Both the position numbers and the translations under genes were made by a program. Positions 1 to 64,000 of a stretch of 64,000 nucleotides of DNA are shown here, in pieces. Each line of letters opens with the position of its first letter. The stretch's first letter is position 1. Origin of the DNA: a virus. Under the pieces are notes generated by a model, which worked only from the letters and a program-made list of their open reading frames with translations, searched no databases and was not told where the DNA came from. The stretch spans positions 96,001 through 160,000 of IMG/VR virus record IMGVR_UViG_3300025436_000002; one strand, given 5' to 3'.

Positions 1-239
1 TGGACGAAGAGGGAATCCTTTTTGGATTATACTGTAGGACTTGTAAAGAGTTATACTATTATCAAGACGTAAATCCTTATGATAATATTGATAGAATACA
101 TTACAGATCTGCGGAAGAACTTAGAGATAGACTATCCTCAGATAGTAGCAGGTTTTGTAATTATAATAGTAGCTTCAAAGTAATAACAGATGAGAAAGAG
201 ATCAATAAGTATCTTATGGTGAGGGAGTTATTAAAATGA
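1..239 (+). CDS. ELLK-tail family small protein (5' partial)
   Basis: Ends EINKYLMVRELLK*, with the TGA overlapping the ATG at 236. Confidence 0.75.
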   Translation, partial: DEEGILFGLYCRTCKELYYYQDVNPYDNIDRIHYRSAEELRDRLSSDSSRFCNYNSSFKVITDEKEINKYLMVRELLK

Positions 240-418
240 GAGAACAGATAAACTTGACTTTGGATGATTTATGTGCTATACTGGATTGGGTAGAAGAAAA
301 CTTATTTGATTGTGACATGAGAGTTGAAGATGAAAATGATAAGGGAGTAGGCAAAGCATATAAAAGAATACGTAAGGAGATAAAAATACATGAACAAAGA
401 AGAATACCAGAGGATTAA
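236..418 (+). CDS. hypothetical protein
   Basis: ATGA-coupled start with a GGAG SD. Confidence 0.65.
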   Translation: MREQINLTLDDLCAILDWVEENLFDCDMRVEDENDKGVGKAYKRIRKEIKIHEQRRIPED

Positions 419-575
419 AAGTGAATCTACTAAATCCATGGATAGTCGTCTAGGAGTAGATAGGGGCAAGTATATTAAAGATGATTCAGAATTTGATGAT
501 TCAGAAATTATAGCATTCATTGTAGCATCTATACTTGTAATTGTCTTTAGCATGTTGTTCAGGGGGATTATCTAG
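390..575 (+). CDS. small membrane protein
   Basis: AAGGAG SD; C-terminal hydrophobic helix. Confidence 0.6.
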   Translation: MNKEEYQRIKSESTKSMDSRLGVDRGKYIKDDSEFDDSEIIAFIVASILVIVFSMLFRGII

Positions 576-746
576 ATGAATGAGAAACAATGTAAGGAAT
601 GTTTAGGTACTGGGAATATAAAGCATACGTATTCAAGAGGATTGTTAATAGGTAACTACTTGGGAACATGTGACTATTGTGGAGGTACTGGAAGCAGACT
701 AGTTAAAAGTAAAACTAAACTGGATAGAAACAATAACAAACAATAA
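576..746 (+). CDS. DnaJ-type zinc-finger small protein (not in ORF track)
   Basis: 56 aa with two CxxCxGxG motifs (CKECLGTG, CDYCGGTG). Confidence 0.7.
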   Translation: MNEKQCKECLGTGNIKHTYSRGLLIGNYLGTCDYCGGTGSRLVKSKTKLDRNNNKQ

Positions 747-791
747 CTAAAATGATACTGTGATTCAAAGGCAGTCTAGGGATTAGCTACA

Positions 792-1085
792 ATGTATTAC
801 TATAAAAAAGTACAGATATCTTGCCTCTCTCTTGATATAGGTATTGGGAAATATGGAGATGATTTGAAAGACTTATTACTAAAGTGGCTACTTAGAGGCT
901 ATATCCTTAAAATATACAGAAAAGGTGAAGAGATCTTCGACGGCACAGAAAGCCTAGGTCATTTAGAGCATGACGTAAAGCATTACCAACTGAGCCAACT
1001 TCGAGGAGATACCATGGAGTTATTAGATTTAGATGGGAATCCTACAGGTCTACATGGATCTATAAGAGAAAGAAGGTATTGGTAG
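792..1085 (+). CDS. hypothetical protein
   Basis: ORF fills the operon gap. Confidence 0.55.
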   Translation: MYYYKKVQISCLSLDIGIGKYGDDLKDLLLKWLLRGYILKIYRKGEEIFDGTESLGHLEHDVKHYQLSQLRGDTMELLDLDGNPTGLHGSIRERRYW

Positions 1086-1086
1086 C

Positions 1087-1413
1087 ATGAAAGAAGGTAC
1101 TGGTAAAATGTTTAACGATGCTAAAGTAATGAAACAAGAGTATATAGCAATATCCATGAGCTCCGAGATGGATAGGCATACTTATACTTACTTTATATCT
1201 TCGGGTGTCCTCTTCTTTCAAGCTATAAAAGAAGAGGGTAGGCTAGGGAAGATCCGTAAACACTACCTAAGTAATAAGTACCCCTCTAGGGAAGACTGTC
1301 TTAAAGAACTAATTAAATTTAGTAAGGATGCATTAAATGGATATGAATTAGTAGCTGTAAGTTCACAACAAGAGATTGATAGATATATGATGACAAGGGA
1401 GCTATTAAAATGA
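1087..1413 (+). CDS. ELLK-tail family small protein
   Basis: MKQEYIAIS...IDRYMMTRELLK*. Confidence 0.8.
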   Translation: MKEGTGKMFNDAKVMKQEYIAISMSSEMDRHTYTYFISSGVLFFQAIKEEGRLGKIRKHYLSNKYPSREDCLKELIKFSKDALNGYELVAVSSQQEIDRYMMTRELLK

Positions 1414-1682
1414 ACGTAGTTAAAAATTTAGTAGCTGTGGCAATTCCTCCGTTACAGAGACTTGATACAAAGTTTTTCCACCTTGATGAGTATGGGATGT
1501 ATGTAGAGGAGTGTGTTTATCTTGGAGAAGATTACCTTGACCGTTCTACCCTACATACTCTTAGGGAAGTAGATCATGATCTTAGAAGGAGATTAGCTAT
1601 CTTTGAATGTACAAGTTTTAGTATCGTACAGGAGGAGAAAGAACTTAGGAAGTATTCTATGATTATGGAGTTGATGAGATGA
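1410..1682 (+). CDS. ELLK-tail family small protein
   Basis: ATGA overlap; LRKYSMIMELMR*. Confidence 0.8.
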   Translation: MNVVKNLVAVAIPPLQRLDTKFFHLDEYGMYVEECVYLGEDYLDRSTLHTLREVDHDLRRRLAIFECTSFSIVQEEKELRKYSMIMELMR

Positions 1683-1696
1683 ATTACAACTTTCTC

Positions 1697-1750
1697 GTCC
1701 CTAGGGCATTCTAATCCATTTGTTACTGGTTTTAGTTAAAAATAAATAGG
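1697..1750 (+). repeat. dispersed ~55-bp intergenic element, copy 1
   Basis: cgtccctagggc...atttgttactggt.ttagttaaaaataaa recurs at 5734-5788. Confidence 0.8.
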
Positions 1751-1761
1751 ATGTTGTTAAA

Positions 1762-2073
1762 ATGAAAGAAGAGCAGTGGAAAGTTTTTCGTCAAGATAAT
1801 GAATACTGTATCTCAAGTCATGGTAGATTTATAAGAAGAGATACTGGAGTCTGTTTAAATATAGTAAAAAACTACACTCGTAAGGGCAATTTAACTAGCT
1901 CCAGTGTAGGCATCAGGACTAATGGCAAACGATATTCCTATACTATTCCCATACTAGTTCTTAGTTATTTTAAAGAACCCTCTCCTTATAAAGGATGTAT
2001 TACTTTCCATATTAATGGAGATCCTATGGATAATACAATAGATAATCTAATATGGAAGGGGGTGTTGAAATGA
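1762..2073 (+). CDS. NUMOD4-HNH homing endonuclease-like protein (short, possibly degenerate)
   Basis: WKVF...YCISSHGR (NUMOD4-like) and HINGDPMDNTIDNLIW (HNH). Confidence 0.7.
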   Translation: MKEEQWKVFRQDNEYCISSHGRFIRRDTGVCLNIVKNYTRKGNLTSSSVGIRTNGKRYSYTIPILVLSYFKEPSPYKGCITFHINGDPMDNTIDNLIWKGVLK

Positions 2074-2387
2074 ATAAAGATTTTACATTGGAGATATTAG
2101 TAATATTAGACACCTTGCCCTCCGTTGCGTTTTATAGTTCGCAAGGTAAGTATTATATAAGTACCTGCCCATGGCAATTCACTGAGGAGATATTATTTAA
2201 AGATAGGTTTAAACATGTATTAGTTAAGACTTCACATAGCCGTGAAGAAGCTATCAAGAGATTTGAAGATTATACAGATAGGGAAGTACTGACTGATAGG
2301 GAAGCTATACGGAGGGCAATGGGGGAATATCATCAAAAAATAAAGGACTTGCACCCTAGGATAGCTACTGGTAAAATGTTAAAGTAA
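2070..2387 (+). CDS. hypothetical protein
   Basis: ATGA overlap start (MNKDF). Confidence 0.65.
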   Translation: MNKDFTLEILVILDTLPSVAFYSSQGKYYISTCPWQFTEEILFKDRFKHVLVKTSHSREEAIKRFEDYTDREVLTDREAIRRAMGEYHQKIKDLHPRIATGKMLK

Positions 2388-2467
2388 TGTAACGAACTTA
2401 GAAAGGTAGGCTTGTAACTGAGTCTACCTTATGCTATACTAACTATGTAAGGTTGATTAAAGGAGAC
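2386..2467 (+). promoter_or_regulatory. stem-loop sigma70-type promoter module
   Basis: GTAAC box; IR aaggtaggctt/gagtctacctt; -35 TTGTAA 2412; 17 bp spacer; TG-TATACT 2435; leader gtaaggttgattaaaggag. Confidence 0.8.
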
Positions 2468-2473
2468 TGTATT

Positions 2474-3004
2474 ATGATTATTAAAGAAGCTAAAACTTTA
2501 GAAGATATAATTAAGGTCTACACCCAAGCTGAAAAGAAATATGGAGTAGTTGATGGTATAAGAAATTATAGGGTAGAAACACATGAAGACAGGGATATAT
2601 CCGTAGCCGTAATATACCTTACTGATTATAAAGGTAACGAGTATGAGGTTATAAGAAATAGATGTCCTAGGGGACAGAACTTTAAAGCTTTCATTGAAGG
2701 AAAATTATATTCTATAGTATTTGCATGGAATATAGGGAATACTGTGGGTGTTAGATTATCAAGTCATGATCTAATATCTAAACCACAGTTACTTTTTAGG
2801 ATTACACACGCAAAGAGCAAAGGTAAAACGGTAGCTCCTAAAGTCTCTTTTACTATAATTAAAGTGCTAAGGGTACAATGCTCTTGTGGTAAAGAATACA
2901 CTGAGCATGAGAACGAAGAAAATAGCTGGTATAACTTAGCGGGAGTTATAAAGGGAGAAGCTTCCCTAGTTTGCGAGAGTTGTGGACTAACCCTTAAAGT
3001 TTAG
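2474..3004 (+). CDS. hypothetical protein with C-terminal Zn ribbon
   Basis: CSCG...CESCG; SD upstream of the ATG at 2474. Confidence 0.7.
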   Translation: MIIKEAKTLEDIIKVYTQAEKKYGVVDGIRNYRVETHEDRDISVAVIYLTDYKGNEYEVIRNRCPRGQNFKAFIEGKLYSIVFAWNIGNTVGVRLSSHDLISKPQLLFRITHAKSKGKTVAPKVSFTIIKVLRVQCSCGKEYTEHENEENSWYNLAGVIKGEASLVCESCGLTLKV

Positions 3005-3030
3005 GTAGGTTAATTAAAGGAGTTAATGAA

Positions 3031-3303
3031 ATGATTAATAAGATCAGGGAGTTAATAACTAAAGCCAGAAATGATAAAAAGAGTTTAGAGAGAGCATACC
3101 TAGAGTATATGAGGGATGCTTACGTTGATATTTATTTGAGTAGTGCCTTGGATAGTATCGATAAAGATAATAACAGAGATTGGGACAGTGGCTTCTCGGA
3201 TGAGGAAGCCCTTCTATGGGCTGAGGATAGGGGGCTTGATTTCGAAGACTACATGGGAAGAGTTGAGGAGAACGACGGTGAACCTGTGGAGTATTTTGGT
3301 TAA
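3031..3303 (+). CDS. acidic protein with MINKIRELI leader
   Basis: N-terminus matches the leader family; SD aaggagttaatgaaATG. Confidence 0.7.
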   Translation: MINKIRELITKARNDKKSLERAYLEYMRDAYVDIYLSSALDSIDKDNNRDWDSGFSDEEALLWAEDRGLDFEDYMGRVEENDGEPVEYFG

Positions 3304-3331
3304 TTAAGGAGTTATTGAAATAATCGGTATA

Positions 3332-3429
3332 CTAAGAAGAAGTACGACTGTAAAGATTATAGGTGGCAGGCATGAGTAAAAAAATATGTAGCGTTAACCC
3401 TAGACAAGGGCAAAATAAAGTACAAATAC
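3332..3429 (+). repeat. duplicated segment (paralogous to 6569-6669)
   Basis: aagaagaagtac.actgtaaagat.ata.gtggcaggcatg...tagacaagggcaaa.taa.gtacaaat is shared. Confidence 0.85.
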
Positions 3430-3606
3430 TTTATGGTAGGCAATGAATTACACATAGAGTTTTATAATGGAACTACTAACTACGCATCTGAGCAGAGTCT
3501 TGAGGAGAATTTTAAGTATGATAAAAGTACTTTAACTGACCCTTTTTTAGTGGAAGGAGTTCAAGAAGCTAATAAGTTCTTAATGGCGGGGGAGTTATTG
3601 AAATGA
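3372..3606 (+). pseudogene. ELLK-tail family gene frameshifted in an A7 run
   Basis: ATG AGT AAAAAAA TAT; an A6 run would give MSKKYVALTLDKG...ANKFLMAGELLK*. Confidence 0.75.
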
Positions 3607-3917
3607 ATAGGAAATATGTAGCATTGTCAACCTTCATAGACAGTAGGGATATAATAGAATATGTTCTGTATAGTACTCATGTCTTTAAAGGAGATGGTAA
3701 GACTTATCTCGAATGTATCACAGAAAGCATGATTGAACATAAAGATTGTCCTTATTATGCTAAAGATGTATGGGATTCCAATCTTCATACAGAAGGTATT
3801 AATATTAGAAAGTCTTTGAGTCAACACCTTAGCTATGACAGATCTCAAGGGTATAAAACAACTAGGGATGTAAAGGTTATAAACAATTTCTTAATGATGA
3901 AGGAGTTATTAAAATAA
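3603..3917 (+). CDS. ELLK-tail family small protein
   Basis: MNRKYVALS...INNFLMMKELLK*. Confidence 0.85.
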   Translation: MNRKYVALSTFIDSRDIIEYVLYSTHVFKGDGKTYLECITESMIEHKDCPYYAKDVWDSNLHTEGINIRKSLSQHLSYDRSQGYKTTRDVKVINNFLMMKELLK

Positions 3918-3933
3918 CATAAGGAGAAGAATA

Positions 3934-4194
3934 ATGACAAACCGAGAAGATGCAAAATTCATATTCGTTAGTATTATAGCAGAAGACTGTGTATATATTA
4001 GTGACGAAGCATTAGAAGACGGGCAAGATGAGGTTAAAAAGAGTCCGTCATTTAGTTGGTTTCCAACGGAGGACGAACGAAAACAACACTTAAATCATAT
4101 AAGCCTATACCATAGGAACATACATGAACTTCCAATACTGGATAGATTTGGAAAGACCCTCGACTTTAAAACAGTTGGAGAATACTTAGCATAA
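3934..4194 (+). CDS. hypothetical protein
   Basis: AAGGAG SD. Confidence 0.7.
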   Translation: MTNREDAKFIFVSIIAEDCVYISDEALEDGQDEVKKSPSFSWFPTEDERKQHLNHISLYHRNIHELPILDRFGKTLDFKTVGEYLA

Positions 4195-4197
4195 CAT

Positions 4198-4279
4198 AAT
4201 GTAACGAACCATGCCCGAAGAGATTGACCTATCTTCGGGCATGTGCTATTATAATATGGTAAGATTGATTGAAAGGAGT
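4198..4279 (+). promoter_or_regulatory. stem-loop sigma70-type promoter module
   Basis: 12-bp IR catgcccgaaga/tcttcgggcatg; TTGACC 4224; TG-TATTAT 4247. Confidence 0.8.
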
Positions 4280-4284
4280 GTTAC

Positions 4285-4430
4285 ATGATTAGACCCAAGT
4301 TAACTTATATAACATCTGTCCTCAATCTTACTACCATGTTTCAACTTTACGTATGGATAAGTGTAGAACAGTATCAACCAAGACTAGTATTATCAGTAAA
4401 TATTTAATGACTTTGGAGTTATTAAAATGA
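4285..4430 (+). pseudogene. ELLK-tail remnant
   Basis: The SD-linked ATG at 4285 is out of frame with the tail ISKYLMTLELLK*. Confidence 0.55.
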
Positions 4431-4711
4431 AACCAAAACTATATCCTACACAAAAGATAGAAAATGATGAAGGTATAGAATACATAGCTCTCTCGTACTC
4501 AGGTTCAAGAATATTATACGGGTACTCCTATAATAAGGATGGAAAGCTTGTAGCTCATGATATTAGTAGTAACGGAGTTCACACCTTTATGCCCAGCGGA
4601 AAACTAGATACCGAGCTACAACGAGATAGAATCTTATTTACAAATGTTAAAACTACTAAGTCTAAGAAGAAGATAAAAAAGTTACTAATGATTCGGGAGC
4701 TACTAAGATGA
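4427..4711 (+). CDS. ELLK-tail family small protein
   Basis: EYIALSY...IKKLLMIRELLR*. Confidence 0.85.
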   Translation: MKPKLYPTQKIENDEGIEYIALSYSGSRILYGYSYNKDGKLVAHDISSNGVHTFMPSGKLDTELQRDRILFTNVKTTKSKKKIKKLLMIRELLR

Positions 4712-4965
4712 TAATAATAAAAGATGAGGAGATAATATTAGCTGTAATAAAGCCCATGGACAAGACAGAAGAGCCTTATATATTCTTATACTTCTGGGAT
4801 GGTGGCAGACTTTGTTATTGGGATAACAAAGGGAGGTGGAATCGAAGTTGCCACTCTGAGCTTGATGAGTTGTATGAAGACCTTTCATCATTGAAGATCT
4901 ATGAAATAACAACGGATGAATCTGTAATAAAGAAATATATCATGGCTATGGAGTTACTAAAATGA
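4708..4965 (+). CDS. ELLK-tail family small protein (paralog of 6790)
   Basis: FLYFW....LCYWD; IKKYIMAMELLK*. Confidence 0.85.
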   Translation: MIIIKDEEIILAVIKPMDKTEEPYIFLYFWDGGRLCYWDNKGRWNRSCHSELDELYEDLSSLKIYEITTDESVIKKYIMAMELLK

Positions 4966-5252
4966 ATCCTAATGATCCTATACTAGATTTTAGTCATATA
5001 GAGCTTACTTTGATCTGCTGGGTAGCTATAAAGAATCAAAGTATGGAGCCTCTATATTTCTATGTGGATAAGGACACGGATTTATACTTCTATAACCCAT
5101 GGTATTACACTAAGTTAAGTTTAAATATTTCCCTAGACTTAGCTTATCCGCATGAGTTAAAAGATTATCTGGATGATGGTAACTATATATGGAAATCCGA
5201 TCAGTTAGGGATTGCCAAAAAGTATAGTGTACTACAGGAGTTAATGAAATGA
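4962..5252 (+). CDS. ELLK-tail family small protein
   Basis: AKKYSVLQELMK*. Confidence 0.8.
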   Translation: MNPNDPILDFSHIELTLICWVAIKNQSMEPLYFYVDKDTDLYFYNPWYYTKLSLNISLDLAYPHELKDYLDDGNYIWKSDQLGIAKKYSVLQELMK

Positions 5253-5483
5253 CTAGAGAATACATAGCTCTATCCACAAGAGAAGAAGACGGAAAGTATT
5301 GGTTATACTGGATGAAAGGATCTAAATTAATGTTCTCGGATAGGTGTGACGGTGGAGCACAGTTCAGCCAACTACTAGATTTAAAACAGAATCTTAATAG
5401 TGATAAGGTTAGTGCTATATACTTCGACTAAAGATCCAAAAAAGATAGCAAAGTTTTTAATGATAAGAGAGTTATTAAAATGA
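5249..5483 (+). pseudogene. ELLK-tail family gene, frameshifted
   Basis: The MTREYIALS frame stops at 5431; the tail TKDPKKIAKFLMIRELLK* is in another frame. Confidence 0.7.
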
Positions 5484-5725
5484 ATAAGGAATACGTAGTC
5501 ATAACTTTGAAAAAGAATGGGGATGTAAAATATAGATATTATTATATATCTGGAGAATTGTATTATGATTCCTATGGTAACTATGGTAACTATAACGTTC
5601 TCGGATCTCTTGCTCCGATAAATGATCTTGCAGCAAATCTCGATGATGATACATGCTGGGGTCATGAGACCTTGGTGGGTAATGAGGCTATAAAGTATCT
5701 AATGGTACAAGAGTTAAAAAAATAA
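5480..5725 (+). CDS. ELLK-tail family small protein
   Basis: MNKEYVVIT...AIKYLMVQELKK*. Confidence 0.85.
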   Translation: MNKEYVVITLKKNGDVKYRYYYISGELYYDSYGNYGNYNVLGSLAPINDLAANLDDDTCWGHETLVGNEAIKYLMVQELKK

Positions 5726-5733
5726 TCATTTCC

Positions 5734-5788
5734 CGTCCCTAGGGCGTTTGGATCTATTTGTTACTGGTATTAGTTAAAAATAAAAGGA
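5734..5788 (+). repeat. dispersed ~55-bp intergenic element, copy 2
   Basis: Matches 1697-1750. Confidence 0.8.
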
Positions 5789-5797
5789 GATTAGAGT

Positions 5798-6346
5798 ATG
5801 ACATGTATCGTGGGAATCAAAACAACTGACAATGTTTACATAGGCGGAGATACATTTGGATCAAATGGACATACTGGAGAAAGCTACCTAAGACCTAAGG
5901 TATTTAAAAAAGGTAACATGATTATAGGAGTCTGTGGTAGTTATAGATTAATGCAAATACTGGAGTTCTGTTTAGAGCTACCTAAGAAATACGAAGGCAT
6001 CAGCACAGAGAAGTATTTATATATAGATTTCATTAATGCTGTAAGAACTACTTTAAAAGCAAACGGACTCCTTGCTGTTGATAAGGGTGTTGAATCCATG
6101 GATGGAGGAATATTCTTGATGGGATATGAAGGAGAGTTATACAAAGTACAGCAAGATTTATCAATACTCATGCCTGCTTCTGGATACGCTTCTGTAGGCT
6201 CTGGATGTGACCATGCTAAGGCTAGTCTATTCTCTACGGAGGGACTACTATTGGATCCTAAAGAGAGGATAGTTAAAGCAATAGAATGTGCCAACAACTT
6301 TGTAGTAAGTGTTAACGGTGAGAATAATATAATAAGTTTAATTTAA
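5798..6346 (+). CDS. HslV/proteasome-beta-like Ntn peptidase
   Basis: N-terminal MTCIVG with Thr nucleophile; GGD, KVF, GVCG, YASVGSG. Confidence 0.8.
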   Translation: MTCIVGIKTTDNVYIGGDTFGSNGHTGESYLRPKVFKKGNMIIGVCGSYRLMQILEFCLELPKKYEGISTEKYLYIDFINAVRTTLKANGLLAVDKGVESMDGGIFLMGYEGELYKVQQDLSILMPASGYASVGSGCDHAKASLFSTEGLLLDPKERIVKAIECANNFVVSVNGENNIISLI

Positions 6347-6349
6347 AGT

Positions 6350-6431
6350 AATGTAACAAAGATATTAAGACAGACTTGAAATATAGTCTGTCTTATGTTA
6401 TTCTAAGTAAGTAAGGTTAATTACTAAGGAG
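6350..6431 (+). promoter_or_regulatory. stem-loop sigma70-type promoter module
   Basis: IR taagacagact/agtctgtctta; TTGAAA 6376; TG-TATTCT 6399; gtaaggttaatt leader. Confidence 0.8.
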
Positions 6432-6438
6432 TTACATC

Positions 6439-6612
6439 ATGAGTTTTGAAATAAGTATTGAACCTAGGTGTGGAGTCTATGGAGTCGCTCATGTATTTGA
6501 TAAGACTCGTAACTTAGAGAGAGCTATCGAAAGTTGTGTCCTTAACAATAGAAATGAACTTACAACTATAAAGAAGAAGTACAACTGTAAAGATCATAAG
6601 TGGCAGGCATGA
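6439..6612 (+). CDS. hypothetical protein (57 aa, not in ORF track)
   Basis: AAGGAG SD; ends KKKYNCKDHKWQA*; its 3' end is duplicated at ~3332. Confidence 0.65.
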   Translation: MSFEISIEPRCGVYGVAHVFDKTRNLERAIESCVLNNRNELTTIKKKYNCKDHKWQA

Positions 6613-6692
6613 ATAAAGAGTATATAGCACTAACCTTAGACAAGGGCAAAGTAAGGTACAAATTCTTAATGTCTCAGGAGTTATTAAAATGA
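6609..6692 (+). CDS. 27-aa internally deleted ELLK-tail mini-gene
   Basis: MNKEYIALTLDKGKVRYKFLMSQELLK*. Confidence 0.7.
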   Translation: MNKEYIALTLDKGKVRYKFLMSQELLK

Positions 6693-6789
6693 TATCATAC
6701 GTTAATCCTTATACACCTATTGATGAAGATACTGAATACAAAGGTATATCCTATTCTGGAACAAAGATACCTAAGAGTAGGTATTCTGT

Positions 6790-7020
6790 ATGATTATAAA
6801 AGGGGAAGAGATAATAGCTGCACTCATCAACCCTGAGAGTACAACATGGGCATTCTTATACTTCTGGTCTCATGATAAGTTGTGTTATTGGGATAGTACT
6901 ATGTCATTTAATACTAGCCGATTCAGGACTCTCGAGGGGTTATCTATGGATAACCCTCACTATACATCAGACATGCAAAAGATTAGTAAGTTTTTAATGA
7001 CAAAGGAGTTATTAAAGTGA
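6790..7020 (+). CDS. ELLK-tail family small protein
   Basis: ISKFLMTKELLK*. Confidence 0.85.
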   Translation: MIIKGEEIIAALINPESTTWAFLYFWSHDKLCYWDSTMSFNTSRFRTLEGLSMDNPHYTSDMQKISKFLMTKELLK

Positions 7021-7319
7021 ATAAAACATATGTAGCCATCTTAGATAAATCATATTATGATTGTATTTATGTATTCTATTTCTATTCTAAGAAAGAAGTA
7101 TTAGTACCTTCAGGCGTTCTTATGTATGATTCATATAATAGACATACTAATAGATGTATTGATGGGAATATTTGGAGAGGGTTAGTATTAAAGTTAACTA
7201 GAGAAGCGTGGCTAAGGCAACTAAAACATGACTACAATGCTGACGACAGTACTCTTACTGATATTGACACACAGAATGATGTAGATAAATTTCTTATGGT
7301 AATAGAGTTACTAAAGTAA
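7017..7319 (+). CDS. ELLK-tail family small protein
   Basis: GTGA overlap; VDKFLMVIELLK*. Confidence 0.85.
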   Translation: MNKTYVAILDKSYYDCIYVFYFYSKKEVLVPSGVLMYDSYNRHTNRCIDGNIWRGLVLKLTREAWLRQLKHDYNADDSTLTDIDTQNDVDKFLMVIELLK

Positions 7320-7398
7320 TGTAACAAACATGCCTGCAAAGGATTGAACTCTCTTCTGACATGTGCTAGTATAATTATATAAGATTGAATGTAAGGAG
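7318..7398 (+). promoter_or_regulatory. degenerate stem-loop promoter module
   Basis: GTAAC box; TTGAAC 7344; TG-TAGTAT 7367; residual acatg/catgt arms. Confidence 0.65.
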
Positions 7399-7438
7399 AT
7401 ATTGAAATGGTAGAGAAGAAATTACTAACAAGTTAGGT

Positions 7439-8050
7439 GTGGAATTAAATTTCATATCTTATTTTTTCGTAGGGGATTGTTCCTTGTGGGGAGTGGCCTA
7501 CATATACTTCGATGGCAAAGACATACGAGCCTATAGCCCGAAAAGGGGTACTGCCATGTATGGATCAGACTGTATACTCAGTGCCTATCCTGAGGAATGG
7601 GATTATAGAGAAATAAAGTACATAACATCTTATGGCGTTTCTAAAAAAGAAGTGGAAGATTTTATATCCAATTCTTCCGAAGACCTCGACGAAACTAAAG
7701 AATTCCTAGTAAAGCATGGGATAGTATGTTCGGATACAATAAGAGCTGATCTAGCTAGTCGAATAGGTATAGGTAGAAAATATGTACCTCTCACCATTGA
7801 TGAACTTGTAGATAAGTTATACAGTATCTTAGAGTCAAAGAATGTAGAATTATCTCGAGAAACTGAACTATCCCAAGTATATAATAAAACTGATAAGAGT
7901 CGTCTGGTAGACAGTACTATTGGGAATATACTGTACGAGGATGATTATAACGGATTTAAGAAACTTAGTAACGACTTAGGATGGTTACTAGATTCAGACT
8001 ATGGAAATACATCAGTATGTCTATATACTGATACAAATCTAAACGTATAG
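7439..8050 (+). CDS. hypothetical protein
   Basis: 203-aa ORF. Confidence 0.7.
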   Translation: MELNFISYFFVGDCSLWGVAYIYFDGKDIRAYSPKRGTAMYGSDCILSAYPEEWDYREIKYITSYGVSKKEVEDFISNSSEDLDETKEFLVKHGIVCSDTIRADLASRIGIGRKYVPLTIDELVDKLYSILESKNVELSRETELSQVYNKTDKSRLVDSTIGNILYEDDYNGFKKLSNDLGWLLDSDYGNTSVCLYTDTNLNV

Positions 8051-8061
8051 GAAGATAAGGG

Positions 8062-8093
8062 TTGACCTATCTTTGGGCGTGTGTTAGTATAAT
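8062..8093 (+). promoter_or_regulatory. promoter, right half of the 4198-type module
   Basis: ttgacctatctttgggcgtgtgttagtataat resembles 4224-4255. Confidence 0.7.
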
Positions 8094-8122
8094 TATAGAT
8101 TAGATATAAGAAAGAGGTTGCA

Positions 8123-8560
8123 ATGTTTAAAAATTTTAAGAAGCTGTTGAACTGTCAGAGGGAGATACCTAAATCCGAAGTAATACCAATAATGAGTTCT
8201 GAGGAAGAAAAAACTCAGGAGATTTGTGAAGAGCTTGTGAAATTAATGTACCGTATTCTAGAAAGTAACTTCCTTACAGATGAAATGAATAGAGAATACT
8301 TAGCCTTGTGGACTCCCATCACCCCAGATTCGAAATTTTCTAATTCTGAAGAGTACTACATCTTCTACCACTACCGTAAAAATTTAGGATACGATAGGTA
8401 TTCCAAAGGAGTTAAAGTGTCTACTGATAATAAATGGAAGACAGTTAAGGGGAATTGTTTAGATTATTTAAGGGATTACCTTGGGGAGGATAATATTACT
8501 CCCATAGAATCTCTTAAGGATGTCGATAAGTACCTAATGACGTGGGAGTTATTAAGGTGA
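8123..8560 (+). CDS. ELLK-tail family protein with a fused N-terminal extension
   Basis: Internal MNREYLAL at 8285; VDKYLMTWELLR*. Confidence 0.8.
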   Translation: MFKNFKKLLNCQREIPKSEVIPIMSSEEEKTQEICEELVKLMYRILESNFLTDEMNREYLALWTPITPDSKFSNSEEYYIFYHYRKNLGYDRYSKGVKVSTDNKWKTVKGNCLDYLRDYLGEDNITPIESLKDVDKYLMTWELLR

Positions 8561-8814
8561 ATGAATGTGTTGCTGTATCCTATAATGAAGATTGTGTTAT
8601 AAAATACTACTACCTACAACTATGTGGTAGAATGGAACTTGTCTATGATGTTATTCAGAGGGATTCATCCTCACCTAAAAGCCATGTTACCTCAAGAAGA
8701 TGTCATACTACTTTAACTGAGGAACTTGATAGAGATAAATTTTGCGAGTATACTATAGTAACGGACAAGAAGGGGATACTCTTGAAACTTATGGAATTGG
8801 AGTTAATGAGATGA
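8557..8814 (+). CDS. ELLK-tail family small protein
   Basis: GTGA overlap start; LLKLMELELMR*. Confidence 0.8.
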   Translation: MNECVAVSYNEDCVIKYYYLQLCGRMELVYDVIQRDSSSPKSHVTSRRCHTTLTEELDRDKFCEYTIVTDKKGILLKLMELELMR

Positions 8815-9080
8815 GTAGATACAAAACTATTGAGGTGTCTGACATAGTAGCCTTATCTTACAAAGCTACTTCAATGTTTATCTATGGATATTCTAAAGAG
8901 AGTAGTAGACTTCTTGTTCAGCATAGATCCTACGAAGATGGTGGAAGATCTTTAGCTATAGTGGAAATCAGTTTATCATTAGCCCACAACTTAACTCTGG
9001 ATATATCACAGGGTTACTCGACTACTAAAGACCCAAAGGAGATCGCTAAGATATTAATGACGTGGGAGTTACTAAAATGA
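8811..9080 (+). CDS. ELLK-tail family small protein
   Basis: ATGA overlap; IAKILMTWELLK*. Confidence 0.85.
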   Translation: MSRYKTIEVSDIVALSYKATSMFIYGYSKESSRLLVQHRSYEDGGRSLAIVEISLSLAHNLTLDISQGYSTTKDPKEIAKILMTWELLK

Positions 9081-9364
9081 ATAGAAAGTACATATGCCTA
9101 TATAAACAATCTCATGGATATTATGTTCTATACCGATATCCAGATTCTGAAACAGTCTATTTTGATTGTTATGATAATGACTTTAAAATTGAAGTTAAGA
9201 AGATACCCAGCAGTGCTAGGATAACTCTAGGTACTCATGGAGAAGAATATGTCCAACTCAATAGATCAAACTTAGAATCTTATGATGATCCAGATTTATT
9301 AATTCCTATTAGAAGTAAATCAGATTTGGATAAGTATTTTATGGTAGAGGAGTTGCTAAGGTAA
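9077..9364 (+). CDS. ELLK-tail family small protein
   Basis: MNRKYICL...LDKYFMVEELLR*. Confidence 0.85.
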   Translation: MNRKYICLYKQSHGYYVLYRYPDSETVYFDCYDNDFKIEVKKIPSSARITLGTHGEEYVQLNRSNLESYDDPDLLIPIRSKSDLDKYFMVEELLR

Positions 9365-9375
9365 CGGAGATTAAA

Positions 9376-9387
9376 TTTATATTATAA
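9376..9387 (+). promoter_or_regulatory. putative late promoter TTTATATTATAA
   Basis: Motif recurs upstream of about 12 genes. Confidence 0.6.
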
Positions 9388-9417
9388 GCACATAGAGGAT
9401 TACGTAGGAAGGTAGCA

Positions 9418-9774
9418 ATGATAAAAAATATAAGACAGCTAGTGGAAGATGCTACAAACAAGCTAGATGCCAAGAGAGTGGCTAAGATGAGTTCATCTGA
9501 GAGAGAAAATTATTTCCATGATGAGGATAGAGTATATGATGACCTACCTCAGATGCTTGATGATGTTTTTGTAAATGATAAATTTGGATTTGTTCGAGTA
9601 TTCGACAATGGAGTTATGCGGGCATGTGGAGTCTTTGATCTTACCACTTCTGCAATCCAAGTAACGCCTAAATTAGTTTTAAATAAACTCCTCATTAAAT
9701 ATCCTAAGGCTACATTTGTGTACACGGATTATCCTTCCAATAATTTTAGGACACTTGATCTGATAGAAGTATAA
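9418..9774 (+). CDS. protein with leader MIKNIRQLVE
   Basis: Leader family; late motif upstream. Confidence 0.75.
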   Translation: MIKNIRQLVEDATNKLDAKRVAKMSSSERENYFHDEDRVYDDLPQMLDDVFVNDKFGFVRVFDNGVMRACGVFDLTTSAIQVTPKLVLNKLLIKYPKATFVYTDYPSNNFRTLDLIEV

Positions 9775-9835
9775 CAATAACTTAATAAATATTAAAAGCA
9801 GACTTGTAATATAGTCTGCTTTGTGCTATACTATA
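9772..9835 (+). promoter_or_regulatory. stem-loop sigma70-type promoter module
   Basis: IR aaagcagact/agtctgcttt; TTGTAA 9804; TG-TATACT 9827. Confidence 0.8.
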
Positions 9836-9864
9836 ATTAATATTATATTTAAAGGGTGAGATAA

Positions 9865-10176
9865 ATGTTACTACTCGAGACAGGTATGATGAAATACAAT
9901 ATGACAGAAGTAGTCGCTATTCTAGCAGTAGAAGGAGATACCTCTTATATTGAATACTTCTGGACAGGATCTATTTTGAGTAGCAGGGTAAATATACCTC
10001 CCAGATATATAGGGATACCTACTAGATCTACCAATACTACATACACATGCGAGGTTAATACTTTAGAAGAGTTAGAGCATCGGGAGATGGTAACATCAAA
10101 GAACAAATATAAAGTATTTATCAAAGGAGTTCACTCAGTCAATAAGTATCTTATGATGAAGGAATTACTCAAATGA
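9865..10176 (+). CDS. ELLK-tail family small protein
   Basis: VNKYLMMKELLK*. Confidence 0.85.
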   Translation: MLLLETGMMKYNMTEVVAILAVEGDTSYIEYFWTGSILSSRVNIPPRYIGIPTRSTNTTYTCEVNTLEELEHREMVTSKNKYKVFIKGVHSVNKYLMMKELLK

Positions 10177-10481
10177 ATAAAAGTGTCTCAAAGATTTATA
10201 CACATTGTTACGGTGATGACAAACTAATAGCCATAGCTGAATTTACAACGAGGTCAATTGGCAGTAATATTCTTTATAGGTATTGGTACATGAGTAGTAA
10301 CTTACTTAGTAATAATACTCTTAACACTTCATACCTTGAGAGAAGCGAGTATGGTCATTTATTGGATATTCAATCAGACTTTGAACAAGTTAGAAGCGAA
10401 GTAGCTAGATACTCAGGGAGGTTGATAACTGATCAGAAAGCTCTAGATAAACATATGATGATGAGAGAGTTATTAAAATGA
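10173..10481 (+). CDS. ELLK-tail family small protein
   Basis: LDKHMMMRELLK*. Confidence 0.85.
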   Translation: MNKSVSKIYTHCYGDDKLIAIAEFTTRSIGSNILYRYWYMSSNLLSNNTLNTSYLERSEYGHLLDIQSDFEQVRSEVARYSGRLITDQKALDKHMMMRELLK

Positions 10482-10819
10482 AAATAAAAGAGTTATTACT
10501 AGATTTTATAATACTACTTAATGTATTAGTACTGCCTACCCTGCTTCCAGAGATGTGTTGGATGAAAGTATGCTTTGAAGAATTCAATTATAGTCATCCC
10601 TTAATATCATGGCTAACCATGATAATTCCAGTTGTCGTATATTTCAAGGTTGCCTCATTCCTACTCCCTAAATTTATACTGTACGTATTTCCGAAAAGAT
10701 TTTTAGACTCTAATTTAGAAGCTAGATATGGAACTCTGACAGATGAACAAGCTACAGTATTTATAGTTTTACTTATAGGTATTGGACTCATATTTGCTTT
10801 AATTAATTTATATATTTAA
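10478..10819 (+). CDS. membrane protein (about 3 TM helices)
   Basis: Hydrophobic segments; ATGA-coupled. Confidence 0.7.
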   Translation: MKIKELLLDFIILLNVLVLPTLLPEMCWMKVCFEEFNYSHPLISWLTMIIPVVVYFKVASFLLPKFILYVFPKRFLDSNLEARYGTLTDEQATVFIVLLIGIGLIFALINLYI

Positions 10820-10831
10820 GGAGTTACTAAT

Positions 10832-11071
10832 ATGAAATGTAAAATTATCGCAATAGTTTTGATTAAGGAAAGTCGTAGAGTTACTAGACTATATTTTATG
10901 GATGAAAATTCCACACTATGCTATGTACATCCATGGCTACCAACTCGATTTATAAGTGCATGTAGGGATTTAAAATCATTATCTAAGATCTTTCATAGTC
11001 CAGACACGGAGTTAATTATAGATAAAAATAAAATTAACAAGTATATTATGGCACAGGGGTTATTGAAATGA
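10832..11071 (+). CDS. ELLK-tail family small protein
   Basis: INKYIMAQGLLK*. Confidence 0.8.
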   Translation: MKCKIIAIVLIKESRRVTRLYFMDENSTLCYVHPWLPTRFISACRDLKSLSKIFHSPDTELIIDKNKINKYIMAQGLLK

Positions 11072-11301
11072 TGGAATATGTAGCCCTAGTTCTTATAAAT
11101 AATGTACTAGAATTAGGGTATTTTTATCAGGAAGATAGGCTTTGTTATAGTTACTTTAATGGTTGCGGTTTCTATTATATCAGTCGTCACATCACATTAG
11201 AGACGTGTCTAAAAAATAGTTCTAAATTTTTAGGGTACTCAGTAGTAACGGATATAAAATGCATGAATAAACATCTTATGGCACAGGAGTTATTGAAATG
11301 A
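11068..11301 (+). CDS. ELLK-tail family small protein
   Basis: MMEYVAL...MNKHLMAQELLK*. Confidence 0.85.
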   Translation: MMEYVALVLINNVLELGYFYQEDRLCYSYFNGCGFYYISRHITLETCLKNSSKFLGYSVVTDIKCMNKHLMAQELLK

Positions 11302-11552
11302 TGGAATATGTAGCTCTTGAGATAACTAAATATGCATGGATTAAAAATTTGATAAGTTACTATGCATTAGACGTGAGTGGAGTATTGCATTTTAAACCTG
11401 ATGACTGGAATCTCTACAGACCGAGTAATCTAACTTTAGAAGAGTTATTAGAACTACATAAACCCGAGGGTATCAGATCAGAGTATTCTTACCTAATAAC
11501 TGATAAAAAAGAGATAGCTAAATACTTAATGACGAGAGAGTTATTGAAATGA
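11298..11552 (+). CDS. ELLK-tail family small protein
   Basis: MMEYVAL...IAKYLMTRELLK*. Confidence 0.85.
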   Translation: MMEYVALEITKYAWIKNLISYYALDVSGVLHFKPDDWNLYRPSNLTLEELLELHKPEGIRSEYSYLITDKKEIAKYLMTRELLK

Positions 11553-11971
11553 TGATTAGTTTTATAATAGGTTCCCTATGGCTTATATTTATATGGAAGA
11601 TTTGGACTCTGTTCCGAGATCAACCTGTTGAAGAGTCCGTTAGATTCCCTAAGGAAATTTGGAATTGGCAAGGGGGCTTTAGATCAGATTGTGGAGATAC
11701 TCCTTTCTGTATTGGATACCTAGATAAAGGTATTCTAGCTAATGGGGAGTGGAGTACTGCTGTGTTCTTTAAACTATGGTTCGAAGAAGGGACTAAAACG
11801 TATTGGGGCTCTTTCTTGCACATGGGACATCACATGATAGTTAGATCATTAACTGATGACTATAACGAAATACTCTTGGATGCTCGGAGTAAAGTGGGTT
11901 CTGATTTAAAGTTTGTTGAAGGTACCCGAGAAGTAGGTAGATTCTTAATGACACAGGAGTTACTTAGATGA
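11549..11971 (+). CDS. ELLK-tail protein with an N-terminal TM helix
   Basis: Hydrophobic N-terminus; VGRFLMTQELLR*. Confidence 0.8.
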   Translation: MMISFIIGSLWLIFIWKIWTLFRDQPVEESVRFPKEIWNWQGGFRSDCGDTPFCIGYLDKGILANGEWSTAVFFKLWFEEGTKTYWGSFLHMGHHMIVRSLTDDYNEILLDARSKVGSDLKFVEGTREVGRFLMTQELLR

Positions 11972-12213
11972 ATAGAGAATATATAGCTCTAAGCTATTCA
12001 GAAGATTCTAATCCATTCTTGATTAAATATTACTGGGATGGGGATACTCTTATGTTTGAATTAGGAAGAGATGACTCTATAAAAGAAATCTGGAAATCTA
12101 GGAGTAATAAACTAGATATTGAATTGTCTAGGGATACTGTGTCAGGTTATAAAACTATATGGAATCCTACAGAAGTGGCTAAGTACTTAATGACTCTGGA
12201 GTTACTAAAATGA
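11968..12213 (+). CDS. ELLK-tail family small protein
   Basis: MNREYIALSY...VAKYLMTLELLK*. Confidence 0.85.
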   Translation: MNREYIALSYSEDSNPFLIKYYWDGDTLMFELGRDDSIKEIWKSRSNKLDIELSRDTVSGYKTIWNPTEVAKYLMTLELLK

Positions 12214-12512
12214 ATAAAAGATATGTAGCCCTTCGGGATACTGGTGCATCTCTTCACGAATATATTCGTGATGGAGTAGTCATTAGGACTTTCTATTACC
12301 AAGTCTCTCAAAAGCATATACTTCTTACTGATATCTACTACGGGGGAATACTTAAAACTGATGGGGAGATATTTACTGAATTGACAAAGGCACCTAAAAG
12401 TTGGTATGTATACCTTACAGATAAATACTATTGGGATGTTGAGACTATTATAAAAGTGTCCAGTAGCTTAGAAATTAATAAGTATCTAATGGTTAAGGAA
12501 TTATTACGATAA
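12210..12512 (+). CDS. ELLK-tail family small protein
   Basis: MNKRYVAL...INKYLMVKELLR*. Confidence 0.85.
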   Translation: MNKRYVALRDTGASLHEYIRDGVVIRTFYYQVSQKHILLTDIYYGGILKTDGEIFTELTKAPKSWYVYLTDKYYWDVETIIKVSSSLEINKYLMVKELLR

Positions 12513-12514
12513 TT

Positions 12515-12580
12515 TAACGCATCTATTGACTTTATATTTATAAGATGCTATTATTAATATGTAAGGTTAATTAAAGGAGA
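12515..12580 (+). promoter_or_regulatory. promoter module
   Basis: TTGACT 12526; TG-TATTAT 12549; gcatct/agatgc arms; gtaaggttaattaaaggag leader. Confidence 0.75.
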
Positions 12581-12587
12581 TACAACT

Positions 12588-13064
12588 ATGTTAAGATTTA
12601 GATTAGACGGGGATATACTTATAACTACTGAATCTTCTGGAGGATTCTTTTATAGTGAACCTCGTAATTTTTATTGTGATATTAAAGAGTGGGTACGTTT
12701 TGAAGTCAACAGTAAAGATGGTAAACGATTTGCTATCCAAAAAGTTCGTGAGGATGATAAACCTAGATACTTAGCCAATGTTGAGAGAGCACATATTCAA
12801 GCTCGTGAGGATGCTGAGAGTGCAAGAATAGCTGAGATACGTACTAAAGAATTTGAAGCTCACGAAAGACTCTATAAGAATGTTAACAGGGAGCTTGAGA
12901 GTTATAAAGACAGTGTAGAACACTTAGACAATTATGGTGATCTAATTAATAAGAAGAACATAGAAGTTAATTGTAAATATGAAGTATACGGTTATAAATA
13001 TGTTGATGGAAGACCTTTTCATAATACCGAAAGAGGCATGAGTAACATAGCTAAATATTTTTAA
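12588..13064 (+). CDS. hypothetical protein (paralog of 26577)
   Basis: Shared RL.G..L.TTE and CKYE.YGY..V.G.PFHNT. Confidence 0.8.
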   Translation: MLRFRLDGDILITTESSGGFFYSEPRNFYCDIKEWVRFEVNSKDGKRFAIQKVREDDKPRYLANVERAHIQAREDAESARIAEIRTKEFEAHERLYKNVNRELESYKDSVEHLDNYGDLINKKNIEVNCKYEVYGYKYVDGRPFHNTERGMSNIAKYF

Positions 13065-13076
13065 GGAGACGAAAAC

Positions 13077-13310
13077 ATGAACGCTTATAGTAAATATTGT
13101 ACTAACTGTTCTTATAAGAAAACTACGCCAGGTTTCGGAGACCCTCATGAATGTGCTACATGTCAAGTGAACATGCAGTACCCTAAAACAATTTTATGTG
13201 ATGAGTGTGGGAAAGCCATAACAAAGAATAATAAGAAGAATCTAACTGAATCCACCTGTGATGCTTGTATACCTGAGAAGTATCTAAAATTTTTAAAAAA
13301 AGTAGATTAA
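13077..13310 (+). CDS. Cys-rich zinc-binding small protein
   Basis: Four CxxC pairs. Confidence 0.7.
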   Translation: MNAYSKYCTNCSYKKTTPGFGDPHECATCQVNMQYPKTILCDECGKAITKNNKKNLTESTCDACIPEKYLKFLKKVD

Positions 13311-13333
13311 TAAAATTATAAGGAGACAAAACA

Positions 13334-13546
13334 ATGGAAAGAATTCCTCAATCAGAAGTTGATAAGTTCCAGAGAGCTGGGAAGAAGTACCAAGTTGTAG
13401 TAAAGACTGAAAATGGTGTAGAGTCCCCAATAGAGAAACCATATCCAGATATGGATGGAGCTAGAGCATGTATAACCTTCATAGAGGATTACGCCAGAGA
13501 AAATAATCCTGATCGTGTATTATCATTTTATATTAAGGAGGTATAA
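13334..13546 (+). CDS. hypothetical protein
   Basis: AAGGAG SD. Confidence 0.7.
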   Translation: MERIPQSEVDKFQRAGKKYQVVVKTENGVESPIEKPYPDMDGARACITFIEDYARENNPDRVLSFYIKEV

Positions 13547-13550
13547 TTAT

Positions 13551-13739
13551 ATGAATACATTAGTACACATATCCCTAATAGCATTAGCTATGATTTCTAT
13601 GACAGGACTTGGGGGTCTCATAAGCTTTCAATTAGGATACAATTATAGAAAACTCGGAATTCCTTTAACTTTCTTACTTTTTGGGGTAGATTTGTTTCTA
13701 CTTCTCACATCTTTACATTACATTGAAAGTTTAATTTAA
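13551..13739 (+). CDS. small membrane protein (2 TM)
   Basis: GGAGG SD before the ATG at 13551; two hydrophobic helices. Confidence 0.65.
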   Translation: MNTLVHISLIALAMISMTGLGGLISFQLGYNYRKLGIPLTFLLFGVDLFLLLTSLHYIESLI

Positions 13740-13750
13740 AGGAGACTTAT

Positions 13751-15094
13751 ATGAGTACAGATATTAAACCCTTAAACAGTGTTACTTATTTTACAAAAGA
13801 GTCTGAGGATAGAGCTTTGAAGACTCATTACGGAGTTTCCCTTATGGGTTACATCCTAAAACTATTAGGAAGAAATGCAAAGTATGTAAAGGCTAGGGCA
13901 TCTGAATTAGAACTTGATACTGGAATAAAATATGAACTAGAAATAGAAGATTATGCTAAGATAAAAAGCGTAAAACCTATGGGAACTTCCCTAGCTCCAT
14001 ACAAAGCATGCTTACCTGAACTTAGAACATCGTTACTATACGACGCTATCTGGAAGGTCCAGAATGACAGTATTCGAGATAAACTTCTTGAAGATATAAG
14101 GGAAGACCTTTACGGAGAATCTAAGTATGTAGGAGAAACTATTCCAGTTAAAGTTAATAAGGAGACAGAAGTGAACTATCAAGAAAAAGAAGACATACTT
14201 AATAAGTACCTAAGGGAAGTTATAAATAATCAAGATTCTGAGGTTTCTACACTAAAAGTTAAGGAGAATATTTACCTAAGTAGTAAGCCGACCCTTGAGC
14301 ATATCCAAGCTAAAATAATCTCTCAACTAAGTCTAGGGGGAGTACTGGCAGGAGTACTTCAAAGAAGTGTATGCGACAGAGCAGGATGCTCTAAAACAAG
14401 ATACTACATGGCGTTAAATGGCTTAGGCTCTCTGATAGTTAAGAAACTGAGCAAGTCTGGGAGTGTTAATGTAGTACTTATGAGAATGCCTTCCGTAGAA
14501 ACTTCGGGTAATGAGGAGAAAACAATGATTAAAGATATGGTAGAGGAACGTATTGAACGAGAGATACTAGAACAACTTAAACAAGGTGAGATGCTTTCTA
14601 GTACTTTAAGAGAGAAGGTAACTAAGAAATTAGATGTATCAGATCCTAGATTTTATGCATCTTTGAAAAATCTAGGCTTACTTGTCAGTGTGAGGCAAGA
14701 GGGGTCTAAAAAGTATAGATGTCTGTCCAGTGGTATTGAAGAGAAGGCTACGGAGCAACCTGTTATCTTTAAAATTGAAGAAGTTGTGAAACCTACGATC
14801 ATTAAGAGTTCTACAGTAAATCCTAACGAATATGGAGTAGAAGTCAGTATCATAGGATCAGACGTAGTCATTCAAAAATCTCCTACTGGGAGGGAACTTA
14901 CATCAGTAGAGGTAGCTCCTTCTCAAGCCCAAGTTACCACATATAAAGTAAAACAAGGAGACTTCCAAGCGTTTGCTCATGATAACTTAGAAGTGGCAAA
15001 AGGGTATGGAATGTGTTTAAGAGACCGAGGTTGGTCAGCAGTTCAGATATTCAAGGAAGTAGTTATCAAGACATCAGAAGTAGTAGAATTTTAG
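13751..15094 (+). CDS. hypothetical protein, possibly with tandem winged-helix-like DNA-binding repeats
   Basis: 447 aa; two similar segments (SKTRYYMALNGLG, SDPRFYASLKNLG). Confidence 0.7.
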   Translation: MSTDIKPLNSVTYFTKESEDRALKTHYGVSLMGYILKLLGRNAKYVKARASELELDTGIKYELEIEDYAKIKSVKPMGTSLAPYKACLPELRTSLLYDAIWKVQNDSIRDKLLEDIREDLYGESKYVGETIPVKVNKETEVNYQEKEDILNKYLREVINNQDSEVSTLKVKENIYLSSKPTLEHIQAKIISQLSLGGVLAGVLQRSVCDRAGCSKTRYYMALNGLGSLIVKKLSKSGSVNVVLMRMPSVETSGNEEKTMIKDMVEERIEREILEQLKQGEMLSSTLREKVTKKLDVSDPRFYASLKNLGLLVSVRQEGSKKYRCLSSGIEEKATEQPVIFKIEEVVKPTIIKSSTVNPNEYGVEVSIIGSDVVIQKSPTGRELTSVEVAPSQAQVTTYKVKQGDFQAFAHDNLEVAKGYGMCLRDRGWSAVQIFKEVVIKTSEVVEF

Positions 15095-15335
15095 AAAGGA
15101 CAGTAAGCATGAACGACAAAATATTAGAAATGATAAAAATATTATCAGGGTATGTAACTCCCCCCATATGACTGTGTTGCAACGTCTTTTATACACCTAG
15201 AAGTAGACGGAGTTAGTGTACTCTTATCCGAAATGGATGTGACGTATTCTAAGGGGATACATATAACATTAAAGGGGCTGACTCCTAAGATTAGTAAGAA
15301 GAGTACAACTGTATTTATTGACAATGATTAAAGAC

Positions 15336-15416
15336 TTGTAACAATGCCTTAACACATGACTTGACTTAGCTTGAGTCATGTGTTACCATATACATGTAAG
15401 GTTAATTTATAAGGAG
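15336..15416 (+). promoter_or_regulatory. stem-loop sigma70-type promoter module
   Basis: IR taacacatgact/agtcatgtgtta; TTGACT 15361; TG-TACCAT 15384. Confidence 0.8.
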
Positions 15417-15740
15417 CTGTTGGCATGTGTAGATACAATTACAAAAGTGAGTTAACCACTGTAAAGTACTCTGGAGCTAAGAGTAGATCATATGGTGGGG
15501 AGAGAATCTTAATAAAAACTGAGTCATCTGAGAAAATAAACACGACTGGTATTAAGCTACCTTCGTTGAGTAAGCCTAAAGGAGTTTTATAATGTTTGAT
15601 ACAGAACTGGCTTGTCATTATTTAATGACTATGGGAATGGCAAGAGAGTGCCTAATGAATCTATCTGACCCAGACAATGTAACATTTATAAATGATAAAT
15701 TCTTTAATATTTATGTAGGGATGTTGGGGAGTGACTGTAT

Positions 15741-16010
15741 TTGAAGGATAAAGAATACTTATTTAAACAATACTTTCCTGCCCCCAAGTATACTACTTAC
15801 TATTTTGTATTAGGGGGTAAGCTTATGGCGGAGAGAAGATATGCTAGTAGACGAAGCCCTGAGACCTACGAGTGTGGTCTTAAGTTAAGCCAGTTATATT
15901 TTTGTGAGGGAGATACTAATTTATATTTTTGTGTGGGAGATATTAATTCCGAGATATTAAATGAATCTTTATTAAATAGATACCTAATGCTAGAGGAGTT
16001 GAGTAAGTGA
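15741..16010 (+). CDS. ELLK-tail family small protein
   Basis: LNRYLMLEELSK*. Confidence 0.8.
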   Translation: MKDKEYLFKQYFPAPKYTTYYFVLGGKLMAERRYASRRSPETYECGLKLSQLYFCEGDTNLYFCVGDINSEILNESLLNRYLMLEELSK

Positions 16011-16291
16011 ATCTTAAGTGTAATAACTTTTTAAAATATTTCGGAACTATCAAAAATTCAAGAATAGGTGACATTACTATACTCGGTTATGCGAGGAATC
16101 TTGGATGTCTCCATGGAAGTTTTTCCGAAATGTATCTGAGGAGATATGGGGATACTCTCCTTGATAGTAAGGAAGCACTTCCTGTATCTTTTAATGATGT
16201 AGAGGTACGTTCTTTCATGGGGGTCAGTTGTAATGATTTCGATATTCAAGAGGTTATGAAGTATTCAATTATGTTGGAGCTATTGAGATGA
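16007..16291 (+). CDS. ELLK-tail family small protein
   Basis: VMKYSIMLELLR*. Confidence 0.8.
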   Translation: MNLKCNNFLKYFGTIKNSRIGDITILGYARNLGCLHGSFSEMYLRRYGDTLLDSKEALPVSFNDVEVRSFMGVSCNDFDIQEVMKYSIMLELLR

Positions 16292-16396
16292 TTAAGAAGC
16301 ACCTATCCATGCAGACTGGGCAAGCTCCTAAGGATTCAAAGTTTACTTGGATAATTTATATAGCTCAACCTTTCATTCATGGAGAATATTTAATGG

Positions 16397-16618
16397 ATGT
16401 TTACGAAGAAAAGGTACTCAGGTATCTTAATTAACAAACTTGATGATTCCGACTTTGTGTACTGTATTTTCCATGGGGAGAGATTGTGCTACTATATAGG
16501 TAGCCATCTCTATAAGTCGGAAAGTACTCTTAAGAAGATGTTGAGTATTGGGGATTATAAGATACTAGAGGGTATGGAATTAGATAAGTACTTAATGACG
16601 GAGGAACTGTTGAAATGA
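16397..16618 (+). CDS. ELLK-tail family small protein (paralog of 16900)
   Basis: YSG.LIN..D..D..YCI; LDKYLMTEELLK*. Confidence 0.85.
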   Translation: MFTKKRYSGILINKLDDSDFVYCIFHGERLCYYIGSHLYKSESTLKKMLSIGDYKILEGMELDKYLMTEELLK

Positions 16619-16851
16619 GTTCTATAAAATATTTAGGCCTAGTGACCCATTTCCCTACAAATACTACTCTACTGTACTACAAACAAGACAGAATTAACTT
16701 AGTTAGAACTACTCAAGGAGAGCCATGGCCATCTGGCTACACTGAAACAGAGTTAGCTAGGGACATGGCGAAATATAATAAAGACTTTCTGTATGTTACG
16801 GACAGATTGGAGATATTAAAAACAATCATGACATGGGAGTTATTGAAATGA
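16615..16851 (+). CDS. ELLK-tail family small protein
   Basis: ILKTIMTWELLK*. Confidence 0.85.
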   Translation: MSSIKYLGLVTHFPTNTTLLYYKQDRINLVRTTQGEPWPSGYTETELARDMAKYNKDFLYVTDRLEILKTIMTWELLK

Positions 16852-16903
16852 AGAAAAGAGGATACTTAATAAATATCTAATGTGCGGAGAGTTATTAAAA
16901 TGA
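16848..16903 (+). pseudogene. near-empty ELLK junction remnant
   Basis: About 52 bp between two junctions; the out-of-frame tail reads LNKYLMCGELLK*. Confidence 0.7.
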
Positions 16904-17121
16904 GTAGACTCACGAAAGGATATTCAGGACTCCTTATTAATAGGTTCGATGAGACTGATTATATCTACTGTATCCATGGCAATAGCCTTTGGTATTACAG
17001 AGATGGAAGTTTAATAAAATCATGTCTTAGTGTAACTGATAAAATGAATAGGGGCGGGTACAAAATATTAAAAGGAAAAGAACTTAATAAGTACCTAATG
17101 ATATCGGAGTTATTAAAATGA
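16900..17121 (+). CDS. ELLK-tail family small protein
   Basis: LNKYLMISELLK*. Confidence 0.85.
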   Translation: MSRLTKGYSGLLINRFDETDYIYCIHGNSLWYYRDGSLIKSCLSVTDKMNRGGYKILKGKELNKYLMISELLK

Positions 17122-17414
17122 CGTATAAAGAATACAGTATCCCTATACACTATTTTAGGGAGGATAGCCCCAAGGATTATTTAAACAAAGTTATTCTAAT
17201 TATAGATAACGGAACGTATACTGTTAGATACTATTATTTGGACCATGTTCTAAAATATTATACTATGTATAAATGCGGTTCTAAATCATGGGGCAGAGTT
17301 GCTATAATACAAAACTTAGATGATATTAGATCTACTAGCCTCTCTCTAGGACATAAGGTACTCGAAGGTTTAGAGCTTGGTAAGTTTCTTATGATGGAGG
17401 AGTTACTAAAATGA
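17118..17414 (+). CDS. ELLK-tail family small protein
   Basis: LGKFLMMEELLK*. Confidence 0.85.
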   Translation: MTYKEYSIPIHYFREDSPKDYLNKVILIIDNGTYTVRYYYLDHVLKYYTMYKCGSKSWGRVAIIQNLDDIRSTSLSLGHKVLEGLELGKFLMMEELLK

Positions 17415-17713
17415 AATTAAGGGTAACTAAGGAAGGAGTGTCTCTGGATTCTCTTACAACTGTACTAGCTATTATTATATCTAACTACAACGGTAATATA
17501 GTATATAACTTCTATTATAAGATAACAAATTTTAATACTATACGTTTAAGTCCTGATCTGGCATTCGATGTCCAGTACGTTCTCAGATCCGATTTTAAGA
17601 GTGTAGAGGATATTGTAGCTAAATTTAAGACCTCTCCTGTAAAGATTGTTACGGGAGCCGACTTAGTCGGAGAGATTAATAAATATTTAATGATACATGA
17701 GTTGATGAAATGA
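17411..17713 (+). CDS. ELLK-tail family small protein
   Basis: INKYLMIHELMK*. Confidence 0.85.
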   Translation: MKLRVTKEGVSLDSLTTVLAIIISNYNGNIVYNFYYKITNFNTIRLSPDLAFDVQYVLRSDFKSVEDIVAKFKTSPVKIVTGADLVGEINKYLMIHELMK

Positions 17714-17958
17714 GTAGAGAATACGTAGCTATATCTATTAAGAATTACTCCGACAGGGATAGGTGCACTATAAAATATTACTGGGAGAGTTATAGCCTCT
17801 GCTACATAATCTCTGATGAATTTGGAACTGTTGAGGAGTATGCCGATACAAGTATATTAATGGAGGAATTAAATAAGGATAAGGAGTCTGGGTTTGAAGT
17901 TATATCTGGTAGGCTTGAGGTTGCAAAATACCTAATGATGCAGGAATTATTGAATTAA
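17710..17958 (+). CDS. ELLK-tail family small protein
   Basis: MSREYVAIS...VAKYLMMQELLN*. Confidence 0.85.
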   Translation: MSREYVAISIKNYSDRDRCTIKYYWESYSLCYIISDEFGTVEEYADTSILMEELNKDKESGFEVISGRLEVAKYLMMQELLN

Positions 17959-17968
17959 CACTGGTTAG

Positions 17969-17980
17969 TTTATATTATAA
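17969..17980 (+). promoter_or_regulatory. putative late promoter TTTATATTATAA
   Basis: About 30 nt upstream of the 18009 start. Confidence 0.6.
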
Positions 17981-18008
17981 GAAGTATTCGTATAAAATTA
18001 TAGGAGGG

Positions 18009-19748
18009 ATGGACATGACATTAAAAATTGAAAATTTAGGGGATATTATTGAAGTTGTATCAGGACTTGGAAACTTTAAGATAGGTGCTCTACTTACGGT
18101 AGATGCTCCTTCAGGATATAGTGAAGATATTATACTCAATGCTATATCAACACATCCAAACTTAGTACTTATCGGAGGCACTATTCTAAATACATACACA
18201 TATGATATTAATAAGAATAACATAGTAGACCTAGTAGATGGTATGGATGGATTATCCGCAACCCTAGATGACTTATCTACAACTGTTGACGGCTTATCTA
18301 CAACTACGGATGGATTATCTACAACTGTTGATGGATTATCTACAACTGTTGACGGCTTATCTACAACTGTTGACGGCTTATCTACAACTGTTGACGGCTT
18401 AGTTAGTTTCAGTATACCTGGAACTGATAGGTATTATATTGATGGTAATCTAGGAGATGACTCCACCCCAGATGGAAGTTTATCAAAGCCTTATAAAACC
18501 ATTCAAGCATGTTTAGACATGATAGGGCAACCCGTTAACCACATTGATGCTATGAGAACTATCCATATATACGTATCAGGTAAAACTTCAGCTGTGGAAT
18601 CAATATCTGGGGGTCAAACTTTTAGTGGATGTTACTCTGAAAATTTAACAGTTCCGTCGAGAAGGATTACCATATTTGGCTATGGTGTTAAACTAGGTGA
18701 TAATGGAGCTGGCTCTGGCGGTGGAAATATATTAAAAGAGTATTCAACAGGTAGGAGATTTGGTGCAACATCCTCAGAGTTGAGACCGTGTCTTACTTTA
18801 GTCGGATTGGCAGAGGTTAGGGATAATCATCAAAGATTACGTAACGGTTTCCACGTCGGTGGAACTTGTAGAACATCGATTTTAACAAGGAGTTTTGACT
18901 CGATACAAGGTGATGGTAGCAATAAAATAACAGTACATGTAGCAGCAGGTCAATATGCATACCCAATAACTGTATCAAATTATCCAACTACCCCCTACAT
19001 AAGAATATCAGTCCAAAATTCATTGTACTATAGTGGTACTTATGATATAACTGAAAAAATAGATGACACAACTTTTGTTGCCACTAAAGTAAGTGGGACA
19101 AACTTACACACCGAAATTGAAACATCTGGTAGATTTTTTGAGTCAGATAGTGCTGGTGCTTCTGGTTTATCTCATGATTCTTGTTTTTTAAATACTTATA
19201 TGCAAGGTGCTTACACCTGTGATGATGGGACTGTTAACGGTGCAGCTCCAACAGCAGGGACGGAAGTTCTTTATAGTGAAGGTAGTAGATTTTATACAGG
19301 GGTTGAAGGTAGGAGTATTTTATTACAAAGATGGATTAACACTACTTTAGCTGGAGCAAGTATCATTAACTCGTCAGAAGGTATGAACAATTGTTCAATT
19401 AGCGGAACTTTAACCTTATCCACATTTACATATGCAACTGATGACATGGGCTTCATAGCAAATAGATTTAATAGTGCAGTTCCGATAACGGTAAGTAGTG
19501 CGGGTCAAACCGTAAGAATGGATGCAATAACTTACAAATCTTTCAGAGATGCTGGCTGTACATGGGTAACAAATACCCCTACAATAGATTTACTTGGTAG
19601 ATCATGGGATTCGGGAGTTTGGGCTTCTAGACCGACTACATGTTTACAAACTGGTCAAATGTATCTGGATACTGGATTGAAAAAACCTTATTGGTATAAC
19701 TCTGGGGATTCCAGTTGGTACGATGCTACGGGAGTAGTCCACATATAA
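18009..19748 (+). CDS. putative virion fibre/adhesin-like protein
   Basis: Heptad repeat LSTTVDG; YYIDGNLGDD...DGSLSKPYKTIQA motif typical of beta-helix N-termini; fibre-like C-terminus GQMYLDT...PYWY...W.DATG; G/S/T-rich. Confidence 0.65.
   Translation: MDMTLKIENLGDIIEVVSGLGNFKIGALLTVDAPSGYSEDIILNAISTHPNLVLIGGTILNTYTYDINKNNIVDLVDGMDGLSATLDDLSTTVDGLSTTTDGLSTTVDGLSTTVDGLSTTVDGLSTTVDGLVSFSIPGTDRYYIDGNLGDDSTPDGSLSKPYKTIQACLDMIGQPVNHIDAMRTIHIYVSGKTSAVESISGGQTFSGCYSENLTVPSRRITIFGYGVKLGDNGAGSGGGNILKEYSTGRRFGATSSELRPCLTLVGLAEVRDNHQRLRNGFHVGGTCRTSILTRSFDSIQGDGSNKITVHVAAGQYAYPITVSNYPTTPYIRISVQNSLYYSGTYDITEKIDDTTFVATKVSGTNLHTEIETSGRFFESDSAGASGLSHDSCFLNTYMQGAYTCDDGTVNGAAPTAGTEVLYSEGSRFYTGVEGRSILLQRWINTTLAGASIINSSEGMNNCSISGTLTLSTFTYATDDMGFIANRFNSAVPITVSSAGQTVRMDAITYKSFRDAGCTWVTNTPTIDLLGRSWDSGVWASRPTTCLQTGQMYLDTGLKKPYWYNSGDSSWYDATGVVHI
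18252..18401 (+). repeat. 21-bp tandem coding repeat (about 7 units)
   Basis: ttatctacaactgttga(c/t)gg(c/a). Confidence 0.9.
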
Positions 19749-19777
19749 CTGTTAACTAGTACACGTTACAAACGTCG

Positions 19778-19789
19778 TTTATATTATAA
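19778..19789 (+). promoter_or_regulatory. putative late promoter TTTATATTATAA
   Basis: Upstream of 19835. Confidence 0.6.
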
Positions 19790-19834
19790 CTAGGTATTCA
19801 GTGTAGAATACCACAATTTAGAAAGAGGTTAACC

Positions 19835-20422
19835 TTGGTATTACAAATCAAAAACACGAGTCTTTCAGAAGTTATTGTATCAGGTCTTAGTATTTCCATT
19901 GATGCAAGTGCTACAGTATCCGCTCCATTCTATGCACCTTATGTTAGAAAAACAGTTCAAGATGCCATAGTCGGCTATCCAACATTGTCTATGGTTGCAC
20001 TAGCAGCAGGTTCTCCGACTCAAATTAAAAACCATGACTTAGTACATGCGGTGACTGTTGTTGAACTTAACAATCTTGTTATAACTGCGGATACTACTGT
20101 TGTTGTTCCTTTGAGTGAGGTTGAACTTACTGAGTCTCAAATTGTAGCTGCTATCAGACCTTTCCCAGAGTTGGAACTATTAGGTAGCACTATGTTGACA
20201 GTTGAAATTCCAACACAAGCTTTTGACATCACTAACCCTGTTATCCTTGGCGACATGTTTGAGGATGTCAATACAATCTTAGAAACTATCGAAGCTAACG
20301 ATGCTGCTGCCACGGTAGCAATAGCAGATTGCCTAGTTAAAAATGGTTTCAATGATACATTCGTTACCGCTGGTGGAAAAACAGTTACAGTTGTTGATGG
20401 TCAAATAATCAGTATAATCTAA
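19835..20422 (+). CDS. putative virion structural protein
   Basis: TTG start after GAGGT; A/V/T-rich; C-terminal GKTVTVVDGQI; segments resemble the N-terminus of 18009. Confidence 0.6.
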   Translation: MVLQIKNTSLSEVIVSGLSISIDASATVSAPFYAPYVRKTVQDAIVGYPTLSMVALAAGSPTQIKNHDLVHAVTVVELNNLVITADTTVVVPLSEVELTESQIVAAIRPFPELELLGSTMLTVEIPTQAFDITNPVILGDMFEDVNTILETIEANDAAATVAIADCLVKNGFNDTFVTAGGKTVTVVDGQIISII

Positions 20423-20424
20423 TC

Positions 20425-20490
20425 CGTAACAATAACTTAATAAACATTATAAAGGGGACTTGTAAAAGAGTCCTCTTTATGTTATACTAA
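20425..20490 (+). promoter_or_regulatory. stem-loop sigma70-type promoter module
   Basis: IR ataaaggggactt/gagtcctctttat; TTGTAA 20460; TG-TATACT 20483. Confidence 0.8.
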
Positions 20491-20523
20491 ATTTGTAAAG
20501 TTATTTAAAAGAAGGGCTAAAAT

Positions 20524-20865
20524 ATGTTAGTAAAAGTAAAAGCACGTTTAAAAAAGAATCCTAAGTATAGAGTTGACGAACCTATATCATACTACGGATA
20601 TCCTCAGTACATCCAGATACTGTCCGATAGTGTTATAGATTCTGAGGAAACTACCAATATATTCAAAGCTGTTGATGACTTTATAAGTAGGGATGTGGCA
20701 CACGACCGAATATTGAACTACCTCAATCAAGAGGGGACTGATAACATATCTCGTTCAGTACTCTTAACTCTTGAAGTGTTTTACGTATATACTTCGGGTA
20801 CTCAGTATTACAAACCTCATGGAAGTATTGACGTAGTTAATATAAAAGATATTAAGTTAATTTAA
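20524..20865 (+). CDS. hypothetical protein
   Basis: ORF directly after the promoter. Confidence 0.7.
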   Translation: MLVKVKARLKKNPKYRVDEPISYYGYPQYIQILSDSVIDSEETTNIFKAVDDFISRDVAHDRILNYLNQEGTDNISRSVLLTLEVFYVYTSGTQYYKPHGSIDVVNIKDIKLI

Positions 20866-21056
20866 GAAAGGTTTCTGAGATGGATTATGATTTAAAGAAA
20901 GCTAACGAACGGATAGTTGAACTCGAGAGTTTTATACGGGATTTAAAAAGGGCTATGTCTAATAGTTATTCAACATCTTATACAACTTGTAGTAAGTGTA
21001 GCAAACCTACCGAGAGGAGATATATTTGCTGTAACTACGGTTATGGGGGAGAATAG

Positions 21057-21305
21057 GTGTACATAATAGGTAAGGCTACAGTACTGAAGATAGCGATATG
21101 TAAAGATACAAAGGTAGCTTACATGATTAGAGGGTGGGGATGTCTATGTCAGTCTAATATAGATTATGATTGTGTAGAAACTACTACTGGGAGTGTAAGG
21201 CGTATTACTGAAAAAACTGCCTTCAATATAGACCTTGACAACTACGATGTTCTTGAAGGGACTGGTATGAATAAATATTTAATGGCATTGGAGTTAAGTA
21301 AGTGA
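21057..21305 (+). CDS. ELLK-tail family small protein
   Basis: MNKYLMALELSK*. Confidence 0.8.
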   Translation: MYIIGKATVLKIAICKDTKVAYMIRGWGCLCQSNIDYDCVETTTGSVRRITEKTAFNIDLDNYDVLEGTGMNKYLMALELSK

Positions 21306-21490
21306 GAATAGAAATTGGAAATAGGGTTAGACTTCTCTATCAATCTGGGTATTATGAAGTCCTAGGATACACAGTTGAAGGTTGTATTAGATGTAAGAAA
21401 ATAGCTAACGACGAGGGTCTTTGGGTAGCTCCAGAAATTGAGATAGTTAATCCTAGTCATCTAGGTAATGTGTTAGACATGTTAGGGTAG
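21302..21490 (+). CDS. small SH3/KOW-like hypothetical protein
   Basis: IEIGNRVRL pattern; GTGA-coupled. Confidence 0.55.
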   Translation: MRIEIGNRVRLLYQSGYYEVLGYTVEGCIRCKKIANDEGLWVAPEIEIVNPSHLGNVLDMLG

Positions 21491-21507
21491 GGGGAGGTGA
21501 AAGTCTC

Positions 21508-21649
21508 ATGAGTTATGTAGAAGATGTCTTAGAGTTAGTAAGATTTACGGAGTTAGTTAACGATAATTCCATGGGGGGGTGGGTTGGATATTGAAATACT
21601 CTTGAAGGAATATAGGAAATATCTTATGATGAAGGAACTATTAAAATGA
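21508..21649 (+). pseudogene. ELLK-tail gene frameshifted at a G7 run
   Basis: Removing one G at 21573-21579 gives ...LKEYRKYLMMKELLK*. Confidence 0.6.
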
Positions 21650-21882
21650 AGATGGTAGCTGTAATGACAGATGTTCAGAATCCTGAGATAATTTGTTATT
21701 ATTTTGAAAAAGAAGGATACAAGTATCTATTACTTGAGGATAATGGGGAAAACTGGGTGCAGTACACGGGGCATACTCTAGAAACATTACTAGACACGGG
21801 AAGGTTGTCTAATAATTTTAATGTCACAACTGATTCCTTAGAAATTAACAAACATTCCATGCTGAGAGAGCTGTCGAAGTAG
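21646..21882 (+). CDS. ELLK-tail family small protein
   Basis: INKHSMLRELSK*. Confidence 0.8.
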   Translation: MKMVAVMTDVQNPEIICYYFEKEGYKYLLLEDNGENWVQYTGHTLETLLDTGRLSNNFNVTTDSLEINKHSMLRELSK

Positions 21883-21908
21883 AATTAAAAGAATACGGGA
21901 GGTAACCT

Positions 21909-22046
21909 TTGAACCAGTCCATGTTGTTTAAAATAAATATTATTTACATATCTCTGTACCTACTGATAGGTCCGTCCATGTTCACTATGCTAATTAGTTT
22001 GTACATTAGCATGTTGTTTATAGTATGCTATAAGGATTCAAAATAG
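21909..22046 (+). CDS. 45-aa hydrophobic peptide (not in ORF track)
   Basis: GGAGGT SD, TTG start, TAG abutting the next ATG. Confidence 0.45.
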   Translation: MNQSMLFKINIIYISLYLLIGPSMFTMLISLYISMLFIVCYKDSK

Positions 22047-22433
22047 ATGAAAAAAATTATAATATCTTTAGCATTGATGCTACTGACATGCATGCCCGTG
22101 TTAGCTCAGGATTGGCAAGAGGCAGGGTTCCAACAGTATACTAAGATAATAAAATATCATTTTCCGATAGTCGAATACTGGATGATGTCCTTCCCATTCG
22201 AACCTGAATTTATAGGGGATGTGCAGGTAGGCTCAAGGCTCATGTACACTAAGACAAATTGTGACGAAAGGAGTTTAGCAGTACTTAGATATATTATATA
22301 TGACTTAGATAGAAATATCATAGCTAACTATGAGGTATCCTCAGAGGAGAAACTAAATCCAAGTTATCAAGATCTTGTTGAAGGTTCTATCGGAGAGCAG
22401 GCATGGAAATCTGTTTGTGATGGAGAAGACTAG
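22047..22433 (+). CDS. secreted protein, surface-adhesin-E-like
   Basis: Signal peptide MKKIIISLALMLLTCMPVLA; NC...YD..; GSIGEQAWKSVC. Confidence 0.55.
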   Translation: MKKIIISLALMLLTCMPVLAQDWQEAGFQQYTKIIKYHFPIVEYWMMSFPFEPEFIGDVQVGSRLMYTKTNCDERSLAVLRYIIYDLDRNIIANYEVSSEEKLNPSYQDLVEGSIGEQAWKSVCDGED

Positions 22434-22526
22434 TTGTAAAGTTTTATTTAGAATACTTGTAGTTAAGGTGTACAATTTTTAGTTAATATGATATGATGTT
22501 TGAGTAGATTATAAGGAGACAAGAAT

Positions 22527-23054
22527 ATGTTAAAGATTACCACAGTAGGTGAAGCACTTAAAGCAGTAGAGCATTGTTGTTTTGCTTTAGAATTTGTAGA
22601 GGACTCGTTGCAAACGTATGAGATGTGTTTATCCGCAGTCGATAGTGATGGATATAATATACAATGAGTAAAGGAAGAATTTAAAACGCATGAAATGTAC
22701 GTAACGGCTTTAAAGTCTCAAGGAGGAGCTATAGAATGTATAGATGATAAATTTATAACTGAGGAATTTTGTATCTTAGCGGTTCAGTATTGTGATCATG
22801 CTCTAAATCTTATAAGTAAGAAGAACCAAACTGAGAAAGTTTATATGGCAGCAGTTACGGAATATGGAGATTCCCTCGAATATGTAAAAAAGCAAACCTT
22901 AGAAATCTGTATTGAGGCAGTAAAACAAGATGAAGATGCTTTTGAGTATGTTGAAGCTAAATTCAAAAAGCCAGTGTCCAAGTTCCTAGAAACTTATGTT
23001 AGAAATAATAAACCTATTACTTATAGGCAATGTAAAGATATTTACATCTACTAG
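22527..23054 (+). pseudogene. DUF4116-like repeat protein with an in-frame TGA
   Basis: SD-linked ATG at 22527; TGA at 22665; repeats T.E.C..AV.....LEYV lie on both sides of the stop. Confidence 0.7.
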
Positions 23055-23087
23055 TAACAGTGTGCAGAATATAAGGAGACAACTAAT

Positions 23088-23357
23088 ATGAATGTTTTTG
23101 ATTTAATAGGCGGAGTCCCCCAAGATCCAAAACCTCCAGTTACCCACTTATCCATGTATACTGAAGAAACTGAGTCTATATTAACTTCAAGTACTGAAAC
23201 GTGGTATAAGCTTAAAGCAGGTAGCATGACGCTGTTCGAATCTCAGGATTTGAAAGAGGCCGAGGAATACGCTGAGTTCAATAAGAACGTACTCTTTATA
23301 GATAACGTAAAGCTGTATAAGAAAGTAACTACTAAGGAACTAATAAAAGAATACTAA
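23088..23357 (+). CDS. hypothetical protein
   Basis: AAGGAG SD. Confidence 0.7.
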   Translation: MNVFDLIGGVPQDPKPPVTHLSMYTEETESILTSSTETWYKLKAGSMTLFESQDLKEAEEYAEFNKNVLFIDNVKLYKKVTTKELIKEY

Positions 23358-23468
23358 ATACTAGGAAGATTCAGTGTATTTTATATTAAGAATATTAGGA
23401 ATAGCTATTATTAATAAAGATGATAATCTTGAGATAGGTACTAAGACTAAGAAAGGTTTTTGGTAAGC

Positions 23469-23822
23469 ATGGCTAAAAAACTAGAAATAAGTATAGGGGA
23501 TATAATTACTATTGCTAGAGCTACTGGATATTTTAGATACGTAGCTAGTTTACCTAGAATAGGTTATCACGATGTAAAAGTATTTGTCAAAGAACTTGGA
23601 TCTGGAGGGAAAATTGACTCTTCTGATTATAAAGTGGAGAGGATCGGCTTTGTGGGGATAGCTAAAGTATCCAAAGAGTCTCTTGATGAGATGTATAATA
23701 AAGAATTAAAGAGTATTGAAGGACGTAAGATTAGACTCGAAGCTAAGAAAAAAATATTATCAAAATTGACTAAACCCTCTGAGATAGCTAAATTCTTAAT
23801 GACAAGGGAACTATTGAAATGA
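23469..23822 (+). CDS. SH3-like plus coiled-coil protein bearing the ELLK tail
   Basis: ISIGDIIT...IAKFLMTRELLK*. Confidence 0.75.
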   Translation: MAKKLEISIGDIITIARATGYFRYVASLPRIGYHDVKVFVKELGSGGKIDSSDYKVERIGFVGIAKVSKESLDEMYNKELKSIEGRKIRLEAKKKILSKLTKPSEIAKFLMTRELLK

Positions 23823-24085
23823 AACACGAAGATTATCTTACGGATGATAAAGGACTTATATACTTAGACTCTCTCAAAGCTGAGGGTCTAACCTTTAAAT
23901 ATGTTCCTAAATGGACATCTAAATATAATAGTTATGTGGTATATGACTATGAACCTTTCTGTGCTGATGGATTCTATGTTTCAGTCGATCTTGAAGGGGA
24001 TGAATCCATGGTTAATTATGTAGTATATCTGTGTGATAAAAGAAAAGAAGGTATCGAGAATATCAAGAGGTGCTTTAATGAGTAA
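23819..24085 (+). CDS. hypothetical protein (family with 37103 and 63201)
   Basis: YVVYLCDKRKEGIENI motif. Confidence 0.7.
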   Translation: MKHEDYLTDDKGLIYLDSLKAEGLTFKYVPKWTSKYNSYVVYDYEPFCADGFYVSVDLEGDESMVNYVVYLCDKRKEGIENIKRCFNE

Positions 24086-24323
24086 AGAGTACGTAATTAT
24101 CGCCAAATTTTTTGATGACGGGCCAACACTGGAGTATTTTAGATATCCAGATAATTCTAATGATATTTACTATATGTTTTCAAATTGTACTAATCTAGAA
24201 AGTAGACATCCTTATAGTGTTGATCGTATAGTATGTGATCTTAGTCAAAGGAATACTGTAATGTTGTTAACAAATAAAAAAGATATAGATAAATACCTAA
24301 TGACCAAAGAATTATTAAAATAG
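24078..24323 (+). CDS. ELLK-tail family small protein
   Basis: MSKEYVII...IDKYLMTKELLK*. Confidence 0.85.
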   Translation: MSKEYVIIAKFFDDGPTLEYFRYPDNSNDIYYMFSNCTNLESRHPYSVDRIVCDLSQRNTVMLLTNKKDIDKYLMTKELLK

Positions 24324-24353
24324 ATTGTAAAGTTTCATTTCAATAACCTTACT

Positions 24354-24413
24354 GAGAGTCTTGACGACTCTCTTTTTTTATGCTATCATGTTCTTGTAAG
24401 GTTAAATAAGGAG
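24354..24413 (+). promoter_or_regulatory. overlapping intrinsic terminator and promoter module
   Basis: gagagtc/gactctc hairpin plus T7; TTGACG 24361; TG-TATCAT 24384. Confidence 0.75.
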
Positions 24414-24419
24414 TTAGTC

Positions 24420-24722
24420 ATGAAAGAATATACGGTAGAATTTATAGTCCTAGTAGGGGAAGGTGCAGGTCATGAACACAAGACTATAAGTATTAAAATA
24501 AATGCTGAGGATACGGAGTCTGCATTAGTGATAGCTAAAAGCATGCTATCCATAGAAATTCAATTCAAAGGGGAGTGTGGGTATTTAGCTCCCAATGCTG
24601 AAAAGCTCCATAAATATGAAATAGATTATGACGATTCAAACCCATGTAATGATTGTGAGTTATCTTCTTGTGTAGGCTGTGCTCATTCTGAAACTAATGA
24701 TGATTGGGAAGACTATGACTAA
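24420..24722 (+). CDS. hypothetical protein, Cys-cluster C-terminus
   Basis: AAGGAG SD; CNDC...CVGC. Confidence 0.7.
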   Translation: MKEYTVEFIVLVGEGAGHEHKTISIKINAEDTESALVIAKSMLSIEIQFKGECGYLAPNAEKLHKYEIDYDDSNPCNDCELSSCVGCAHSETNDDWEDYD

Positions 24723-24756
24723 GAACTTTGATACATGTGTAAAAGGAGTTAACTGA

Positions 24757-25011
24757 GTGAGGGAATACATACTTTTTGAAAGGTATTGGAACTACGAACA
24801 TAAATACTACTACGTCGAAGATGAAGTTACCTATTGGGTATATTCTGGAGGAGGTCCTCCTGCTATTTCAGCATGGCAAGGCGAGGCGGATGTTAAAAGG
24901 TTAGTCCGTATTACTAAACTTGATAGTCTTGAAAAGGTACAACCTTATATATTAACTATTGGACATCGTGAAGTGGCTAAGTTATTAATGGAGATAGAAT
25001 TGCTAAAATGA
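24757..25011 (+). CDS. ELLK-tail family small protein
   Basis: VAKLLMEIELLK*. Confidence 0.85.
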   Translation: MREYILFERYWNYEHKYYYVEDEVTYWVYSGGGPPAISAWQGEADVKRLVRITKLDSLEKVQPYILTIGHREVAKLLMEIELLK

Positions 25012-25241
25012 AAAAAGTCTTAGCTCTTATACTTGATATGGAGTCTAATGAGATAATTTGTAGGATAGCTTGTGATACCTATGGAAATACGTTCACTTCG
25101 TTAGGCGGTGTTAATTGGAGATATGCTCAAAAACCTATGTCCTACTACATAAGTTCTGTTAACTTAGGAGAGGGTTATTACGCTGTAACATCTCCAGAGG
25201 GTGTTGATGAGTTACTTATGGTTGAGGAGCTATTAAAATGA
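25008..25241 (+). CDS. ELLK-tail family small protein
   Basis: VDELLMVEELLK*. Confidence 0.85.
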   Translation: MKKVLALILDMESNEIICRIACDTYGNTFTSLGGVNWRYAQKPMSYYISSVNLGEGYYAVTSPEGVDELLMVEELLK

Positions 25242-25507
25242 AAAGAAGGTTTATTTATTTAGGGCATTCCAATACCTACTACCCAGGTGGATCAGGTAAT
25301 ACATGTTACAATAGATATTATTACTTTAGAGACGAAGAGTATACAGTATATCTCTCGGATATTTGTTATCCTACTAAACATAGTCTATCCCGAATATCAT
25401 CAGATCGTCTGAAATGTAGGCTACACGGGGCAGGAGGACATGTCATGTGTAAACGGAGTAAAAAGAGTATATCTAAATTTTTAATGACTAAGGAGTTATC
25501 TAAATGA
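25238..25507 (+). CDS. ELLK-tail family small protein
   Basis: ISKFLMTKELSK*. Confidence 0.85.
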   Translation: MKRRFIYLGHSNTYYPGGSGNTCYNRYYYFRDEEYTVYLSDICYPTKHSLSRISSDRLKCRLHGAGGHVMCKRSKKSISKFLMTKELSK

Positions 25508-25800
25508 CTAAAAAGTATATAGGACTTATTCTAGGGAGGTACAGTAGGTGCGGAGATTTTAATTTCTATTCACCTTCCATGAAGATATACTATGTTGAAA
25601 ATAGAATTTGTTATCAAAGTGTTGTATTTGACGAGATTCCCGTCATGCCAAACCTTTATAATAAAACATTTACTATGGATACAAGTTATGCTAGAGTAGC
25701 ATTTGACTTAATTATAGCTAAAAGACATAGTTGTCTAACAGTCATTACAAACCATGCTGAGATTATAAAATATTTAATGACGGAGGAACTATTAAAGTGA
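25504..25800 (+). CDS. ELLK-tail family small protein
   Basis: MTKKYIGL...IIKYLMTEELLK*. Confidence 0.85.
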   Translation: MTKKYIGLILGRYSRCGDFNFYSPSMKIYYVENRICYQSVVFDEIPVMPNLYNKTFTMDTSYARVAFDLIIAKRHSCLTVITNHAEIIKYLMTEELLK

Positions 25801-25841
25801 AGATTAATAAATTCTTAATGTTAAAGGAGTTATCTAAATGA
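25797..25841 (+). CDS. 14-aa tail-only mini-ORF
   Basis: GTG start; MKINKFLMLKELSK*; coupled at both ends. Confidence 0.65.
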   Translation: MKINKFLMLKELSK

Positions 25842-26026
25842 GGGATATAAATAGAATACCTAGAATACTTAAAAAATTAGAGGAGGTTTGGACAGCTTCT
25901 CCAGATTTGAGATTATTTCAACTACTGACATGGGTTGTTCGAGACTACAGAGGTGACTTATTCTACCTTGAAGACGACGTTGTAGAGGACAACCTTAATG
26001 AAGAGAAGATACGGAGGCAAGTATGA
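25838..26026 (+). CDS. conserved small phage protein
   Basis: MRD..RI..IL..L...W...PDLR..QL...D.FY.ED pattern. Confidence 0.7.
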   Translation: MRDINRIPRILKKLEEVWTASPDLRLFQLLTWVVRDYRGDLFYLEDDVVEDNLNEEKIRRQV

Positions 26027-26289
26027 GTTTATCTAAAGAATTCTTCATACAACTTAAAATTAACTTCGACGAAGTCTTTGGAGGTACTAGTCTCCTAGAC
26101 ATGGAACATATGATACATAGTGCGGGTACTATGGGTTTTGACAGGGCTCTTCTAAAGACTTGTAAAGAATTCAATGTGATGTCAACTTACCAAGAGTTTG
26201 AAGGTATGGATTGGTATGAGTATGATGTATCATGTTCTCTTCTAGTCGATGAAGTGGCTAATGCTTTGGAGAGAATACATGAAAGCTAA
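26023..26289 (+). CDS. hypothetical protein
   Basis: ATGA overlap; GGAGG SD. Confidence 0.7.
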   Translation: MSLSKEFFIQLKINFDEVFGGTSLLDMEHMIHSAGTMGFDRALLKTCKEFNVMSTYQEFEGMDWYEYDVSCSLLVDEVANALERIHES

Positions 26290-26566
26290 AAGAGGAAATA
26301 GTGTTTATTTTAATGTTCAAGATATTAACTTTATTCTTATGGAGGAGGGACGTATACTATATGAGTATGTATGGAAAAACAATAATCTCTATGTTAGACA
26401 TAGGGATATGGAAGTTCACCTCATAGGTAACAAGTTGGGTTCTTCTTTAAGAGAGGTGGTAGCTTACTTTAAAGGAAAACATGCGGAGATATATCCGAAT
26501 CTCTTATTTTCAGATGATAAGATTCATATAGATAAATTGTTGGTGATAGAAGAGTTATTAAAATAG
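26279..26566 (+). CDS. ELLK-tail family small protein
   Basis: IDKLLVIEELLK*. Confidence 0.8.
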   Translation: MKAKRGNSVYFNVQDINFILMEEGRILYEYVWKNNNLYVRHRDMEVHLIGNKLGSSLREVVAYFKGKHAEIYPNLLFSDDKIHIDKLLVIEELLK

Positions 26567-26576
26567 AGGAGGTCGT

Positions 26577-27065
26577 TTGGGTAAACTAAGTTATAGGTTA
26601 GAAGGAACCGTGTTAGTAACTACAGAAACTTTCGGATTCTCGACCAGAAGTGAATATTGTGATCTGGCTACATGGGAGACGTTTGAGATTGATAAGATGG
26701 GAGCTAGATTTTTGGTAACATCTTTAAAGTTTGAAGACAGGGGAGGTTACTTAGATAAGGTAGTCCAAGCTAGGGATCAGCTTGCCAAAGAACTCATGTA
26801 CGGAGAAGTTGTTTGGAAGAGTGCTAAAGAACAAGAAGCTCACCACTCTAAATGTGATAGAAGAAACAAGGAGCTTGAATACTTTAAAGAGGACTTAGCC
26901 CATGATGCGGGAGTCCCTTCTGAGGAAGAAAAAATTGATGCCGTTAACCGAAAGGCTGTAGAATTAGATTGTAAATATGAAATTTATGGGTATAGGTTTG
27001 TACTCGGAAAACCTTTTCACAACACTAAAAAAGGTAGAGACAACATAAATAGATTATTTAATTAG
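26577..27065 (+). CDS. hypothetical protein (paralog of 12588)
   Basis: Shared N- and C-terminal motifs. Confidence 0.8.
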   Translation: MGKLSYRLEGTVLVTTETFGFSTRSEYCDLATWETFEIDKMGARFLVTSLKFEDRGGYLDKVVQARDQLAKELMYGEVVWKSAKEQEAHHSKCDRRNKELEYFKEDLAHDAGVPSEEEKIDAVNRKAVELDCKYEIYGYRFVLGKPFHNTKKGRDNINRLFN

Positions 27066-27375
27066 GAGGTACGGTATATGGTCACACTACTGCTTATTAT
27101 AGCATTTAGCTCTCTAACTTTTAAAGGTCTAACCTTATCTATTTTATTTACATGGTTAAACCTACATCCATTTGTTACCTTATTTCTTATAGGAGAAATC
27201 ACTAGGGATGTGATTAAACTCGGGAGTAATAAGATTGGATAAGATCAACCTAAGGGTACTATTGGATGAGTGGGCTATGGAGCTTAAAGGAGACAGGGAT
27301 TAATAAAGCTCCAAGAGCTCGAGCAAAGATAGTAAGATACATACGAGTTGAGGAAAGTAACTCGCAATAATAAAG

Positions 27376-27387
27376 TTTATATTATAT
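27376..27387 (+). promoter_or_regulatory. putative late promoter TTTATATTATA
   Basis: Upstream of the discoidin pseudogene. Confidence 0.5.
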
Positions 27388-27433
27388 ACAGATTGCCTCT
27401 CATGGGGGGGTAACATTGTACGGAGAATATATA

Positions 27434-27921
27434 ATGTCAGATTAAAATTTAGTTCCAGTAATGACAAGTAGTACGGCTCCTAGTGGAGTAGCTAGTGCAA
27501 GTAGCGTGTATAGTTCTTCTTTTGCTGCATGGTATTCCTTTGATAACAATGTTAATACTTATTGGAGAAGTCTTTCTACCGTAAATAATAAATGGCTTCA
27601 ATATCAATTGACTAGCCAGAAGACGTTAACGGGTTATGCCATAACTGGGTACAATTCCTCCCACAATCCAGCATCATGGACTTTAAAAGGAAGTAATGAT
27701 GGTATAGGCTGGATAACATTGGATACTCAAACAGGTCAGAATACAGATAGAGGAGAGAGTATAGTATTTCTGGGATTAACAACTATACGTACGTCAAACT
27801 TGATAATTTAGTAGCTACTAATGGAGATATAGTATGGATACGTGAATTTGAAATTCTAGGTACTGACTATATAGCCCCTCCCTCAATAATACCTCGAGTG
27901 GTAAACTATTGGTCAATTTAA
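27434..27921 (+). pseudogene. F5/8 type C (discoidin) domain gene, disrupted
   Basis: MSD*NLVPVMTS..APSG.ASAS, FDNN.NTYW, WLQY, P.SWTL.GSNDG..W..LD; TAA at 27443 and a frameshift near 27750 to ...WIREFEILG. Confidence 0.75.
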
Positions 27922-27941
27922 CATCCTAAGGAACCAAGATT

Positions 27942-27968
27942 AAAAGAGAGTTGTAAGACTCTCTTTTT
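27942..27968 (+). terminator. intrinsic terminator
   Basis: aaaagagagtt-gta-agactctcttttt. Confidence 0.8.
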
Positions 27969-28030
27969 GTATTTAAAATGGAATTACTCATCCTACTGTA
28001 AAGAAAACTTAACATTTTAAAGTCTAAGGC

Positions 28031-28059
28031 TTGACAAATTAAAGAGGATAGTTTATACT
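28031..28059 (+). promoter_or_regulatory. sigma70-type promoter
   Basis: TTGACA-17-TATACT. Confidence 0.8.
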
Positions 28060-28065
28060 AAATAC

Positions 28066-28208
28066 ATAAAGACAAGTATTTTATAACGAATGTAGGTTGT
28101 ATCATGAAAGGAAGGAAACGTATGTAGCTTAGGCTATACTAAATAGCATCTAGTGGACTATATTATATTTAAGAATGGTGCTACTCCTTCGTGGGTGGTG
28201 CCATTTTT
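28066..28208 (+). ncRNA. candidate small RNA or attenuated leader
   Basis: ORF-free segment between the promoter and a GU-rich hairpin plus T tract (28174-28208). Confidence 0.35.
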
Positions 28209-28227
28209 GTTAACTTAGGGGTTGCAC

Positions 28228-28527
28228 ATGGAAAAAGATTATTTAGTTTTAATACTTATAGGGAATAACTATTTTTGTTACTATTATGACAAATCTAACT
28301 TTGAAGATAAGATATATCAAGACAGCAATTTTACTAGAATTTCTAATAGAAGTCAAGATTTCTTCATGAGGACTGATGATAGGATTTTAGCTCTGTCGGT
28401 TATATTCACCCACCATCAATTAGATATGATAGGTAAACGAGACTTCCCTAAAAAAGAAAAAGTTACCATTGTAACAGACCGTAATGAATTCGATAAGTAT
28501 TTAATGATATTTGAGTTACTTAAATAA
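28228..28527 (+). CDS. ELLK-tail family small protein
   Basis: MEKDYLVL...FDKYLMIFELLK*. Confidence 0.85.
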   Translation: MEKDYLVLILIGNNYFCYYYDKSNFEDKIYQDSNFTRISNRSQDFFMRTDDRILALSVIFTHHQLDMIGKRDFPKKEKVTIVTDRNEFDKYLMIFELLK

Positions 28528-28542
28528 AACTTAACATTACTC

Positions 28543-28571
28543 TTGACAAACCACTCAGGTTCTGGTATTCT
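28543..28571 (+). promoter_or_regulatory. sigma70-type promoter
   Basis: TTGACA-17-(TG)TATTCT. Confidence 0.75.
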
Positions 28572-28591
28572 TATTAAATAATGAGGTATCT

Positions 28592-28837
28592 ATGAAAGAA
28601 TATATAGCTGAATATTCAACAAATAGGCATATAAGAAGATACTATGTTCGAGAAGGGGAGTTATTCTACAATTTATATAGTCCTTTCTCAGACGGTAGCG
28701 AAGAGAAAAAAGACGTATACAATAACAGTGTTCATGCTCTATCCATTGGGATGTATTTTGTAAACGCATCTAAACTAGTAATACTAAATCAAGGTCTTGT
28801 TGATAAGTATCTTATGCTGGAGGAACTAATGCGGTGA
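28592..28837 (+). CDS. ELLK-tail family small protein
   Basis: MKEYIA...VDKYLMLEELMR*. Confidence 0.85.
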   Translation: MKEYIAEYSTNRHIRRYYVREGELFYNLYSPFSDGSEEKKDVYNNSVHALSIGMYFVNASKLVILNQGLVDKYLMLEELMR

Positions 28838-29160
28838 GAGAGTACCCTGAAAAGAAAGAGACTGGCTTTGTCGAACAACACGTTTTTATGTGTCTCCATA
28901 ACCCAAATAGACTCCCTGAATATTATCATAAACCAGTAGAGTCCAAGTTTTATATATCTGAAGGACAGAGTTATTACTATTTATTTCAAAATCAATCTTT
29001 GAAGTTTTATACCTCCAATTCAGGCCTCTTAATAAAAGTTCACCACGGCAACCCCCAGAAATCCTTAAACCATTTTAAATATAATAGACTAAACTACGAT
29101 ATAATTACTAATAAAAAAGAAATAAGAAAACACTTAATGATGAAGGAGTTATTGAAATGA
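28834..29160 (+). CDS. ELLK-tail family small protein
   Basis: IRKHLMMKELLK*. Confidence 0.85.
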   Translation: MREYPEKKETGFVEQHVFMCLHNPNRLPEYYHKPVESKFYISEGQSYYYLFQNQSLKFYTSNSGLLIKVHHGNPQKSLNHFKYNRLNYDIITNKKEIRKHLMMKELLK

Positions 29161-29879
29161 AAAGATGGACTAAAGAAGAAACAGGATTGCTTAAACAAAA
29201 CATGGATGCTACACTGTTAAATTTAAAACAACTACTACCTGACAGAACCGAAGACATGATTATTGAGAAAATTAAAGTGCTCTATCGTCAAGTTGCCTTT
29301 GATAGATGGAACGAAGACGAGTTAAACATCATTAGAGCCAATCCTAATAGATCAGTATTTGAACTACTCAAGCTATTGCCTAATAGAACTTTTAGTGCTA
29401 TTGTGTCAAAGAGGGCTGAGATACGTGGAACTATGGGAGTATCCCGAGATAACAGAGTTGCATGGAGTACTGAAGATATATCTCAATTAAAATATCTCAA
29501 ATCAGAAGGTTACACGAATTACGAGATAGCCTTAACTTTAGGTAGACCTTTAAATTCAGTCATTGGAAGATTATCTACTGAGAGTCTGATGACTCGAAAA
29601 TCAAGGGGACATGCTTGGACACCTAAAGAACTTGAACTTGTACGGGAGAAGGTGGCTGGGAAAGTATCTATCGAAGCTATAGGTAGAGAGTTAAATTTAC
29701 CAACTAATAAAGTCTTCCAGAAAGCAATACACCTAGGATTTAGATCAGCTGAGATAGTAACAGCTAGTAGTCATACTCGTAAAGAGGCTTCAGTCCTTAG
29801 AGAACAGATAAAAGAACTAACCCGTAGAATAAAGATACAGGATAAGACTATAATTAAATTATCTAAAAAACAGGTTTAG
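29157..29879 (+). CDS. Myb/SANT-like HTH repeat DNA-binding protein
   Basis: Four W(T/S/N)xE(E/D) repeats with LP.RT or LGR motifs. Confidence 0.7.
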   Translation: MKRWTKEETGLLKQNMDATLLNLKQLLPDRTEDMIIEKIKVLYRQVAFDRWNEDELNIIRANPNRSVFELLKLLPNRTFSAIVSKRAEIRGTMGVSRDNRVAWSTEDISQLKYLKSEGYTNYEIALTLGRPLNSVIGRLSTESLMTRKSRGHAWTPKELELVREKVAGKVSIEAIGRELNLPTNKVFQKAIHLGFRSAEIVTASSHTRKEASVLREQIKELTRRIKIQDKTIIKLSKKQV

Positions 29880-29945
29880 GTATTGACATTTAAGATAACA
29901 TCCTTTATACCGTGAGTATGTAGTAGACGATTAAGGAGATAAACC

Positions 29946-30326
29946 ATGAAATGTGAATTTTGTCATATACCTTTAGCTAACGAACCAACCCTTCAAGAGT
30001 ATTTCTACCAAAAGAAGAGAGAGTTCGTTCCAACTCTTCCGACTCTATTTGATGAGTGCCAAATAGAGATAGAACAAAAGTGTATTTGTCCTAAGTGTTT
30101 TATGGCAGGTAGAATCCAACCTGAAGATATATTTATTCAGACTTTTGGATTTGCCCAAAGTGACGTTACCTATGAGTCTATAAAAGAAAAAGTACTTACA
30201 GAAGTTAAGGATAGAATTAAATCAATGGGAGAAACTCAAAAACTTTTAAAGAGAGAGATTGACATATATAAAAAATATCTAATTCCTAAGAAAGAGAAGA
30301 AGACTAAGAAGGTAAAAGGTGTTTAA
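29946..30326 (+). CDS. zinc-finger hypothetical protein
   Basis: CEFC...CPKC. Confidence 0.7.
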   Translation: MKCEFCHIPLANEPTLQEYFYQKKREFVPTLPTLFDECQIEIEQKCICPKCFMAGRIQPEDIFIQTFGFAQSDVTYESIKEKVLTEVKDRIKSMGETQKLLKREIDIYKKYLIPKKEKKTKKVKGV

Positions 30327-30558
30327 TGTGGAAGATTTCACAGCTAGGCAGGTATACGAAATAGCTTATAAACTACGAAGGCTTCCAGAGTGTACTGAGA
30401 AAATGCTTGATAGAAAAATAAAACCTTCAAAGCTTAACTCATGTAAGTGTGTAGTTTGTGATGTTATATTTATGTATACATCTGATCGAAAAAAGACTTG
30501 CTCAGTTAAACGTGGGGACGTATATACTGAAAGATTAGAGTCTGGGTTTTATGGATAG
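30319..30558 (+). CDS. hypothetical protein
   Basis: CVVC...F...KTCS motif. Confidence 0.55.
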   Translation: MFNVEDFTARQVYEIAYKLRRLPECTEKMLDRKIKPSKLNSCKCVVCDVIFMYTSDRKKTCSVKRGDVYTERLESGFYG

Positions 30559-30784
30559 AGAGTACGTTGCTCTATCCGTAGGAAAGGAATATGGAACTAT
30601 ATCTTTGAAGTTCTTCTTTAAGGATGGAAGGCTTTATCATGAGACTAGGGCAGGCTCTACTCAGATGAGTCATCTTAGAACTTTAAGAGGTTTGCGTAAC
30701 GCATATAAAGGTGCATTGTATGTAGAAATAGTGACTGGCAAAGAAGTTGCTAAGTACTTGATGTTAGAGGAACTTAAGAAATGA
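30551..30784 (+). CDS. ELLK-tail family small protein (tandem paralog of 30781)
   Basis: EYVALSV...FFKDG.LY.ET; VAKYLMLEELKK*. Confidence 0.85.
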   Translation: MDREYVALSVGKEYGTISLKFFFKDGRLYHETRAGSTQMSHLRTLRGLRNAYKGALYVEIVTGKEVAKYLMLEELKK

Positions 30785-31017
30785 TAAAAGAGTATGTAGC
30801 ACTTTCCGTAGACAAAACTTGTAATTTTATCAATCTAAAATATTTTTTTAAGGACGGAGTTCTCTATTGCGAAACATATAAAAAGTACAGCATGATGATT
30901 AGTCAACATAAATCTTTGGAAGAACTTATTGAGGGGTTTACACACTCTAAATCAAATAAACTCATAGTGGGTAGGGAAATGGGTAAGTATCTTATGATAC
31001 TAGAGTTAATGAAATAA
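30781..31017 (+). CDS. ELLK-tail family small protein
   Basis: MGKYLMILELMK*. Confidence 0.85.
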   Translation: MIKEYVALSVDKTCNFINLKYFFKDGVLYCETYKKYSMMISQHKSLEELIEGFTHSKSNKLIVGREMGKYLMILELMK

Positions 31018-31027
31018 GGAGATAAAC

Positions 31028-32200
31028 ATGGGAACTGAAATTAAAAGATCATTGGCAAGTATACAAGAGATACTAGACATTCAACCTATATACGGTGCTG
31101 ACATGATAGAAGTAGCAACAGTACTCGGCTGGAATGTTGTAGTAAAGAAAGGAGAGTTTAAAGTCTCTGACAAAGTTGCATACTTTGAAATAGACTCATG
31201 GATTCCAAATAGGGTTGCTCCCTTCCTTACAAAAGAGGGTAAAGAACCCAGTGTATACGAAAATACTAGAGGAGAGAGACTCAGGACTATTAAACTACGC
31301 AAACAGATAAGTCAAGGCTTGATACTCCCATTAGCAAATGTAGGAATGTTTGAACCTATAATAGGTGAGAAGTTACAAGTAGGTTTAGATATAACAGATA
31401 AACTTGGAATTAAACTCTATGAGAAAGAAGTAAAGACTTTCGTAGGAGGAGTCGCTGTAAGCACGGGTAAGTCGTTCCCTTCATTCATACCTAAGACCGA
31501 TCAAGCTCGTGTACAAAACATTTATAATAAATACTCAGAATCCTATGCTGAAGAGACCTTTGAAGAGAGCTTAAAAATGGATGGAAGTTCATGCACAATC
31601 TACTATAAAAGTGGAGTATTCGGAGTTTGTAGCAGAAATGTAGACTTAGAAGATCCAGATAGAGTTATCCCCGTAAGTAAGTTTAAAATATTTCTTAATA
31701 AAATACTTCCTTTCATCTTTAAAAAACCAGTTCAATTTAAAGTAGCTCCTAATAATTTCTGGAAAATAGCTAAGGAAGAAAGACTTCATGAAATACTTCC
31801 TCAAATTTGTAATATGGCTGGAGAAGACTATGCTATCCAAGGGGAACTTGTCGGAGACGGTATAAATGGGAATAGAGATAAGTTTAAAGGTCACTTCCTG
31901 TATGTCTTTGATATCTTTAATATAACTACTGGAAAGTACATGCTCCCAGCTGAACGAAGATCTCTTATAAATAATCTAAATATCACTTTTGGATGTACTC
32001 TAAAACATGTTCCTATAACAAACGAGTCCATTCAACCCTTTAAATTCTCCCTAAACGGGTTATTAATTGAGGCAGGAGGTTCTGCACTAAATACTAAAAA
32101 TAGGGAGGGAGTTGTTTACAAATCCAATAGATATATCGATGGAAATATCTTCTCTTTTAAAGTTATAAATAATAAGTACTTGCTTGAGGAGGAGGATTAA
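31028..32200 (+). CDS. ATP-dependent RNA ligase (DRB0094-type)
   Basis: KMDGSS, QGELVG, FDI, EGVV, FKVIN nucleotidyltransferase motifs; N-terminal OB-like AD.IE.A.V.GW and SQGL. Confidence 0.9.
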   Translation: MGTEIKRSLASIQEILDIQPIYGADMIEVATVLGWNVVVKKGEFKVSDKVAYFEIDSWIPNRVAPFLTKEGKEPSVYENTRGERLRTIKLRKQISQGLILPLANVGMFEPIIGEKLQVGLDITDKLGIKLYEKEVKTFVGGVAVSTGKSFPSFIPKTDQARVQNIYNKYSESYAEETFEESLKMDGSSCTIYYKSGVFGVCSRNVDLEDPDRVIPVSKFKIFLNKILPFIFKKPVQFKVAPNNFWKIAKEERLHEILPQICNMAGEDYAIQGELVGDGINGNRDKFKGHFLYVFDIFNITTGKYMLPAERRSLINNLNITFGCTLKHVPITNESIQPFKFSLNGLLIEAGGSALNTKNREGVVYKSNRYIDGNIFSFKVINNKYLLEEED

Positions 32201-32201
32201 C

Positions 32202-32444
32202 ATGGGTATCCTTAAAATAATTAAGAATTGGTTATTTCCTATTAAGAAAGTTAAAGTTTATAATAATACGTATACTATGTCTACATCCATGGCTAAAAGA
32301 CTTGACTTTAGAGGCATGCCTATAATGACATGTCATGTGTGCGGTAAAAAAACATATGAACATAACACAAAAACTTGGCTGAGGTACTGTTGGCAATGTG
32401 AAACTCAGCATGTAAAATATGATACCATGTCTAGATGGTGGTAA
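32202..32444 (+). CDS. Zn-ribbon small protein
   Basis: CHVC...CWQC; GGAGG SD. Confidence 0.65.
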   Translation: MGILKIIKNWLFPIKKVKVYNNTYTMSTSMAKRLDFRGMPIMTCHVCGKKTYEHNTKTWLRYCWQCETQHVKYDTMSRWW

Positions 32445-32448
32445 GCAG

Positions 32449-32477
32449 TTGACAAACTTATAGACATGTGTCATAAT
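32449..32477 (+). promoter_or_regulatory. sigma70-type promoter
   Basis: TTGACA-17-(TG)CATAAT. Confidence 0.7.
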
Positions 32478-32498
32478 GTATTCAAAGGAGATAGCTAC

Positions 32499-33098
32499 TT
32501 GAAATTTAATATAATAACGGCAGATTGTCCATGGACATACTCTAATAAAAAGAATAACAATCCTAAAATGGGAGGCATTACTTATGATGTTATGAGTAAT
32601 GAAGATATTTGTAAAATTCCCGTAGGAGATCTAGCTGACAAAGATTGTCTTTTATTCATGTGGGCTACCATGCCTAAACTTCCAGAAGCTCTTGAAGTCA
32701 TGAAGGCTTGGGGTTTCAAGTATACAACTTGTCCAATCGTGTGGGTTAAGCTAAACCCTAAAGGTTCTATAACTAAGGACGGCAAAGATATAACTCTAGT
32801 TCGGGGGGTGTATAGTGGGATGGGACACTACACTAATGGAAATGCAGAAATACTGCTCATGGGTAAAAAAGGAACTCCTAAAAGATTCGAGAAGAATGTT
32901 AAACAGATTCAACTCCATGCTCGGGGGAAACATTCTGAAAAACCAAATGAAGTGTATGATGAAATTGTAAGATTTGCAGGGGACTTACCTCGAGTAGAAC
33001 TCTTTGCTAGGAAAGGTAGGGTAGGTTGGACGGCTCTTGGGGGAGACATTTCTGGAAACGACATAACTGAGGATATAAAGAGGATTATAAAAATATGA
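32499..33098 (+). CDS. MT-A70 family N6-adenine methyltransferase
   Basis: ADCPW (DPPW-like), LFMWAT, AWGF.Y, WVK, HSEKP, ELFAR; TTG start after AAGGAG. Confidence 0.85.
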   Translation: MKFNIITADCPWTYSNKKNNNPKMGGITYDVMSNEDICKIPVGDLADKDCLLFMWATMPKLPEALEVMKAWGFKYTTCPIVWVKLNPKGSITKDGKDITLVRGVYSGMGHYTNGNAEILLMGKKGTPKRFEKNVKQIQLHARGKHSEKPNEVYDEIVRFAGDLPRVELFARKGRVGWTALGGDISGNDITEDIKRIIKI

Positions 33099-33448
33099 CA
33101 ATGATACAAAGAATGAGCATTGAACAACTTAGAAAAGAGCTAGATCTTATAGACCAGTCTATTCGGGATAAGGAACTGCAACGTAAGGAAGTAGATAAGG
33201 AACTCTACATGAAAGTGTACGGCTTTGAGGTTGGGGATATCGTAGTATATGAAGGTATTGAAGGCGTTATAGGTTTCGTATCTGAAGGTACTCGGGTATC
33301 CCCCGTACTCTATAAAAGGAATAAAAACGGAGAGTTCTCTAAAAAATACACTATCGTCTGTATATGTAATTGGGGTAATCGTAGGGATGATTCATTTAAA
33401 GTTATAGGCAAACAATTATCTCTCATAGGAGTAGATTATGGAAATTGA
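33095..33448 (+). CDS. hypothetical protein
   Basis: Coiled coil plus FEVGDIV; ATGA overlap. Confidence 0.7.
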   Translation: MTMIQRMSIEQLRKELDLIDQSIRDKELQRKEVDKELYMKVYGFEVGDIVVYEGIEGVIGFVSEGTRVSPVLYKRNKNGEFSKKYTIVCICNWGNRRDDSFKVIGKQLSLIGVDYGN

Positions 33449-34394
33449 AACCTCCTCAAATTGTGGAATATATAAGATAACAAACCTACTGCCTGATGCT
33501 GAAACAGGCATTCTTAAAGTACATATTGGAAGTTCAATAGATTTACGTGGTAGGCGAAAATATCACTTTAGTAAATTGGACACCTGTAAACATAAGAATG
33601 CCTATCTACAAAATGCCTATAATAAGATTAAGGATAGCTACGGAGATGACAGAGTCAAAGAATATTTTAAATGGGAAATACTTGAGGAGATAGAAAGTAA
33701 CCCTTGTAAGTTAGAATTAAGGGAAACCATACTCTCCCTAGAACAATCTTACCTTGATAAATATATCTTGGAGGGCAGTCTAAATCTAGATCGAGATAGA
33801 TGTTATAACATGTGTCCTAACGCAAGTAATAGGCTAGGTCATATTGTCTCGGAAGAGACGAGATTAAAAATAGGTCTAAGTAGTCTTGGTAGAAAGTATC
33901 CTTTAAGACATAGAACTTACACCCCAGAGCATAGAAAGGCTATGAGTGATCTATTTAAGGGTAGAACGGTCAGTCCTGAGTGGAGGACTAAGATATCTAA
34001 AAGTCTCCTAGGTAGAAAACATTCTGAGGAGACTAAATTAAAAATGAGTTTAAATAACAGAAGTAAAGACACTGAAGTTCGAAATAAGATGAGTATGTCC
34101 GCTAAAAGAAATATGACGGAAGCTAAGAAGCAGTATTTAAGAGATATAAATGTGGGTAAAAAAGCTTCCGAAGAGGCTATTCTAAACATGAGACTATCTC
34201 ATAAAAATAAGAGGGGAGTTCTGAATCTAACAACTGGAGAATATTTCGAGAGTTTAGCTGATGCAGCTCGACATTACAATCTTAAACGACCCCACACTAT
34301 CTGTGAAGTATGTAAGAATAAGATTGGAAGGAAGACTTATGGGGGATTCAGATGGGCATACGCAGATATTTTAAAGGAGATTAACTATGGGTAA
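33438..34394 (+). CDS. GIY-YIG homing endonuclease with NUMOD3/NUMOD1 repeats
   Basis: GIYKITN...HIGSS, H.N..LQ.A, EQ.Y, YN; repeats HSEETKLKMS; F.SLADAAR. Confidence 0.85.
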   Translation: MEIETSSNCGIYKITNLLPDAETGILKVHIGSSIDLRGRRKYHFSKLDTCKHKNAYLQNAYNKIKDSYGDDRVKEYFKWEILEEIESNPCKLELRETILSLEQSYLDKYILEGSLNLDRDRCYNMCPNASNRLGHIVSEETRLKIGLSSLGRKYPLRHRTYTPEHRKAMSDLFKGRTVSPEWRTKISKSLLGRKHSEETKLKMSLNNRSKDTEVRNKMSMSAKRNMTEAKKQYLRDINVGKKASEEAILNMRLSHKNKRGVLNLTTGEYFESLADAARHYNLKRPHTICEVCKNKIGRKTYGGFRWAYADILKEINYG

Positions 34395-34812
34395 GTGTGC
34401 AATTTTTGACATCGACATGACTATTATAGATTCGGCATGGGTGTGGAAATACTTAGCCGAATGTGGAACTTTTTCAAATGCGTATGACAAGTATGGAGAT
34501 CAAGATGTACCTATTCAGGGTACAATCGATTTAATTAAGAACTTAGACTTTTCGTGTGTAGAAATAATATTCCTTTCTGCAAGACCTGAAGAAGATAGAG
34601 CTAGGACTGAAAACTCCCTCAAAAAGCTATTCCCAAATATGATTTTTAATTTAATACTTGTGGGATATTCTGATGGGATAGCTGAAAGAAAAGAAACTGT
34701 ACTAAAAGACATCCAAGCTAACAAAGATATCATGTTCTTTATAGATGATGATAGAGAGAATTGTATTAGGGCAAATAGACTTGGAATAACTACATTTAAT
34801 ATATTAACATAA
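34387..34812 (+). CDS. HAD phosphatase (PNK 3'-phosphatase-like)
   Basis: DIDMT, LSAR, K, IDD motifs. Confidence 0.8.
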   Translation: MGKCAIFDIDMTIIDSAWVWKYLAECGTFSNAYDKYGDQDVPIQGTIDLIKNLDFSCVEIIFLSARPEEDRARTENSLKKLFPNMIFNLILVGYSDGIAERKETVLKDIQANKDIMFFIDDDRENCIRANRLGITTFNILT

Positions 34813-34814
34813 AA

Positions 34815-34880
34815 CGTAACATTAACTTAATAAACTATAGAAACAGACTTGTAATTGAGTCTGTTTTGTGTTATATTGAT
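34815..34880 (+). promoter_or_regulatory. stem-loop sigma70-type promoter module
   Basis: IR aaacagactt/gagtctgttt; TTGTAA 34849; TG-TATATT 34872. Confidence 0.8.
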
Positions 34881-34905
34881 AACGTAGGTTATATGAGGAC
34901 ACGTT

Positions 34906-35181
34906 TTGGGTATTCGTGATAGAGAAAATTTAATAGCTATTTGGGTTTGCTTAGAGGGTGAAGAAAAATATTTGGGAAGGTATATTAAATTTTTTCAGAC
35001 TGGAAATATAATCTACATGGGTGAGAGTAACCTACGCTCTGAGAGTACTAAGCTCCAGAGAACATCTTGGAAAAATAAAGAGACTTTACAAGACTGCTTA
35101 GGTGCCATGGAAGACTTTAAACTTATAGTAGATCACGGAACTTTAAATAGGTATTTGATGGTGGAGGAACTGGGAAGGTGA
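34906..35181 (+). CDS. ELLK-tail family small protein
   Basis: LNRYLMVEELGR*. Confidence 0.8.
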   Translation: MGIRDRENLIAIWVCLEGEEKYLGRYIKFFQTGNIIYMGESNLRSESTKLQRTSWKNKETLQDCLGAMEDFKLIVDHGTLNRYLMVEELGR

Positions 35182-35325
35182 ATGTAGATGTTAGAAGAGT
35201 CCTAGACGTTGTTCGATGTGAATTTGACGTAACTACCCATGAGTTTAGTTCCGAGTTCATGGATATATATAACTCATTAGTTAATCTTTCGGATGAGGAA
35301 TTGGATAGACTTTACGAGCTGTCAA

Positions 35326-35571
35326 ATGACTAGAGACTATATAGCTATGATAATATTCTCAAAAAGTAATGAACCTGCTATAGGATATTTCTGGGGAATG
35401 GGCTGTCTACATCATGAGTACTTTATATATCGAGACAATGAACCTATGGTAGGAGTAGTTAACTTTAAGTTGGAGAACATACGTGAAGCATGTACGGATA
35501 GTCTTACTCTATATATGTTAGAAGGAAAAGAATTAGTTAAATACTCAATGACTAGAGAATTATTGAAATAA
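35326..35571 (+). CDS. ELLK-tail family small protein
   Basis: MTRDYIAM...LVKYSMTRELLK*. Confidence 0.8.
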   Translation: MTRDYIAMIIFSKSNEPAIGYFWGMGCLHHEYFIYRDNEPMVGVVNFKLENIREACTDSLTLYMLEGKELVKYSMTRELLK

Positions 35572-35581
35572 GGAGAAAAAC

Positions 35582-35776
35582 ATGAAAGAACCTAAAGGGC
35601 TTGCACACTTGAGTGATAACTTAGAGAAGTTAAGGAATAGAATTATAGACCTTGCTAATCTTGAACAGAAGGCTATCAATGCACAGGATGTTAGACTCTT
35701 AAATGAAGTTGTTGAGAAACAAAATAGAATATATCTTGAGCTTGCTAAGACAAAACCTTTCCATATTGAGGAGTAG
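35582..35776 (+). CDS. small coiled-coil protein
   Basis: AAGGAG SD. Confidence 0.7.
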   Translation: MKEPKGLAHLSDNLEKLRNRIIDLANLEQKAINAQDVRLLNEVVEKQNRIYLELAKTKPFHIEE

Positions 35777-35778
35777 CC

Positions 35779-36057
35779 ATGGATGAGACTAAGTATATCT
35801 TATTGGCTCTTTATGAAGATTATCTGGGAGAGACTTTCTATGAGAAGTATTACAAAACTTCTGGAGGAAGTATTGTCTTTTACAGCGTTGGGAAGAATAA
35901 CAGTTTTAGAGGTATTACTAAACTGCGTTCTTTAAAGTGGCTTATAAGACGTTTATCTAAAAGACAGTCTGTGAAAAATCATTGTACTCTTGTAAGATAT
36001 ACTATCGACCCTGGAGAGATAAGTAAGTTTTTAATGGTGGAGGAGCTGTTGAAATGA
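35779..36057 (+). CDS. ELLK-tail family small protein (paralog of 36054)
   Basis: SLKWLI.R; ISKFLMVEELLK*. Confidence 0.85.
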   Translation: MDETKYILLALYEDYLGETFYEKYYKTSGGSIVFYSVGKNNSFRGITKLRSLKWLIRRLSKRQSVKNHCTLVRYTIDPGEISKFLMVEELLK

Positions 36058-36329
36058 TAAATAATAGAATAATACTTATAGTTATTTATGAGTCTGACTC
36101 TGATGTGATGAACTGTACTCAAATGTACTTTAGAGGAGATCGTGGCAAGGTATGTGGACGGGAGTATTATCATGGATCTCGGGATTATTTTGAATTTAAC
36201 ACGGGGCTATCCTCCCTCAAATGGTTGATAAAACGTATTAAAAAACAGTCTCTGTTGTTCAGTGAAACTATAATACAAGAACCACATAAGATAAATAAAT
36301 TTTTAATGACACAGGAGTTACTTAGATGA
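36054..36329 (+). CDS. ELLK-tail family small protein
   Basis: INKFLMTQELLR*. Confidence 0.85.
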   Translation: MINNRIILIVIYESDSDVMNCTQMYFRGDRGKVCGREYYHGSRDYFEFNTGLSSLKWLIKRIKKQSLLFSETIIQEPHKINKFLMTQELLR

Positions 36330-36595
36330 ATAGAGAATATATATCAGTCAGTTACTACCGTAGACGAAATGATTTAAAATATATAATTAAGATATATTTC
36401 TATTACGAAGGAATTATCTCCTACACGTATAATGATAATGTATACTCCACAGGTCGTAAGTATTTTAAAGCTTTTATCAATAGCGAACAAAAAAGTATCT
36501 TGCAAAATAAATATACAATGGGGTTTGATAGAGGCTTCGTACATGGAGTACAAGAAGTTAATAAATGTTTAATGATGTTGGAGTTATTGAAATGA
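36326..36595 (+). CDS. ELLK-tail family small protein
   Basis: MNREYISVS...VNKCLMMLELLK*. Confidence 0.85.
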   Translation: MNREYISVSYYRRRNDLKYIIKIYFYYEGIISYTYNDNVYSTGRKYFKAFINSEQKSILQNKYTMGFDRGFVHGVQEVNKCLMMLELLK

Positions 36596-36819
36596 GAAGA
36601 TTTAATAGAAAAGAAGATGCTCCTTTTGGCTCGTCATGGATAAGAGTTGCTGGGAAGTTTAAATCTGAGACAACTAAAGCTCTTGGATTTGAGTATAAAG
36701 ATTATGGAACAGTTTGGCTTCCTAAATCTAAAATGTACTGTATTGACAATGGCGTTACTGAGATAAACTACTATGTCCAAAAATGGTGTCTTGCTAATAG
36801 TAAAATTAAAATTGTATAA
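36592..36819 (+). CDS. small phage protein (WLPKS motif)
   Basis: ET.KA...VWLPKS; ATGA-coupled. Confidence 0.7.
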   Translation: MRRFNRKEDAPFGSSWIRVAGKFKSETTKALGFEYKDYGTVWLPKSKMYCIDNGVTEINYYVQKWCLANSKIKIV

Positions 36820-36827
36820 GGGAATCG

Positions 36828-37043
36828 ATGAAAAATATTGACATAGCAAAAACAATTGATGGTGAAGGTACTTACTATTTAGATAGATATAGAGGAGGCA
36901 CTGTTTGGTTAAGCTATAAAGACTTATCTGGTCTGGTGTCCGACTCTTTGGAACTTTTTTTAAAATACCATAACGCAATAACTCTCCTAATCTCCGAGAA
37001 AGAATTAAACAATTTACTCATGGCAGAGGAACTTGGTAAGTAA
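36828..37043 (+). CDS. ELLK-tail family small protein
   Basis: LNNLLMAEELGK*. Confidence 0.75.
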   Translation: MKNIDIAKTIDGEGTYYLDRYRGGTVWLSYKDLSGLVSDSLELFLKYHNAITLLISEKELNNLLMAEELGK

Positions 37044-37048
37044 AGTAA

Positions 37049-37100
37049 AGTAACAAACATTCATACATGACTTGAATTATTTCTAATCATGTAGTATACT
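37049..37100 (+). promoter_or_regulatory. stem-loop promoter module; downstream gene appears leaderless
   Basis: tacatga/tcatgta; TTGAAT 37072; TATACT 37095; ATG at 37103. Confidence 0.65.
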
Positions 37101-37102
37101 CA

Positions 37103-37396
37103 ATGAGTAGGGTTTTATTTAAGGATATTGTTATGAAAAAAAGCGACACTTTTAAAACAGATGACATGGAATTGATGTTCTTAGCAGATTTAAAGTCTAG
37201 TATCTCATTTAATACATGTTTAAGTTATCGATCAAAGATTAATCCTCTATTTATTTATGATAACGCTCCAGCTAATATGGAGAAATTTGATACGCTTATA
37301 CAATTTGAAGCCGAAGAATATGTTTTAAACTATATACTATATCTATGCGAGAAGAGACTAGAGGATATTGAAAAATTATCCCTATCCCTACTTTAA
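37103..37396 (+). CDS. hypothetical protein (family with 23819 and 63201)
   Basis: YILYLCEKRLEDIEKL; start codon uncertain. Confidence 0.7.
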   Translation: MSRVLFKDIVMKKSDTFKTDDMELMFLADLKSSISFNTCLSYRSKINPLFIYDNAPANMEKFDTLIQFEAEEYVLNYILYLCEKRLEDIEKLSLSLL

Positions 37397-37411
37397 GTTT
37401 AAAATAGATAA

Positions 37412-37423
37412 TTTATATTCTAT
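37412..37423 (+). promoter_or_regulatory. putative late promoter TTTATATTCTA
   Basis: Upstream of 37448. Confidence 0.55.
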
Positions 37424-37447
37424 GTAGGTAAGATTTGGGAAAAGATT

Positions 37448-38929
37448 ATGATTAACAGAATTAAAAATTTGATAAACGAGTTGGTTGGGGAAGTTACTCA
37501 ACCTATAGTAAACTCGGAAAACTTTAAAAAATGGTTTGACGATAGTAAAATTGTAGATGAGCATGGAGAACCTTTAGTCGTCTACCATGGTACTAATAAA
37601 AACTTTGTAGAGTTCTCTCATGAAGAGATAGGGAGTGGTTCTGGAAACAGGGGTCATTATGGGGAAGGCTTTTATTTCTCGTATGATATACGAGAAGCTA
37701 AGGGCTACGGTAAGAACTTACTAGAAGCTTATCTTAAAATAACTAACCCTTTTGATGCGGGTAATCCTAAAAACTTTGAAAAGTATGCTGAAGATTACGG
37801 ATTTAAAAAAGAAGATTTAGCTATTAACTTTGGATGGCTTATAAGTAGTATTAGGAAGACTGATAAGGTAGCTCATGAGTTAGCTCTGTTAGTAGATGGA
37901 TACGGATTTGAAAAAGGCTGGGAAGTATTCATAGAAAATCATGATGGAAAAGTTCCAGAATCTAAATTAGACTTAAATGAAGTATCTAACTGGATATCTG
38001 AATATTGTAACTCTGATTCTAAGTGGGCTGTTCCCGACTACATAAAAGAAGAATTAAAAGTACTTGGGGAAACTCCAGTATATGAACAAGGTTACGAAGC
38101 TGGTTCTGAACCAAATCTATTATATATGACTGACTATGGACAATCTGGAAGTATAACTAAAACCCTTAAAGAAGACGGATACGATGGAGTTCTTGCAGGA
38201 AGTGAAGTAGTTGCTTTCTATCCGAATCAAATTAAATCAGTTGATAACAAGGGTACTTTTAATCCTAACTCTAATAGTGTGTATGAAAGTGATGATAAGA
38301 CTGAAACAGATAGTTTCAAGACATGGTTCGACGGAAGTAGGGTTGTAGATGAACAAGGTAATCCTCTAGTTGTTTATCATGGAACTAGTGCATCTTTTGA
38401 TACTTTCTCATTAAAACACTTAGGTATCTCGACTAAGGCATCTTCTGCAAAGCAAGGATTCTTCTTCGCTTCTGATGAAGAAACTGCAAGAGGGTATGCT
38501 AATTTTGCTGGAGAACTAGCAGTCCAAGATCTTATAGATAAAGCGGGAAGGATGGAACGATTAAAGAAATGGGACATGGCTGTCTTATACACTAAAAAGG
38601 CTGAGGACTTAGAAGAGAGTGGCGAACATTTGAAGAACTCTACGGTAATGAAAGCTTATTTAAAACTAGAAAACCCTATCATAATTGATGCTGACGGAGA
38701 GTCTTTTGTGGATTTTGAAGATGAAATTCACAAAGCTATTGAAGACTCTAAACGAAGAGGTAGGGATGGAGTTATCATTAAGAACCTCGTAGACAATGCA
38801 GACTATAGTAGCTCTAGGATAGCTACTCACTATCTAGTATTTTCCCCTAATCAAATTAAATCTGTCAATAATAAAGGTACCTTTAGTTTAGATTCTGATA
38901 ATATATATGAACAAGAGGAGGGGATGTAA
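37448..38929 (+). CDS. tandem ART-PolyVal-like (ADP-ribosyltransferase fold) domain protein with leader
   Basis: Two copies of FK.WF..S..VD..G.PLVVYHGT...GF(Y/F)F...A.GY...AYLK..NP...DGV...F.PNQIKSV.NKGTF. Confidence 0.75.
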   Translation: MINRIKNLINELVGEVTQPIVNSENFKKWFDDSKIVDEHGEPLVVYHGTNKNFVEFSHEEIGSGSGNRGHYGEGFYFSYDIREAKGYGKNLLEAYLKITNPFDAGNPKNFEKYAEDYGFKKEDLAINFGWLISSIRKTDKVAHELALLVDGYGFEKGWEVFIENHDGKVPESKLDLNEVSNWISEYCNSDSKWAVPDYIKEELKVLGETPVYEQGYEAGSEPNLLYMTDYGQSGSITKTLKEDGYDGVLAGSEVVAFYPNQIKSVDNKGTFNPNSNSVYESDDKTETDSFKTWFDGSRVVDEQGNPLVVYHGTSASFDTFSLKHLGISTKASSAKQGFFFASDEETARGYANFAGELAVQDLIDKAGRMERLKKWDMAVLYTKKAEDLEESGEHLKNSTVMKAYLKLENPIIIDADGESFVDFEDEIHKAIEDSKRRGRDGVIIKNLVDNADYSSSRIATHYLVFSPNQIKSVNNKGTFSLDSDNIYEQEEGM

Positions 38930-39676
38930 TTGAGTATGAATACAAAATCAAGGTCTTCTACAATAAATTGTGAGGATTTAACGGGTAGGGTATTCCATAT
39001 GTTAAAGGTTGCAGGAATTTATAGTGTGGGTAGTGGCGGAGGAGTAGTTTGGGCTTGTGATTGTACTTGTGGTAATAGAAAAAATATAAGAACTCCTTAC
39101 CTTATTAGTGGGAGTTCTAAGTCTTGTGGCTGTCATAAGAGAAAGACCAATCTAATAGAGGCTTTCGAGGGTCATGCTGAGATAGTAATTAATAGTATTA
39201 AATTTGGAGAAATTCGAGCAATAATAGATCTAGAGGATGTAGCTAAGTGTAAAAATCATACTTGGTGCACTAGTAGCTGTACGGAAGACAAATATGGATT
39301 TTACATAAGAAGTCGGAATACTGAAATGAAGTCGCCCTACCTACACAGATTGGTAATGGGGTCTTCGTCTTCTCATGTGGATCATATTAACCATAATAAG
39401 CTAGATAACCGTAAGTGTAATCTACGTCTAGTAACTGCTGGGGAGAATGCTCAAAATAAGGTGGGTTGTCAATCCAACAATAAAACTAGTGGTATTAAAA
39501 ATATACATTATGATAAAAGTAGACAAAAATGGGGTGTTAGTATATCATTAGAAGGAAATAAAGTATTCTTCAAGAGGTATGATACTCTTGAAGAGGCTAA
39601 ACTAGCTTCTATAGAAGCTAGAAAGAAATTTCATCCTTTTTTTAGTCAGGAGTTTTTAAATGAACCTGAAAATTGA
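38930..39676 (+). CDS. HNH homing endonuclease with AP2 domain
   Basis: LHRLVM, VDHINHNKLDNRKCNLR, N; TSG.K.I...KW (AP2); N-terminal C.C.CG...SCGC. Confidence 0.85.
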   Translation: MSMNTKSRSSTINCEDLTGRVFHMLKVAGIYSVGSGGGVVWACDCTCGNRKNIRTPYLISGSSKSCGCHKRKTNLIEAFEGHAEIVINSIKFGEIRAIIDLEDVAKCKNHTWCTSSCTEDKYGFYIRSRNTEMKSPYLHRLVMGSSSSHVDHINHNKLDNRKCNLRLVTAGENAQNKVGCQSNNKTSGIKNIHYDKSRQKWGVSISLEGNKVFFKRYDTLEEAKLASIEARKKFHPFFSQEFLNEPEN

Positions 39677-40445
39677 AAGTGATCTTCACATAGAATTCAA
39701 GAATCATGAGCCTGACTTATCCGACGTGCAAGTATACGTTATTGCAGGAGATTTAGGTCTATTTAAGAATGAAAAAAAATGGCTTATTGATCTAACTAAC
39801 AAGTATCCAAACGTGGAGATGGTTGTGGTTTCAGGCAACCACTCATTCTATGACACTAATATCGAAAAAGTAGATAGAGAATCGAGAGAGCTTTCTAAGC
39901 AATATGAAAGAATACATTATCTTCAAAATGATTCTATAGTTCTTAACGGGTTTAGGTTTATAACTAGCACTTTATGGACCGACTTCAATAAAGGCAATCC
40001 TACTGCGATGTACCTAGCCCAAGCTAGAATGAATGATTATAAACAGATAAGATATCATGGAGGAGCTTCTAGACTTACTCCATATAGAGTCGCTATATTA
40101 CATAAACAATCTAAGGATTATATATTTAAGACCCTCAATACTAGTGAAGAACCTTGCTTTGTCATATCCCACCATCGTCCTTATATAGAAAGAAATCACA
40201 TGACCGATGAGTTATCCCCAGCTTATGAAGTTGATTTACTTAAAGAGCTTGATAAATGTAAAAAACTGCCTATAGCTTGGTTCCACGGACATGATCACGT
40301 CTCAAGCACTAAGATAATAGAGTATGGGCATGGCTCTGTAGAATTTATATCAAATCAAAAAGGGTATCCTAATGAAGAATCTGGTTTTGATCCGAACTTT
40401 ATTTATATTTTAAATGAGGATGTTTTGGGATTAAGTAATGATTAA
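39660..40445 (+). CDS. calcineurin-like metallophosphoesterase
   Basis: SDLH, AGD, GNH, HH, HGH.H. Confidence 0.9.
   Translation: MNLKIESDLHIEFKNHEPDLSDVQVYVIAGDLGLFKNEKKWLIDLTNKYPNVEMVVVSGNHSFYDTNIEKVDRESRELSKQYERIHYLQNDSIVLNGFRFITSTLWTDFNKGNPTAMYLAQARMNDYKQIRYHGGASRLTPYRVAILHKQSKDYIFKTLNTSEEPCFVISHHRPYIERNHMTDELSPAYEVDLLKELDKCKKLPIAWFHGHDHVSSTKIIEYGHGSVEFISNQKGYPNEESGFDPNFIYILNEDVLGLSND
40402..40413 (+). promoter_or_regulatory. putative late promoter TTTATATTTTAA
   Basis: Inside the 3' end of the upstream gene, before 40438. Confidence 0.55.
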
Positions 40446-42375
40446 TAGAATAAATGAACTAATACATAAGTTATGGACTAATGAGAAAGTTACTAGAGCT
40501 CAACTACACGAGATGAGTTTTGGGATAGAACTTGAGATGAAACATGAAGACATGGATATGTCTGATTTTGGAGTAATGAGGAGAGATGATAAGAAATTCT
40601 TCAATTTAACTAAAAATTGGGATATACACCATGATGGTTCTCTAAGTGGAAATGGTACTGAATTTGTATCCCCTCCTATGCCTTTTGAAGAATTTATAGA
40701 AAAAATCCCCCAAGTCATAACTTATCTTAGAGATGAAGGTTTTTATGGTGATGATGAGTGTGGATATCATATAGGAGTTTCGTCCTCTTCTTTAAATCTT
40801 TCTAAAAATATGAGAGACATGTATGAAAAACTTGAAGATGAATATTCTGAGCTAGTTGCTACTATTTTAGCGTATAATTTAAACTCTAAGGGTTTATTCG
40901 CCCTTGGAGACATTGATAGACAGTCTGGGGAGTATACACAAGACTTGGTAGATACTATTCATATAGACAAAGATGAAGTCGGAGATTTTCTAAAAGATGT
41001 TGAAAGGAATGAGCTGACTCTTGGAGATATTATATCTAACTCTGATAGATTTGTACATGGGGTTGCTCATTTTAGACAAAAAGTAGACCAGAATATACAT
41101 CATGTCTCTATGACAAGAAGGGAGGACTATGTAGAATTTAGAGGCTTAGGGGGTAAAAAAGCTTTTGACAGTCTTAGACTTCCAGACTTTGTTAGAAAAC
41201 TCTGTGTTATCTCAGCTTCTCAGGCTTTGGGCAATATTAAAACTGATTATACTGAACGGGAGCTGTATAAAATATTAAAACCTTACATGAAAGGCATACC
41301 CGAAGTAGCCCATATCTTCCAAACACAATCCAAAGAGACTGAAGGAGCTTCTGGACTTTTAGGGATAATTAATTACTTAAAAGATAAACCTAACTTGAGA
41401 AAAACTGCTTCTAGGATGTCCGACATGACTTTTTCTAAGATGTTTAGAGAATACTTAGGAACAGTTAGACCTAATTCTTTAGAGTTCAAAAAGTTGATGG
41501 TGAGATTTCCGATAGATACTATATACATGTTGCTTAGTTATACTAGAGATTTTAAAGATCTGCTAGGTACTATCTCTGGAGATAAATTTCCTTTAGATAA
41601 AATGCTAGAAGTCTTAGATAGAGAAGGATCTTCCGATTCTAGATTATTTGGAAATATCATGGAAGCTCTTACTAAACTAAAAATAGTAACCCTAACGGAT
41701 AAACAACAACTTGATGTGGTTGATAGATTAAAAGGCGTGTCTGGCATACTTAAATACTTACCTAATGTGGGTCTAAATACATTAGTTTATCTCTTTGGTT
41801 CGGATAATGCAAACGATAGGTTTAATGCGTATCAATATCTTGAATTAAATAATAAGTTAAATCTAATTCCTAAGGAAGAGTTGTTAAAATTCTGGGATAC
41901 TCTATACGAAAAGGGACAGTGGCTGTCATTTAGAGATGGGGCTAAGAAAATATTAACTCCTGAGGAATACCTTACCAGATATCCTAAAGCTCTTCAAGAT
42001 AGGCTACTTCTCAGTGAGCCTGATGTTCTTACCTACGTTTTAGACAACTATGACAAATATAAAAACATGGGTCTCCCTTTCACAGGTGTTATAGTTTGGC
42101 TTGCTAATGATGCTTTAAAGGACGAAGTAGCTGAGAAAAATTTTATAAGGCTAACTGTCTTGAAACCAGAGTTATTATCTCAAATAGATTATATAAGTAG
42201 AGAAGTACAACTAGAAATAGTTAAACAAAGACCTGATGCTATATTATCCATAAAATCTCCCTACAAGGCAACTCTGAATAAAGTAAGAGAGCTTGGTGGA
42301 AAAGATGCAGATAAGTGGATTGAGACTGCTGCGACAGACTTTGGGTATAGAGATGTTATGGATGGTTTATTGTAA
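40438..42375 (+). CDS. amidoligase-2-like (COOH-NH2 ligase) protein, paralog 1
   Basis: FGIELE, DGSL, EFVSP, CGYHIGVS, VEFR. Confidence 0.75.
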   Translation: MINRINELIHKLWTNEKVTRAQLHEMSFGIELEMKHEDMDMSDFGVMRRDDKKFFNLTKNWDIHHDGSLSGNGTEFVSPPMPFEEFIEKIPQVITYLRDEGFYGDDECGYHIGVSSSSLNLSKNMRDMYEKLEDEYSELVATILAYNLNSKGLFALGDIDRQSGEYTQDLVDTIHIDKDEVGDFLKDVERNELTLGDIISNSDRFVHGVAHFRQKVDQNIHHVSMTRREDYVEFRGLGGKKAFDSLRLPDFVRKLCVISASQALGNIKTDYTERELYKILKPYMKGIPEVAHIFQTQSKETEGASGLLGIINYLKDKPNLRKTASRMSDMTFSKMFREYLGTVRPNSLEFKKLMVRFPIDTIYMLLSYTRDFKDLLGTISGDKFPLDKMLEVLDREGSSDSRLFGNIMEALTKLKIVTLTDKQQLDVVDRLKGVSGILKYLPNVGLNTLVYLFGSDNANDRFNAYQYLELNNKLNLIPKEELLKFWDTLYEKGQWLSFRDGAKKILTPEEYLTRYPKALQDRLLLSEPDVLTYVLDNYDKYKNMGLPFTGVIVWLANDALKDEVAEKNFIRLTVLKPELLSQIDYISREVQLEIVKQRPDAILSIKSPYKATLNKVRELGGKDADKWIETAATDFGYRDVMDGLL

Positions 42376-43124
42376 TGCTAAAAAGAATAAAAGAACTTTT
42401 AAAATTGAATGAAGCTACCCTAGAACAAGTGTTAAGTGTTACAGATAGGGACAGGCTTATTAAAACATGTATAGCAAATCTTGAAGTGAGTGGTGAGAGT
42501 CTTAGTCATTTCTATATGTATATTGATTCGGATACTGCTGAGGAGATAGCTGATGAATTAGGAGATTCCGAAGATGTCCATTCACTAGATGACCTGCTTA
42601 ACAAGTATAGTGATGACGAAGTAGTAAACACGAATGCCTTTAAACAGTTCGTATATACCAATACCGAAGCTAAACTTGATAGTGTAGTAGATGAGTTGGA
42701 GGATACTTTAGATTGGCGTAGAGATCATAGTTTCGTAAATCTGTATAGAGCTATTGGATTTTCTAGCTCTGGTAAATTTAATCGACTTACGGGTGAGCAT
42801 GGGGCTACTAACTTATCTTCTTGGTTAGAACATCTTTACGTCAAAGGTAAGCATGTAGGCATCTTCTGGGCTGATTCTTTTGATAAGGCTAAGGAGTTTG
42901 GAAACTTGAATGTTAGCGGAGATTTCTATATTCTAAAAACCAATGTTGAAAATAGATATATTGATTGGTATGAAACTATAAAACTTAGGATGGATTTAAC
43001 TCTTGGGGAGGAAAACGAGATAAGATTATTCAAAGGAACTCCTTTAACAATAGAAACTATATATGACGAAACTGGGGACGAAATAGATATATCCATATTA
43101 GAAGGGAAGAAACTGTATGCTTAG
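42375..43124 (+). CDS. leader-bearing protein, ART-like fold (paralog of 43493)
   Basis: LYRAI, GKH.GI.W, E.EI.L.KG.P. Confidence 0.6.
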   Translation: MLKRIKELLKLNEATLEQVLSVTDRDRLIKTCIANLEVSGESLSHFYMYIDSDTAEEIADELGDSEDVHSLDDLLNKYSDDEVVNTNAFKQFVYTNTEAKLDSVVDELEDTLDWRRDHSFVNLYRAIGFSSSGKFNRLTGEHGATNLSSWLEHLYVKGKHVGIFWADSFDKAKEFGNLNVSGDFYILKTNVENRYIDWYETIKLRMDLTLGEENEIRLFKGTPLTIETIYDETGDEIDISILEGKKLYA

Positions 43125-43491
43125 AAGAATTAAAGAAATACTAGATTACATTAAAGGGGACGTACATAAACAAGATTTAGAAGATATATTTCCCATGGTT
43201 AATAACGTATACTACCTAGATTATAACGGGGACTCTGAGTTTATATATGTACGTAAAGATGATGATACTTTTCATGTGGCTAAACATTTGGGAGGCATGC
43301 AAATGAGGGGAAGACACGGAGAGCTTGTTCCTCATGAAGTAAATGCTGACGAATTACTCTTGACAATACAACAATCTGATGCAAGTTTAGACCCTAGAAA
43401 TGGTGATAGGGAAGTCAGGATACAAGATACTCCCAAAGGTTATGACGTTACTCTTATAGAAATAGATAATGATATCTGGGAGCCTTTGTAG
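43117..43491 (+). CDS. leader-bearing acidic protein
   Basis: MLRRIKEIL. Confidence 0.75.
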   Translation: MLRRIKEILDYIKGDVHKQDLEDIFPMVNNVYYLDYNGDSEFIYVRKDDDTFHVAKHLGGMQMRGRHGELVPHEVNADELLLTIQQSDASLDPRNGDREVRIQDTPKGYDVTLIEIDNDIWEPL

Positions 43492-43492
43492 T

Positions 43493-44167
43493 ATGCTTAG
43501 AAGAATAAAAGAACTTTTAAAATTAAACGAAAAACAACAGACTCTCGACGGTTTTTGGGAAAATATAGATTGGTATAAGTTTGCTGAATGGACTAAAAGC
43601 AATATACCCGACTATATGTATGAAAACGAGAATCCCTTAGACTCTTTTGCGGAAGCGTATGTGGAAGACCACGATATCGACTTAAACGACTTAGATGATA
43701 ATGAGGATTATCAAAGTTGGTTAACGGGTGAATTAGCTTACGCATTAGAAGAAACTTATAGACTTGTAGATCATGCTGTGGGGAGTTCAAATCCTATATC
43801 TATTTACAGAGCTCTTAGAATATCAGGAGACTACTTAGAACATCTTAAAAACCAAGGTAAACATTTAGGTATCTACTGGACATGGGAAGAAAGTCTTGCT
43901 ACTGACTATGAAGGCTCCGAGTCAAGTAGGAATAGCTCTGGTGACTTCTACTTAATTGAGACGGAAGTCCCTCAGACCAATATAAATTGGAGAAATACCC
44001 TACTACAGAATTTTGTATCCCAAGGGGAGAGTGAAATTCAGTTATATAAAGGAGTCCCAATCAAAATTAAACGGATGTGGAAAGCTCCTAATAACTTAAC
44101 TGCTGTACCCAATAGGAAGGAATTAGAAGTTCCTGAAGAGATTAAGAATAAAGTATTTTTTGCCTAA
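43493..44167 (+). CDS. leader-bearing protein, ART-like fold
   Basis: MLRRIKELLKLNE; IYRAL, GIYWT, ESEI. Confidence 0.6.
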   Translation: MLRRIKELLKLNEKQQTLDGFWENIDWYKFAEWTKSNIPDYMYENENPLDSFAEAYVEDHDIDLNDLDDNEDYQSWLTGELAYALEETYRLVDHAVGSSNPISIYRALRISGDYLEHLKNQGKHLGIYWTWEESLATDYEGSESSRNSSGDFYLIETEVPQTNINWRNTLLQNFVSQGESEIQLYKGVPIKIKRMWKAPNNLTAVPNRKELEVPEEIKNKVFFA

Positions 44168-44170
44168 CAC

Positions 44171-44199
44171 TTGACATACTAGTAAAAGTATGCTATCAT
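44171..44199 (+). promoter_or_regulatory. sigma70-type promoter
   Basis: TTGACA-17-(TG)TATCAT. Confidence 0.8.
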
Positions 44200-44205
44200 G
44201 TAATT

Positions 44206-44410
44206 ATTGGAGACGTTTTCTTAAGTTCTCGGTAGGAGGTAGCTACCATTAAGAGAGCAGAAGCGTTTCGGGATAAAATTAAGAAGAACGGTCACTATTC
44301 GCACCACTACCGACTGTATCTTGTATAAATACCTGATGTACCTTGTAGGGGCTGGCTGTCCTACTACATCCGCCTAGGGGCTAAAGAGAGGTTGTGCGAC
44401 CTCTCTTTTT
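44206..44410 (+). ncRNA. candidate structured non-coding RNA (~200 nt)
   Basis: Own promoter and terminator, raised GC, nested hairpins, no ORF. Confidence 0.6.
44383..44410 (+). terminator. intrinsic terminator
   Basis: aaagagaggttg-tg-cgacctctcttttt. Confidence 0.85.
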
Positions 44411-44437
44411 ATTTGTAACAAATTATTAACGTACCCC

Positions 44438-44466
44438 TTGACTTGTACTAAACTACATGGTATACT
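44438..44466 (+). promoter_or_regulatory. sigma70-type promoter
   Basis: TTGACT-17-(TG)TATACT with an upstream GTAAC box. Confidence 0.75.
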
Positions 44467-44491
44467 TCTAATTATAAAGGAGTTTTAGAAC

Positions 44492-44815
44492 ATGATTATA
44501 TTTCCTAAGTTAGATACTTTTTTAGTTGAAAATTCCACAAGAAAACATTTAACCTTATTCTCAAACATTAGAACTCACTCTAGGAAATATTGGGCTCTGG
44601 AGATGTACGATAGATTTATAGTATATGACTTTGAAGATTTTGAGGAATACCACTTCATTGCCTTAGACGATGGAAGATGTACAGCATCCGTATCCGTAAA
44701 GAATATATACTCCTCAATGAAGCAGTCCTTCAATAGCTCAGATAATTTAAAATGTATAGAGATAACTGAAAAATAATTAAAAAAGATGTTAATGTGTAGA
44801 GAAATGATGAAATAG
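44492..44815 (+). pseudogene. ELLK-tail gene with a premature TAA just before the tail
   Basis: ...ITEK*LKKMLMCREMMK* in frame. Confidence 0.6.
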
Positions 44816-44982
44816 GAGATTAATTATGCCAGATATCGAAGATTGTGCTAATAGAGCATTCCTGTATAGTAAGAGGGTAAACCTCACTTCTAGTGAAAAA
44901 CGTATATGTAGATTAGAAGATGAAGTCAAGGTACTCAAGGAGTGTATCGAAGCCTTACTAACTGACAGAATAGGGGATTAAT

Positions 44983-45234
44983 ATGGGTAATGAGAGTCTT
45001 ATTGAAGAAGTACAGAATATTGTTTGGGGACTAAAAGAATCTTTCGGTAAAGGATGTTCGGATTATTTTGAAAGTATTGAAGAATCTCTTATTGGAAAGT
45101 TAGACTCCTTAGATTTTCTTATAGCTAACGATCCTTGGATGGATTCAGATAGACGAGAAACTGGGAGGACTCTCTTTAAAAATCTCAGGACTTTCCTCGT
45201 GGAAATTAGGGAACGTCTCGACTCCAGACAGTAA
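44983..45234 (+). CDS. hypothetical protein
   Basis: SD plus ORF. Confidence 0.65.
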   Translation: MGNESLIEEVQNIVWGLKESFGKGCSDYFESIEESLIGKLDSLDFLIANDPWMDSDRRETGRTLFKNLRTFLVEIRERLDSRQ

Positions 45235-45288
45235 TCTCGTTCTCCATAAAGATAAGAATAACCAATTGATTCTAAATACATGCCCTAG

Positions 45289-45300
45289 TTTATATTTTAA
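45289..45300 (+). promoter_or_regulatory. putative late promoter TTTATATTTTAA
   Basis: Upstream of 45329. Confidence 0.6.
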
Positions 45301-45328
45301 ATAGGAAAAGATATGTAAGGATTAAATT

Positions 45329-45952
45329 ATGGATAGGGCACTAGGTAGGATTAAAAAGCTATGCGAGGATCTATCCTCTGATTTGGCTAACCATTATTTA
45401 TGGTATCGAAGTGTAGATCGAATCCCTAAGGACATTTACAGCTACATTATAGGTGCTGCTAGGAGTTTAACTTATGATATGATAGACGAACCCGAAGTAG
45501 CTGAAATATTAAAAAATGATGAGAGTCTTAGGGCTGTAAAGCTCATGGATTATCCTTTTAAGATAAAAAAAGAAAATACAGGTATGCAGAATTTTGGATA
45601 CGGTATCTACTTTGCCAGTAATTACAAGTGGGCTAGTCGGTATGGAAGTTTTACTTTCGTATCTCGAGTTATGCCTAAAGAGATAGCCGTAATAAAAGAC
45701 TTTCAATCCGAATGGGTTAAACTTTCTGGAGGATTAGGTACAGACATTGCTAACTACTTTCAAGAGATGGGAATTGACCTCCATAGTGAACAAGCTCCTT
45801 TATTTCCTAAACTTATTAAGAAGTTCGCAGGTAAGGATAAAAAAGCGTTACTAGTTAATAACTCATCTGACAGTATTGATGCACAACTTTGTGTATACAA
45901 TACGAGTGCGATATATACTAAATATCTTATATATAAAAACGGAGACTTATAA
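45329..45952 (+). CDS. leader-bearing protein, possible ART-like fold
   Basis: LGRIKKLCE leader; WYRS, GYGIYFA...A..YG. Confidence 0.55.
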   Translation: MDRALGRIKKLCEDLSSDLANHYLWYRSVDRIPKDIYSYIIGAARSLTYDMIDEPEVAEILKNDESLRAVKLMDYPFKIKKENTGMQNFGYGIYFASNYKWASRYGSFTFVSRVMPKEIAVIKDFQSEWVKLSGGLGTDIANYFQEMGIDLHSEQAPLFPKLIKKFAGKDKKALLVNNSSDSIDAQLCVYNTSAIYTKYLIYKNGDL

Positions 45953-46464
45953 TGGAGGATAATTTCGTGGGACTTAATGACTTAAAAAGATTATTAAACA
46001 AAAGTAAAATAAATGAAGCTTCAACACTCAAAGTCTCTTTCAATTTAACAGACTTAGAAAATGTGGTATTAAAATTTGAAACAGGGGTTCTTCCAGTCGA
46101 ACGTCTTATAGAATTTCTAAGAAAAGAAATGGACGAAGCTCTCGAGAAAAGACAAGTCAAGGATAACCATAAGACAAGAGAAGATCAAAAGTTGGCTGAG
46201 GGCATGAAAACACATGCTCGTATTCTTTTTGCAGATGCTTTTGAAACTTTAGGATATGATGCAAATGACTCTTCCATAGTTAGTATGGTTGAGAATTTAA
46301 CCATACACTTTATAAAATTAAAAGTTAAATATAAAGATGCCGATGATACTACTACTGCAACTTCTGCTATTGAGGCAACATGGCATGCATCCTCAAATGA
46401 GTGGAGAGAAGTCTTAGATAGACTTAAAGCTACATTCGAGGGTGAGGTTACTAATGTTGAATAG
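45952..46464 (+). CDS. leader-bearing hypothetical protein
   Basis: LNDLKRLLNKSKINE. Confidence 0.7.
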   Translation: MEDNFVGLNDLKRLLNKSKINEASTLKVSFNLTDLENVVLKFETGVLPVERLIEFLRKEMDEALEKRQVKDNHKTREDQKLAEGMKTHARILFADAFETLGYDANDSSIVSMVENLTIHFIKLKVKYKDADDTTTATSAIEATWHASSNEWREVLDRLKATFEGEVTNVE

Positions 46465-46479
46465 GCTTAACCAGTGCCA

Positions 46480-46508
46480 TTGACTTATTACTAATAATAT
46501 GATATACT
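46480..46508 (+). promoter_or_regulatory. sigma70-type promoter
   Basis: TTGACT-17-(TG)TATACT. Confidence 0.75.
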
Positions 46509-46525
46509 CATGTTAAGTATTAATT

Positions 46526-46774
46526 ATGGAGGGAAATACTTTGGGTACCAAGAATTGTAAAATTAAAACTGAAATTGATTCTGAATTTGTAAAGCATATC
46601 ATTACTGCAATTGCTTGTAGTCATGATTGTGATGAATTAAAAGTCCTCACTCAAGTGTTACAAGATTTATTAGACGACGGTAGAATATCACAAGTCATCT
46701 GGTTTGAGGCTACTAATGCATGGGCATGGGCTAGAAAAATAATAGAAGAATCTGAAGATGAGGACGAGGATTAA
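46526..46774 (+). CDS. hypothetical protein
   Basis: ORF after the promoter; start may be the downstream TTG. Confidence 0.65.
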   Translation: MEGNTLGTKNCKIKTEIDSEFVKHIITAIACSHDCDELKVLTQVLQDLLDDGRISQVIWFEATNAWAWARKIIEESEDEDED

Positions 46775-47049
46775 TGGATTTACAATATTTAGGCATAGCT
46801 TTTTATTTATATCTTATAGTTGGAATGCTCTTATACTGGAGCATTATAAATATTTTTAAAATATCAAGTAATACCAATGAACTTAGGGAAGTACTATCTG
46901 AGCATAATAAGAATAATGGATTCCATATGACCGAAGATACTATATGGACACTTATAAAATCTCCTAGAGTAATGACTTTATTTATAATTGGATATCCTCT
47001 ACTTGCATTACACTTAATAATTAAATTATTTTTTAAAAAAGTAATATGA
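46774..47049 (+). CDS. membrane protein (2 TM)
   Basis: Hydrophobic helices. Confidence 0.7.
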   Translation: MDLQYLGIAFYLYLIVGMLLYWSIINIFKISSNTNELREVLSEHNKNNGFHMTEDTIWTLIKSPRVMTLFIIGYPLLALHLIIKLFFKKVI

Positions 47050-47372
47050 GGGTATATTTTGATCCTACTATAAACTTAACATACTTAACGGGTGTAGATT
47101 CCTACGGACTCTTAAAAGCTGGAGTTGACTTAGAACTTAAAGAATATACTAATAAACTTCGTAACTACGTTAACACAGGTAGTTGGAAACTTGTAGATCA
47201 TACTTTTATCTCCGAGCGTGAAAGATCCAGATTTATTATTGTGAATAAGCACAATGTATTGTCGCATGCAGGTAGCCTTCCGGAAGTTGTATTTGGGGTA
47301 CTCTCTCACTATGAAGCTATAGATAAGAATCTATATTTTAAATTATCCATGATGACTGAGCTGTTAAAATAG
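47046..47372 (+). CDS. ELLK-tail protein
   Basis: YFKLSMMTELLK*. Confidence 0.75.
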   Translation: MRVYFDPTINLTYLTGVDSYGLLKAGVDLELKEYTNKLRNYVNTGSWKLVDHTFISERERSRFIIVNKHNVLSHAGSLPEVVFGVLSHYEAIDKNLYFKLSMMTELLK

Positions 47373-47378
47373 AATAAT

Positions 47379-47390
47379 TTTATATTTTAA
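47379..47390 (+). promoter_or_regulatory. putative late promoter TTTATATTTTAA
   Basis: Upstream of 47418. Confidence 0.6.
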
Positions 47391-47417
47391 TTAGAGATTA
47401 TTATATAGGAGTTTTCT

Positions 47418-49943
47418 ATGCCTTTAGGTAATATAAAAAGATTTTTAAATAAAATTGGTAATATAAACGAAGTTCTTCCAAAAAAAGAAATGGCTCCGAT
47501 ACTTAAAAGTATCAAACTTGGTACTGAACTTGAAGTAATCCATGAAGGTGAAGAGCTTACTATAGAAGATTGGGTTGGTACTTTTCAGAATATGGAAGCT
47601 GGTGAGTCTGAATCTGTCGATAAGTATTCTGACATGAAAGATTATATGGAGCAAACCTATAATATATATAATTCCAGTAGGGTGGCTTCTAGGGCTAATG
47701 ATGAATGGGTTGTTCTAAAAGATTTTGGAAGTGAGCATGTTCATAGGAATGATGTAGTGTCATCATGGTACATTAGCCTTAATATAGAAGAGGGTAGGGG
47801 GAATCAATCTACAAGTAGTAGTATGAAACTGTATAACGATAAAACTAACTCTCTATATAAACTTAGAGATGGCTGGGCTAAAGTATTTGAAGACCCTAAA
47901 AATGAACACACTCTTTTAAGTCTTAACGATGTCATACACATGGAACATGGGGACCTTGATAAGATACTTGACTGGATAGAAGAGAATGTTACTAGCAAGT
48001 TCGATGAATTAGAGTATGATACTGTATTTGAAGAAGTGACTCTAGACGATGTACAAGATTACGAAAGTGAAGATGACGACGAATATCCAGAAGCTGACGA
48101 AGATATTGAAGATTTTCTCAGATATCTCGAAAATAATGGAGGAGTTAATGTCTCAGGTAGCTATCATGGTGCGGTATCTTCAAGTGGTTGGAGAATTGAA
48201 CCTGACAGTTCGTTGGGACATTATGGTATTGAAGTTATATCCCCACCCATGGAATATAAAAAGTTTATTCAGTTAGTTCCTAAGGTAATAGAAAGACTTA
48301 AAGATTTAGGATACGGAGCAACCTCTCTCTGCGGTTATCATATAGGTGTATCTTCTGACGAATTTAACATTTCTGAAGTTATAAGAGATAACTTCTATCA
48401 TTTCAGACATGAGGGTTGGAGTTCCTTAGTATCCGCTGTACTTGCAATGGGTCAAGAGTCTAAAGGTCTATTCTCTAAGGGAGATCCTAATAGATCAACT
48501 GGAAACTGGTCTGAAGATATCATGTCTCACTTACGAGGTGTTCACAAAGAGAGTACAACTGTTGACGATATTCTATATACAGATAAAATTAACATGAAGG
48601 ATTACATTAATAGTGTATTCTCTAAGAGTAGCCCTACTCATGCTAAAAACGTATCTTTAAGAAAAGATTATGTAGAGCTACGCTCTCTCGGAGGAACTAG
48701 TGGTTTTGAGTCCTTAAGCTCTTTATCCTCTCTTAAAGATATTGTCAACATAGCTATATCCCAGTTATTCCAAAAACCTAAAGATTATTCTAAGAGAGAG
48801 GTTTTAAAAATAATGAGACCTTACCTAGATAAACTTCTAGGTGAAGACGAGGAGGATGCTAAAGTAGAAAGTATGCTAGAGCTACTCAAACAACCTGATC
48901 CTTGGGAAAATAGAAAGATAATAAAACTTTGTAAGAAATACCCTAAAAAATATCTACAACCCGTCTTCAATTACATAAGAAAGAACTTTCAAGCTTCTAA
49001 TGTCATGAGCTTCCTATACTGGGTAACAAATAGATGGGATAATATAGATGACTACGAAGATGAGAGAGTTATAAAAAACTTCTTACAAGACAAGCTGGAA
49101 TTTATCATGAGTAATGTATCCTCAGATACTCCTAAAGCTAACTTATCCATTTTTAACTTCCTAACGTCAAATCTAGTAGTTAGTGGTAAAATTGAATCTC
49201 AGATATTGGAAAATCTAGTATCTTACATAGAAACTGCCAGAAATTCATGGGATGTGGCAGACGCCTGTGTGGTATTAAGAAACCTACCTATTATGTACAA
49301 ACCTGAAGGAGATAAAATATTTTCAGACCTAGTGGGTGATTATAGTTTCCCAATAAAAGCTAAGTTATACCTCATATCTTCTGATGAACATGGAAGACTT
49401 GAGAAATTAGGAGAAGGTCGAGCGAGTGTATTACTTGCAGAGATGCGACGTAACCTAGAACAAATTCATGCTACCTCCGTGTTTGATTACCCTAGAGATA
49501 CTAAAGCCATCTTACAAAGACTGCTATCCAATTTTGATAGTTGGAATACTGATATCTTATCAGATATATTGGTACTATCTGAAGAGTTTAATTTACAAGA
49601 TAGTATAGTTTCCCTAGTAGATAGCTTACCTAACTTAGAAAATGCCTTATCCAAACTAATGGACATTGACCAATCTAACAAGGAGAGAATTTTTGCTGTA
49701 TTTTTCAAACACTACTATGGAGGAGCTAATCAAGATATCATAGAAAAATATAAAGATATATTCCATACTGATCTTTATAAAGATGCAATCAAGAATCCGA
49801 GGGAAGTTGCTAGTATGGGACCTTTGCAGGTAGGGGATATGACTAACTACGGAAAGATTAAAGATATGTATGGGACTGGGAATTCAGTATCTTATTTAAT
49901 AGACGGTCAAATATATCATCATTCTAAAGTCCAAAGAATATGA
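47418..49943 (+). CDS. amidoligase-2-like protein, paralog 2
   Basis: LGTELE, WRIEPDSSL, EVISP, CGYHIGVS, VELR. Confidence 0.75.
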   Translation: MPLGNIKRFLNKIGNINEVLPKKEMAPILKSIKLGTELEVIHEGEELTIEDWVGTFQNMEAGESESVDKYSDMKDYMEQTYNIYNSSRVASRANDEWVVLKDFGSEHVHRNDVVSSWYISLNIEEGRGNQSTSSSMKLYNDKTNSLYKLRDGWAKVFEDPKNEHTLLSLNDVIHMEHGDLDKILDWIEENVTSKFDELEYDTVFEEVTLDDVQDYESEDDDEYPEADEDIEDFLRYLENNGGVNVSGSYHGAVSSSGWRIEPDSSLGHYGIEVISPPMEYKKFIQLVPKVIERLKDLGYGATSLCGYHIGVSSDEFNISEVIRDNFYHFRHEGWSSLVSAVLAMGQESKGLFSKGDPNRSTGNWSEDIMSHLRGVHKESTTVDDILYTDKINMKDYINSVFSKSSPTHAKNVSLRKDYVELRSLGGTSGFESLSSLSSLKDIVNIAISQLFQKPKDYSKREVLKIMRPYLDKLLGEDEEDAKVESMLELLKQPDPWENRKIIKLCKKYPKKYLQPVFNYIRKNFQASNVMSFLYWVTNRWDNIDDYEDERVIKNFLQDKLEFIMSNVSSDTPKANLSIFNFLTSNLVVSGKIESQILENLVSYIETARNSWDVADACVVLRNLPIMYKPEGDKIFSDLVGDYSFPIKAKLYLISSDEHGRLEKLGEGRASVLLAEMRRNLEQIHATSVFDYPRDTKAILQRLLSNFDSWNTDILSDILVLSEEFNLQDSIVSLVDSLPNLENALSKLMDIDQSNKERIFAVFFKHYYGGANQDIIEKYKDIFHTDLYKDAIKNPREVASMGPLQVGDMTNYGKIKDMYGTGNSVSYLIDGQIYHHSKVQRI

Positions 49944-49952
49944 TACTAGCTA

Positions 49953-49999
49953 TTGACAAATAATAAAACTCATGCTAAACTAAGGGCATGAGTTTTATT
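49953..49999 (+). promoter_or_regulatory. promoter with -10 in a hairpin loop (possible terminator)
   Basis: TTGACA-17-TAAACT; 14-bp IR aataaaactcatgc/gcatgagttttatt. Confidence 0.65.
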
Positions 50000-50162
50000 T
50001 ATAGAAAAGGGTATTCATGATTATACTTAACAAACCTAACATTTGGGGATTCATCTGGGATTTAAGCGAGACACTTCATATAGGACTGGGAAAACATGCC
50101 CCTTACGTTTTTCATAAGATGATGGGGATTGAAGAGAGCCAAATTAAGAAAGTAGATGAGTA

Positions 50163-50486
50163 ATGGACGATAGACTGAAAGATGGAGTTATCCTCGTGTA
50201 TAAGTCCGAGTACGCTAGGAGCTATGTACCTAAGGAAGTATTTGATAAATATAAAGGCATGCCTTTTGTTGTAAAAGAAATAGATAACATATTCTATCTT
50301 TATTGGAAAGATCACAAAGTAAAAACTAAATTAGATTTTAATGATCCTATTACAAAGTCTACTTATTCTAAGGATAGGTACAAGGTTATCGGAAATATAG
50401 GAATGCCTCGTAAGAAATATAGAGAACTCTCAGGGTATAATTTGGTTAACAGTTTGGAAGATTTCAATAATCATACTGGAGTTTAG
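50163..50486 (+). CDS. hypothetical protein
   Basis: ORF in operon orientation. Confidence 0.65.
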   Translation: MDDRLKDGVILVYKSEYARSYVPKEVFDKYKGMPFVVKEIDNIFYLYWKDHKVKTKLDFNDPITKSTYSKDRYKVIGNIGMPRKKYRELSGYNLVNSLEDFNNHTGV

Positions 50487-50495
50487 TTAAAATAG

Positions 50496-50525
50496 CCCTT
50501 TTATATTATAAATAATGTAGGAGGG
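50496..50525 (+). promoter_or_regulatory. late motif embedded in an SD-occluding hairpin
   Basis: cccttttatatta pairs with taatgtaggaggg. Confidence 0.6.
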
Positions 50526-50531
50526 ATTTTT

Positions 50532-51455
50532 ATGGAAACTAAAAAAAATATTAGAATTTTAAGTTTAGACGGAGGAGGATGCAGAGGTTTGTTATCAGCT
50601 GTTCTTCTCAAAGAGATAGAGACTAGGACAGGCAAACCTATCTCTGAACTATTCGATTTTTTCATTGGAAGCTCTACTGGAGCTATTATGTCCCTACTTA
50701 TAAATAAACATGATAATAATATACCTACTTATACTATGACAGATATTGTGGAGTTCTATACAGGATGCAGTTGTAAAACAATATTCAAAAAGAAATTCTT
50801 CAAGATGCCCTTAAATGCTGTTAGGTATCCTAGTTCTCAGATAGAGGGAGTTCTTAAAGGGTCCCTAGGTGATTCTAAAATGAAAGACTCTTTGAATCCA
50901 GTAGTGGTTACAACCTATGATACTGTGTCAAGAAACTCATTATTCCTAAATTCAGAGGATACAAAATATAATAATTTGGGTATGTGGGAATGTGCTAGAG
51001 CTTCCTCAGCAGCCCCCACTTTCTTTGAACCTTTTTCTATGGGAGATATCTGTGCTGTAGATGGGGGAGTTGTTGCAAATAATCCCGCACTTTTCGGGTA
51101 CATTGAAGCTAAGAAACTATTTCCAGACTCGGATGTTACGGTCGTGTCTTTAGGTACTGGATCCAGTGTCTCTTCTCTAAGTAAGAAAGATATGGATAAG
51201 TTTAATCTACTAACATGGGCATCTAATATTTTTGATTTTACATCGGATGCTCAATCCGATACAGTTTCATATGCTATGGGTAAACTACATGATGTATCAG
51301 ATTATTATAGATTTCAAGTTAAGTTAAATACCAAGGATGCTTCAATAGATGATACTTCGAATGCAAACTTAAATAACTTAATTAGGATAGCTAGGACTGC
51401 TATTATAACAGAATGGGCTACTGAACTTGATAGACTCATTGTATCTTTAACTTAA
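50532..51455 (+). CDS. patatin-like phospholipase
   Basis: DGGGCRG, GSSTG, SSAAPTFF, DGG..ANNP, SLGTG. Confidence 0.92.
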   Translation: METKKNIRILSLDGGGCRGLLSAVLLKEIETRTGKPISELFDFFIGSSTGAIMSLLINKHDNNIPTYTMTDIVEFYTGCSCKTIFKKKFFKMPLNAVRYPSSQIEGVLKGSLGDSKMKDSLNPVVVTTYDTVSRNSLFLNSEDTKYNNLGMWECARASSAAPTFFEPFSMGDICAVDGGVVANNPALFGYIEAKKLFPDSDVTVVSLGTGSSVSSLSKKDMDKFNLLTWASNIFDFTSDAQSDTVSYAMGKLHDVSDYYRFQVKLNTKDASIDDTSNANLNNLIRIARTAIITEWATELDRLIVSLT

Positions 51456-51530
51456 CAATACTAAACTAAACACTAGACTTAATAATCTCTATGTGTTATA
51501 TTAATAGAATAATACGTAAAGGAGATAAAC

Positions 51531-51908
51531 ATGGGAACTTTTAAAAAGAATAGAAGAATAACTGATCCTACAAGCATGGAAGATTTCTTAACCGAATGTG
51601 CCTTAAAAGGTCTTACTAATACAGAGATTGAGAACGAACTACAAATAATACTGGATAGTGATAGGCAAGGTCATGCTAATAGGTATACTCCAGAGAATAT
51701 GTCAGATCTTGTAAAACATCTTCCTAAAAAGTTAGAAGGAGTTTTAGATAAATTTAAGAGCATAAGTTCTTCTGGAAATGCAAGAGGCATGGAACATGAA
51801 GTCGATAGATACAGGTCTGGATTCTTTTCTGCATTCATGAACTTGAATTCATTCTTAGATAGCCTGTTAAAAAGTGTTGAAGAGGAGGGGTTGGGTTTAA
51901 ACGGATAA
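51531..51908 (+). CDS. hypothetical protein
   Basis: AAGGAG SD. Confidence 0.7.
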   Translation: MGTFKKNRRITDPTSMEDFLTECALKGLTNTEIENELQIILDSDRQGHANRYTPENMSDLVKHLPKKLEGVLDKFKSISSSGNARGMEHEVDRYRSGFFSAFMNLNSFLDSLLKSVEEEGLGLNG

Positions 51909-52219
51909 TGGCTAATAAAGAATTACTTGAATATTTATTTAGTACCGAAGACGGGGCTGCTCTGATAGCTAAATCTCTTGAAGATTACGAAGAGGAAACT
52001 ATTAATCTTGTAGATGCATCTAAAAATATGATATCATCAATAGCTTACGATTCATTTACGAATAGCTACAAGGGATTACTAGATGCAGATACTGGAATGT
52101 CTAGTCAAGATCTTTGTAAGTTGGCGATTGAGTCTGCTTGTACTACATTTATGATATACGGTTTCATAGTAAAAGAACAACTTACTAGATTAGAGTTAGA
52201 GAAATTAATGAATGCGTAA
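51908..52219 (+). CDS. hypothetical protein
   Basis: TAATG coupling. Confidence 0.7.
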   Translation: MANKELLEYLFSTEDGAALIAKSLEDYEEETINLVDASKNMISSIAYDSFTNSYKGLLDADTGMSSQDLCKLAIESACTTFMIYGFIVKEQLTRLELEKLMNA

Positions 52220-52228
52220 GGAGATATT

Positions 52229-52639
52229 ATGGGCATGTTTATACCAGAAGTTGAGGGTAAATTAAAAGTATTCAAATATCTACAAGATATTGTTAAATTT
52301 AATGAGGACGTGAAATTTTCTCAGATAGCCACTTCGGATGAGATGGATTTTTACGGTATGAGTAAGATTAAAAGTTCTGCCACTCTTATGATGTTTGTAA
52401 GAAGTCCTGATGTTAAATACAACCATGAAATATCGGTTTCTTTAGAAACTAATATGGAGAGTGAGATAAATAAGTTCCTTCATGAAGTCTTTAAAAAGGT
52501 AGGTAATATTGAAAGTATAGATTTTGAACTCATGCAATCCTTGTATAAGAAAGCTAAACTAGATTATAAGAAGTTCGAGAAAGGGAAGTTTAATAAAGAT
52601 TACAAGAAGGCTTTAATGGCTAAAGAATTATCTAAATAG
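52229..52639 (+). CDS. ELLK-tail protein (divergent body)
   Basis: YKKALMAKELSK*. Confidence 0.7.
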   Translation: MGMFIPEVEGKLKVFKYLQDIVKFNEDVKFSQIATSDEMDFYGMSKIKSSATLMMFVRSPDVKYNHEISVSLETNMESEINKFLHEVFKKVGNIESIDFELMQSLYKKAKLDYKKFEKGKFNKDYKKALMAKELSK

Positions 52640-52647
52640 GAGAAGAC

Positions 52648-53208
52648 ATGCTTAATTTTTTTAAGAGAATGGCTAGTGCTAGACTGACAAGGAGGCTTGA
52701 GATAGCTTTAGGAGAACTAAAGGAGTTTAATATGATACATGACACTTTTATTTGGGACGTTATTTGTTTCTTTAGGAAGCAGGGTAGGTTTATAGTTAGA
52801 ATGTTCCAGTGGATTCCTATACTTTATAATGATGAAGATTGGGACTTCAATTACTTTCTTTATATAGTTAGATTCAAATTAACTAAGATTAAAAAATGTC
52901 TTTCTGAAGACGACATGCATGTAAATGCCAATAGGAGAGCTAGGGAAGTTGGGGTAGTTATAGCACATCTGGATAGGTATTTTGATATTGGAAAATACAC
53001 TATTGACGTAGACACAGATGAGTACTTAAATAATAGTTCTTGGTTAAGTACTGAGAGATTAGACGGTAGTGTTCGACACTCCTACAAAGATAGTCAGATG
53101 GCTAAGAGACATCGAAGGATTCATGATAGACAAAACTACTTAACAGAGTTCCATTTCTCAGAAGCTATGAGAAAGTTAAAATTATACGGACGGGCATGGT
53201 GGGTATGA
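52648..53208 (+). CDS. conserved phage hypothetical protein
   Basis: W.PIL..D.DWD..Y.L.I...KL motif. Confidence 0.7.
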   Translation: MLNFFKRMASARLTRRLEIALGELKEFNMIHDTFIWDVICFFRKQGRFIVRMFQWIPILYNDEDWDFNYFLYIVRFKLTKIKKCLSEDDMHVNANRRAREVGVVIAHLDRYFDIGKYTIDVDTDEYLNNSSWLSTERLDGSVRHSYKDSQMAKRHRRIHDRQNYLTEFHFSEAMRKLKLYGRAWWV

Positions 53209-53247
53209 CGACTTAATATATAATAATCCTATTTAGAAGTTAACTAG

Positions 53248-53259
53248 TTTATATTTTAA
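53248..53259 (+). promoter_or_regulatory. putative late promoter TTTATATTTTAA
   Basis: Upstream of 53290; flanked by a cctattta/taaatagg IR. Confidence 0.6.
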
Positions 53260-53289
53260 ATAGGATTTAACATTTATTGGGAAAAATAT

Positions 53290-55833
53290 ATGATTAATAA
53301 AATTAAAAATATACTAAATGAGTTAGCTCATCGTAACTCTATAAACGAGATACTTCCTAAAAAACAACTTGATAAAATACTTCCTAATCTTATACTAGGT
53401 ATTGAGATAGAAGTAATACATGAGAGTGGGGAGAATGTTTGGGAAGCTGAGGACTCGAACACAGTATCTAGAAGGATTCAGAGATATCAAAATGACATTG
53501 GAGAGTACAAATCAGATATCAAGGATCTAGAACGTACTGCAACTCCCATTGGAGCTGAACTCTATGAGGAGGACAGTGAAGTTTGGATGGATGCTATCTT
53601 AACTAAGCAGGATACACTCATAGATGAAATTGCATACAACGAGAGGAAGATAGACGAGACCCGAGCTGACACTTCAAAACTTCAAAGAGAGATTGCTATG
53701 CAAGGAACTCCTATCACCCCAGATGAAATAAAAACTAGAAAATGGTATATGTCTCGTATAGAGTATCTCGATAAATTTATTGATGGTTTAGAGAATGAAA
53801 TATATGTTAAGAAACAAGATTATAAACGCCTAGATGCTGACTACACTGTTGTTCAGAATATTAAACGTCTGGAGAAAAAAATAGCTGAATATACTCAAAA
53901 GATTAAAGATATTGAAACTGAGGAAGAGTCTGATAATTCTATTGAAAGTCTAGTAAAGAACTCTAGCATTGCCTCTATACTTGATGAGTCCAGTCCTATC
54001 GGATGGGAAATATTTCATGGGTACCATCATGGTAGAGACTTTAGAGGTTGGAGGATTGAACCTGACGGTTCTCTAGGTAATTCGGGTGTTGAATTTATCT
54101 CTCCTAAGATGCCTTATGGAGATTTCATAGAGTATATTCCAAAAGTAGCTACTGCCTTAAACGATAACGGATTTCTTGCTGAGGATGGGAGAACTGGACT
54201 ACACATAGGAGTCTCATCTAAGAAACTACATATAGTTCGTAAGATAGAAGATGATTTTGCTTTTTATAGGGGAAAAGGTCTTTCTCAACTTATGGCTTTA
54301 CTCTTAACGACTCAGAAAGAGCAGAGAGGACTCTTTGTAAAAGGAGAGCCTAGTAGAGAGTCTTCTGGATATTCTAAATCCATTACAGATATTATTGGTA
54401 AAGCATTAGGTCATTTGACTCCAGAAGATGATTATACCCTAGAAGACTTAATATATACAGATAAGTTTGAATCCAATAAATCTTTGAGTAGTCTTAAAGA
54501 GAGTGTCTCAGGTTTCGTTCGTGAAATGTTCAATAAGTCTCACTATACTAATGTGTCTATTCGAGATGAGTATGTTGAAGTTAGATCACTTGGAGGCGTT
54601 AATGGGTATCTAGCAATTCAAAGTGAGTCTTCCCTCAGAGAGATAATAGCCATGATTACTACTCAACTATTTTCTGAGGCTGAGATGCCGTCAACTAAAG
54701 AACTTGTAAGTATAGTTCGTTCTTTTCTACCTAAGAGCAGTCGAGGTAATAAAGATAGTCTTTCTCAGGAGTTTAATTTCTTAAAAGCAAACTCAGACAG
54801 TGACGGATCCAACACTGTCTCTGAAATACTTAAAATATTTAAAAACAAGAGTCCTAATCTATTAGTAAAACTCCTCAATAAGATAAAATTAGGGGATGGG
54901 ATCGTTACAGCTCTCTTTGAGTATAATAAATTTGGTACTCTGCTAGAATCTCCAGAATTTGTAGATCATCTTTTAGAGTATCCAAAAAACTATAATCGTA
55001 CTCAAGCATTCCCTTGGAGCAAACTCGATATGGATAATTTTGTCGCTTTAATGAAGAATAATAAGATATTCGGAGAAATCTATCCTAAAGATCAAGAGTA
55101 TTTAATAACTAGGTTACTAGGTAGTACTTATTTTTTGGGAGAACTGGGAGATAATCCTAACCTTACTCAATACATTTCTAATACCAAGAATGGAGATAGA
55201 CTTAATAATATAATTGTCAAGCTGGGAGGATTTGGAAATAGTAAGCTATATGAAGTAAAAGATATATATGACGTACTACCTAAAAGTAGTAAAATTAATG
55301 TACTAGGCGATTTATTCTTTAGTCGTCAATATAATTCTGAGATTAAAAATGACAGTGAGGCTATGGACATTATTTTAGACCCATCCAACGAGAGGTCTAT
55401 CCTTATGAAAATAAATAGATCCGCAACCTTTGAAGTTGTGGAAGCTGCTAAAGATGTTGATATTTTATTCAAATTTTCTGACGAGGTAAAAGATAGAATA
55501 CTTCTTAAAGTGTGGGAAGGTCTAGCAGTCGAGTCAGTGCCTCCCGTATTTATAGAAAATTTAGATAGTAAAATAAAAGATTATCTTTTAAGAAATAAAA
55601 GTGACTTCTTTGAAGGAAAACCTGTATATCTATCTAGGCTAGTAAGTTATGGAGAACTTACAGACTATCAACTTAAAAAGGTTCTAGATACTATAGATAG
55701 GTATGAAACCTCTGAGAATATATACTTAGTTCCAAGCTTAAAGAGGGCTTTGAAAAAAGTACTCAATGAAGTTGGAGATTTAAGTGGAAGTAACATTCGT
55801 AAAATAAAAGCTTTGTTAGATATGGAGGTATAG
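53290..55833 (+). CDS. amidoligase-2-like protein, paralog 3 (coiled-coil insert)
   Basis: LGIEIE, WRIEPDGSL, EFISP, TGLHIGVS, VEVR. Confidence 0.75.
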   Translation: MINKIKNILNELAHRNSINEILPKKQLDKILPNLILGIEIEVIHESGENVWEAEDSNTVSRRIQRYQNDIGEYKSDIKDLERTATPIGAELYEEDSEVWMDAILTKQDTLIDEIAYNERKIDETRADTSKLQREIAMQGTPITPDEIKTRKWYMSRIEYLDKFIDGLENEIYVKKQDYKRLDADYTVVQNIKRLEKKIAEYTQKIKDIETEEESDNSIESLVKNSSIASILDESSPIGWEIFHGYHHGRDFRGWRIEPDGSLGNSGVEFISPKMPYGDFIEYIPKVATALNDNGFLAEDGRTGLHIGVSSKKLHIVRKIEDDFAFYRGKGLSQLMALLLTTQKEQRGLFVKGEPSRESSGYSKSITDIIGKALGHLTPEDDYTLEDLIYTDKFESNKSLSSLKESVSGFVREMFNKSHYTNVSIRDEYVEVRSLGGVNGYLAIQSESSLREIIAMITTQLFSEAEMPSTKELVSIVRSFLPKSSRGNKDSLSQEFNFLKANSDSDGSNTVSEILKIFKNKSPNLLVKLLNKIKLGDGIVTALFEYNKFGTLLESPEFVDHLLEYPKNYNRTQAFPWSKLDMDNFVALMKNNKIFGEIYPKDQEYLITRLLGSTYFLGELGDNPNLTQYISNTKNGDRLNNIIVKLGGFGNSKLYEVKDIYDVLPKSSKINVLGDLFFSRQYNSEIKNDSEAMDIILDPSNERSILMKINRSATFEVVEAAKDVDILFKFSDEVKDRILLKVWEGLAVESVPPVFIENLDSKIKDYLLRNKSDFFEGKPVYLSRLVSYGELTDYQLKKVLDTIDRYETSENIYLVPSLKRALKKVLNEVGDLSGSNIRKIKALLDMEV

Positions 55834-55836
55834 AGA

Positions 55837-57585
55837 ATGAGTTTAGAAAATATTAGACAACTTAGTAAAGGACTTTTAAATGAAGGTCTTAATAGAAATG
55901 TATATCAAAAGATTATTAAAGATATCGAACTAGGTATTGAGCTTGAGGTTATTTATAATGGGGATAACATTTATAGACATGGCGGAGACTCTGATGAGCA
56001 AGATGCTGTGATAGATTTCAGTTCTGACCTGTCTTACTTCAAAGGTCAACTTAAAGCTTTTGAGGAGATAGCTGATTTCTTCTATGACATGTTAAAGCCA
56101 GATACTTTTAAATATCTGAGATCTAAGGGCGAGAAGTATGTCCCACATATTACAGAGTTTAGTTCAAATTTTGAAGGTTCTTTATATCGTCTTAAGAATG
56201 ACGTTGAATCTGAGCTTGACGAACGTATACAAGAGTGTGAAGACATCTATGATACATATGAAAGATATATACCAGAGATTGAAGATATGCCCAACAAATA
56301 TTTTCTTGAATATACTGAAGTGCCTTATGGTGAAGGACATGGAAACTTTACCTATCCAGAGGATGCGGAAGTTACTTATGAAAAAGAGATAACTGAGGCT
56401 AAGGGTAAGTTGTTAGATGTACTGGGAGATCGTCTTATTGAATTATATAATCAAAAATATGAACTAGACCCTGCTAAAAAGAATACTCTTCATGCTGTCG
56501 AATTAACTATAGATGACTATTCTGGAGGAGGTAGTGAGGTAGGTAGTGAGGTAGGTAGTGAAGGAGGTGTTGATCCTGATGACGTAAGACGTTATCTTGA
56601 AGATACTACTGCTGGAGAACTCATGACTGAATTTGAGGTTGAAGGTTTAGGTCAATGGAGTTATGAAACAGATAGTTCCCTTAATGAGGGAGGGGTTGAA
56701 TTGGTATCCCCTGTTGTAGGTTTTGATGATTTCGTAAATTTAATACCTCAACTCTGTAATGCTCTGAATGCAGAATCTTTTGAATCTGATGAATCTTGTG
56801 GTTATCATATAGGCTTGTCTAGTTACAACTTTAATATCCAAGATATGATTAAACAGATTATGGATTACTATAAAGCTAAAGGTTATAACTTATTAACTTC
56901 TTACATAATAGCTACTCAACAAGGGTATAAAGCTACTTATAGACATAATGATAAGTATAGTAGGGACGAAACTACTTCCTATGCAGAATCATTGATGAGT
57001 TGGGTAGGTGGCCATCGTCTAAGAAGTAAGAGTTTTGATGAGATACTACACTCTAATGAATTTGATACAGAAGTGCTTAAATTTATGAACAGTAAGTATT
57101 CAAATACAAACTTATTGCATAAAAACTATGTAGAACTTAGGGTTCTGGGGGGCGGAAAAGGTTTTAGAGTTCTTAGAAATGAAAGTATGCTAAGAAAATA
57201 CCTATATGATGCTATCTCACAAGTTTATGGAGGTATTGATTTTGATTCCGAAGGTAAAGTTATTGTCAAAGAAGTGTCTGCTAAAGAAATAGTTAAGCTA
57301 GTTGACTTTTATGTTAGGGGTATTAATTATAAAGGAGCTCCTTCTAGTAATCCTACTTCTCAAAGTCACTTGGATAAGTCTAAAGAATATAAAGAGAAGA
57401 GAAAGACTGCTCAATGGAATAAGGGAGTTGAAAAAGCTAAAGAATCTACCCCTATAAAAGTTGGAGATATAACTAATCTAGGAAAAGTCACGGAGATTCT
57501 TAAAGGTGGAGAACAGTACGTAATCAATGGTGTAATACATAGTGCACGTAATGTACGTAGTTTAGAAGACGAGGTTCCATTTTAG
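55837..57585 (+). CDS. amidoligase-2-like protein, paralog 4
   Basis: LGIELE, DSSL, ELVSP, CGYHIGLS, VELR. Confidence 0.75.
   Translation: MSLENIRQLSKGLLNEGLNRNVYQKIIKDIELGIELEVIYNGDNIYRHGGDSDEQDAVIDFSSDLSYFKGQLKAFEEIADFFYDMLKPDTFKYLRSKGEKYVPHITEFSSNFEGSLYRLKNDVESELDERIQECEDIYDTYERYIPEIEDMPNKYFLEYTEVPYGEGHGNFTYPEDAEVTYEKEITEAKGKLLDVLGDRLIELYNQKYELDPAKKNTLHAVELTIDDYSGGGSEVGSEVGSEGGVDPDDVRRYLEDTTAGELMTEFEVEGLGQWSYETDSSLNEGGVELVSPVVGFDDFVNLIPQLCNALNAESFESDESCGYHIGLSSYNFNIQDMIKQIMDYYKAKGYNLLTSYIIATQQGYKATYRHNDKYSRDETTSYAESLMSWVGGHRLRSKSFDEILHSNEFDTEVLKFMNSKYSNTNLLHKNYVELRVLGGGKGFRVLRNESMLRKYLYDAISQVYGGIDFDSEGKVIVKEVSAKEIVKLVDFYVRGINYKGAPSSNPTSQSHLDKSKEYKEKRKTAQWNKGVEKAKESTPIKVGDITNLGKVTEILKGGEQYVINGVIHSARNVRSLEDEVPF
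56530..56565 (+). repeat. 12-bp tandem coding repeat (GSEV x3)
   Basis: ggtagtgaggta x2 plus ggtagtgaagga. Confidence 0.8.
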
Positions 57586-57586
57586 A

Positions 57587-59155
57587 ATGAGTTTAGAGAA
57601 TATAAGACAACTTGGAAAAGGACTTTTAAACGAAGGTCTTAATAGAAATGTTTATCAAAGAATCATTAAAGATATAGAACTCGTTATTGAACTTGAAGTT
57701 ATTTATGAGAACGATTTGATGGGTGGGGATGATTTATCCTCTGGGCAGGATTCTTATTTGGACGACATCTATATTGGGGATGATGCAGACTCTTTCAATG
57801 CTAAAATAGTAGAGTTTAACGATTATATAGATACTATTTACCATATTCTAGGAAACCAATGTTTTGACTACTTACACGAGAAAACTAACATATACCTTCC
57901 TAATGATGTAGAGGAACTAGATACTAATATTAGTGGAGATAGTCATAGCCTTCTAAATGAACAAAAATCTGAAATAGATAAGAGACTTAATGAATGTGAA
58001 ACCATAATAGAAGACTATAATAAATACTTAAAAATATTTAAAGATATACCTGACGAAGCTTGGATTGACGACACTGGATTAGAAGGCGAAGAGCTCCTAG
58101 AGGCTAAACAAAAAGACTTTGAAGATTTCCTACTATATGTGCATAATTTAAGTAATATTTTAGATACCCTCAAATCCCTAAAGGCAGAGTTATTAATGGG
58201 TATTGAAATGATAATTGAGCAACCAGTTTCTGATAACATCGGGAATGGGAGTGGGCGTGACTCTGACGAATCTCAAGCTGATCTTGTAATGAATGATATA
58301 GAACATACTGGACCTGTAAGACTTATGAGGGAAATGGATGAATTTGATATTAGTGGTAAGAGATCATGGGAATTCGTAGATGACGGTTCTTTGAGTTCTG
58401 GAGGGGTCGAGATGGTATCCCCAGTAGTATCCTATAAAAATTTTATTGATTATATTCCTAGAATATGTACGTCTTTAGCTGAGAATGGATTCCATGCTGA
58501 TAAATCTTGCGGTTATCATATAGGATTGTCCAGTAGTTCCTTTAGTCTCCCAAGCCTTATAAGCGATACAATAGAACATTATGGAAAGCTCGGATACAAC
58601 AAATTAACATCTACTATCATAGCTACTCAACAAGGTTATAAAACTGTCTTTAGACACAACAATCCAGAACGAGATGAAAGTTATAGGTACACTATATCTC
58701 TTTTAGACCATGTTATCTTTGCTACTTCATATCAGGATAGTATGACGGGAGATACTCTTGATGCTATTAAGAATTCCAGTCTTGATGATCTACTCCACTC
58801 TAATAAATTCGATGCCTCTGTTGCTAAGTTCCGTATCGAAAAATTTACAAACGTAAATAGACTCCACAATAATAAATATATTGAGCTCAGAGTACTTGGA
58901 GGTGTTGAGGGATTCGAGATTCTCAAAGATGAGAATAAACTAAAGAGATATTTATATGATGCTATCTCTCAAGTCTATGGAGCGGTTGATTTTGATAAGG
59001 CTACTGGAGAAGCTAAAATTAAAGAGATGTCTGCTAACGAGATAGTTAAGCTTATGGATTTCTATTTAAGAAAAGTGAGACAGGAGAGAGAGCCTGATAA
59101 TGTTTATAAACAAAATAGGGAAGCTATTAAACTTAGAAATAATGGAGGATTGTGA
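57587..59155 (+). CDS. amidoligase-2-like protein, paralog 5 (tandem duplicate of paralog 4)
   Basis: Near-identical first 40 aa; DGSL, EMVSP, CGYHIGLS, IELR. Confidence 0.75.
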   Translation: MSLENIRQLGKGLLNEGLNRNVYQRIIKDIELVIELEVIYENDLMGGDDLSSGQDSYLDDIYIGDDADSFNAKIVEFNDYIDTIYHILGNQCFDYLHEKTNIYLPNDVEELDTNISGDSHSLLNEQKSEIDKRLNECETIIEDYNKYLKIFKDIPDEAWIDDTGLEGEELLEAKQKDFEDFLLYVHNLSNILDTLKSLKAELLMGIEMIIEQPVSDNIGNGSGRDSDESQADLVMNDIEHTGPVRLMREMDEFDISGKRSWEFVDDGSLSSGGVEMVSPVVSYKNFIDYIPRICTSLAENGFHADKSCGYHIGLSSSSFSLPSLISDTIEHYGKLGYNKLTSTIIATQQGYKTVFRHNNPERDESYRYTISLLDHVIFATSYQDSMTGDTLDAIKNSSLDDLLHSNKFDASVAKFRIEKFTNVNRLHNNKYIELRVLGGVEGFEILKDENKLKRYLYDAISQVYGAVDFDKATGEAKIKEMSANEIVKLMDFYLRKVRQEREPDNVYKQNREAIKLRNNGGL

Positions 59156-59694
59156 TCATGACAGGAAGACGTATAATAAATCATTGGTCTGTTTCAGGGT
59201 ATACCCCTAACGCTACTGACTTTGAACATTACCATTTTATAATAGCTGGAAACGGGGATGTGTATCATGGAGATCATAAAATAGAAGCTAATGATAATAC
59301 ATCGGATGATGACTATGCTCAACATACTGGTGGAGGCAATACCAAGAGTATTGGAGTGGCTGTATCGGCTATGCTGGGGTATGAGTCTCCTAAGAAAGTA
59401 GGTAAATATCCTATAACTAAAGTTCAAATAGAAAAACTATTTGAATTAAATGCTAAGTTATTATTTAACGAGGGTTTTACTAAAGTAACTATCGAAAATT
59501 TAAAAACACATTATCAGTTTGGAAAAGAAAACCCTAAAACTTCAAGTGTTGGAAAGATCGATATCTGCTTCATCCCATACTATCCTAAGATAAAACCAGA
59601 CGACTGTGCTGACTTCATAAGGGAAAAAACCCAATGGTACTTAAATAAGATAGTTACTGGGGAATTAAATCCCAGGGTAACTCTAAAAAATTAA
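59152..59694 (+). CDS. N-acetylmuramoyl-L-alanine amidase (Amidase_2-like)
   Basis: HWS, YHF.I, AQHT.G.N..SIGV, TH, GKIDI. Confidence 0.8.
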   Translation: MIMTGRRIINHWSVSGYTPNATDFEHYHFIIAGNGDVYHGDHKIEANDNTSDDDYAQHTGGGNTKSIGVAVSAMLGYESPKKVGKYPITKVQIEKLFELNAKLLFNEGFTKVTIENLKTHYQFGKENPKTSSVGKIDICFIPYYPKIKPDDCADFIREKTQWYLNKIVTGELNPRVTLKN

Positions 59695-59702
59695 ATACTA
59701 AT

Positions 59703-59731
59703 AAAAGGATGAGGTTACTTATCCTTTTTTT
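59703..59731 (+). terminator. intrinsic terminator
   Basis: aaaaggatgag-gtta-cttatccttttttt. Confidence 0.8.
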
Positions 59732-59764
59732 GTTTAACATATCTTAATAATTAGCCTCACCTAC

Positions 59765-59793
59765 TTGAATTATCCTTAACACTATGTTATACT
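59765..59793 (+). promoter_or_regulatory. sigma70-type promoter
   Basis: TTGAAT-17-(TG)TATACT. Confidence 0.7.
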
Positions 59794-59848
59794 ATTTGTA
59801 AGTAGTCAATCAAGGGATTAGTGGAAAGGAAACATTATTAATTAACTT

Positions 59849-60166
59849 ATGGAATTAATAAATTGGAGAAATCTAAGTACAGTTATTCGAGACGGTTGTA
59901 AAAAGCGTACTGTCTCCGAGGTTAGAAACATGGTAAGTTATTTAGGATACCATGAAAATAAAATAATAGGGGCATATTTAAGTATGGAATTCGAAGAAGG
60001 ATACCTTAATGACTTAGCTAAAGATATTGGTAACTTAGAAAGTTATCTAGCTAAGGGAAAATACTCCGAAGACGACACTTTTATAATAGAATTAAAAAGA
60101 CAACGAGATGAATTAAAGAAAATACTTGAGATAGGAATGAGGGGGTATAAGACCAATGAAATGTAA
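59849..60166 (+). CDS. hypothetical protein
   Basis: ORF after the promoter. Confidence 0.65.
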   Translation: MELINWRNLSTVIRDGCKKRTVSEVRNMVSYLGYHENKIIGAYLSMEFEEGYLNDLAKDIGNLESYLAKGKYSEDDTFIIELKRQRDELKKILEIGMRGYKTNEM

Positions 60167-60443
60167 AGAATGTGGGAAAGAGATTATTCCCAATTACCTA
60201 GGTACATGTTCTAGTTGTATTCTAGTTGAAACTATGGATATATCCGTAAAAGAAGATTGTAAGTGTGAAGATAGATACCATAAAAAGTATGTAGGTTTCT
60301 TTAAAAATAGAATTGAATGTATTAAATGCGGTAAAGTTATCCAAGGAGATATTCCTAAATCTGAAGAAGAGTTGGAAGCCTCTAAAGGATGTTCTCCTAA
60401 CTTTATAATTCCAGTAGTGGTAGATATGGATAGAGATTGGTAG
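60156..60443 (+). CDS. Cys-rich zinc-finger protein
   Basis: CKEC, CSSC, CIKC. Confidence 0.7.
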   Translation: MKCKECGKEIIPNYLGTCSSCILVETMDISVKEDCKCEDRYHKKYVGFFKNRIECIKCGKVIQGDIPKSEEELEASKGCSPNFIIPVVVDMDRDW

Positions 60444-60450
60444 GTAAATC

Positions 60451-61122
60451 ATGGGGAACTATAAGAAGAAACCCGTAAAAAAGTCTGCAAAATCCATAAA
60501 GAAACAGTTGAAAGAGTATGCTATCAAAGCTAGGGTAGCCTGTGCGTACTGTGGAAATCATTATTCTGAGAAAAGAAAGATGAGTGTAGATCACGTAGTT
60601 CCTAAATCTTCTGAGGGGATAGCTTCTCTTGATAATCTTATCATCGCCTGTACTTTTTGTAACAGTGGGAAGAAGTGTAGTCTTCCTATGGGAGAATTTT
60701 TAGAGTTAAATCCTAAAGCTAAGGTTTTCTTAGGCAGGTACCTTGAGAAGATGAAGAAATGTGTTATAAACGGTAAAAATTATTTTAAAGAAATATCATG
60801 GGTACTTGACCCTCTTTATATTCTAAATGAGGATATAAAAAGAGAGGTGGATTCCATGAGTCTAGGTAAACTTAAAAAGATAATAAAAGAAAATAAAGAA
60901 CCTAGTGATGAAATTCAGGAGTATTTGGATAAGCTAGGATTTAGACACTATTCTGAGGATGAAGTAAAACCTGATCCAGAACAATTAGCCATGGGTATTA
61001 AAGTTGAAATGGAGCATACTACAAATAAAGAAGTGGCTAAACTTATAGCACTAGCTCATCTTTCGGAGATTCCCCTTTATTATACTTATCTTAAAAAAAT
61101 GGAATCTGAACATGGTGGTTAG
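60451..61122 (+). CDS. HNH endonuclease in frame with a DUF5661-like domain
   Basis: CAYCG...VDHVVPKS...NLIIAC..CN..K; then QLAMGIKVEMEHT...IAL.HL.E.P.YY..L..ME. Confidence 0.75.
   Translation: MGNYKKKPVKKSAKSIKKQLKEYAIKARVACAYCGNHYSEKRKMSVDHVVPKSSEGIASLDNLIIACTFCNSGKKCSLPMGEFLELNPKAKVFLGRYLEKMKKCVINGKNYFKEISWVLDPLYILNEDIKREVDSMSLGKLKKIIKENKEPSDEIQEYLDKLGFRHYSEDEVKPDPEQLAMGIKVEMEHTTNKEVAKLIALAHLSEIPLYYTYLKKMESEHGG
60856..61122 (+). CDS. nested in-frame leader-bearing DUF5661-like protein
   Basis: GAGGTG SD, late motif at 60815, MSLGKLKKIIKE leader. Confidence 0.6.
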   Translation: MSLGKLKKIIKENKEPSDEIQEYLDKLGFRHYSEDEVKPDPEQLAMGIKVEMEHTTNKEVAKLIALAHLSEIPLYYTYLKKMESEHGG

Positions 61123-61124
61123 AT

Positions 61125-61190
61125 TGTAACATTAAGTTTACATGTCTAGTAGATGACATTGACTTTGTATTCAATGTCATCTATAATTAT
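61125..61190 (+). promoter_or_regulatory. stem-loop sigma70-type promoter module
   Basis: 13-bp IR tagatgacattga/tcaatgtcatcta; TTGACT 61159; TATAAT 61182. Confidence 0.8.
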
Positions 61191-61223
61191 AAAGTGATTA
61201 AATTTATGAAGGAGCTGGAAGAT

Positions 61224-61661
61224 ATGAATAAACAGAGAGGTAGGCTGCCTGAGTATAAAAATCCTGCGTTAGTGTTTGTATATGGAAGTCTTAAAAAAGG
61301 ATTTAGAAATAACAAAGTTTTAGGAGACTCTAAGTATGTTGGAACATTTAAAACTACTACTAAATTTAAGATGTTGGACTTAGGATACTACCCTGCACTT
61401 ATGTTGGATGATGTGGGTGGTAACGTAGTCCTTGGCGAACTTTATGAAGTCTCTGGGGATACCTTTGAAAGATTAGACCAGCTTGAGGGGTACCCTCATA
61501 TGTATGATAGAGATATCATAACATTGAGTAATGGAAGTAAGGCATGGGTATACTTCATGAAGAAAGATAACTATAATGCAACGGCAGACTTGGTAGAGCC
61601 AAATAAGGGAGGTCTATTAATTTGGACTGAGAAGCCTCTTCAGAATAGGAGGACTATCTGA
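61224..61661 (+). CDS. gamma-glutamylcyclotransferase (AIG2-like)
   Basis: VFVYGSLKKG, YPAL, GELYEV, LD.LEG.P..Y.R, AWVY. Confidence 0.9.
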   Translation: MNKQRGRLPEYKNPALVFVYGSLKKGFRNNKVLGDSKYVGTFKTTTKFKMLDLGYYPALMLDDVGGNVVLGELYEVSGDTFERLDQLEGYPHMYDRDIITLSNGSKAWVYFMKKDNYNATADLVEPNKGGLLIWTEKPLQNRRTI

Positions 61662-61956
61662 ATCTTCATCTAGGACTAATATTCAAAGCAGACACTTCTG
61701 GAGTGTACACTTTAGTAAGTCATAGGAGTCTACTTAAAATAATAATAAATCCAATACTACGTCAATTTGGTTTTTATATAAACTCAACTACCAATGAATC
61801 CAGAAATGATATCATTGGACTGAAGTTATGTAAACTCCCTAAAGGACTACGTATAAATATAATAGATGGGTATAAGGATTCCCTATATTACTTAATAACA
61901 AGTAGGCACATGGTAGTTAAAAAAAGAATATTTTTTTAATATACTGTTACATAGAC

Positions 61957-62010
61957 TTGCAATTATATCAAAGATAGTGTATACTAGTTAAGTAAGGTTA
62001 ATTAAGAGGA
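61957..62010 (+). promoter_or_regulatory. promoter module
   Basis: TTGCAA-17-TATACT plus gtaaggttaattaagagg leader. Confidence 0.7.
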
Positions 62011-62017
62011 CTATTTT

Positions 62018-62287
62018 ATGAAAGTATCAGAAGTTAACGGAACTCTAAAAGTACATCGTATTGCAAGTAGAAATAAAACTATTCAAAAGTACTTAGTAAC
62101 TTTGTTCAGAGGTTCTGAAGAAAAACTTCTAGCTAAACTCGATGGAGATATTTCAAACTTAGTTACATTCTGTGATAATAATTATTCGTTCGAAAATCTA
62201 GACCGTATTTGTCATTACGGTGGATGTGTTACCACAGCTACTTTTGAGGGTCTTACTACTTTCACGGTGGAGGTGTTTGTTGACTAG
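62018..62287 (+). CDS. hypothetical protein
   Basis: SD plus promoter. Confidence 0.7.
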   Translation: MKVSEVNGTLKVHRIASRNKTIQKYLVTLFRGSEEKLLAKLDGDISNLVTFCDNNYSFENLDRICHYGGCVTTATFEGLTTFTVEVFVD

Positions 62288-62416
62288 TTGGAAATTATTT
62301 GATAAAAGGATTAACTCCCTATGTGCTAGATTAAGGATAACTAAGCAAGAGTTAATGACATGGAAATTTATAGACGTACAAAAAGCATTAGAATTAATGA
62401 ATTAAGGAGACAAGGC

Positions 62417-63130
62417 ATGGAAAAGTACATACAATCATTTAAAGATCAATTAAAAATACTTCCTGAGAGTGGCTATAAAAAGCAATTGGCTAAATACGGT
62501 GAAAGAGTTGCTAGAAATATTTACAATAGTAGTATTGTTAGTTTAGTTTCTCAAATATCTTTAACCGATAAGGATATAGAATTTAGCGTAGACGAGCTGA
62601 GTGGAAATATACCCGTAGAGAAGATTAAGCCAGTCTATATTCAATATGGGCATGATCTTGGAGTTGTTCGAGAACTTATATATGATGAGCCTTCTGATAT
62701 GAATACTATAGATAAGGCTGTCATGAAGTCATCTTCTGATATAAATAATCATTTCATGAACTACGTTTTAACGGATAGTCTCAAGAGTGTTCATATTGAG
62801 TTAGGTTCTTTAAAATATCTCTTAGAGAAACAAGTTGACAAACGTATTCTTATTGTAGGAAACGGGACTTTAGATAACTTGTTAAAATTAAAATATGCTA
62901 TAGACTCTACGGATTTAAAATACGCAGGTAATACTCCAGCTGGAGATTTGGTATACCACTCTAAGCATATCCCAACACAAACTATATTTATAATAGAACT
63001 TAAAAATGGAGTTAAATTATTAGAATATGTGGTTAAGAATCCATTAACTATCGTAGGATCTAATTACATGCATAAGGCTGGTATCATTCTAAAAAATCAC
63101 AATATTATAACTAAATATTCATTAATCTAA
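62417..63130 (+). CDS. hypothetical protein
   Basis: AAGGAG SD before the ATG at 62417. Confidence 0.7.
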   Translation: MEKYIQSFKDQLKILPESGYKKQLAKYGERVARNIYNSSIVSLVSQISLTDKDIEFSVDELSGNIPVEKIKPVYIQYGHDLGVVRELIYDEPSDMNTIDKAVMKSSSDINNHFMNYVLTDSLKSVHIELGSLKYLLEKQVDKRILIVGNGTLDNLLKLKYAIDSTDLKYAGNTPAGDLVYHSKHIPTQTIFIIELKNGVKLLEYVVKNPLTIVGSNYMHKAGIILKNHNIITKYSLI

Positions 63131-63160
63131 TGACCGAATAACATATTCTAGAGTTGATAA

Positions 63161-63191
63161 CTCCCTTTTATATTATAAGTATGAAGGGGAG
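63161..63191 (+). promoter_or_regulatory. late motif embedded in an SD-occluding hairpin
   Basis: ctcccttttatatt pairs with agtatgaaggggag. Confidence 0.55.
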
Positions 63192-63200
63192 GTTCTTCGT

Positions 63201-63491
63201 TTGGAAAGGTTTGAGGCATATATCTCTAATTTAAGTCCGTTAGAATTTGATATTCTTGAAGAACTTTGTCAAGAGTTTGATATTATCTTGACAAACCCCA
63301 CTACTTGCTTTAAAGATAGCAGTAGTCCTATTAGGTTTAATAAACACGATAAGAGAGAAACCGTTACTAGAGTATTACTTGTAAGTAATGATTTGAATAG
63401 CATAAAATTTATAAAGTATCTTATTAAGCATAGGAGAGATTCAATAGAGTGCTTAGAAAGTAATTTAGGTTATGAAATACCTACTATATAA
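63201..63491 (+). CDS. hypothetical protein (family with 23819 and 37103)
   Basis: FIKYLIKHRRDSIECL. Confidence 0.65.
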   Translation: MERFEAYISNLSPLEFDILEELCQEFDIILTNPTTCFKDSSSPIRFNKHDKRETVTRVLLVSNDLNSIKFIKYLIKHRRDSIECLESNLGYEIPTI

Positions 63492-64000
63492 TTAGCAACC
63501 CTTCTTCCGCCACCAAATCTCATCTTGCTTTCGTATTTAAGAGTGCTTGAGCTTCCACCATCCATGTTTATTGATCTAATACATCCTAGTTTCTTCATGA
63601 TACTTGAAGCCTTAGTTAGATTTGCATTTGATATAGTAACTAATAGCACATTTCCCTCTTTATCCATACCAAAGCATGTCCTAGGAACTCTTGCATTTTT
63701 AAATTGTTTGCTAAATTTATCTTGTGTTGAATATTGTACGCTGTCCTTAACGAGCCATGACCCTGCTGAAACTGGAGAGTCTCCTTCTAGCACGTCTTTC
63801 TTATCGTCTGTTATTAATATAGTTTTATCTTTCTTAAAAACTATGAAAGGTCTGCGGTAGTCTCCATATTTTATAGTTTTCCGAGTATTAACATTGAAGT
63901 ATGAAGCATTTATTCCAGACGTATAACCTTTTAAAGTATTGGATTCTTTAATGTTCGAGGGTTTAGTGGTTATAACTTTAACAATTACACCCCCTACTGT
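63470..64000 (-). CDS. phosphodiester glycosidase (NAGPA/DUF2233) family protein, 5' end outside the window
   Basis: Frame is open to the window end; GINASYFN, PRTCFG, INMDGGSS. Confidence 0.8.
   Translation of the reverse strand, partial: TVGGVIVKVITTKPSNIKESNTLKGYTSGINASYFNVNTRKTIKYGDYRRPFIVFKKDKTILITDDKKDVLEGDSPVSAGSWLVKDSVQYSTQDKFSKQFKNARVPRTCFGMDKEGNVLLVTISNANLTKASSIMKKLGCIRSINMDGGSSSTLKYESKMRFGGGRRVANYIVGIS

Follow-up and report, generated by a model that had tools for sequence, protein, structure and literature searches.

The short or frameshifted copies in this array, some of them reduced to little more than a tail, are best explained as decayed members, deleted or frameshifted, of a small phage protein family of ∼70 copies, a reading of ordinary gene decay to which we assign a probability of roughly 0.8. 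They lie in a window of 64,000 nt, the whole stretch of DNA analyzed here, from a 170-kb tailed phage. The sequence-only reading had described several of them as emptied cassettes and proposed that the junction between neighboring genes persists as a unit after its cargo is lost. Its observation is partly confirmed and its interpretation partly supported: persistence of the junction as an autonomous unit is not supported, since what recurs there is coding sequence for the C terminus of a protein family.

Approximately 71 small ORFs, all on the + strand of the phage, share a conserved C-terminal helix, K-Y-L-M-x-x-E-L-L-K-stop with F as an alternative to Y, which is encoded by the last 10 to 13 codons and is the best conserved portion of the family. 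At the peptide level, in frame with the stop, the motif was found in 71 copies on the + strand and in none on the - strand, and a 36-nt consensus of the tail (≤10 mismatches) matched 61 copies on the + strand versus one on the - strand and 0 to 1 in shuffled sequences, a repeat far beyond chance. About 65 of the genes are intact, with 57 to 145 codons, and stand in tandem on one strand. Consensus and peptide-motif scans place the array at 1 to 37043 of the window (+ strand); it begins ∼6.4 kb upstream of the window, and outlier tails end at 47372 and 52639. The family head or body is marked by a first strand, M-x-[RK]-E-Y-[IV]-A-L, and an aromatic strand 2. A profile lacking the last 20 to 22 residues still recovered held-out members, with matches limited to ORFs of the array region, and with the tail removed 22 of 55 bodies were recognized at E<0.05. 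A profile search of 1.84 billion proteins identified 41 foreign ones that share head, body and tail with the family. In an AF2 model the tail is predicted to form the terminal helix of a small α/β fold (pLDDT 86–90). Ten family members queried against Pfam and PHROGs gave no match, and fold searches with the model gave no convincing match in the PDB (Foldseek), BFVD or the PDB by VIA-align wide (best Z 3.9). Among GenBank phages, nucleotide searches gave no match, an Atlas search yielded no usable feature match, and an exact pattern scan of IMG/VR returned one foreign match, a contig (L002) with a single 112-aa protein bearing a tail-like end. The gene array is unusual and so far undescribed, and the family has no Pfam, PHROG or fold relative.

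The junction is conserved at the amino-acid level and not at the base level. Synonymous sites in the tail vary, with Lys -10 encoded by AAA in 29 copies and AAG in 33, Tyr by TAT or TAC, and Leu by four to five codons, and the 21 tails that end in TAA or TAG, with no start overlap, still keep the motif. Overlaid on the tail in 50 of the 71 copies are the Shine-Dalgarno site and overlapping start of the next gene; these tails end in A/GTGA, where stop and start (ATG or GTG) overlap, and GGAG lies ∼9 nt ahead of that start. At the third position of codon -5, G occurs in 44 of the 50 coupled tails versus 7 of the 21 uncoupled ones (Fisher 9e-6), and we regard the tail as a probable, predicted translational coupling site. 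Two leucine codons are more uniform than background, Leu -3 (TTA in 47 of 71 tails) and Leu -8 (TTA in 25 of 40 coupled versus 5 of 17 uncoupled tails), a uniformity that counts against decay and for which base-level constraint beyond the Shine-Dalgarno site and recent common descent cannot be separated.

Six of the stubs and frameshifted copies (4285-4430, 16848-16903, 25797-25841, 3373-3606, 5249-5483 and 6609-6692) align without gaps, at 99.3 to 100% identity, to independent assemblies of this phage from several samples and are therefore not assembly errors; a seventh, 21508-21649, lies outside the coverage of the confirming contigs. Two of the frameshifts fall in homopolymer runs (A7 and G7), as assembly or sequencing errors might, but the gap-free alignments come from several samples and pipelines. 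We similarly considered whether the junction might be an RNA hairpin or processing site and not coding sequence at all. A 9-bp AU-rich stem can be drawn that leaves GGA in its loop, and 77% of its cells are paired versus 34 to 55% in slid controls; however, the changes seen in the stem disrupt pairing (C-A, A-C, U-U), none is a compensatory double change, the mean MFE z is -0.6, and the motif is always in frame with the stop. No conserved hairpin or covariation was found in the junction, and the hairpin was rejected. Artefact or RNA element, this explanation is barely credible. The assemblies are polymorphic for a 24-nt in-frame deletion with a TGGGAT repeat at its flanks, a short-repeat deletion segregating in the population. 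All assemblies of the phage represent one near-clonal population, and identity across them therefore says nothing about selection.

Beyond the copies that had been pointed out from sequence alone, we identified further degenerate copies, all on the + strand, at 6609-6692, 5249-5483, 3373-3606 and 21508-21649, and a half tail at 3304-3323. One of them, 6609-6692, is an in-frame mini-ORF of 27 codons in which the family head and strand 2 (head E 0.011 against the tail-less profile) are joined straight to the tail. It is a paralog of 3373-3606 minus ∼165 nt between imperfect 12-nt direct repeats: 6560-6672 is ∼88% identical to 3325-3437, and the mini-ORF lacks the stretch that the full copy has between AAATACTTTATG and AAGTTCTTAATG. 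The paralog itself, full-length by alignment, carries one extra A in an A7 run (3378-3384), is gap-free in one independent assembly in particular (L020), and contributes its C-terminal part as the listed ORF 3433..3606. At 5249-5483 a full-length member (body E 3.7e-7, tail-less profile) has a single-base frameshift ∼18 codons before the stop, so that body and tail frames differ, and a frame reading of 21508-21649 gives a short tail-bearing remnant of ∼47 codons, frameshifted in or near a G7 run at about 21575, whose body was not recognized by the family profile. The half tail, directly after the stop of 3031..3303, consists of the last six codons and TAA only, with no start codon following. 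All stubs carry the tail motif at the DNA level; 25797-25841 and 6609-6692 have it in frame, 16848-16903, 4285-4430, 5249-5483 and 21508-21649 have it out of frame, and the in-frame share among these short or tail-frameshifted copies, two of six, equals the neutral one-third. A clustering of disruptions near the tail (four to five late cases) was considered and dropped, given the early frameshift in 3373-3606.

The stub at 16848-16903 (+ strand) sits, as had been described, between two junctions with its tail out of frame, its ATG overlapping the stop of 16615..16851. Translation from ATG 16848 would run for 10 codons to a TAA at 16878-16880, inside the tail and 19 nt before ATG 16900. Comparison with neighboring subfamily heads shows that the stub is a family head (∼9 codons) fused to a tail in another frame; the head resembles those of the adjacent genes 16397..16618 and 16900..17121, in a comparison made at the DNA level only. 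Head joins tail via the 9-mer TTAATAAAT, which can be read as head (L-I-N) and as tail (L-N-K), and its different frames in the two explain the frameshift of the stub. The stub at 4285-4430 (+ strand) had been placed in the same class, and its tail is indeed out of frame, but it does not run from junction to junction: on its 5' side lie a hairpin, a sigma-70-like promoter and an AAGGAG Shine-Dalgarno site of its own, and it reads as the short first ORF of a transcription unit, with 40 codons ending at a TAA in the out-of-frame tail. The body was not recognized as family. Its tail, 4395-4430, is the copy nearest the base consensus (one mismatch), which is unexpected for an old untranslated remnant and counts against decay.

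The reading of 25797-25841 (+ strand) as an intact tail-only ORF holds. It has a GTG start, 14 codons and a stop, all in frame, overlaps the stop of 25504..25800 through GTGA and the start of 25838..26026 through ATGA, and, like 6609-6692, has a stop-start overlap and Shine-Dalgarno site at both ends. The upstream gene, 25504..25800 (+ strand), is an intact family member of 98 aa, and both the Shine-Dalgarno site and the GTGA start of the 14-codon ORF lie in its tail. Nothing of a family body remains in the ORF, and its last 18 nt match the tail of 25238..25507 exactly. A search within the genome gave no parent copy for this ORF, 4285-4430 or 21508-21649. A search for relatives' loci with the two proteins flanking the ORF found none, and a homolog search with 25504..25800 returned only itself, which leaves the 25797 site uncovered by any diverged relative. 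For want of a parent copy, we class the 14-codon ORF by analogy, as a putative decayed member of deletion origin.

We considered whether 25797-25841 and 6609-6692 could instead function as micro-proteins, with the C-terminal helix in free form competing with, or modulating, whatever is bound by the tails of the ∼65 family proteins. Both are intact, with Shine-Dalgarno sites and overlapping starts and stops, both are identical in all assemblies seen (the 14-codon ORF in seven contigs from other samples), and the part they carry is the best conserved of the family. However, there are four comparable remnants with the tail out of frame, identity within one near-clonal population is uninformative on selection, 6609-6692 is a simple repeat-mediated deletion of a paralog, and the tail is modeled as part of a fold and not as a disordered tag. 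We consider this explanation improbable, and the earlier suggestion that the 14-mer acts as a free competitor peptide is unsupported, with four of the six short or tail-frameshifted copies out of frame.

Comparison with relatives bears on both the fate of the stubs and the role of the tails. A larger gene was indeed present in relatives at two of the stub sites: one relative has a 58-aa gene (L034:4024-4200) where 16848-16903 lies, and in two contigs (L009 and L010) the position of 4285-4430 is taken by an ORF of at least 63 aa, a PurA fragment fused in frame to a tail (PF00709, E 5.5e-15). A tail fused in frame to a shikimate-kinase-type C-terminus (PF01202, 23.3 bits) also occurs in relatives. 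The proposal that the tail is a recombination site is supported. High-identity homology with relatives starts or ends inside tails at w16887, w10481, w-1019 and w-2015, which identifies the tails as crossover points, and a clean three-gene indel between two tails leaves one hybrid tail. Relatives have decayed in the same ways: two of the three genes of one (L018) are frameshifted within the tail, and in another (L041) an in-frame TAG interrupts a gene 14 codons short of its stop.

These fusions and breakpoints also lend some color to an embedded-cassette explanation, in which the tail is a selected, portable C-terminal tag combined with ribosome-binding site and crossover site, and the stubs are empty or emptied slots. 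On this reading, any DNA placed between two tails would become an expressed, tagged early protein. In its favor, breakpoints fall in tails, the three-gene indel leaves a hybrid tail, the stub at 16848-16903 is replaced by a different 58-aa gene in a relative, enzyme fragments are in frame with tails, and many bodies have no detectable homology. The 22 of 55 recognized bodies and the tails on unrelated enzyme fragments make the tail partly like a portable module. Taken further, a module of docking helix, ribosome-binding site and crossover point might capture arbitrary DNA, host enzyme fragments included, and express it as a tagged early protein, with tail-only ORFs as empty slots and possibly free tag peptides. 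However, conservation tracks codons and not bases, no conserved hairpin or covariation accompanies the repeat, and a tyrosine recombinase is absent from the 170-kb record (PF00589, the tyrosine-recombinase integrase, had no match in this record, estimated at 90% completeness, and matched 14 of 14 control genomes). A tail-to-tail crossover would be expected to leave one tail and not two in tandem, and the enzyme-tail fusions are equally explained as deletion products. The existence of a half tail, and of stubs that retain pieces of family heads and bodies, for which deletions between short direct repeats account, contradicts the notion of clean empty slots. The cassette explanation is therefore unlikely, and capture of arbitrary DNA by the tail module is similarly doubtful.

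Gene decay would proceed as follows. The codons for K-Y/F and for L-N-K occur in tails as well as in heads or strand 2 and may supply short direct repeats common to both, deletions between which would make the stubs; single-base frameshifts would produce the remaining out-of-frame copies. A deletion that took the last ∼20 to 35 nt would leave the next gene with neither ribosome-binding site nor coupled start, and the stubs probably survive because their last ∼35 bases also carry these signals. By the same argument, the 14- and 27-residue peptides would be by-products of a translation relay and not selected products. Independently, the near-identical tails are points at which related phages recombine, shuffling whole genes. 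The stubs themselves are then ordinary decay, useful as fossils of turnover in a very large, undescribed phage family of ∼70 copies that occupies about a quarter of the genome, a turnover consisting of short-repeat deletions between heads and tails, frameshifts, and crossover in conserved tails between relatives that co-occur in the same bog-lake samples. One 36-nt stretch would do three jobs, as conserved peptide, as ribosome-binding site and start of the next gene, and as recombination point. Should the tail turn out to serve for docking, the array would amount to a natural library of early proteins that all bear the same tag.

The tail may be seen as a counterpart, within coding sequence, of the intergenic promoter-early stem-loop (PeSL) cassettes of T4-type phages. 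These are short, many-copy, near-identical sequences that border small non-essential genes in the hyperplastic early region, lie between genes, combine a sigma-70-type promoter with a terminator hairpin, and recombine so that whole genes are deleted, inserted or replaced between close relatives (Arbiol et al. 2010, PMC2839356; Comeau et al. 2014, PMC4122927). As with PeSLs, recombination between copies here shuffles the flanked genes, as the breakpoints in tails and the three-gene indel indicate. Unlike PeSLs, the repeat consists of a coding C-terminal helix, a Shine-Dalgarno site and an overlapping start, with no supported hairpin (a weak AU stem only) and no promoter-like match in the junctions scanned (none on any of six tails in the stretch 3900-7500). 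Two PeSL-like composites of hairpin and promoter occur in the window at 4208-4252 and 6366-6404, apart from the tails.

Translational coupling through overlapping ATGA or GTGA stop/start codons, with the Shine-Dalgarno site inside the upstream gene, is familiar from bacterial and phage operons. The coupled tails resemble it in their A/GTGA ends, upstream GGAG and a Shine-Dalgarno signal specific to coupled copies. They differ from a typical coupled operon in that ∼36 nt are repeated ∼70 times, because the stretch also encodes a conserved peptide, and in that ORFs of 14 and 27 codons would serve as relays between two overlaps. Integron gene-cassette arrays, with attC sites and the IntI integrase, likewise hold small, mostly promoterless genes whose content varies between relatives, and the present array shares with them its repeated element and differing gene content; in contrast, the repeat here is coding sequence, shows no covarying imperfect inverted repeat of the attC kind, and appears to be exchanged by homologous crossover. 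Tandem multigene families decay by deletions between short direct repeats and by frameshifts. The stubs match this pattern in deletion endpoints within 6- to 12-nt direct repeats, frameshifts in homopolymer runs, and approximately one-third of tails in frame, and depart from it in that 3' ends are preferentially kept, doubling as the translation start of the next gene.

The junction of about 36 nt that recurs through the array codes for the C-terminal end of a protein family. A 36-nt consensus (allowing up to 10 mismatches) occurs 61 times on the + strand, between 89.6 and 132.6 kb of the genome, against one copy on the - strand and 0-1 in shuffled sequence. All consensus copies are in register with a stop codon, reading K-[YF]-L-M-x-x-E-L-L-K-stop, and a peptide-level scan found 71 such tails on the + strand and 0 on the - strand. 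What is conserved is the amino-acid sequence: codon choice varies (Lys -10 is AAA in 29 and AAG in 33, both TAT and TAC serve for Tyr, and four or five different codons encode the leucines), and the motif is retained in the 21 tails that lack a start overlap and end in TAA or TAG. A base-level signal is confined to the 50 copies in which the start of the next gene overlaps the stop. The variable codon -5 has G at its third position in 44/50 coupled copies versus 7/21 others (Fisher 9e-6), and coupled copies favor GAG over GAA (39/49, background 0.41), which places a GGAG about 9 nt 5' of the next ATG or GTG. We considered a junction hairpin displaying this Shine-Dalgarno (SD) site and set it aside, as covariation support is absent; that the junction is an RNA element at all, or the stubs an artefact, is very improbable. 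On an unrelated IMG/VR contig (L002:7499-7837, - strand), one 112-aa protein has a tail-like C-terminal motif and an ATGA overlap with the next gene, which might be a remote instance of the motif or a coincidence.

Tail-bearing ORFs of 57-145 aa align over their full length and have in common a first strand, a second strand with aromatic residues, then a short helix and the terminal helix. A profile lacking the last 20-22 residues still recovers members held out of it, and its hits are all ORFs from this region. With the tail removed, leave-one-out searches recognized bodies at E<1e-3 in 10/55 cases and at E<0.05 in 22/55; the bodies have thus diverged strongly, and some may be unrelated. Searching 1.84 billion representative proteins gave 72 hits, 41 of them foreign and built in the same way from head, body, and tail, and no relative was found in Pfam, PHROG, PDB, or BFVD. 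An AlphaFold2 model predicts a beta-beta-beta-alpha-beta-alpha fold (mean pLDDT 77) with the tail as terminal helix (pLDDT 86-90).

The sequence-only reading described "empty" cassettes between consecutive junctions; these are instead decayed paralogs that retain head or body fragments. It was right that 25797-25841 is an intact tail ORF (14 codons and a stop) whose GTG start overlaps the TGA of 25504..25800 and whose own TGA shares bases with the ATG of 25838..26026. It was also right about 16848-16903, whose ATG overlaps the stop of 16615..16851 and whose 10-codon frame stops at a TAA within a complete tail of another frame, the TGA of that tail overlapping the ATG of 16900..17121. The 40-codon ORF at 4285-4430 likewise has an out-of-frame tail and terminates at that internal TAA, but on its 5' side stand a hairpin, a promoter-like TTGACC-17-TATTAT site, and an SD site of its own in place of a junction. 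Further copies are a 27-codon ORF with the tail in frame and coupled at both ends (6609-6692), two full-length copies with single-base frameshifts (5249-5483 and 3373-3606), a short copy frameshifted near a G7 run (21508-21649), and a half tail (3304-3323). Six are not artefacts, since independent assemblies reproduce them without gaps (4285-4430, 16848-16903, 25797-25841, 3373-3606, 5249-5483, and 6609-6692); the contigs compared stop short of 21508-21649.

Several copies carry traces of their origin. Positions 6560-6672 are ∼88% identical to 3325-3437 (from the last 42 nt of an upstream gene through the overlapping start and head to strand 2), after which 3373-3606 continues into a full body and tail, while in 6609-6692 the strand-2 codons K-Y/F-F/L-M pass straight to the tail codons K-F-L-M. 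The mini-ORF 6609-6692 thus arose by a deletion of ∼165 nt with its endpoints in imperfect direct repeats of 12 nt, a pair also found in a relative's full-length homolog (P0021, on L018). Positions 3304-3376 are a patchwork, with the half tail right after the stop of 3031..3303, a 42-nt copy of a 3' end like that of gene 6439..6612, and the coupled start of 3373-3606; together with 6560-6692 this indicates segmental duplication. The nine opening codons of 16848-16903 resemble the heads of both adjoining subfamily genes. The 9-mer TTAATAAAT reads L-I-N in the head and L-N-K, in a different frame, in the tail, so that deletion between its two copies gives exactly this out-of-frame stub. The body of 5249-5483 is a family member (E 3.7e-7) whose tail was put out of register by a single-base change, and in 3373-3606 an A7 run holds one extra A. 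A 24-nt in-frame deletion flanked by TGGGAT direct repeats (window 4708-4965) is polymorphic among assemblies of this phage (L021, L022, and L023), so that one family gene exists in an 85-aa and a 77-aa form; the deletion mechanism is thus at work in the phage population. A search of the genome gave no parent copy of the 14-codon ORF. Its tail and that of 25238..25507, which lies two genes further upstream, are identical over their final 18 nt, and by analogy we assign this ORF to the same decay class. Its intact, doubly coupled frame would suit a functional micro-peptide, but the tail is in frame in 2/6 short or tail-frameshifted copies, the neutral expectation, and nothing supports the competitor peptide once suggested; we regard such functions as improbable.

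Why tails outlast their bodies may lie in translation of the next gene. The last ∼20 nt of each tail comprise the SD site and start of that gene. Of the two alternative frames of the tail, one meets TAA and/or TGA at the L-M codons; the second continues in frame into the next gene. Ribosomes in a stub, whatever their frame, would therefore stop at or just before the next start (0-51 nt upstream of it in the cases observed) or read into the next gene, which is compatible with re-initiation. Deletions removing a tail would shut off the gene that follows and so disappear; tails would thus persist because its predicted coupled start depends on them. The half tail at 3304-3323, with no start after it, fits, as nothing depends on that tail and it was not kept whole. 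We put this account, decay of paralogs plus relay of ribosomes, at roughly 80%.

Similar arrays occur on diverged contigs from the same lakes. In two of these (L034 and L044), the ortholog of 16900..17121 has 98.5-100% identity beginning at window base 16887, within the tail, and upstream the place of the stub is taken by another tail-bearing gene, complete and 58 aa long. Before the ortholog of 4427..4711, two others carry an adenylosuccinate-synthetase fragment in frame with a tail (L009:1-192 and L010:1-133; PF00709, E 5.5e-15). The expectation of a full gene in relatives is thus borne out at two stub sites, 16848 and 4285, the latter with an ORF of at least 63 aa. A shikimate-kinase-type C terminus also runs in frame into a tail (L033:913-1131, - strand; PF01202, 23.3 bits); such fusions may be either deletion products or host-like pieces captured into a tagged slot. 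Three genes of the window are missing from one contig (L037), where both breakpoints lie within tails and one hybrid tail remains, and in another (L036) a 97% match stops at the final base of a tail. Otherwise full genes with frameshifted or nonsense-truncated tails occur on L018 and L041; one ORF (L041:2-280) has three tandem copies of a Cys- and Gly-rich repeat of ∼16 residues and a degenerate tail. These breakpoints make tails real crossover points, and as no integrase is present in the 170-kb record, estimated to be 90% complete, exchange looks homologous, between repeats. The view of the junction as a persistent coupling and recombination unit therefore survives as to its coupling signals and crossovers, but not as a stand-alone element. 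A selected cassette system would draw on the same crossovers and captured pieces; with the junction a coding end and the stubs decayed paralogs, we think it unlikely, though less so than micro-peptides.

The window takes in bases 96001-160000 of its IMG/VR source record (170.2 kb, 34% G+C), which encodes portal-like, tail-fibre, and terminase-like proteins, a DNA polymerase, and a helicase, nearly all on the + strand, and so is a large tailed phage. No GenBank phage matches it at the nucleotide level; several freshwater metagenome assemblies contain contigs 99.3-100% identical to it. A 1326-aa ORF (genome 10545-14525) has weak N-terminal similarity to terminase large subunits and an internal HNH-endonuclease match, and could hold an intein or homing-endonuclease insertion. 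The window also encodes an RNA ligase (31028-32200), a NUMOD3 homing-endonuclease-like gene (33438-34394) and, 3' of the array (37448-59155), a series of large proteins with ART-PolyVal (ADP-ribosyltransferase) and four Amidoligase_2 matches. One same-phage assembly starts with 258 nt (L011:1-258) 91% identical to the segment right after it (compared with window 21774-22031), which may reflect tandem duplication or strain variation adjoining the array.

The stubs are of modest interest; the array to which they belong is more remarkable. Crossover at tails parallels the promoter-early stem-loop (PeSL) cassettes of T4-type phages (PMC2839356). At 4208-4252 and 6366-6404, a GC-rich hairpin with a -35-like hexamer in or beside its loop is followed by an extended -10 (TGnTATTAT/TATTCT). 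These composites head new transcription units within the array and resemble the promoter-plus-stem-loop form of PeSLs.
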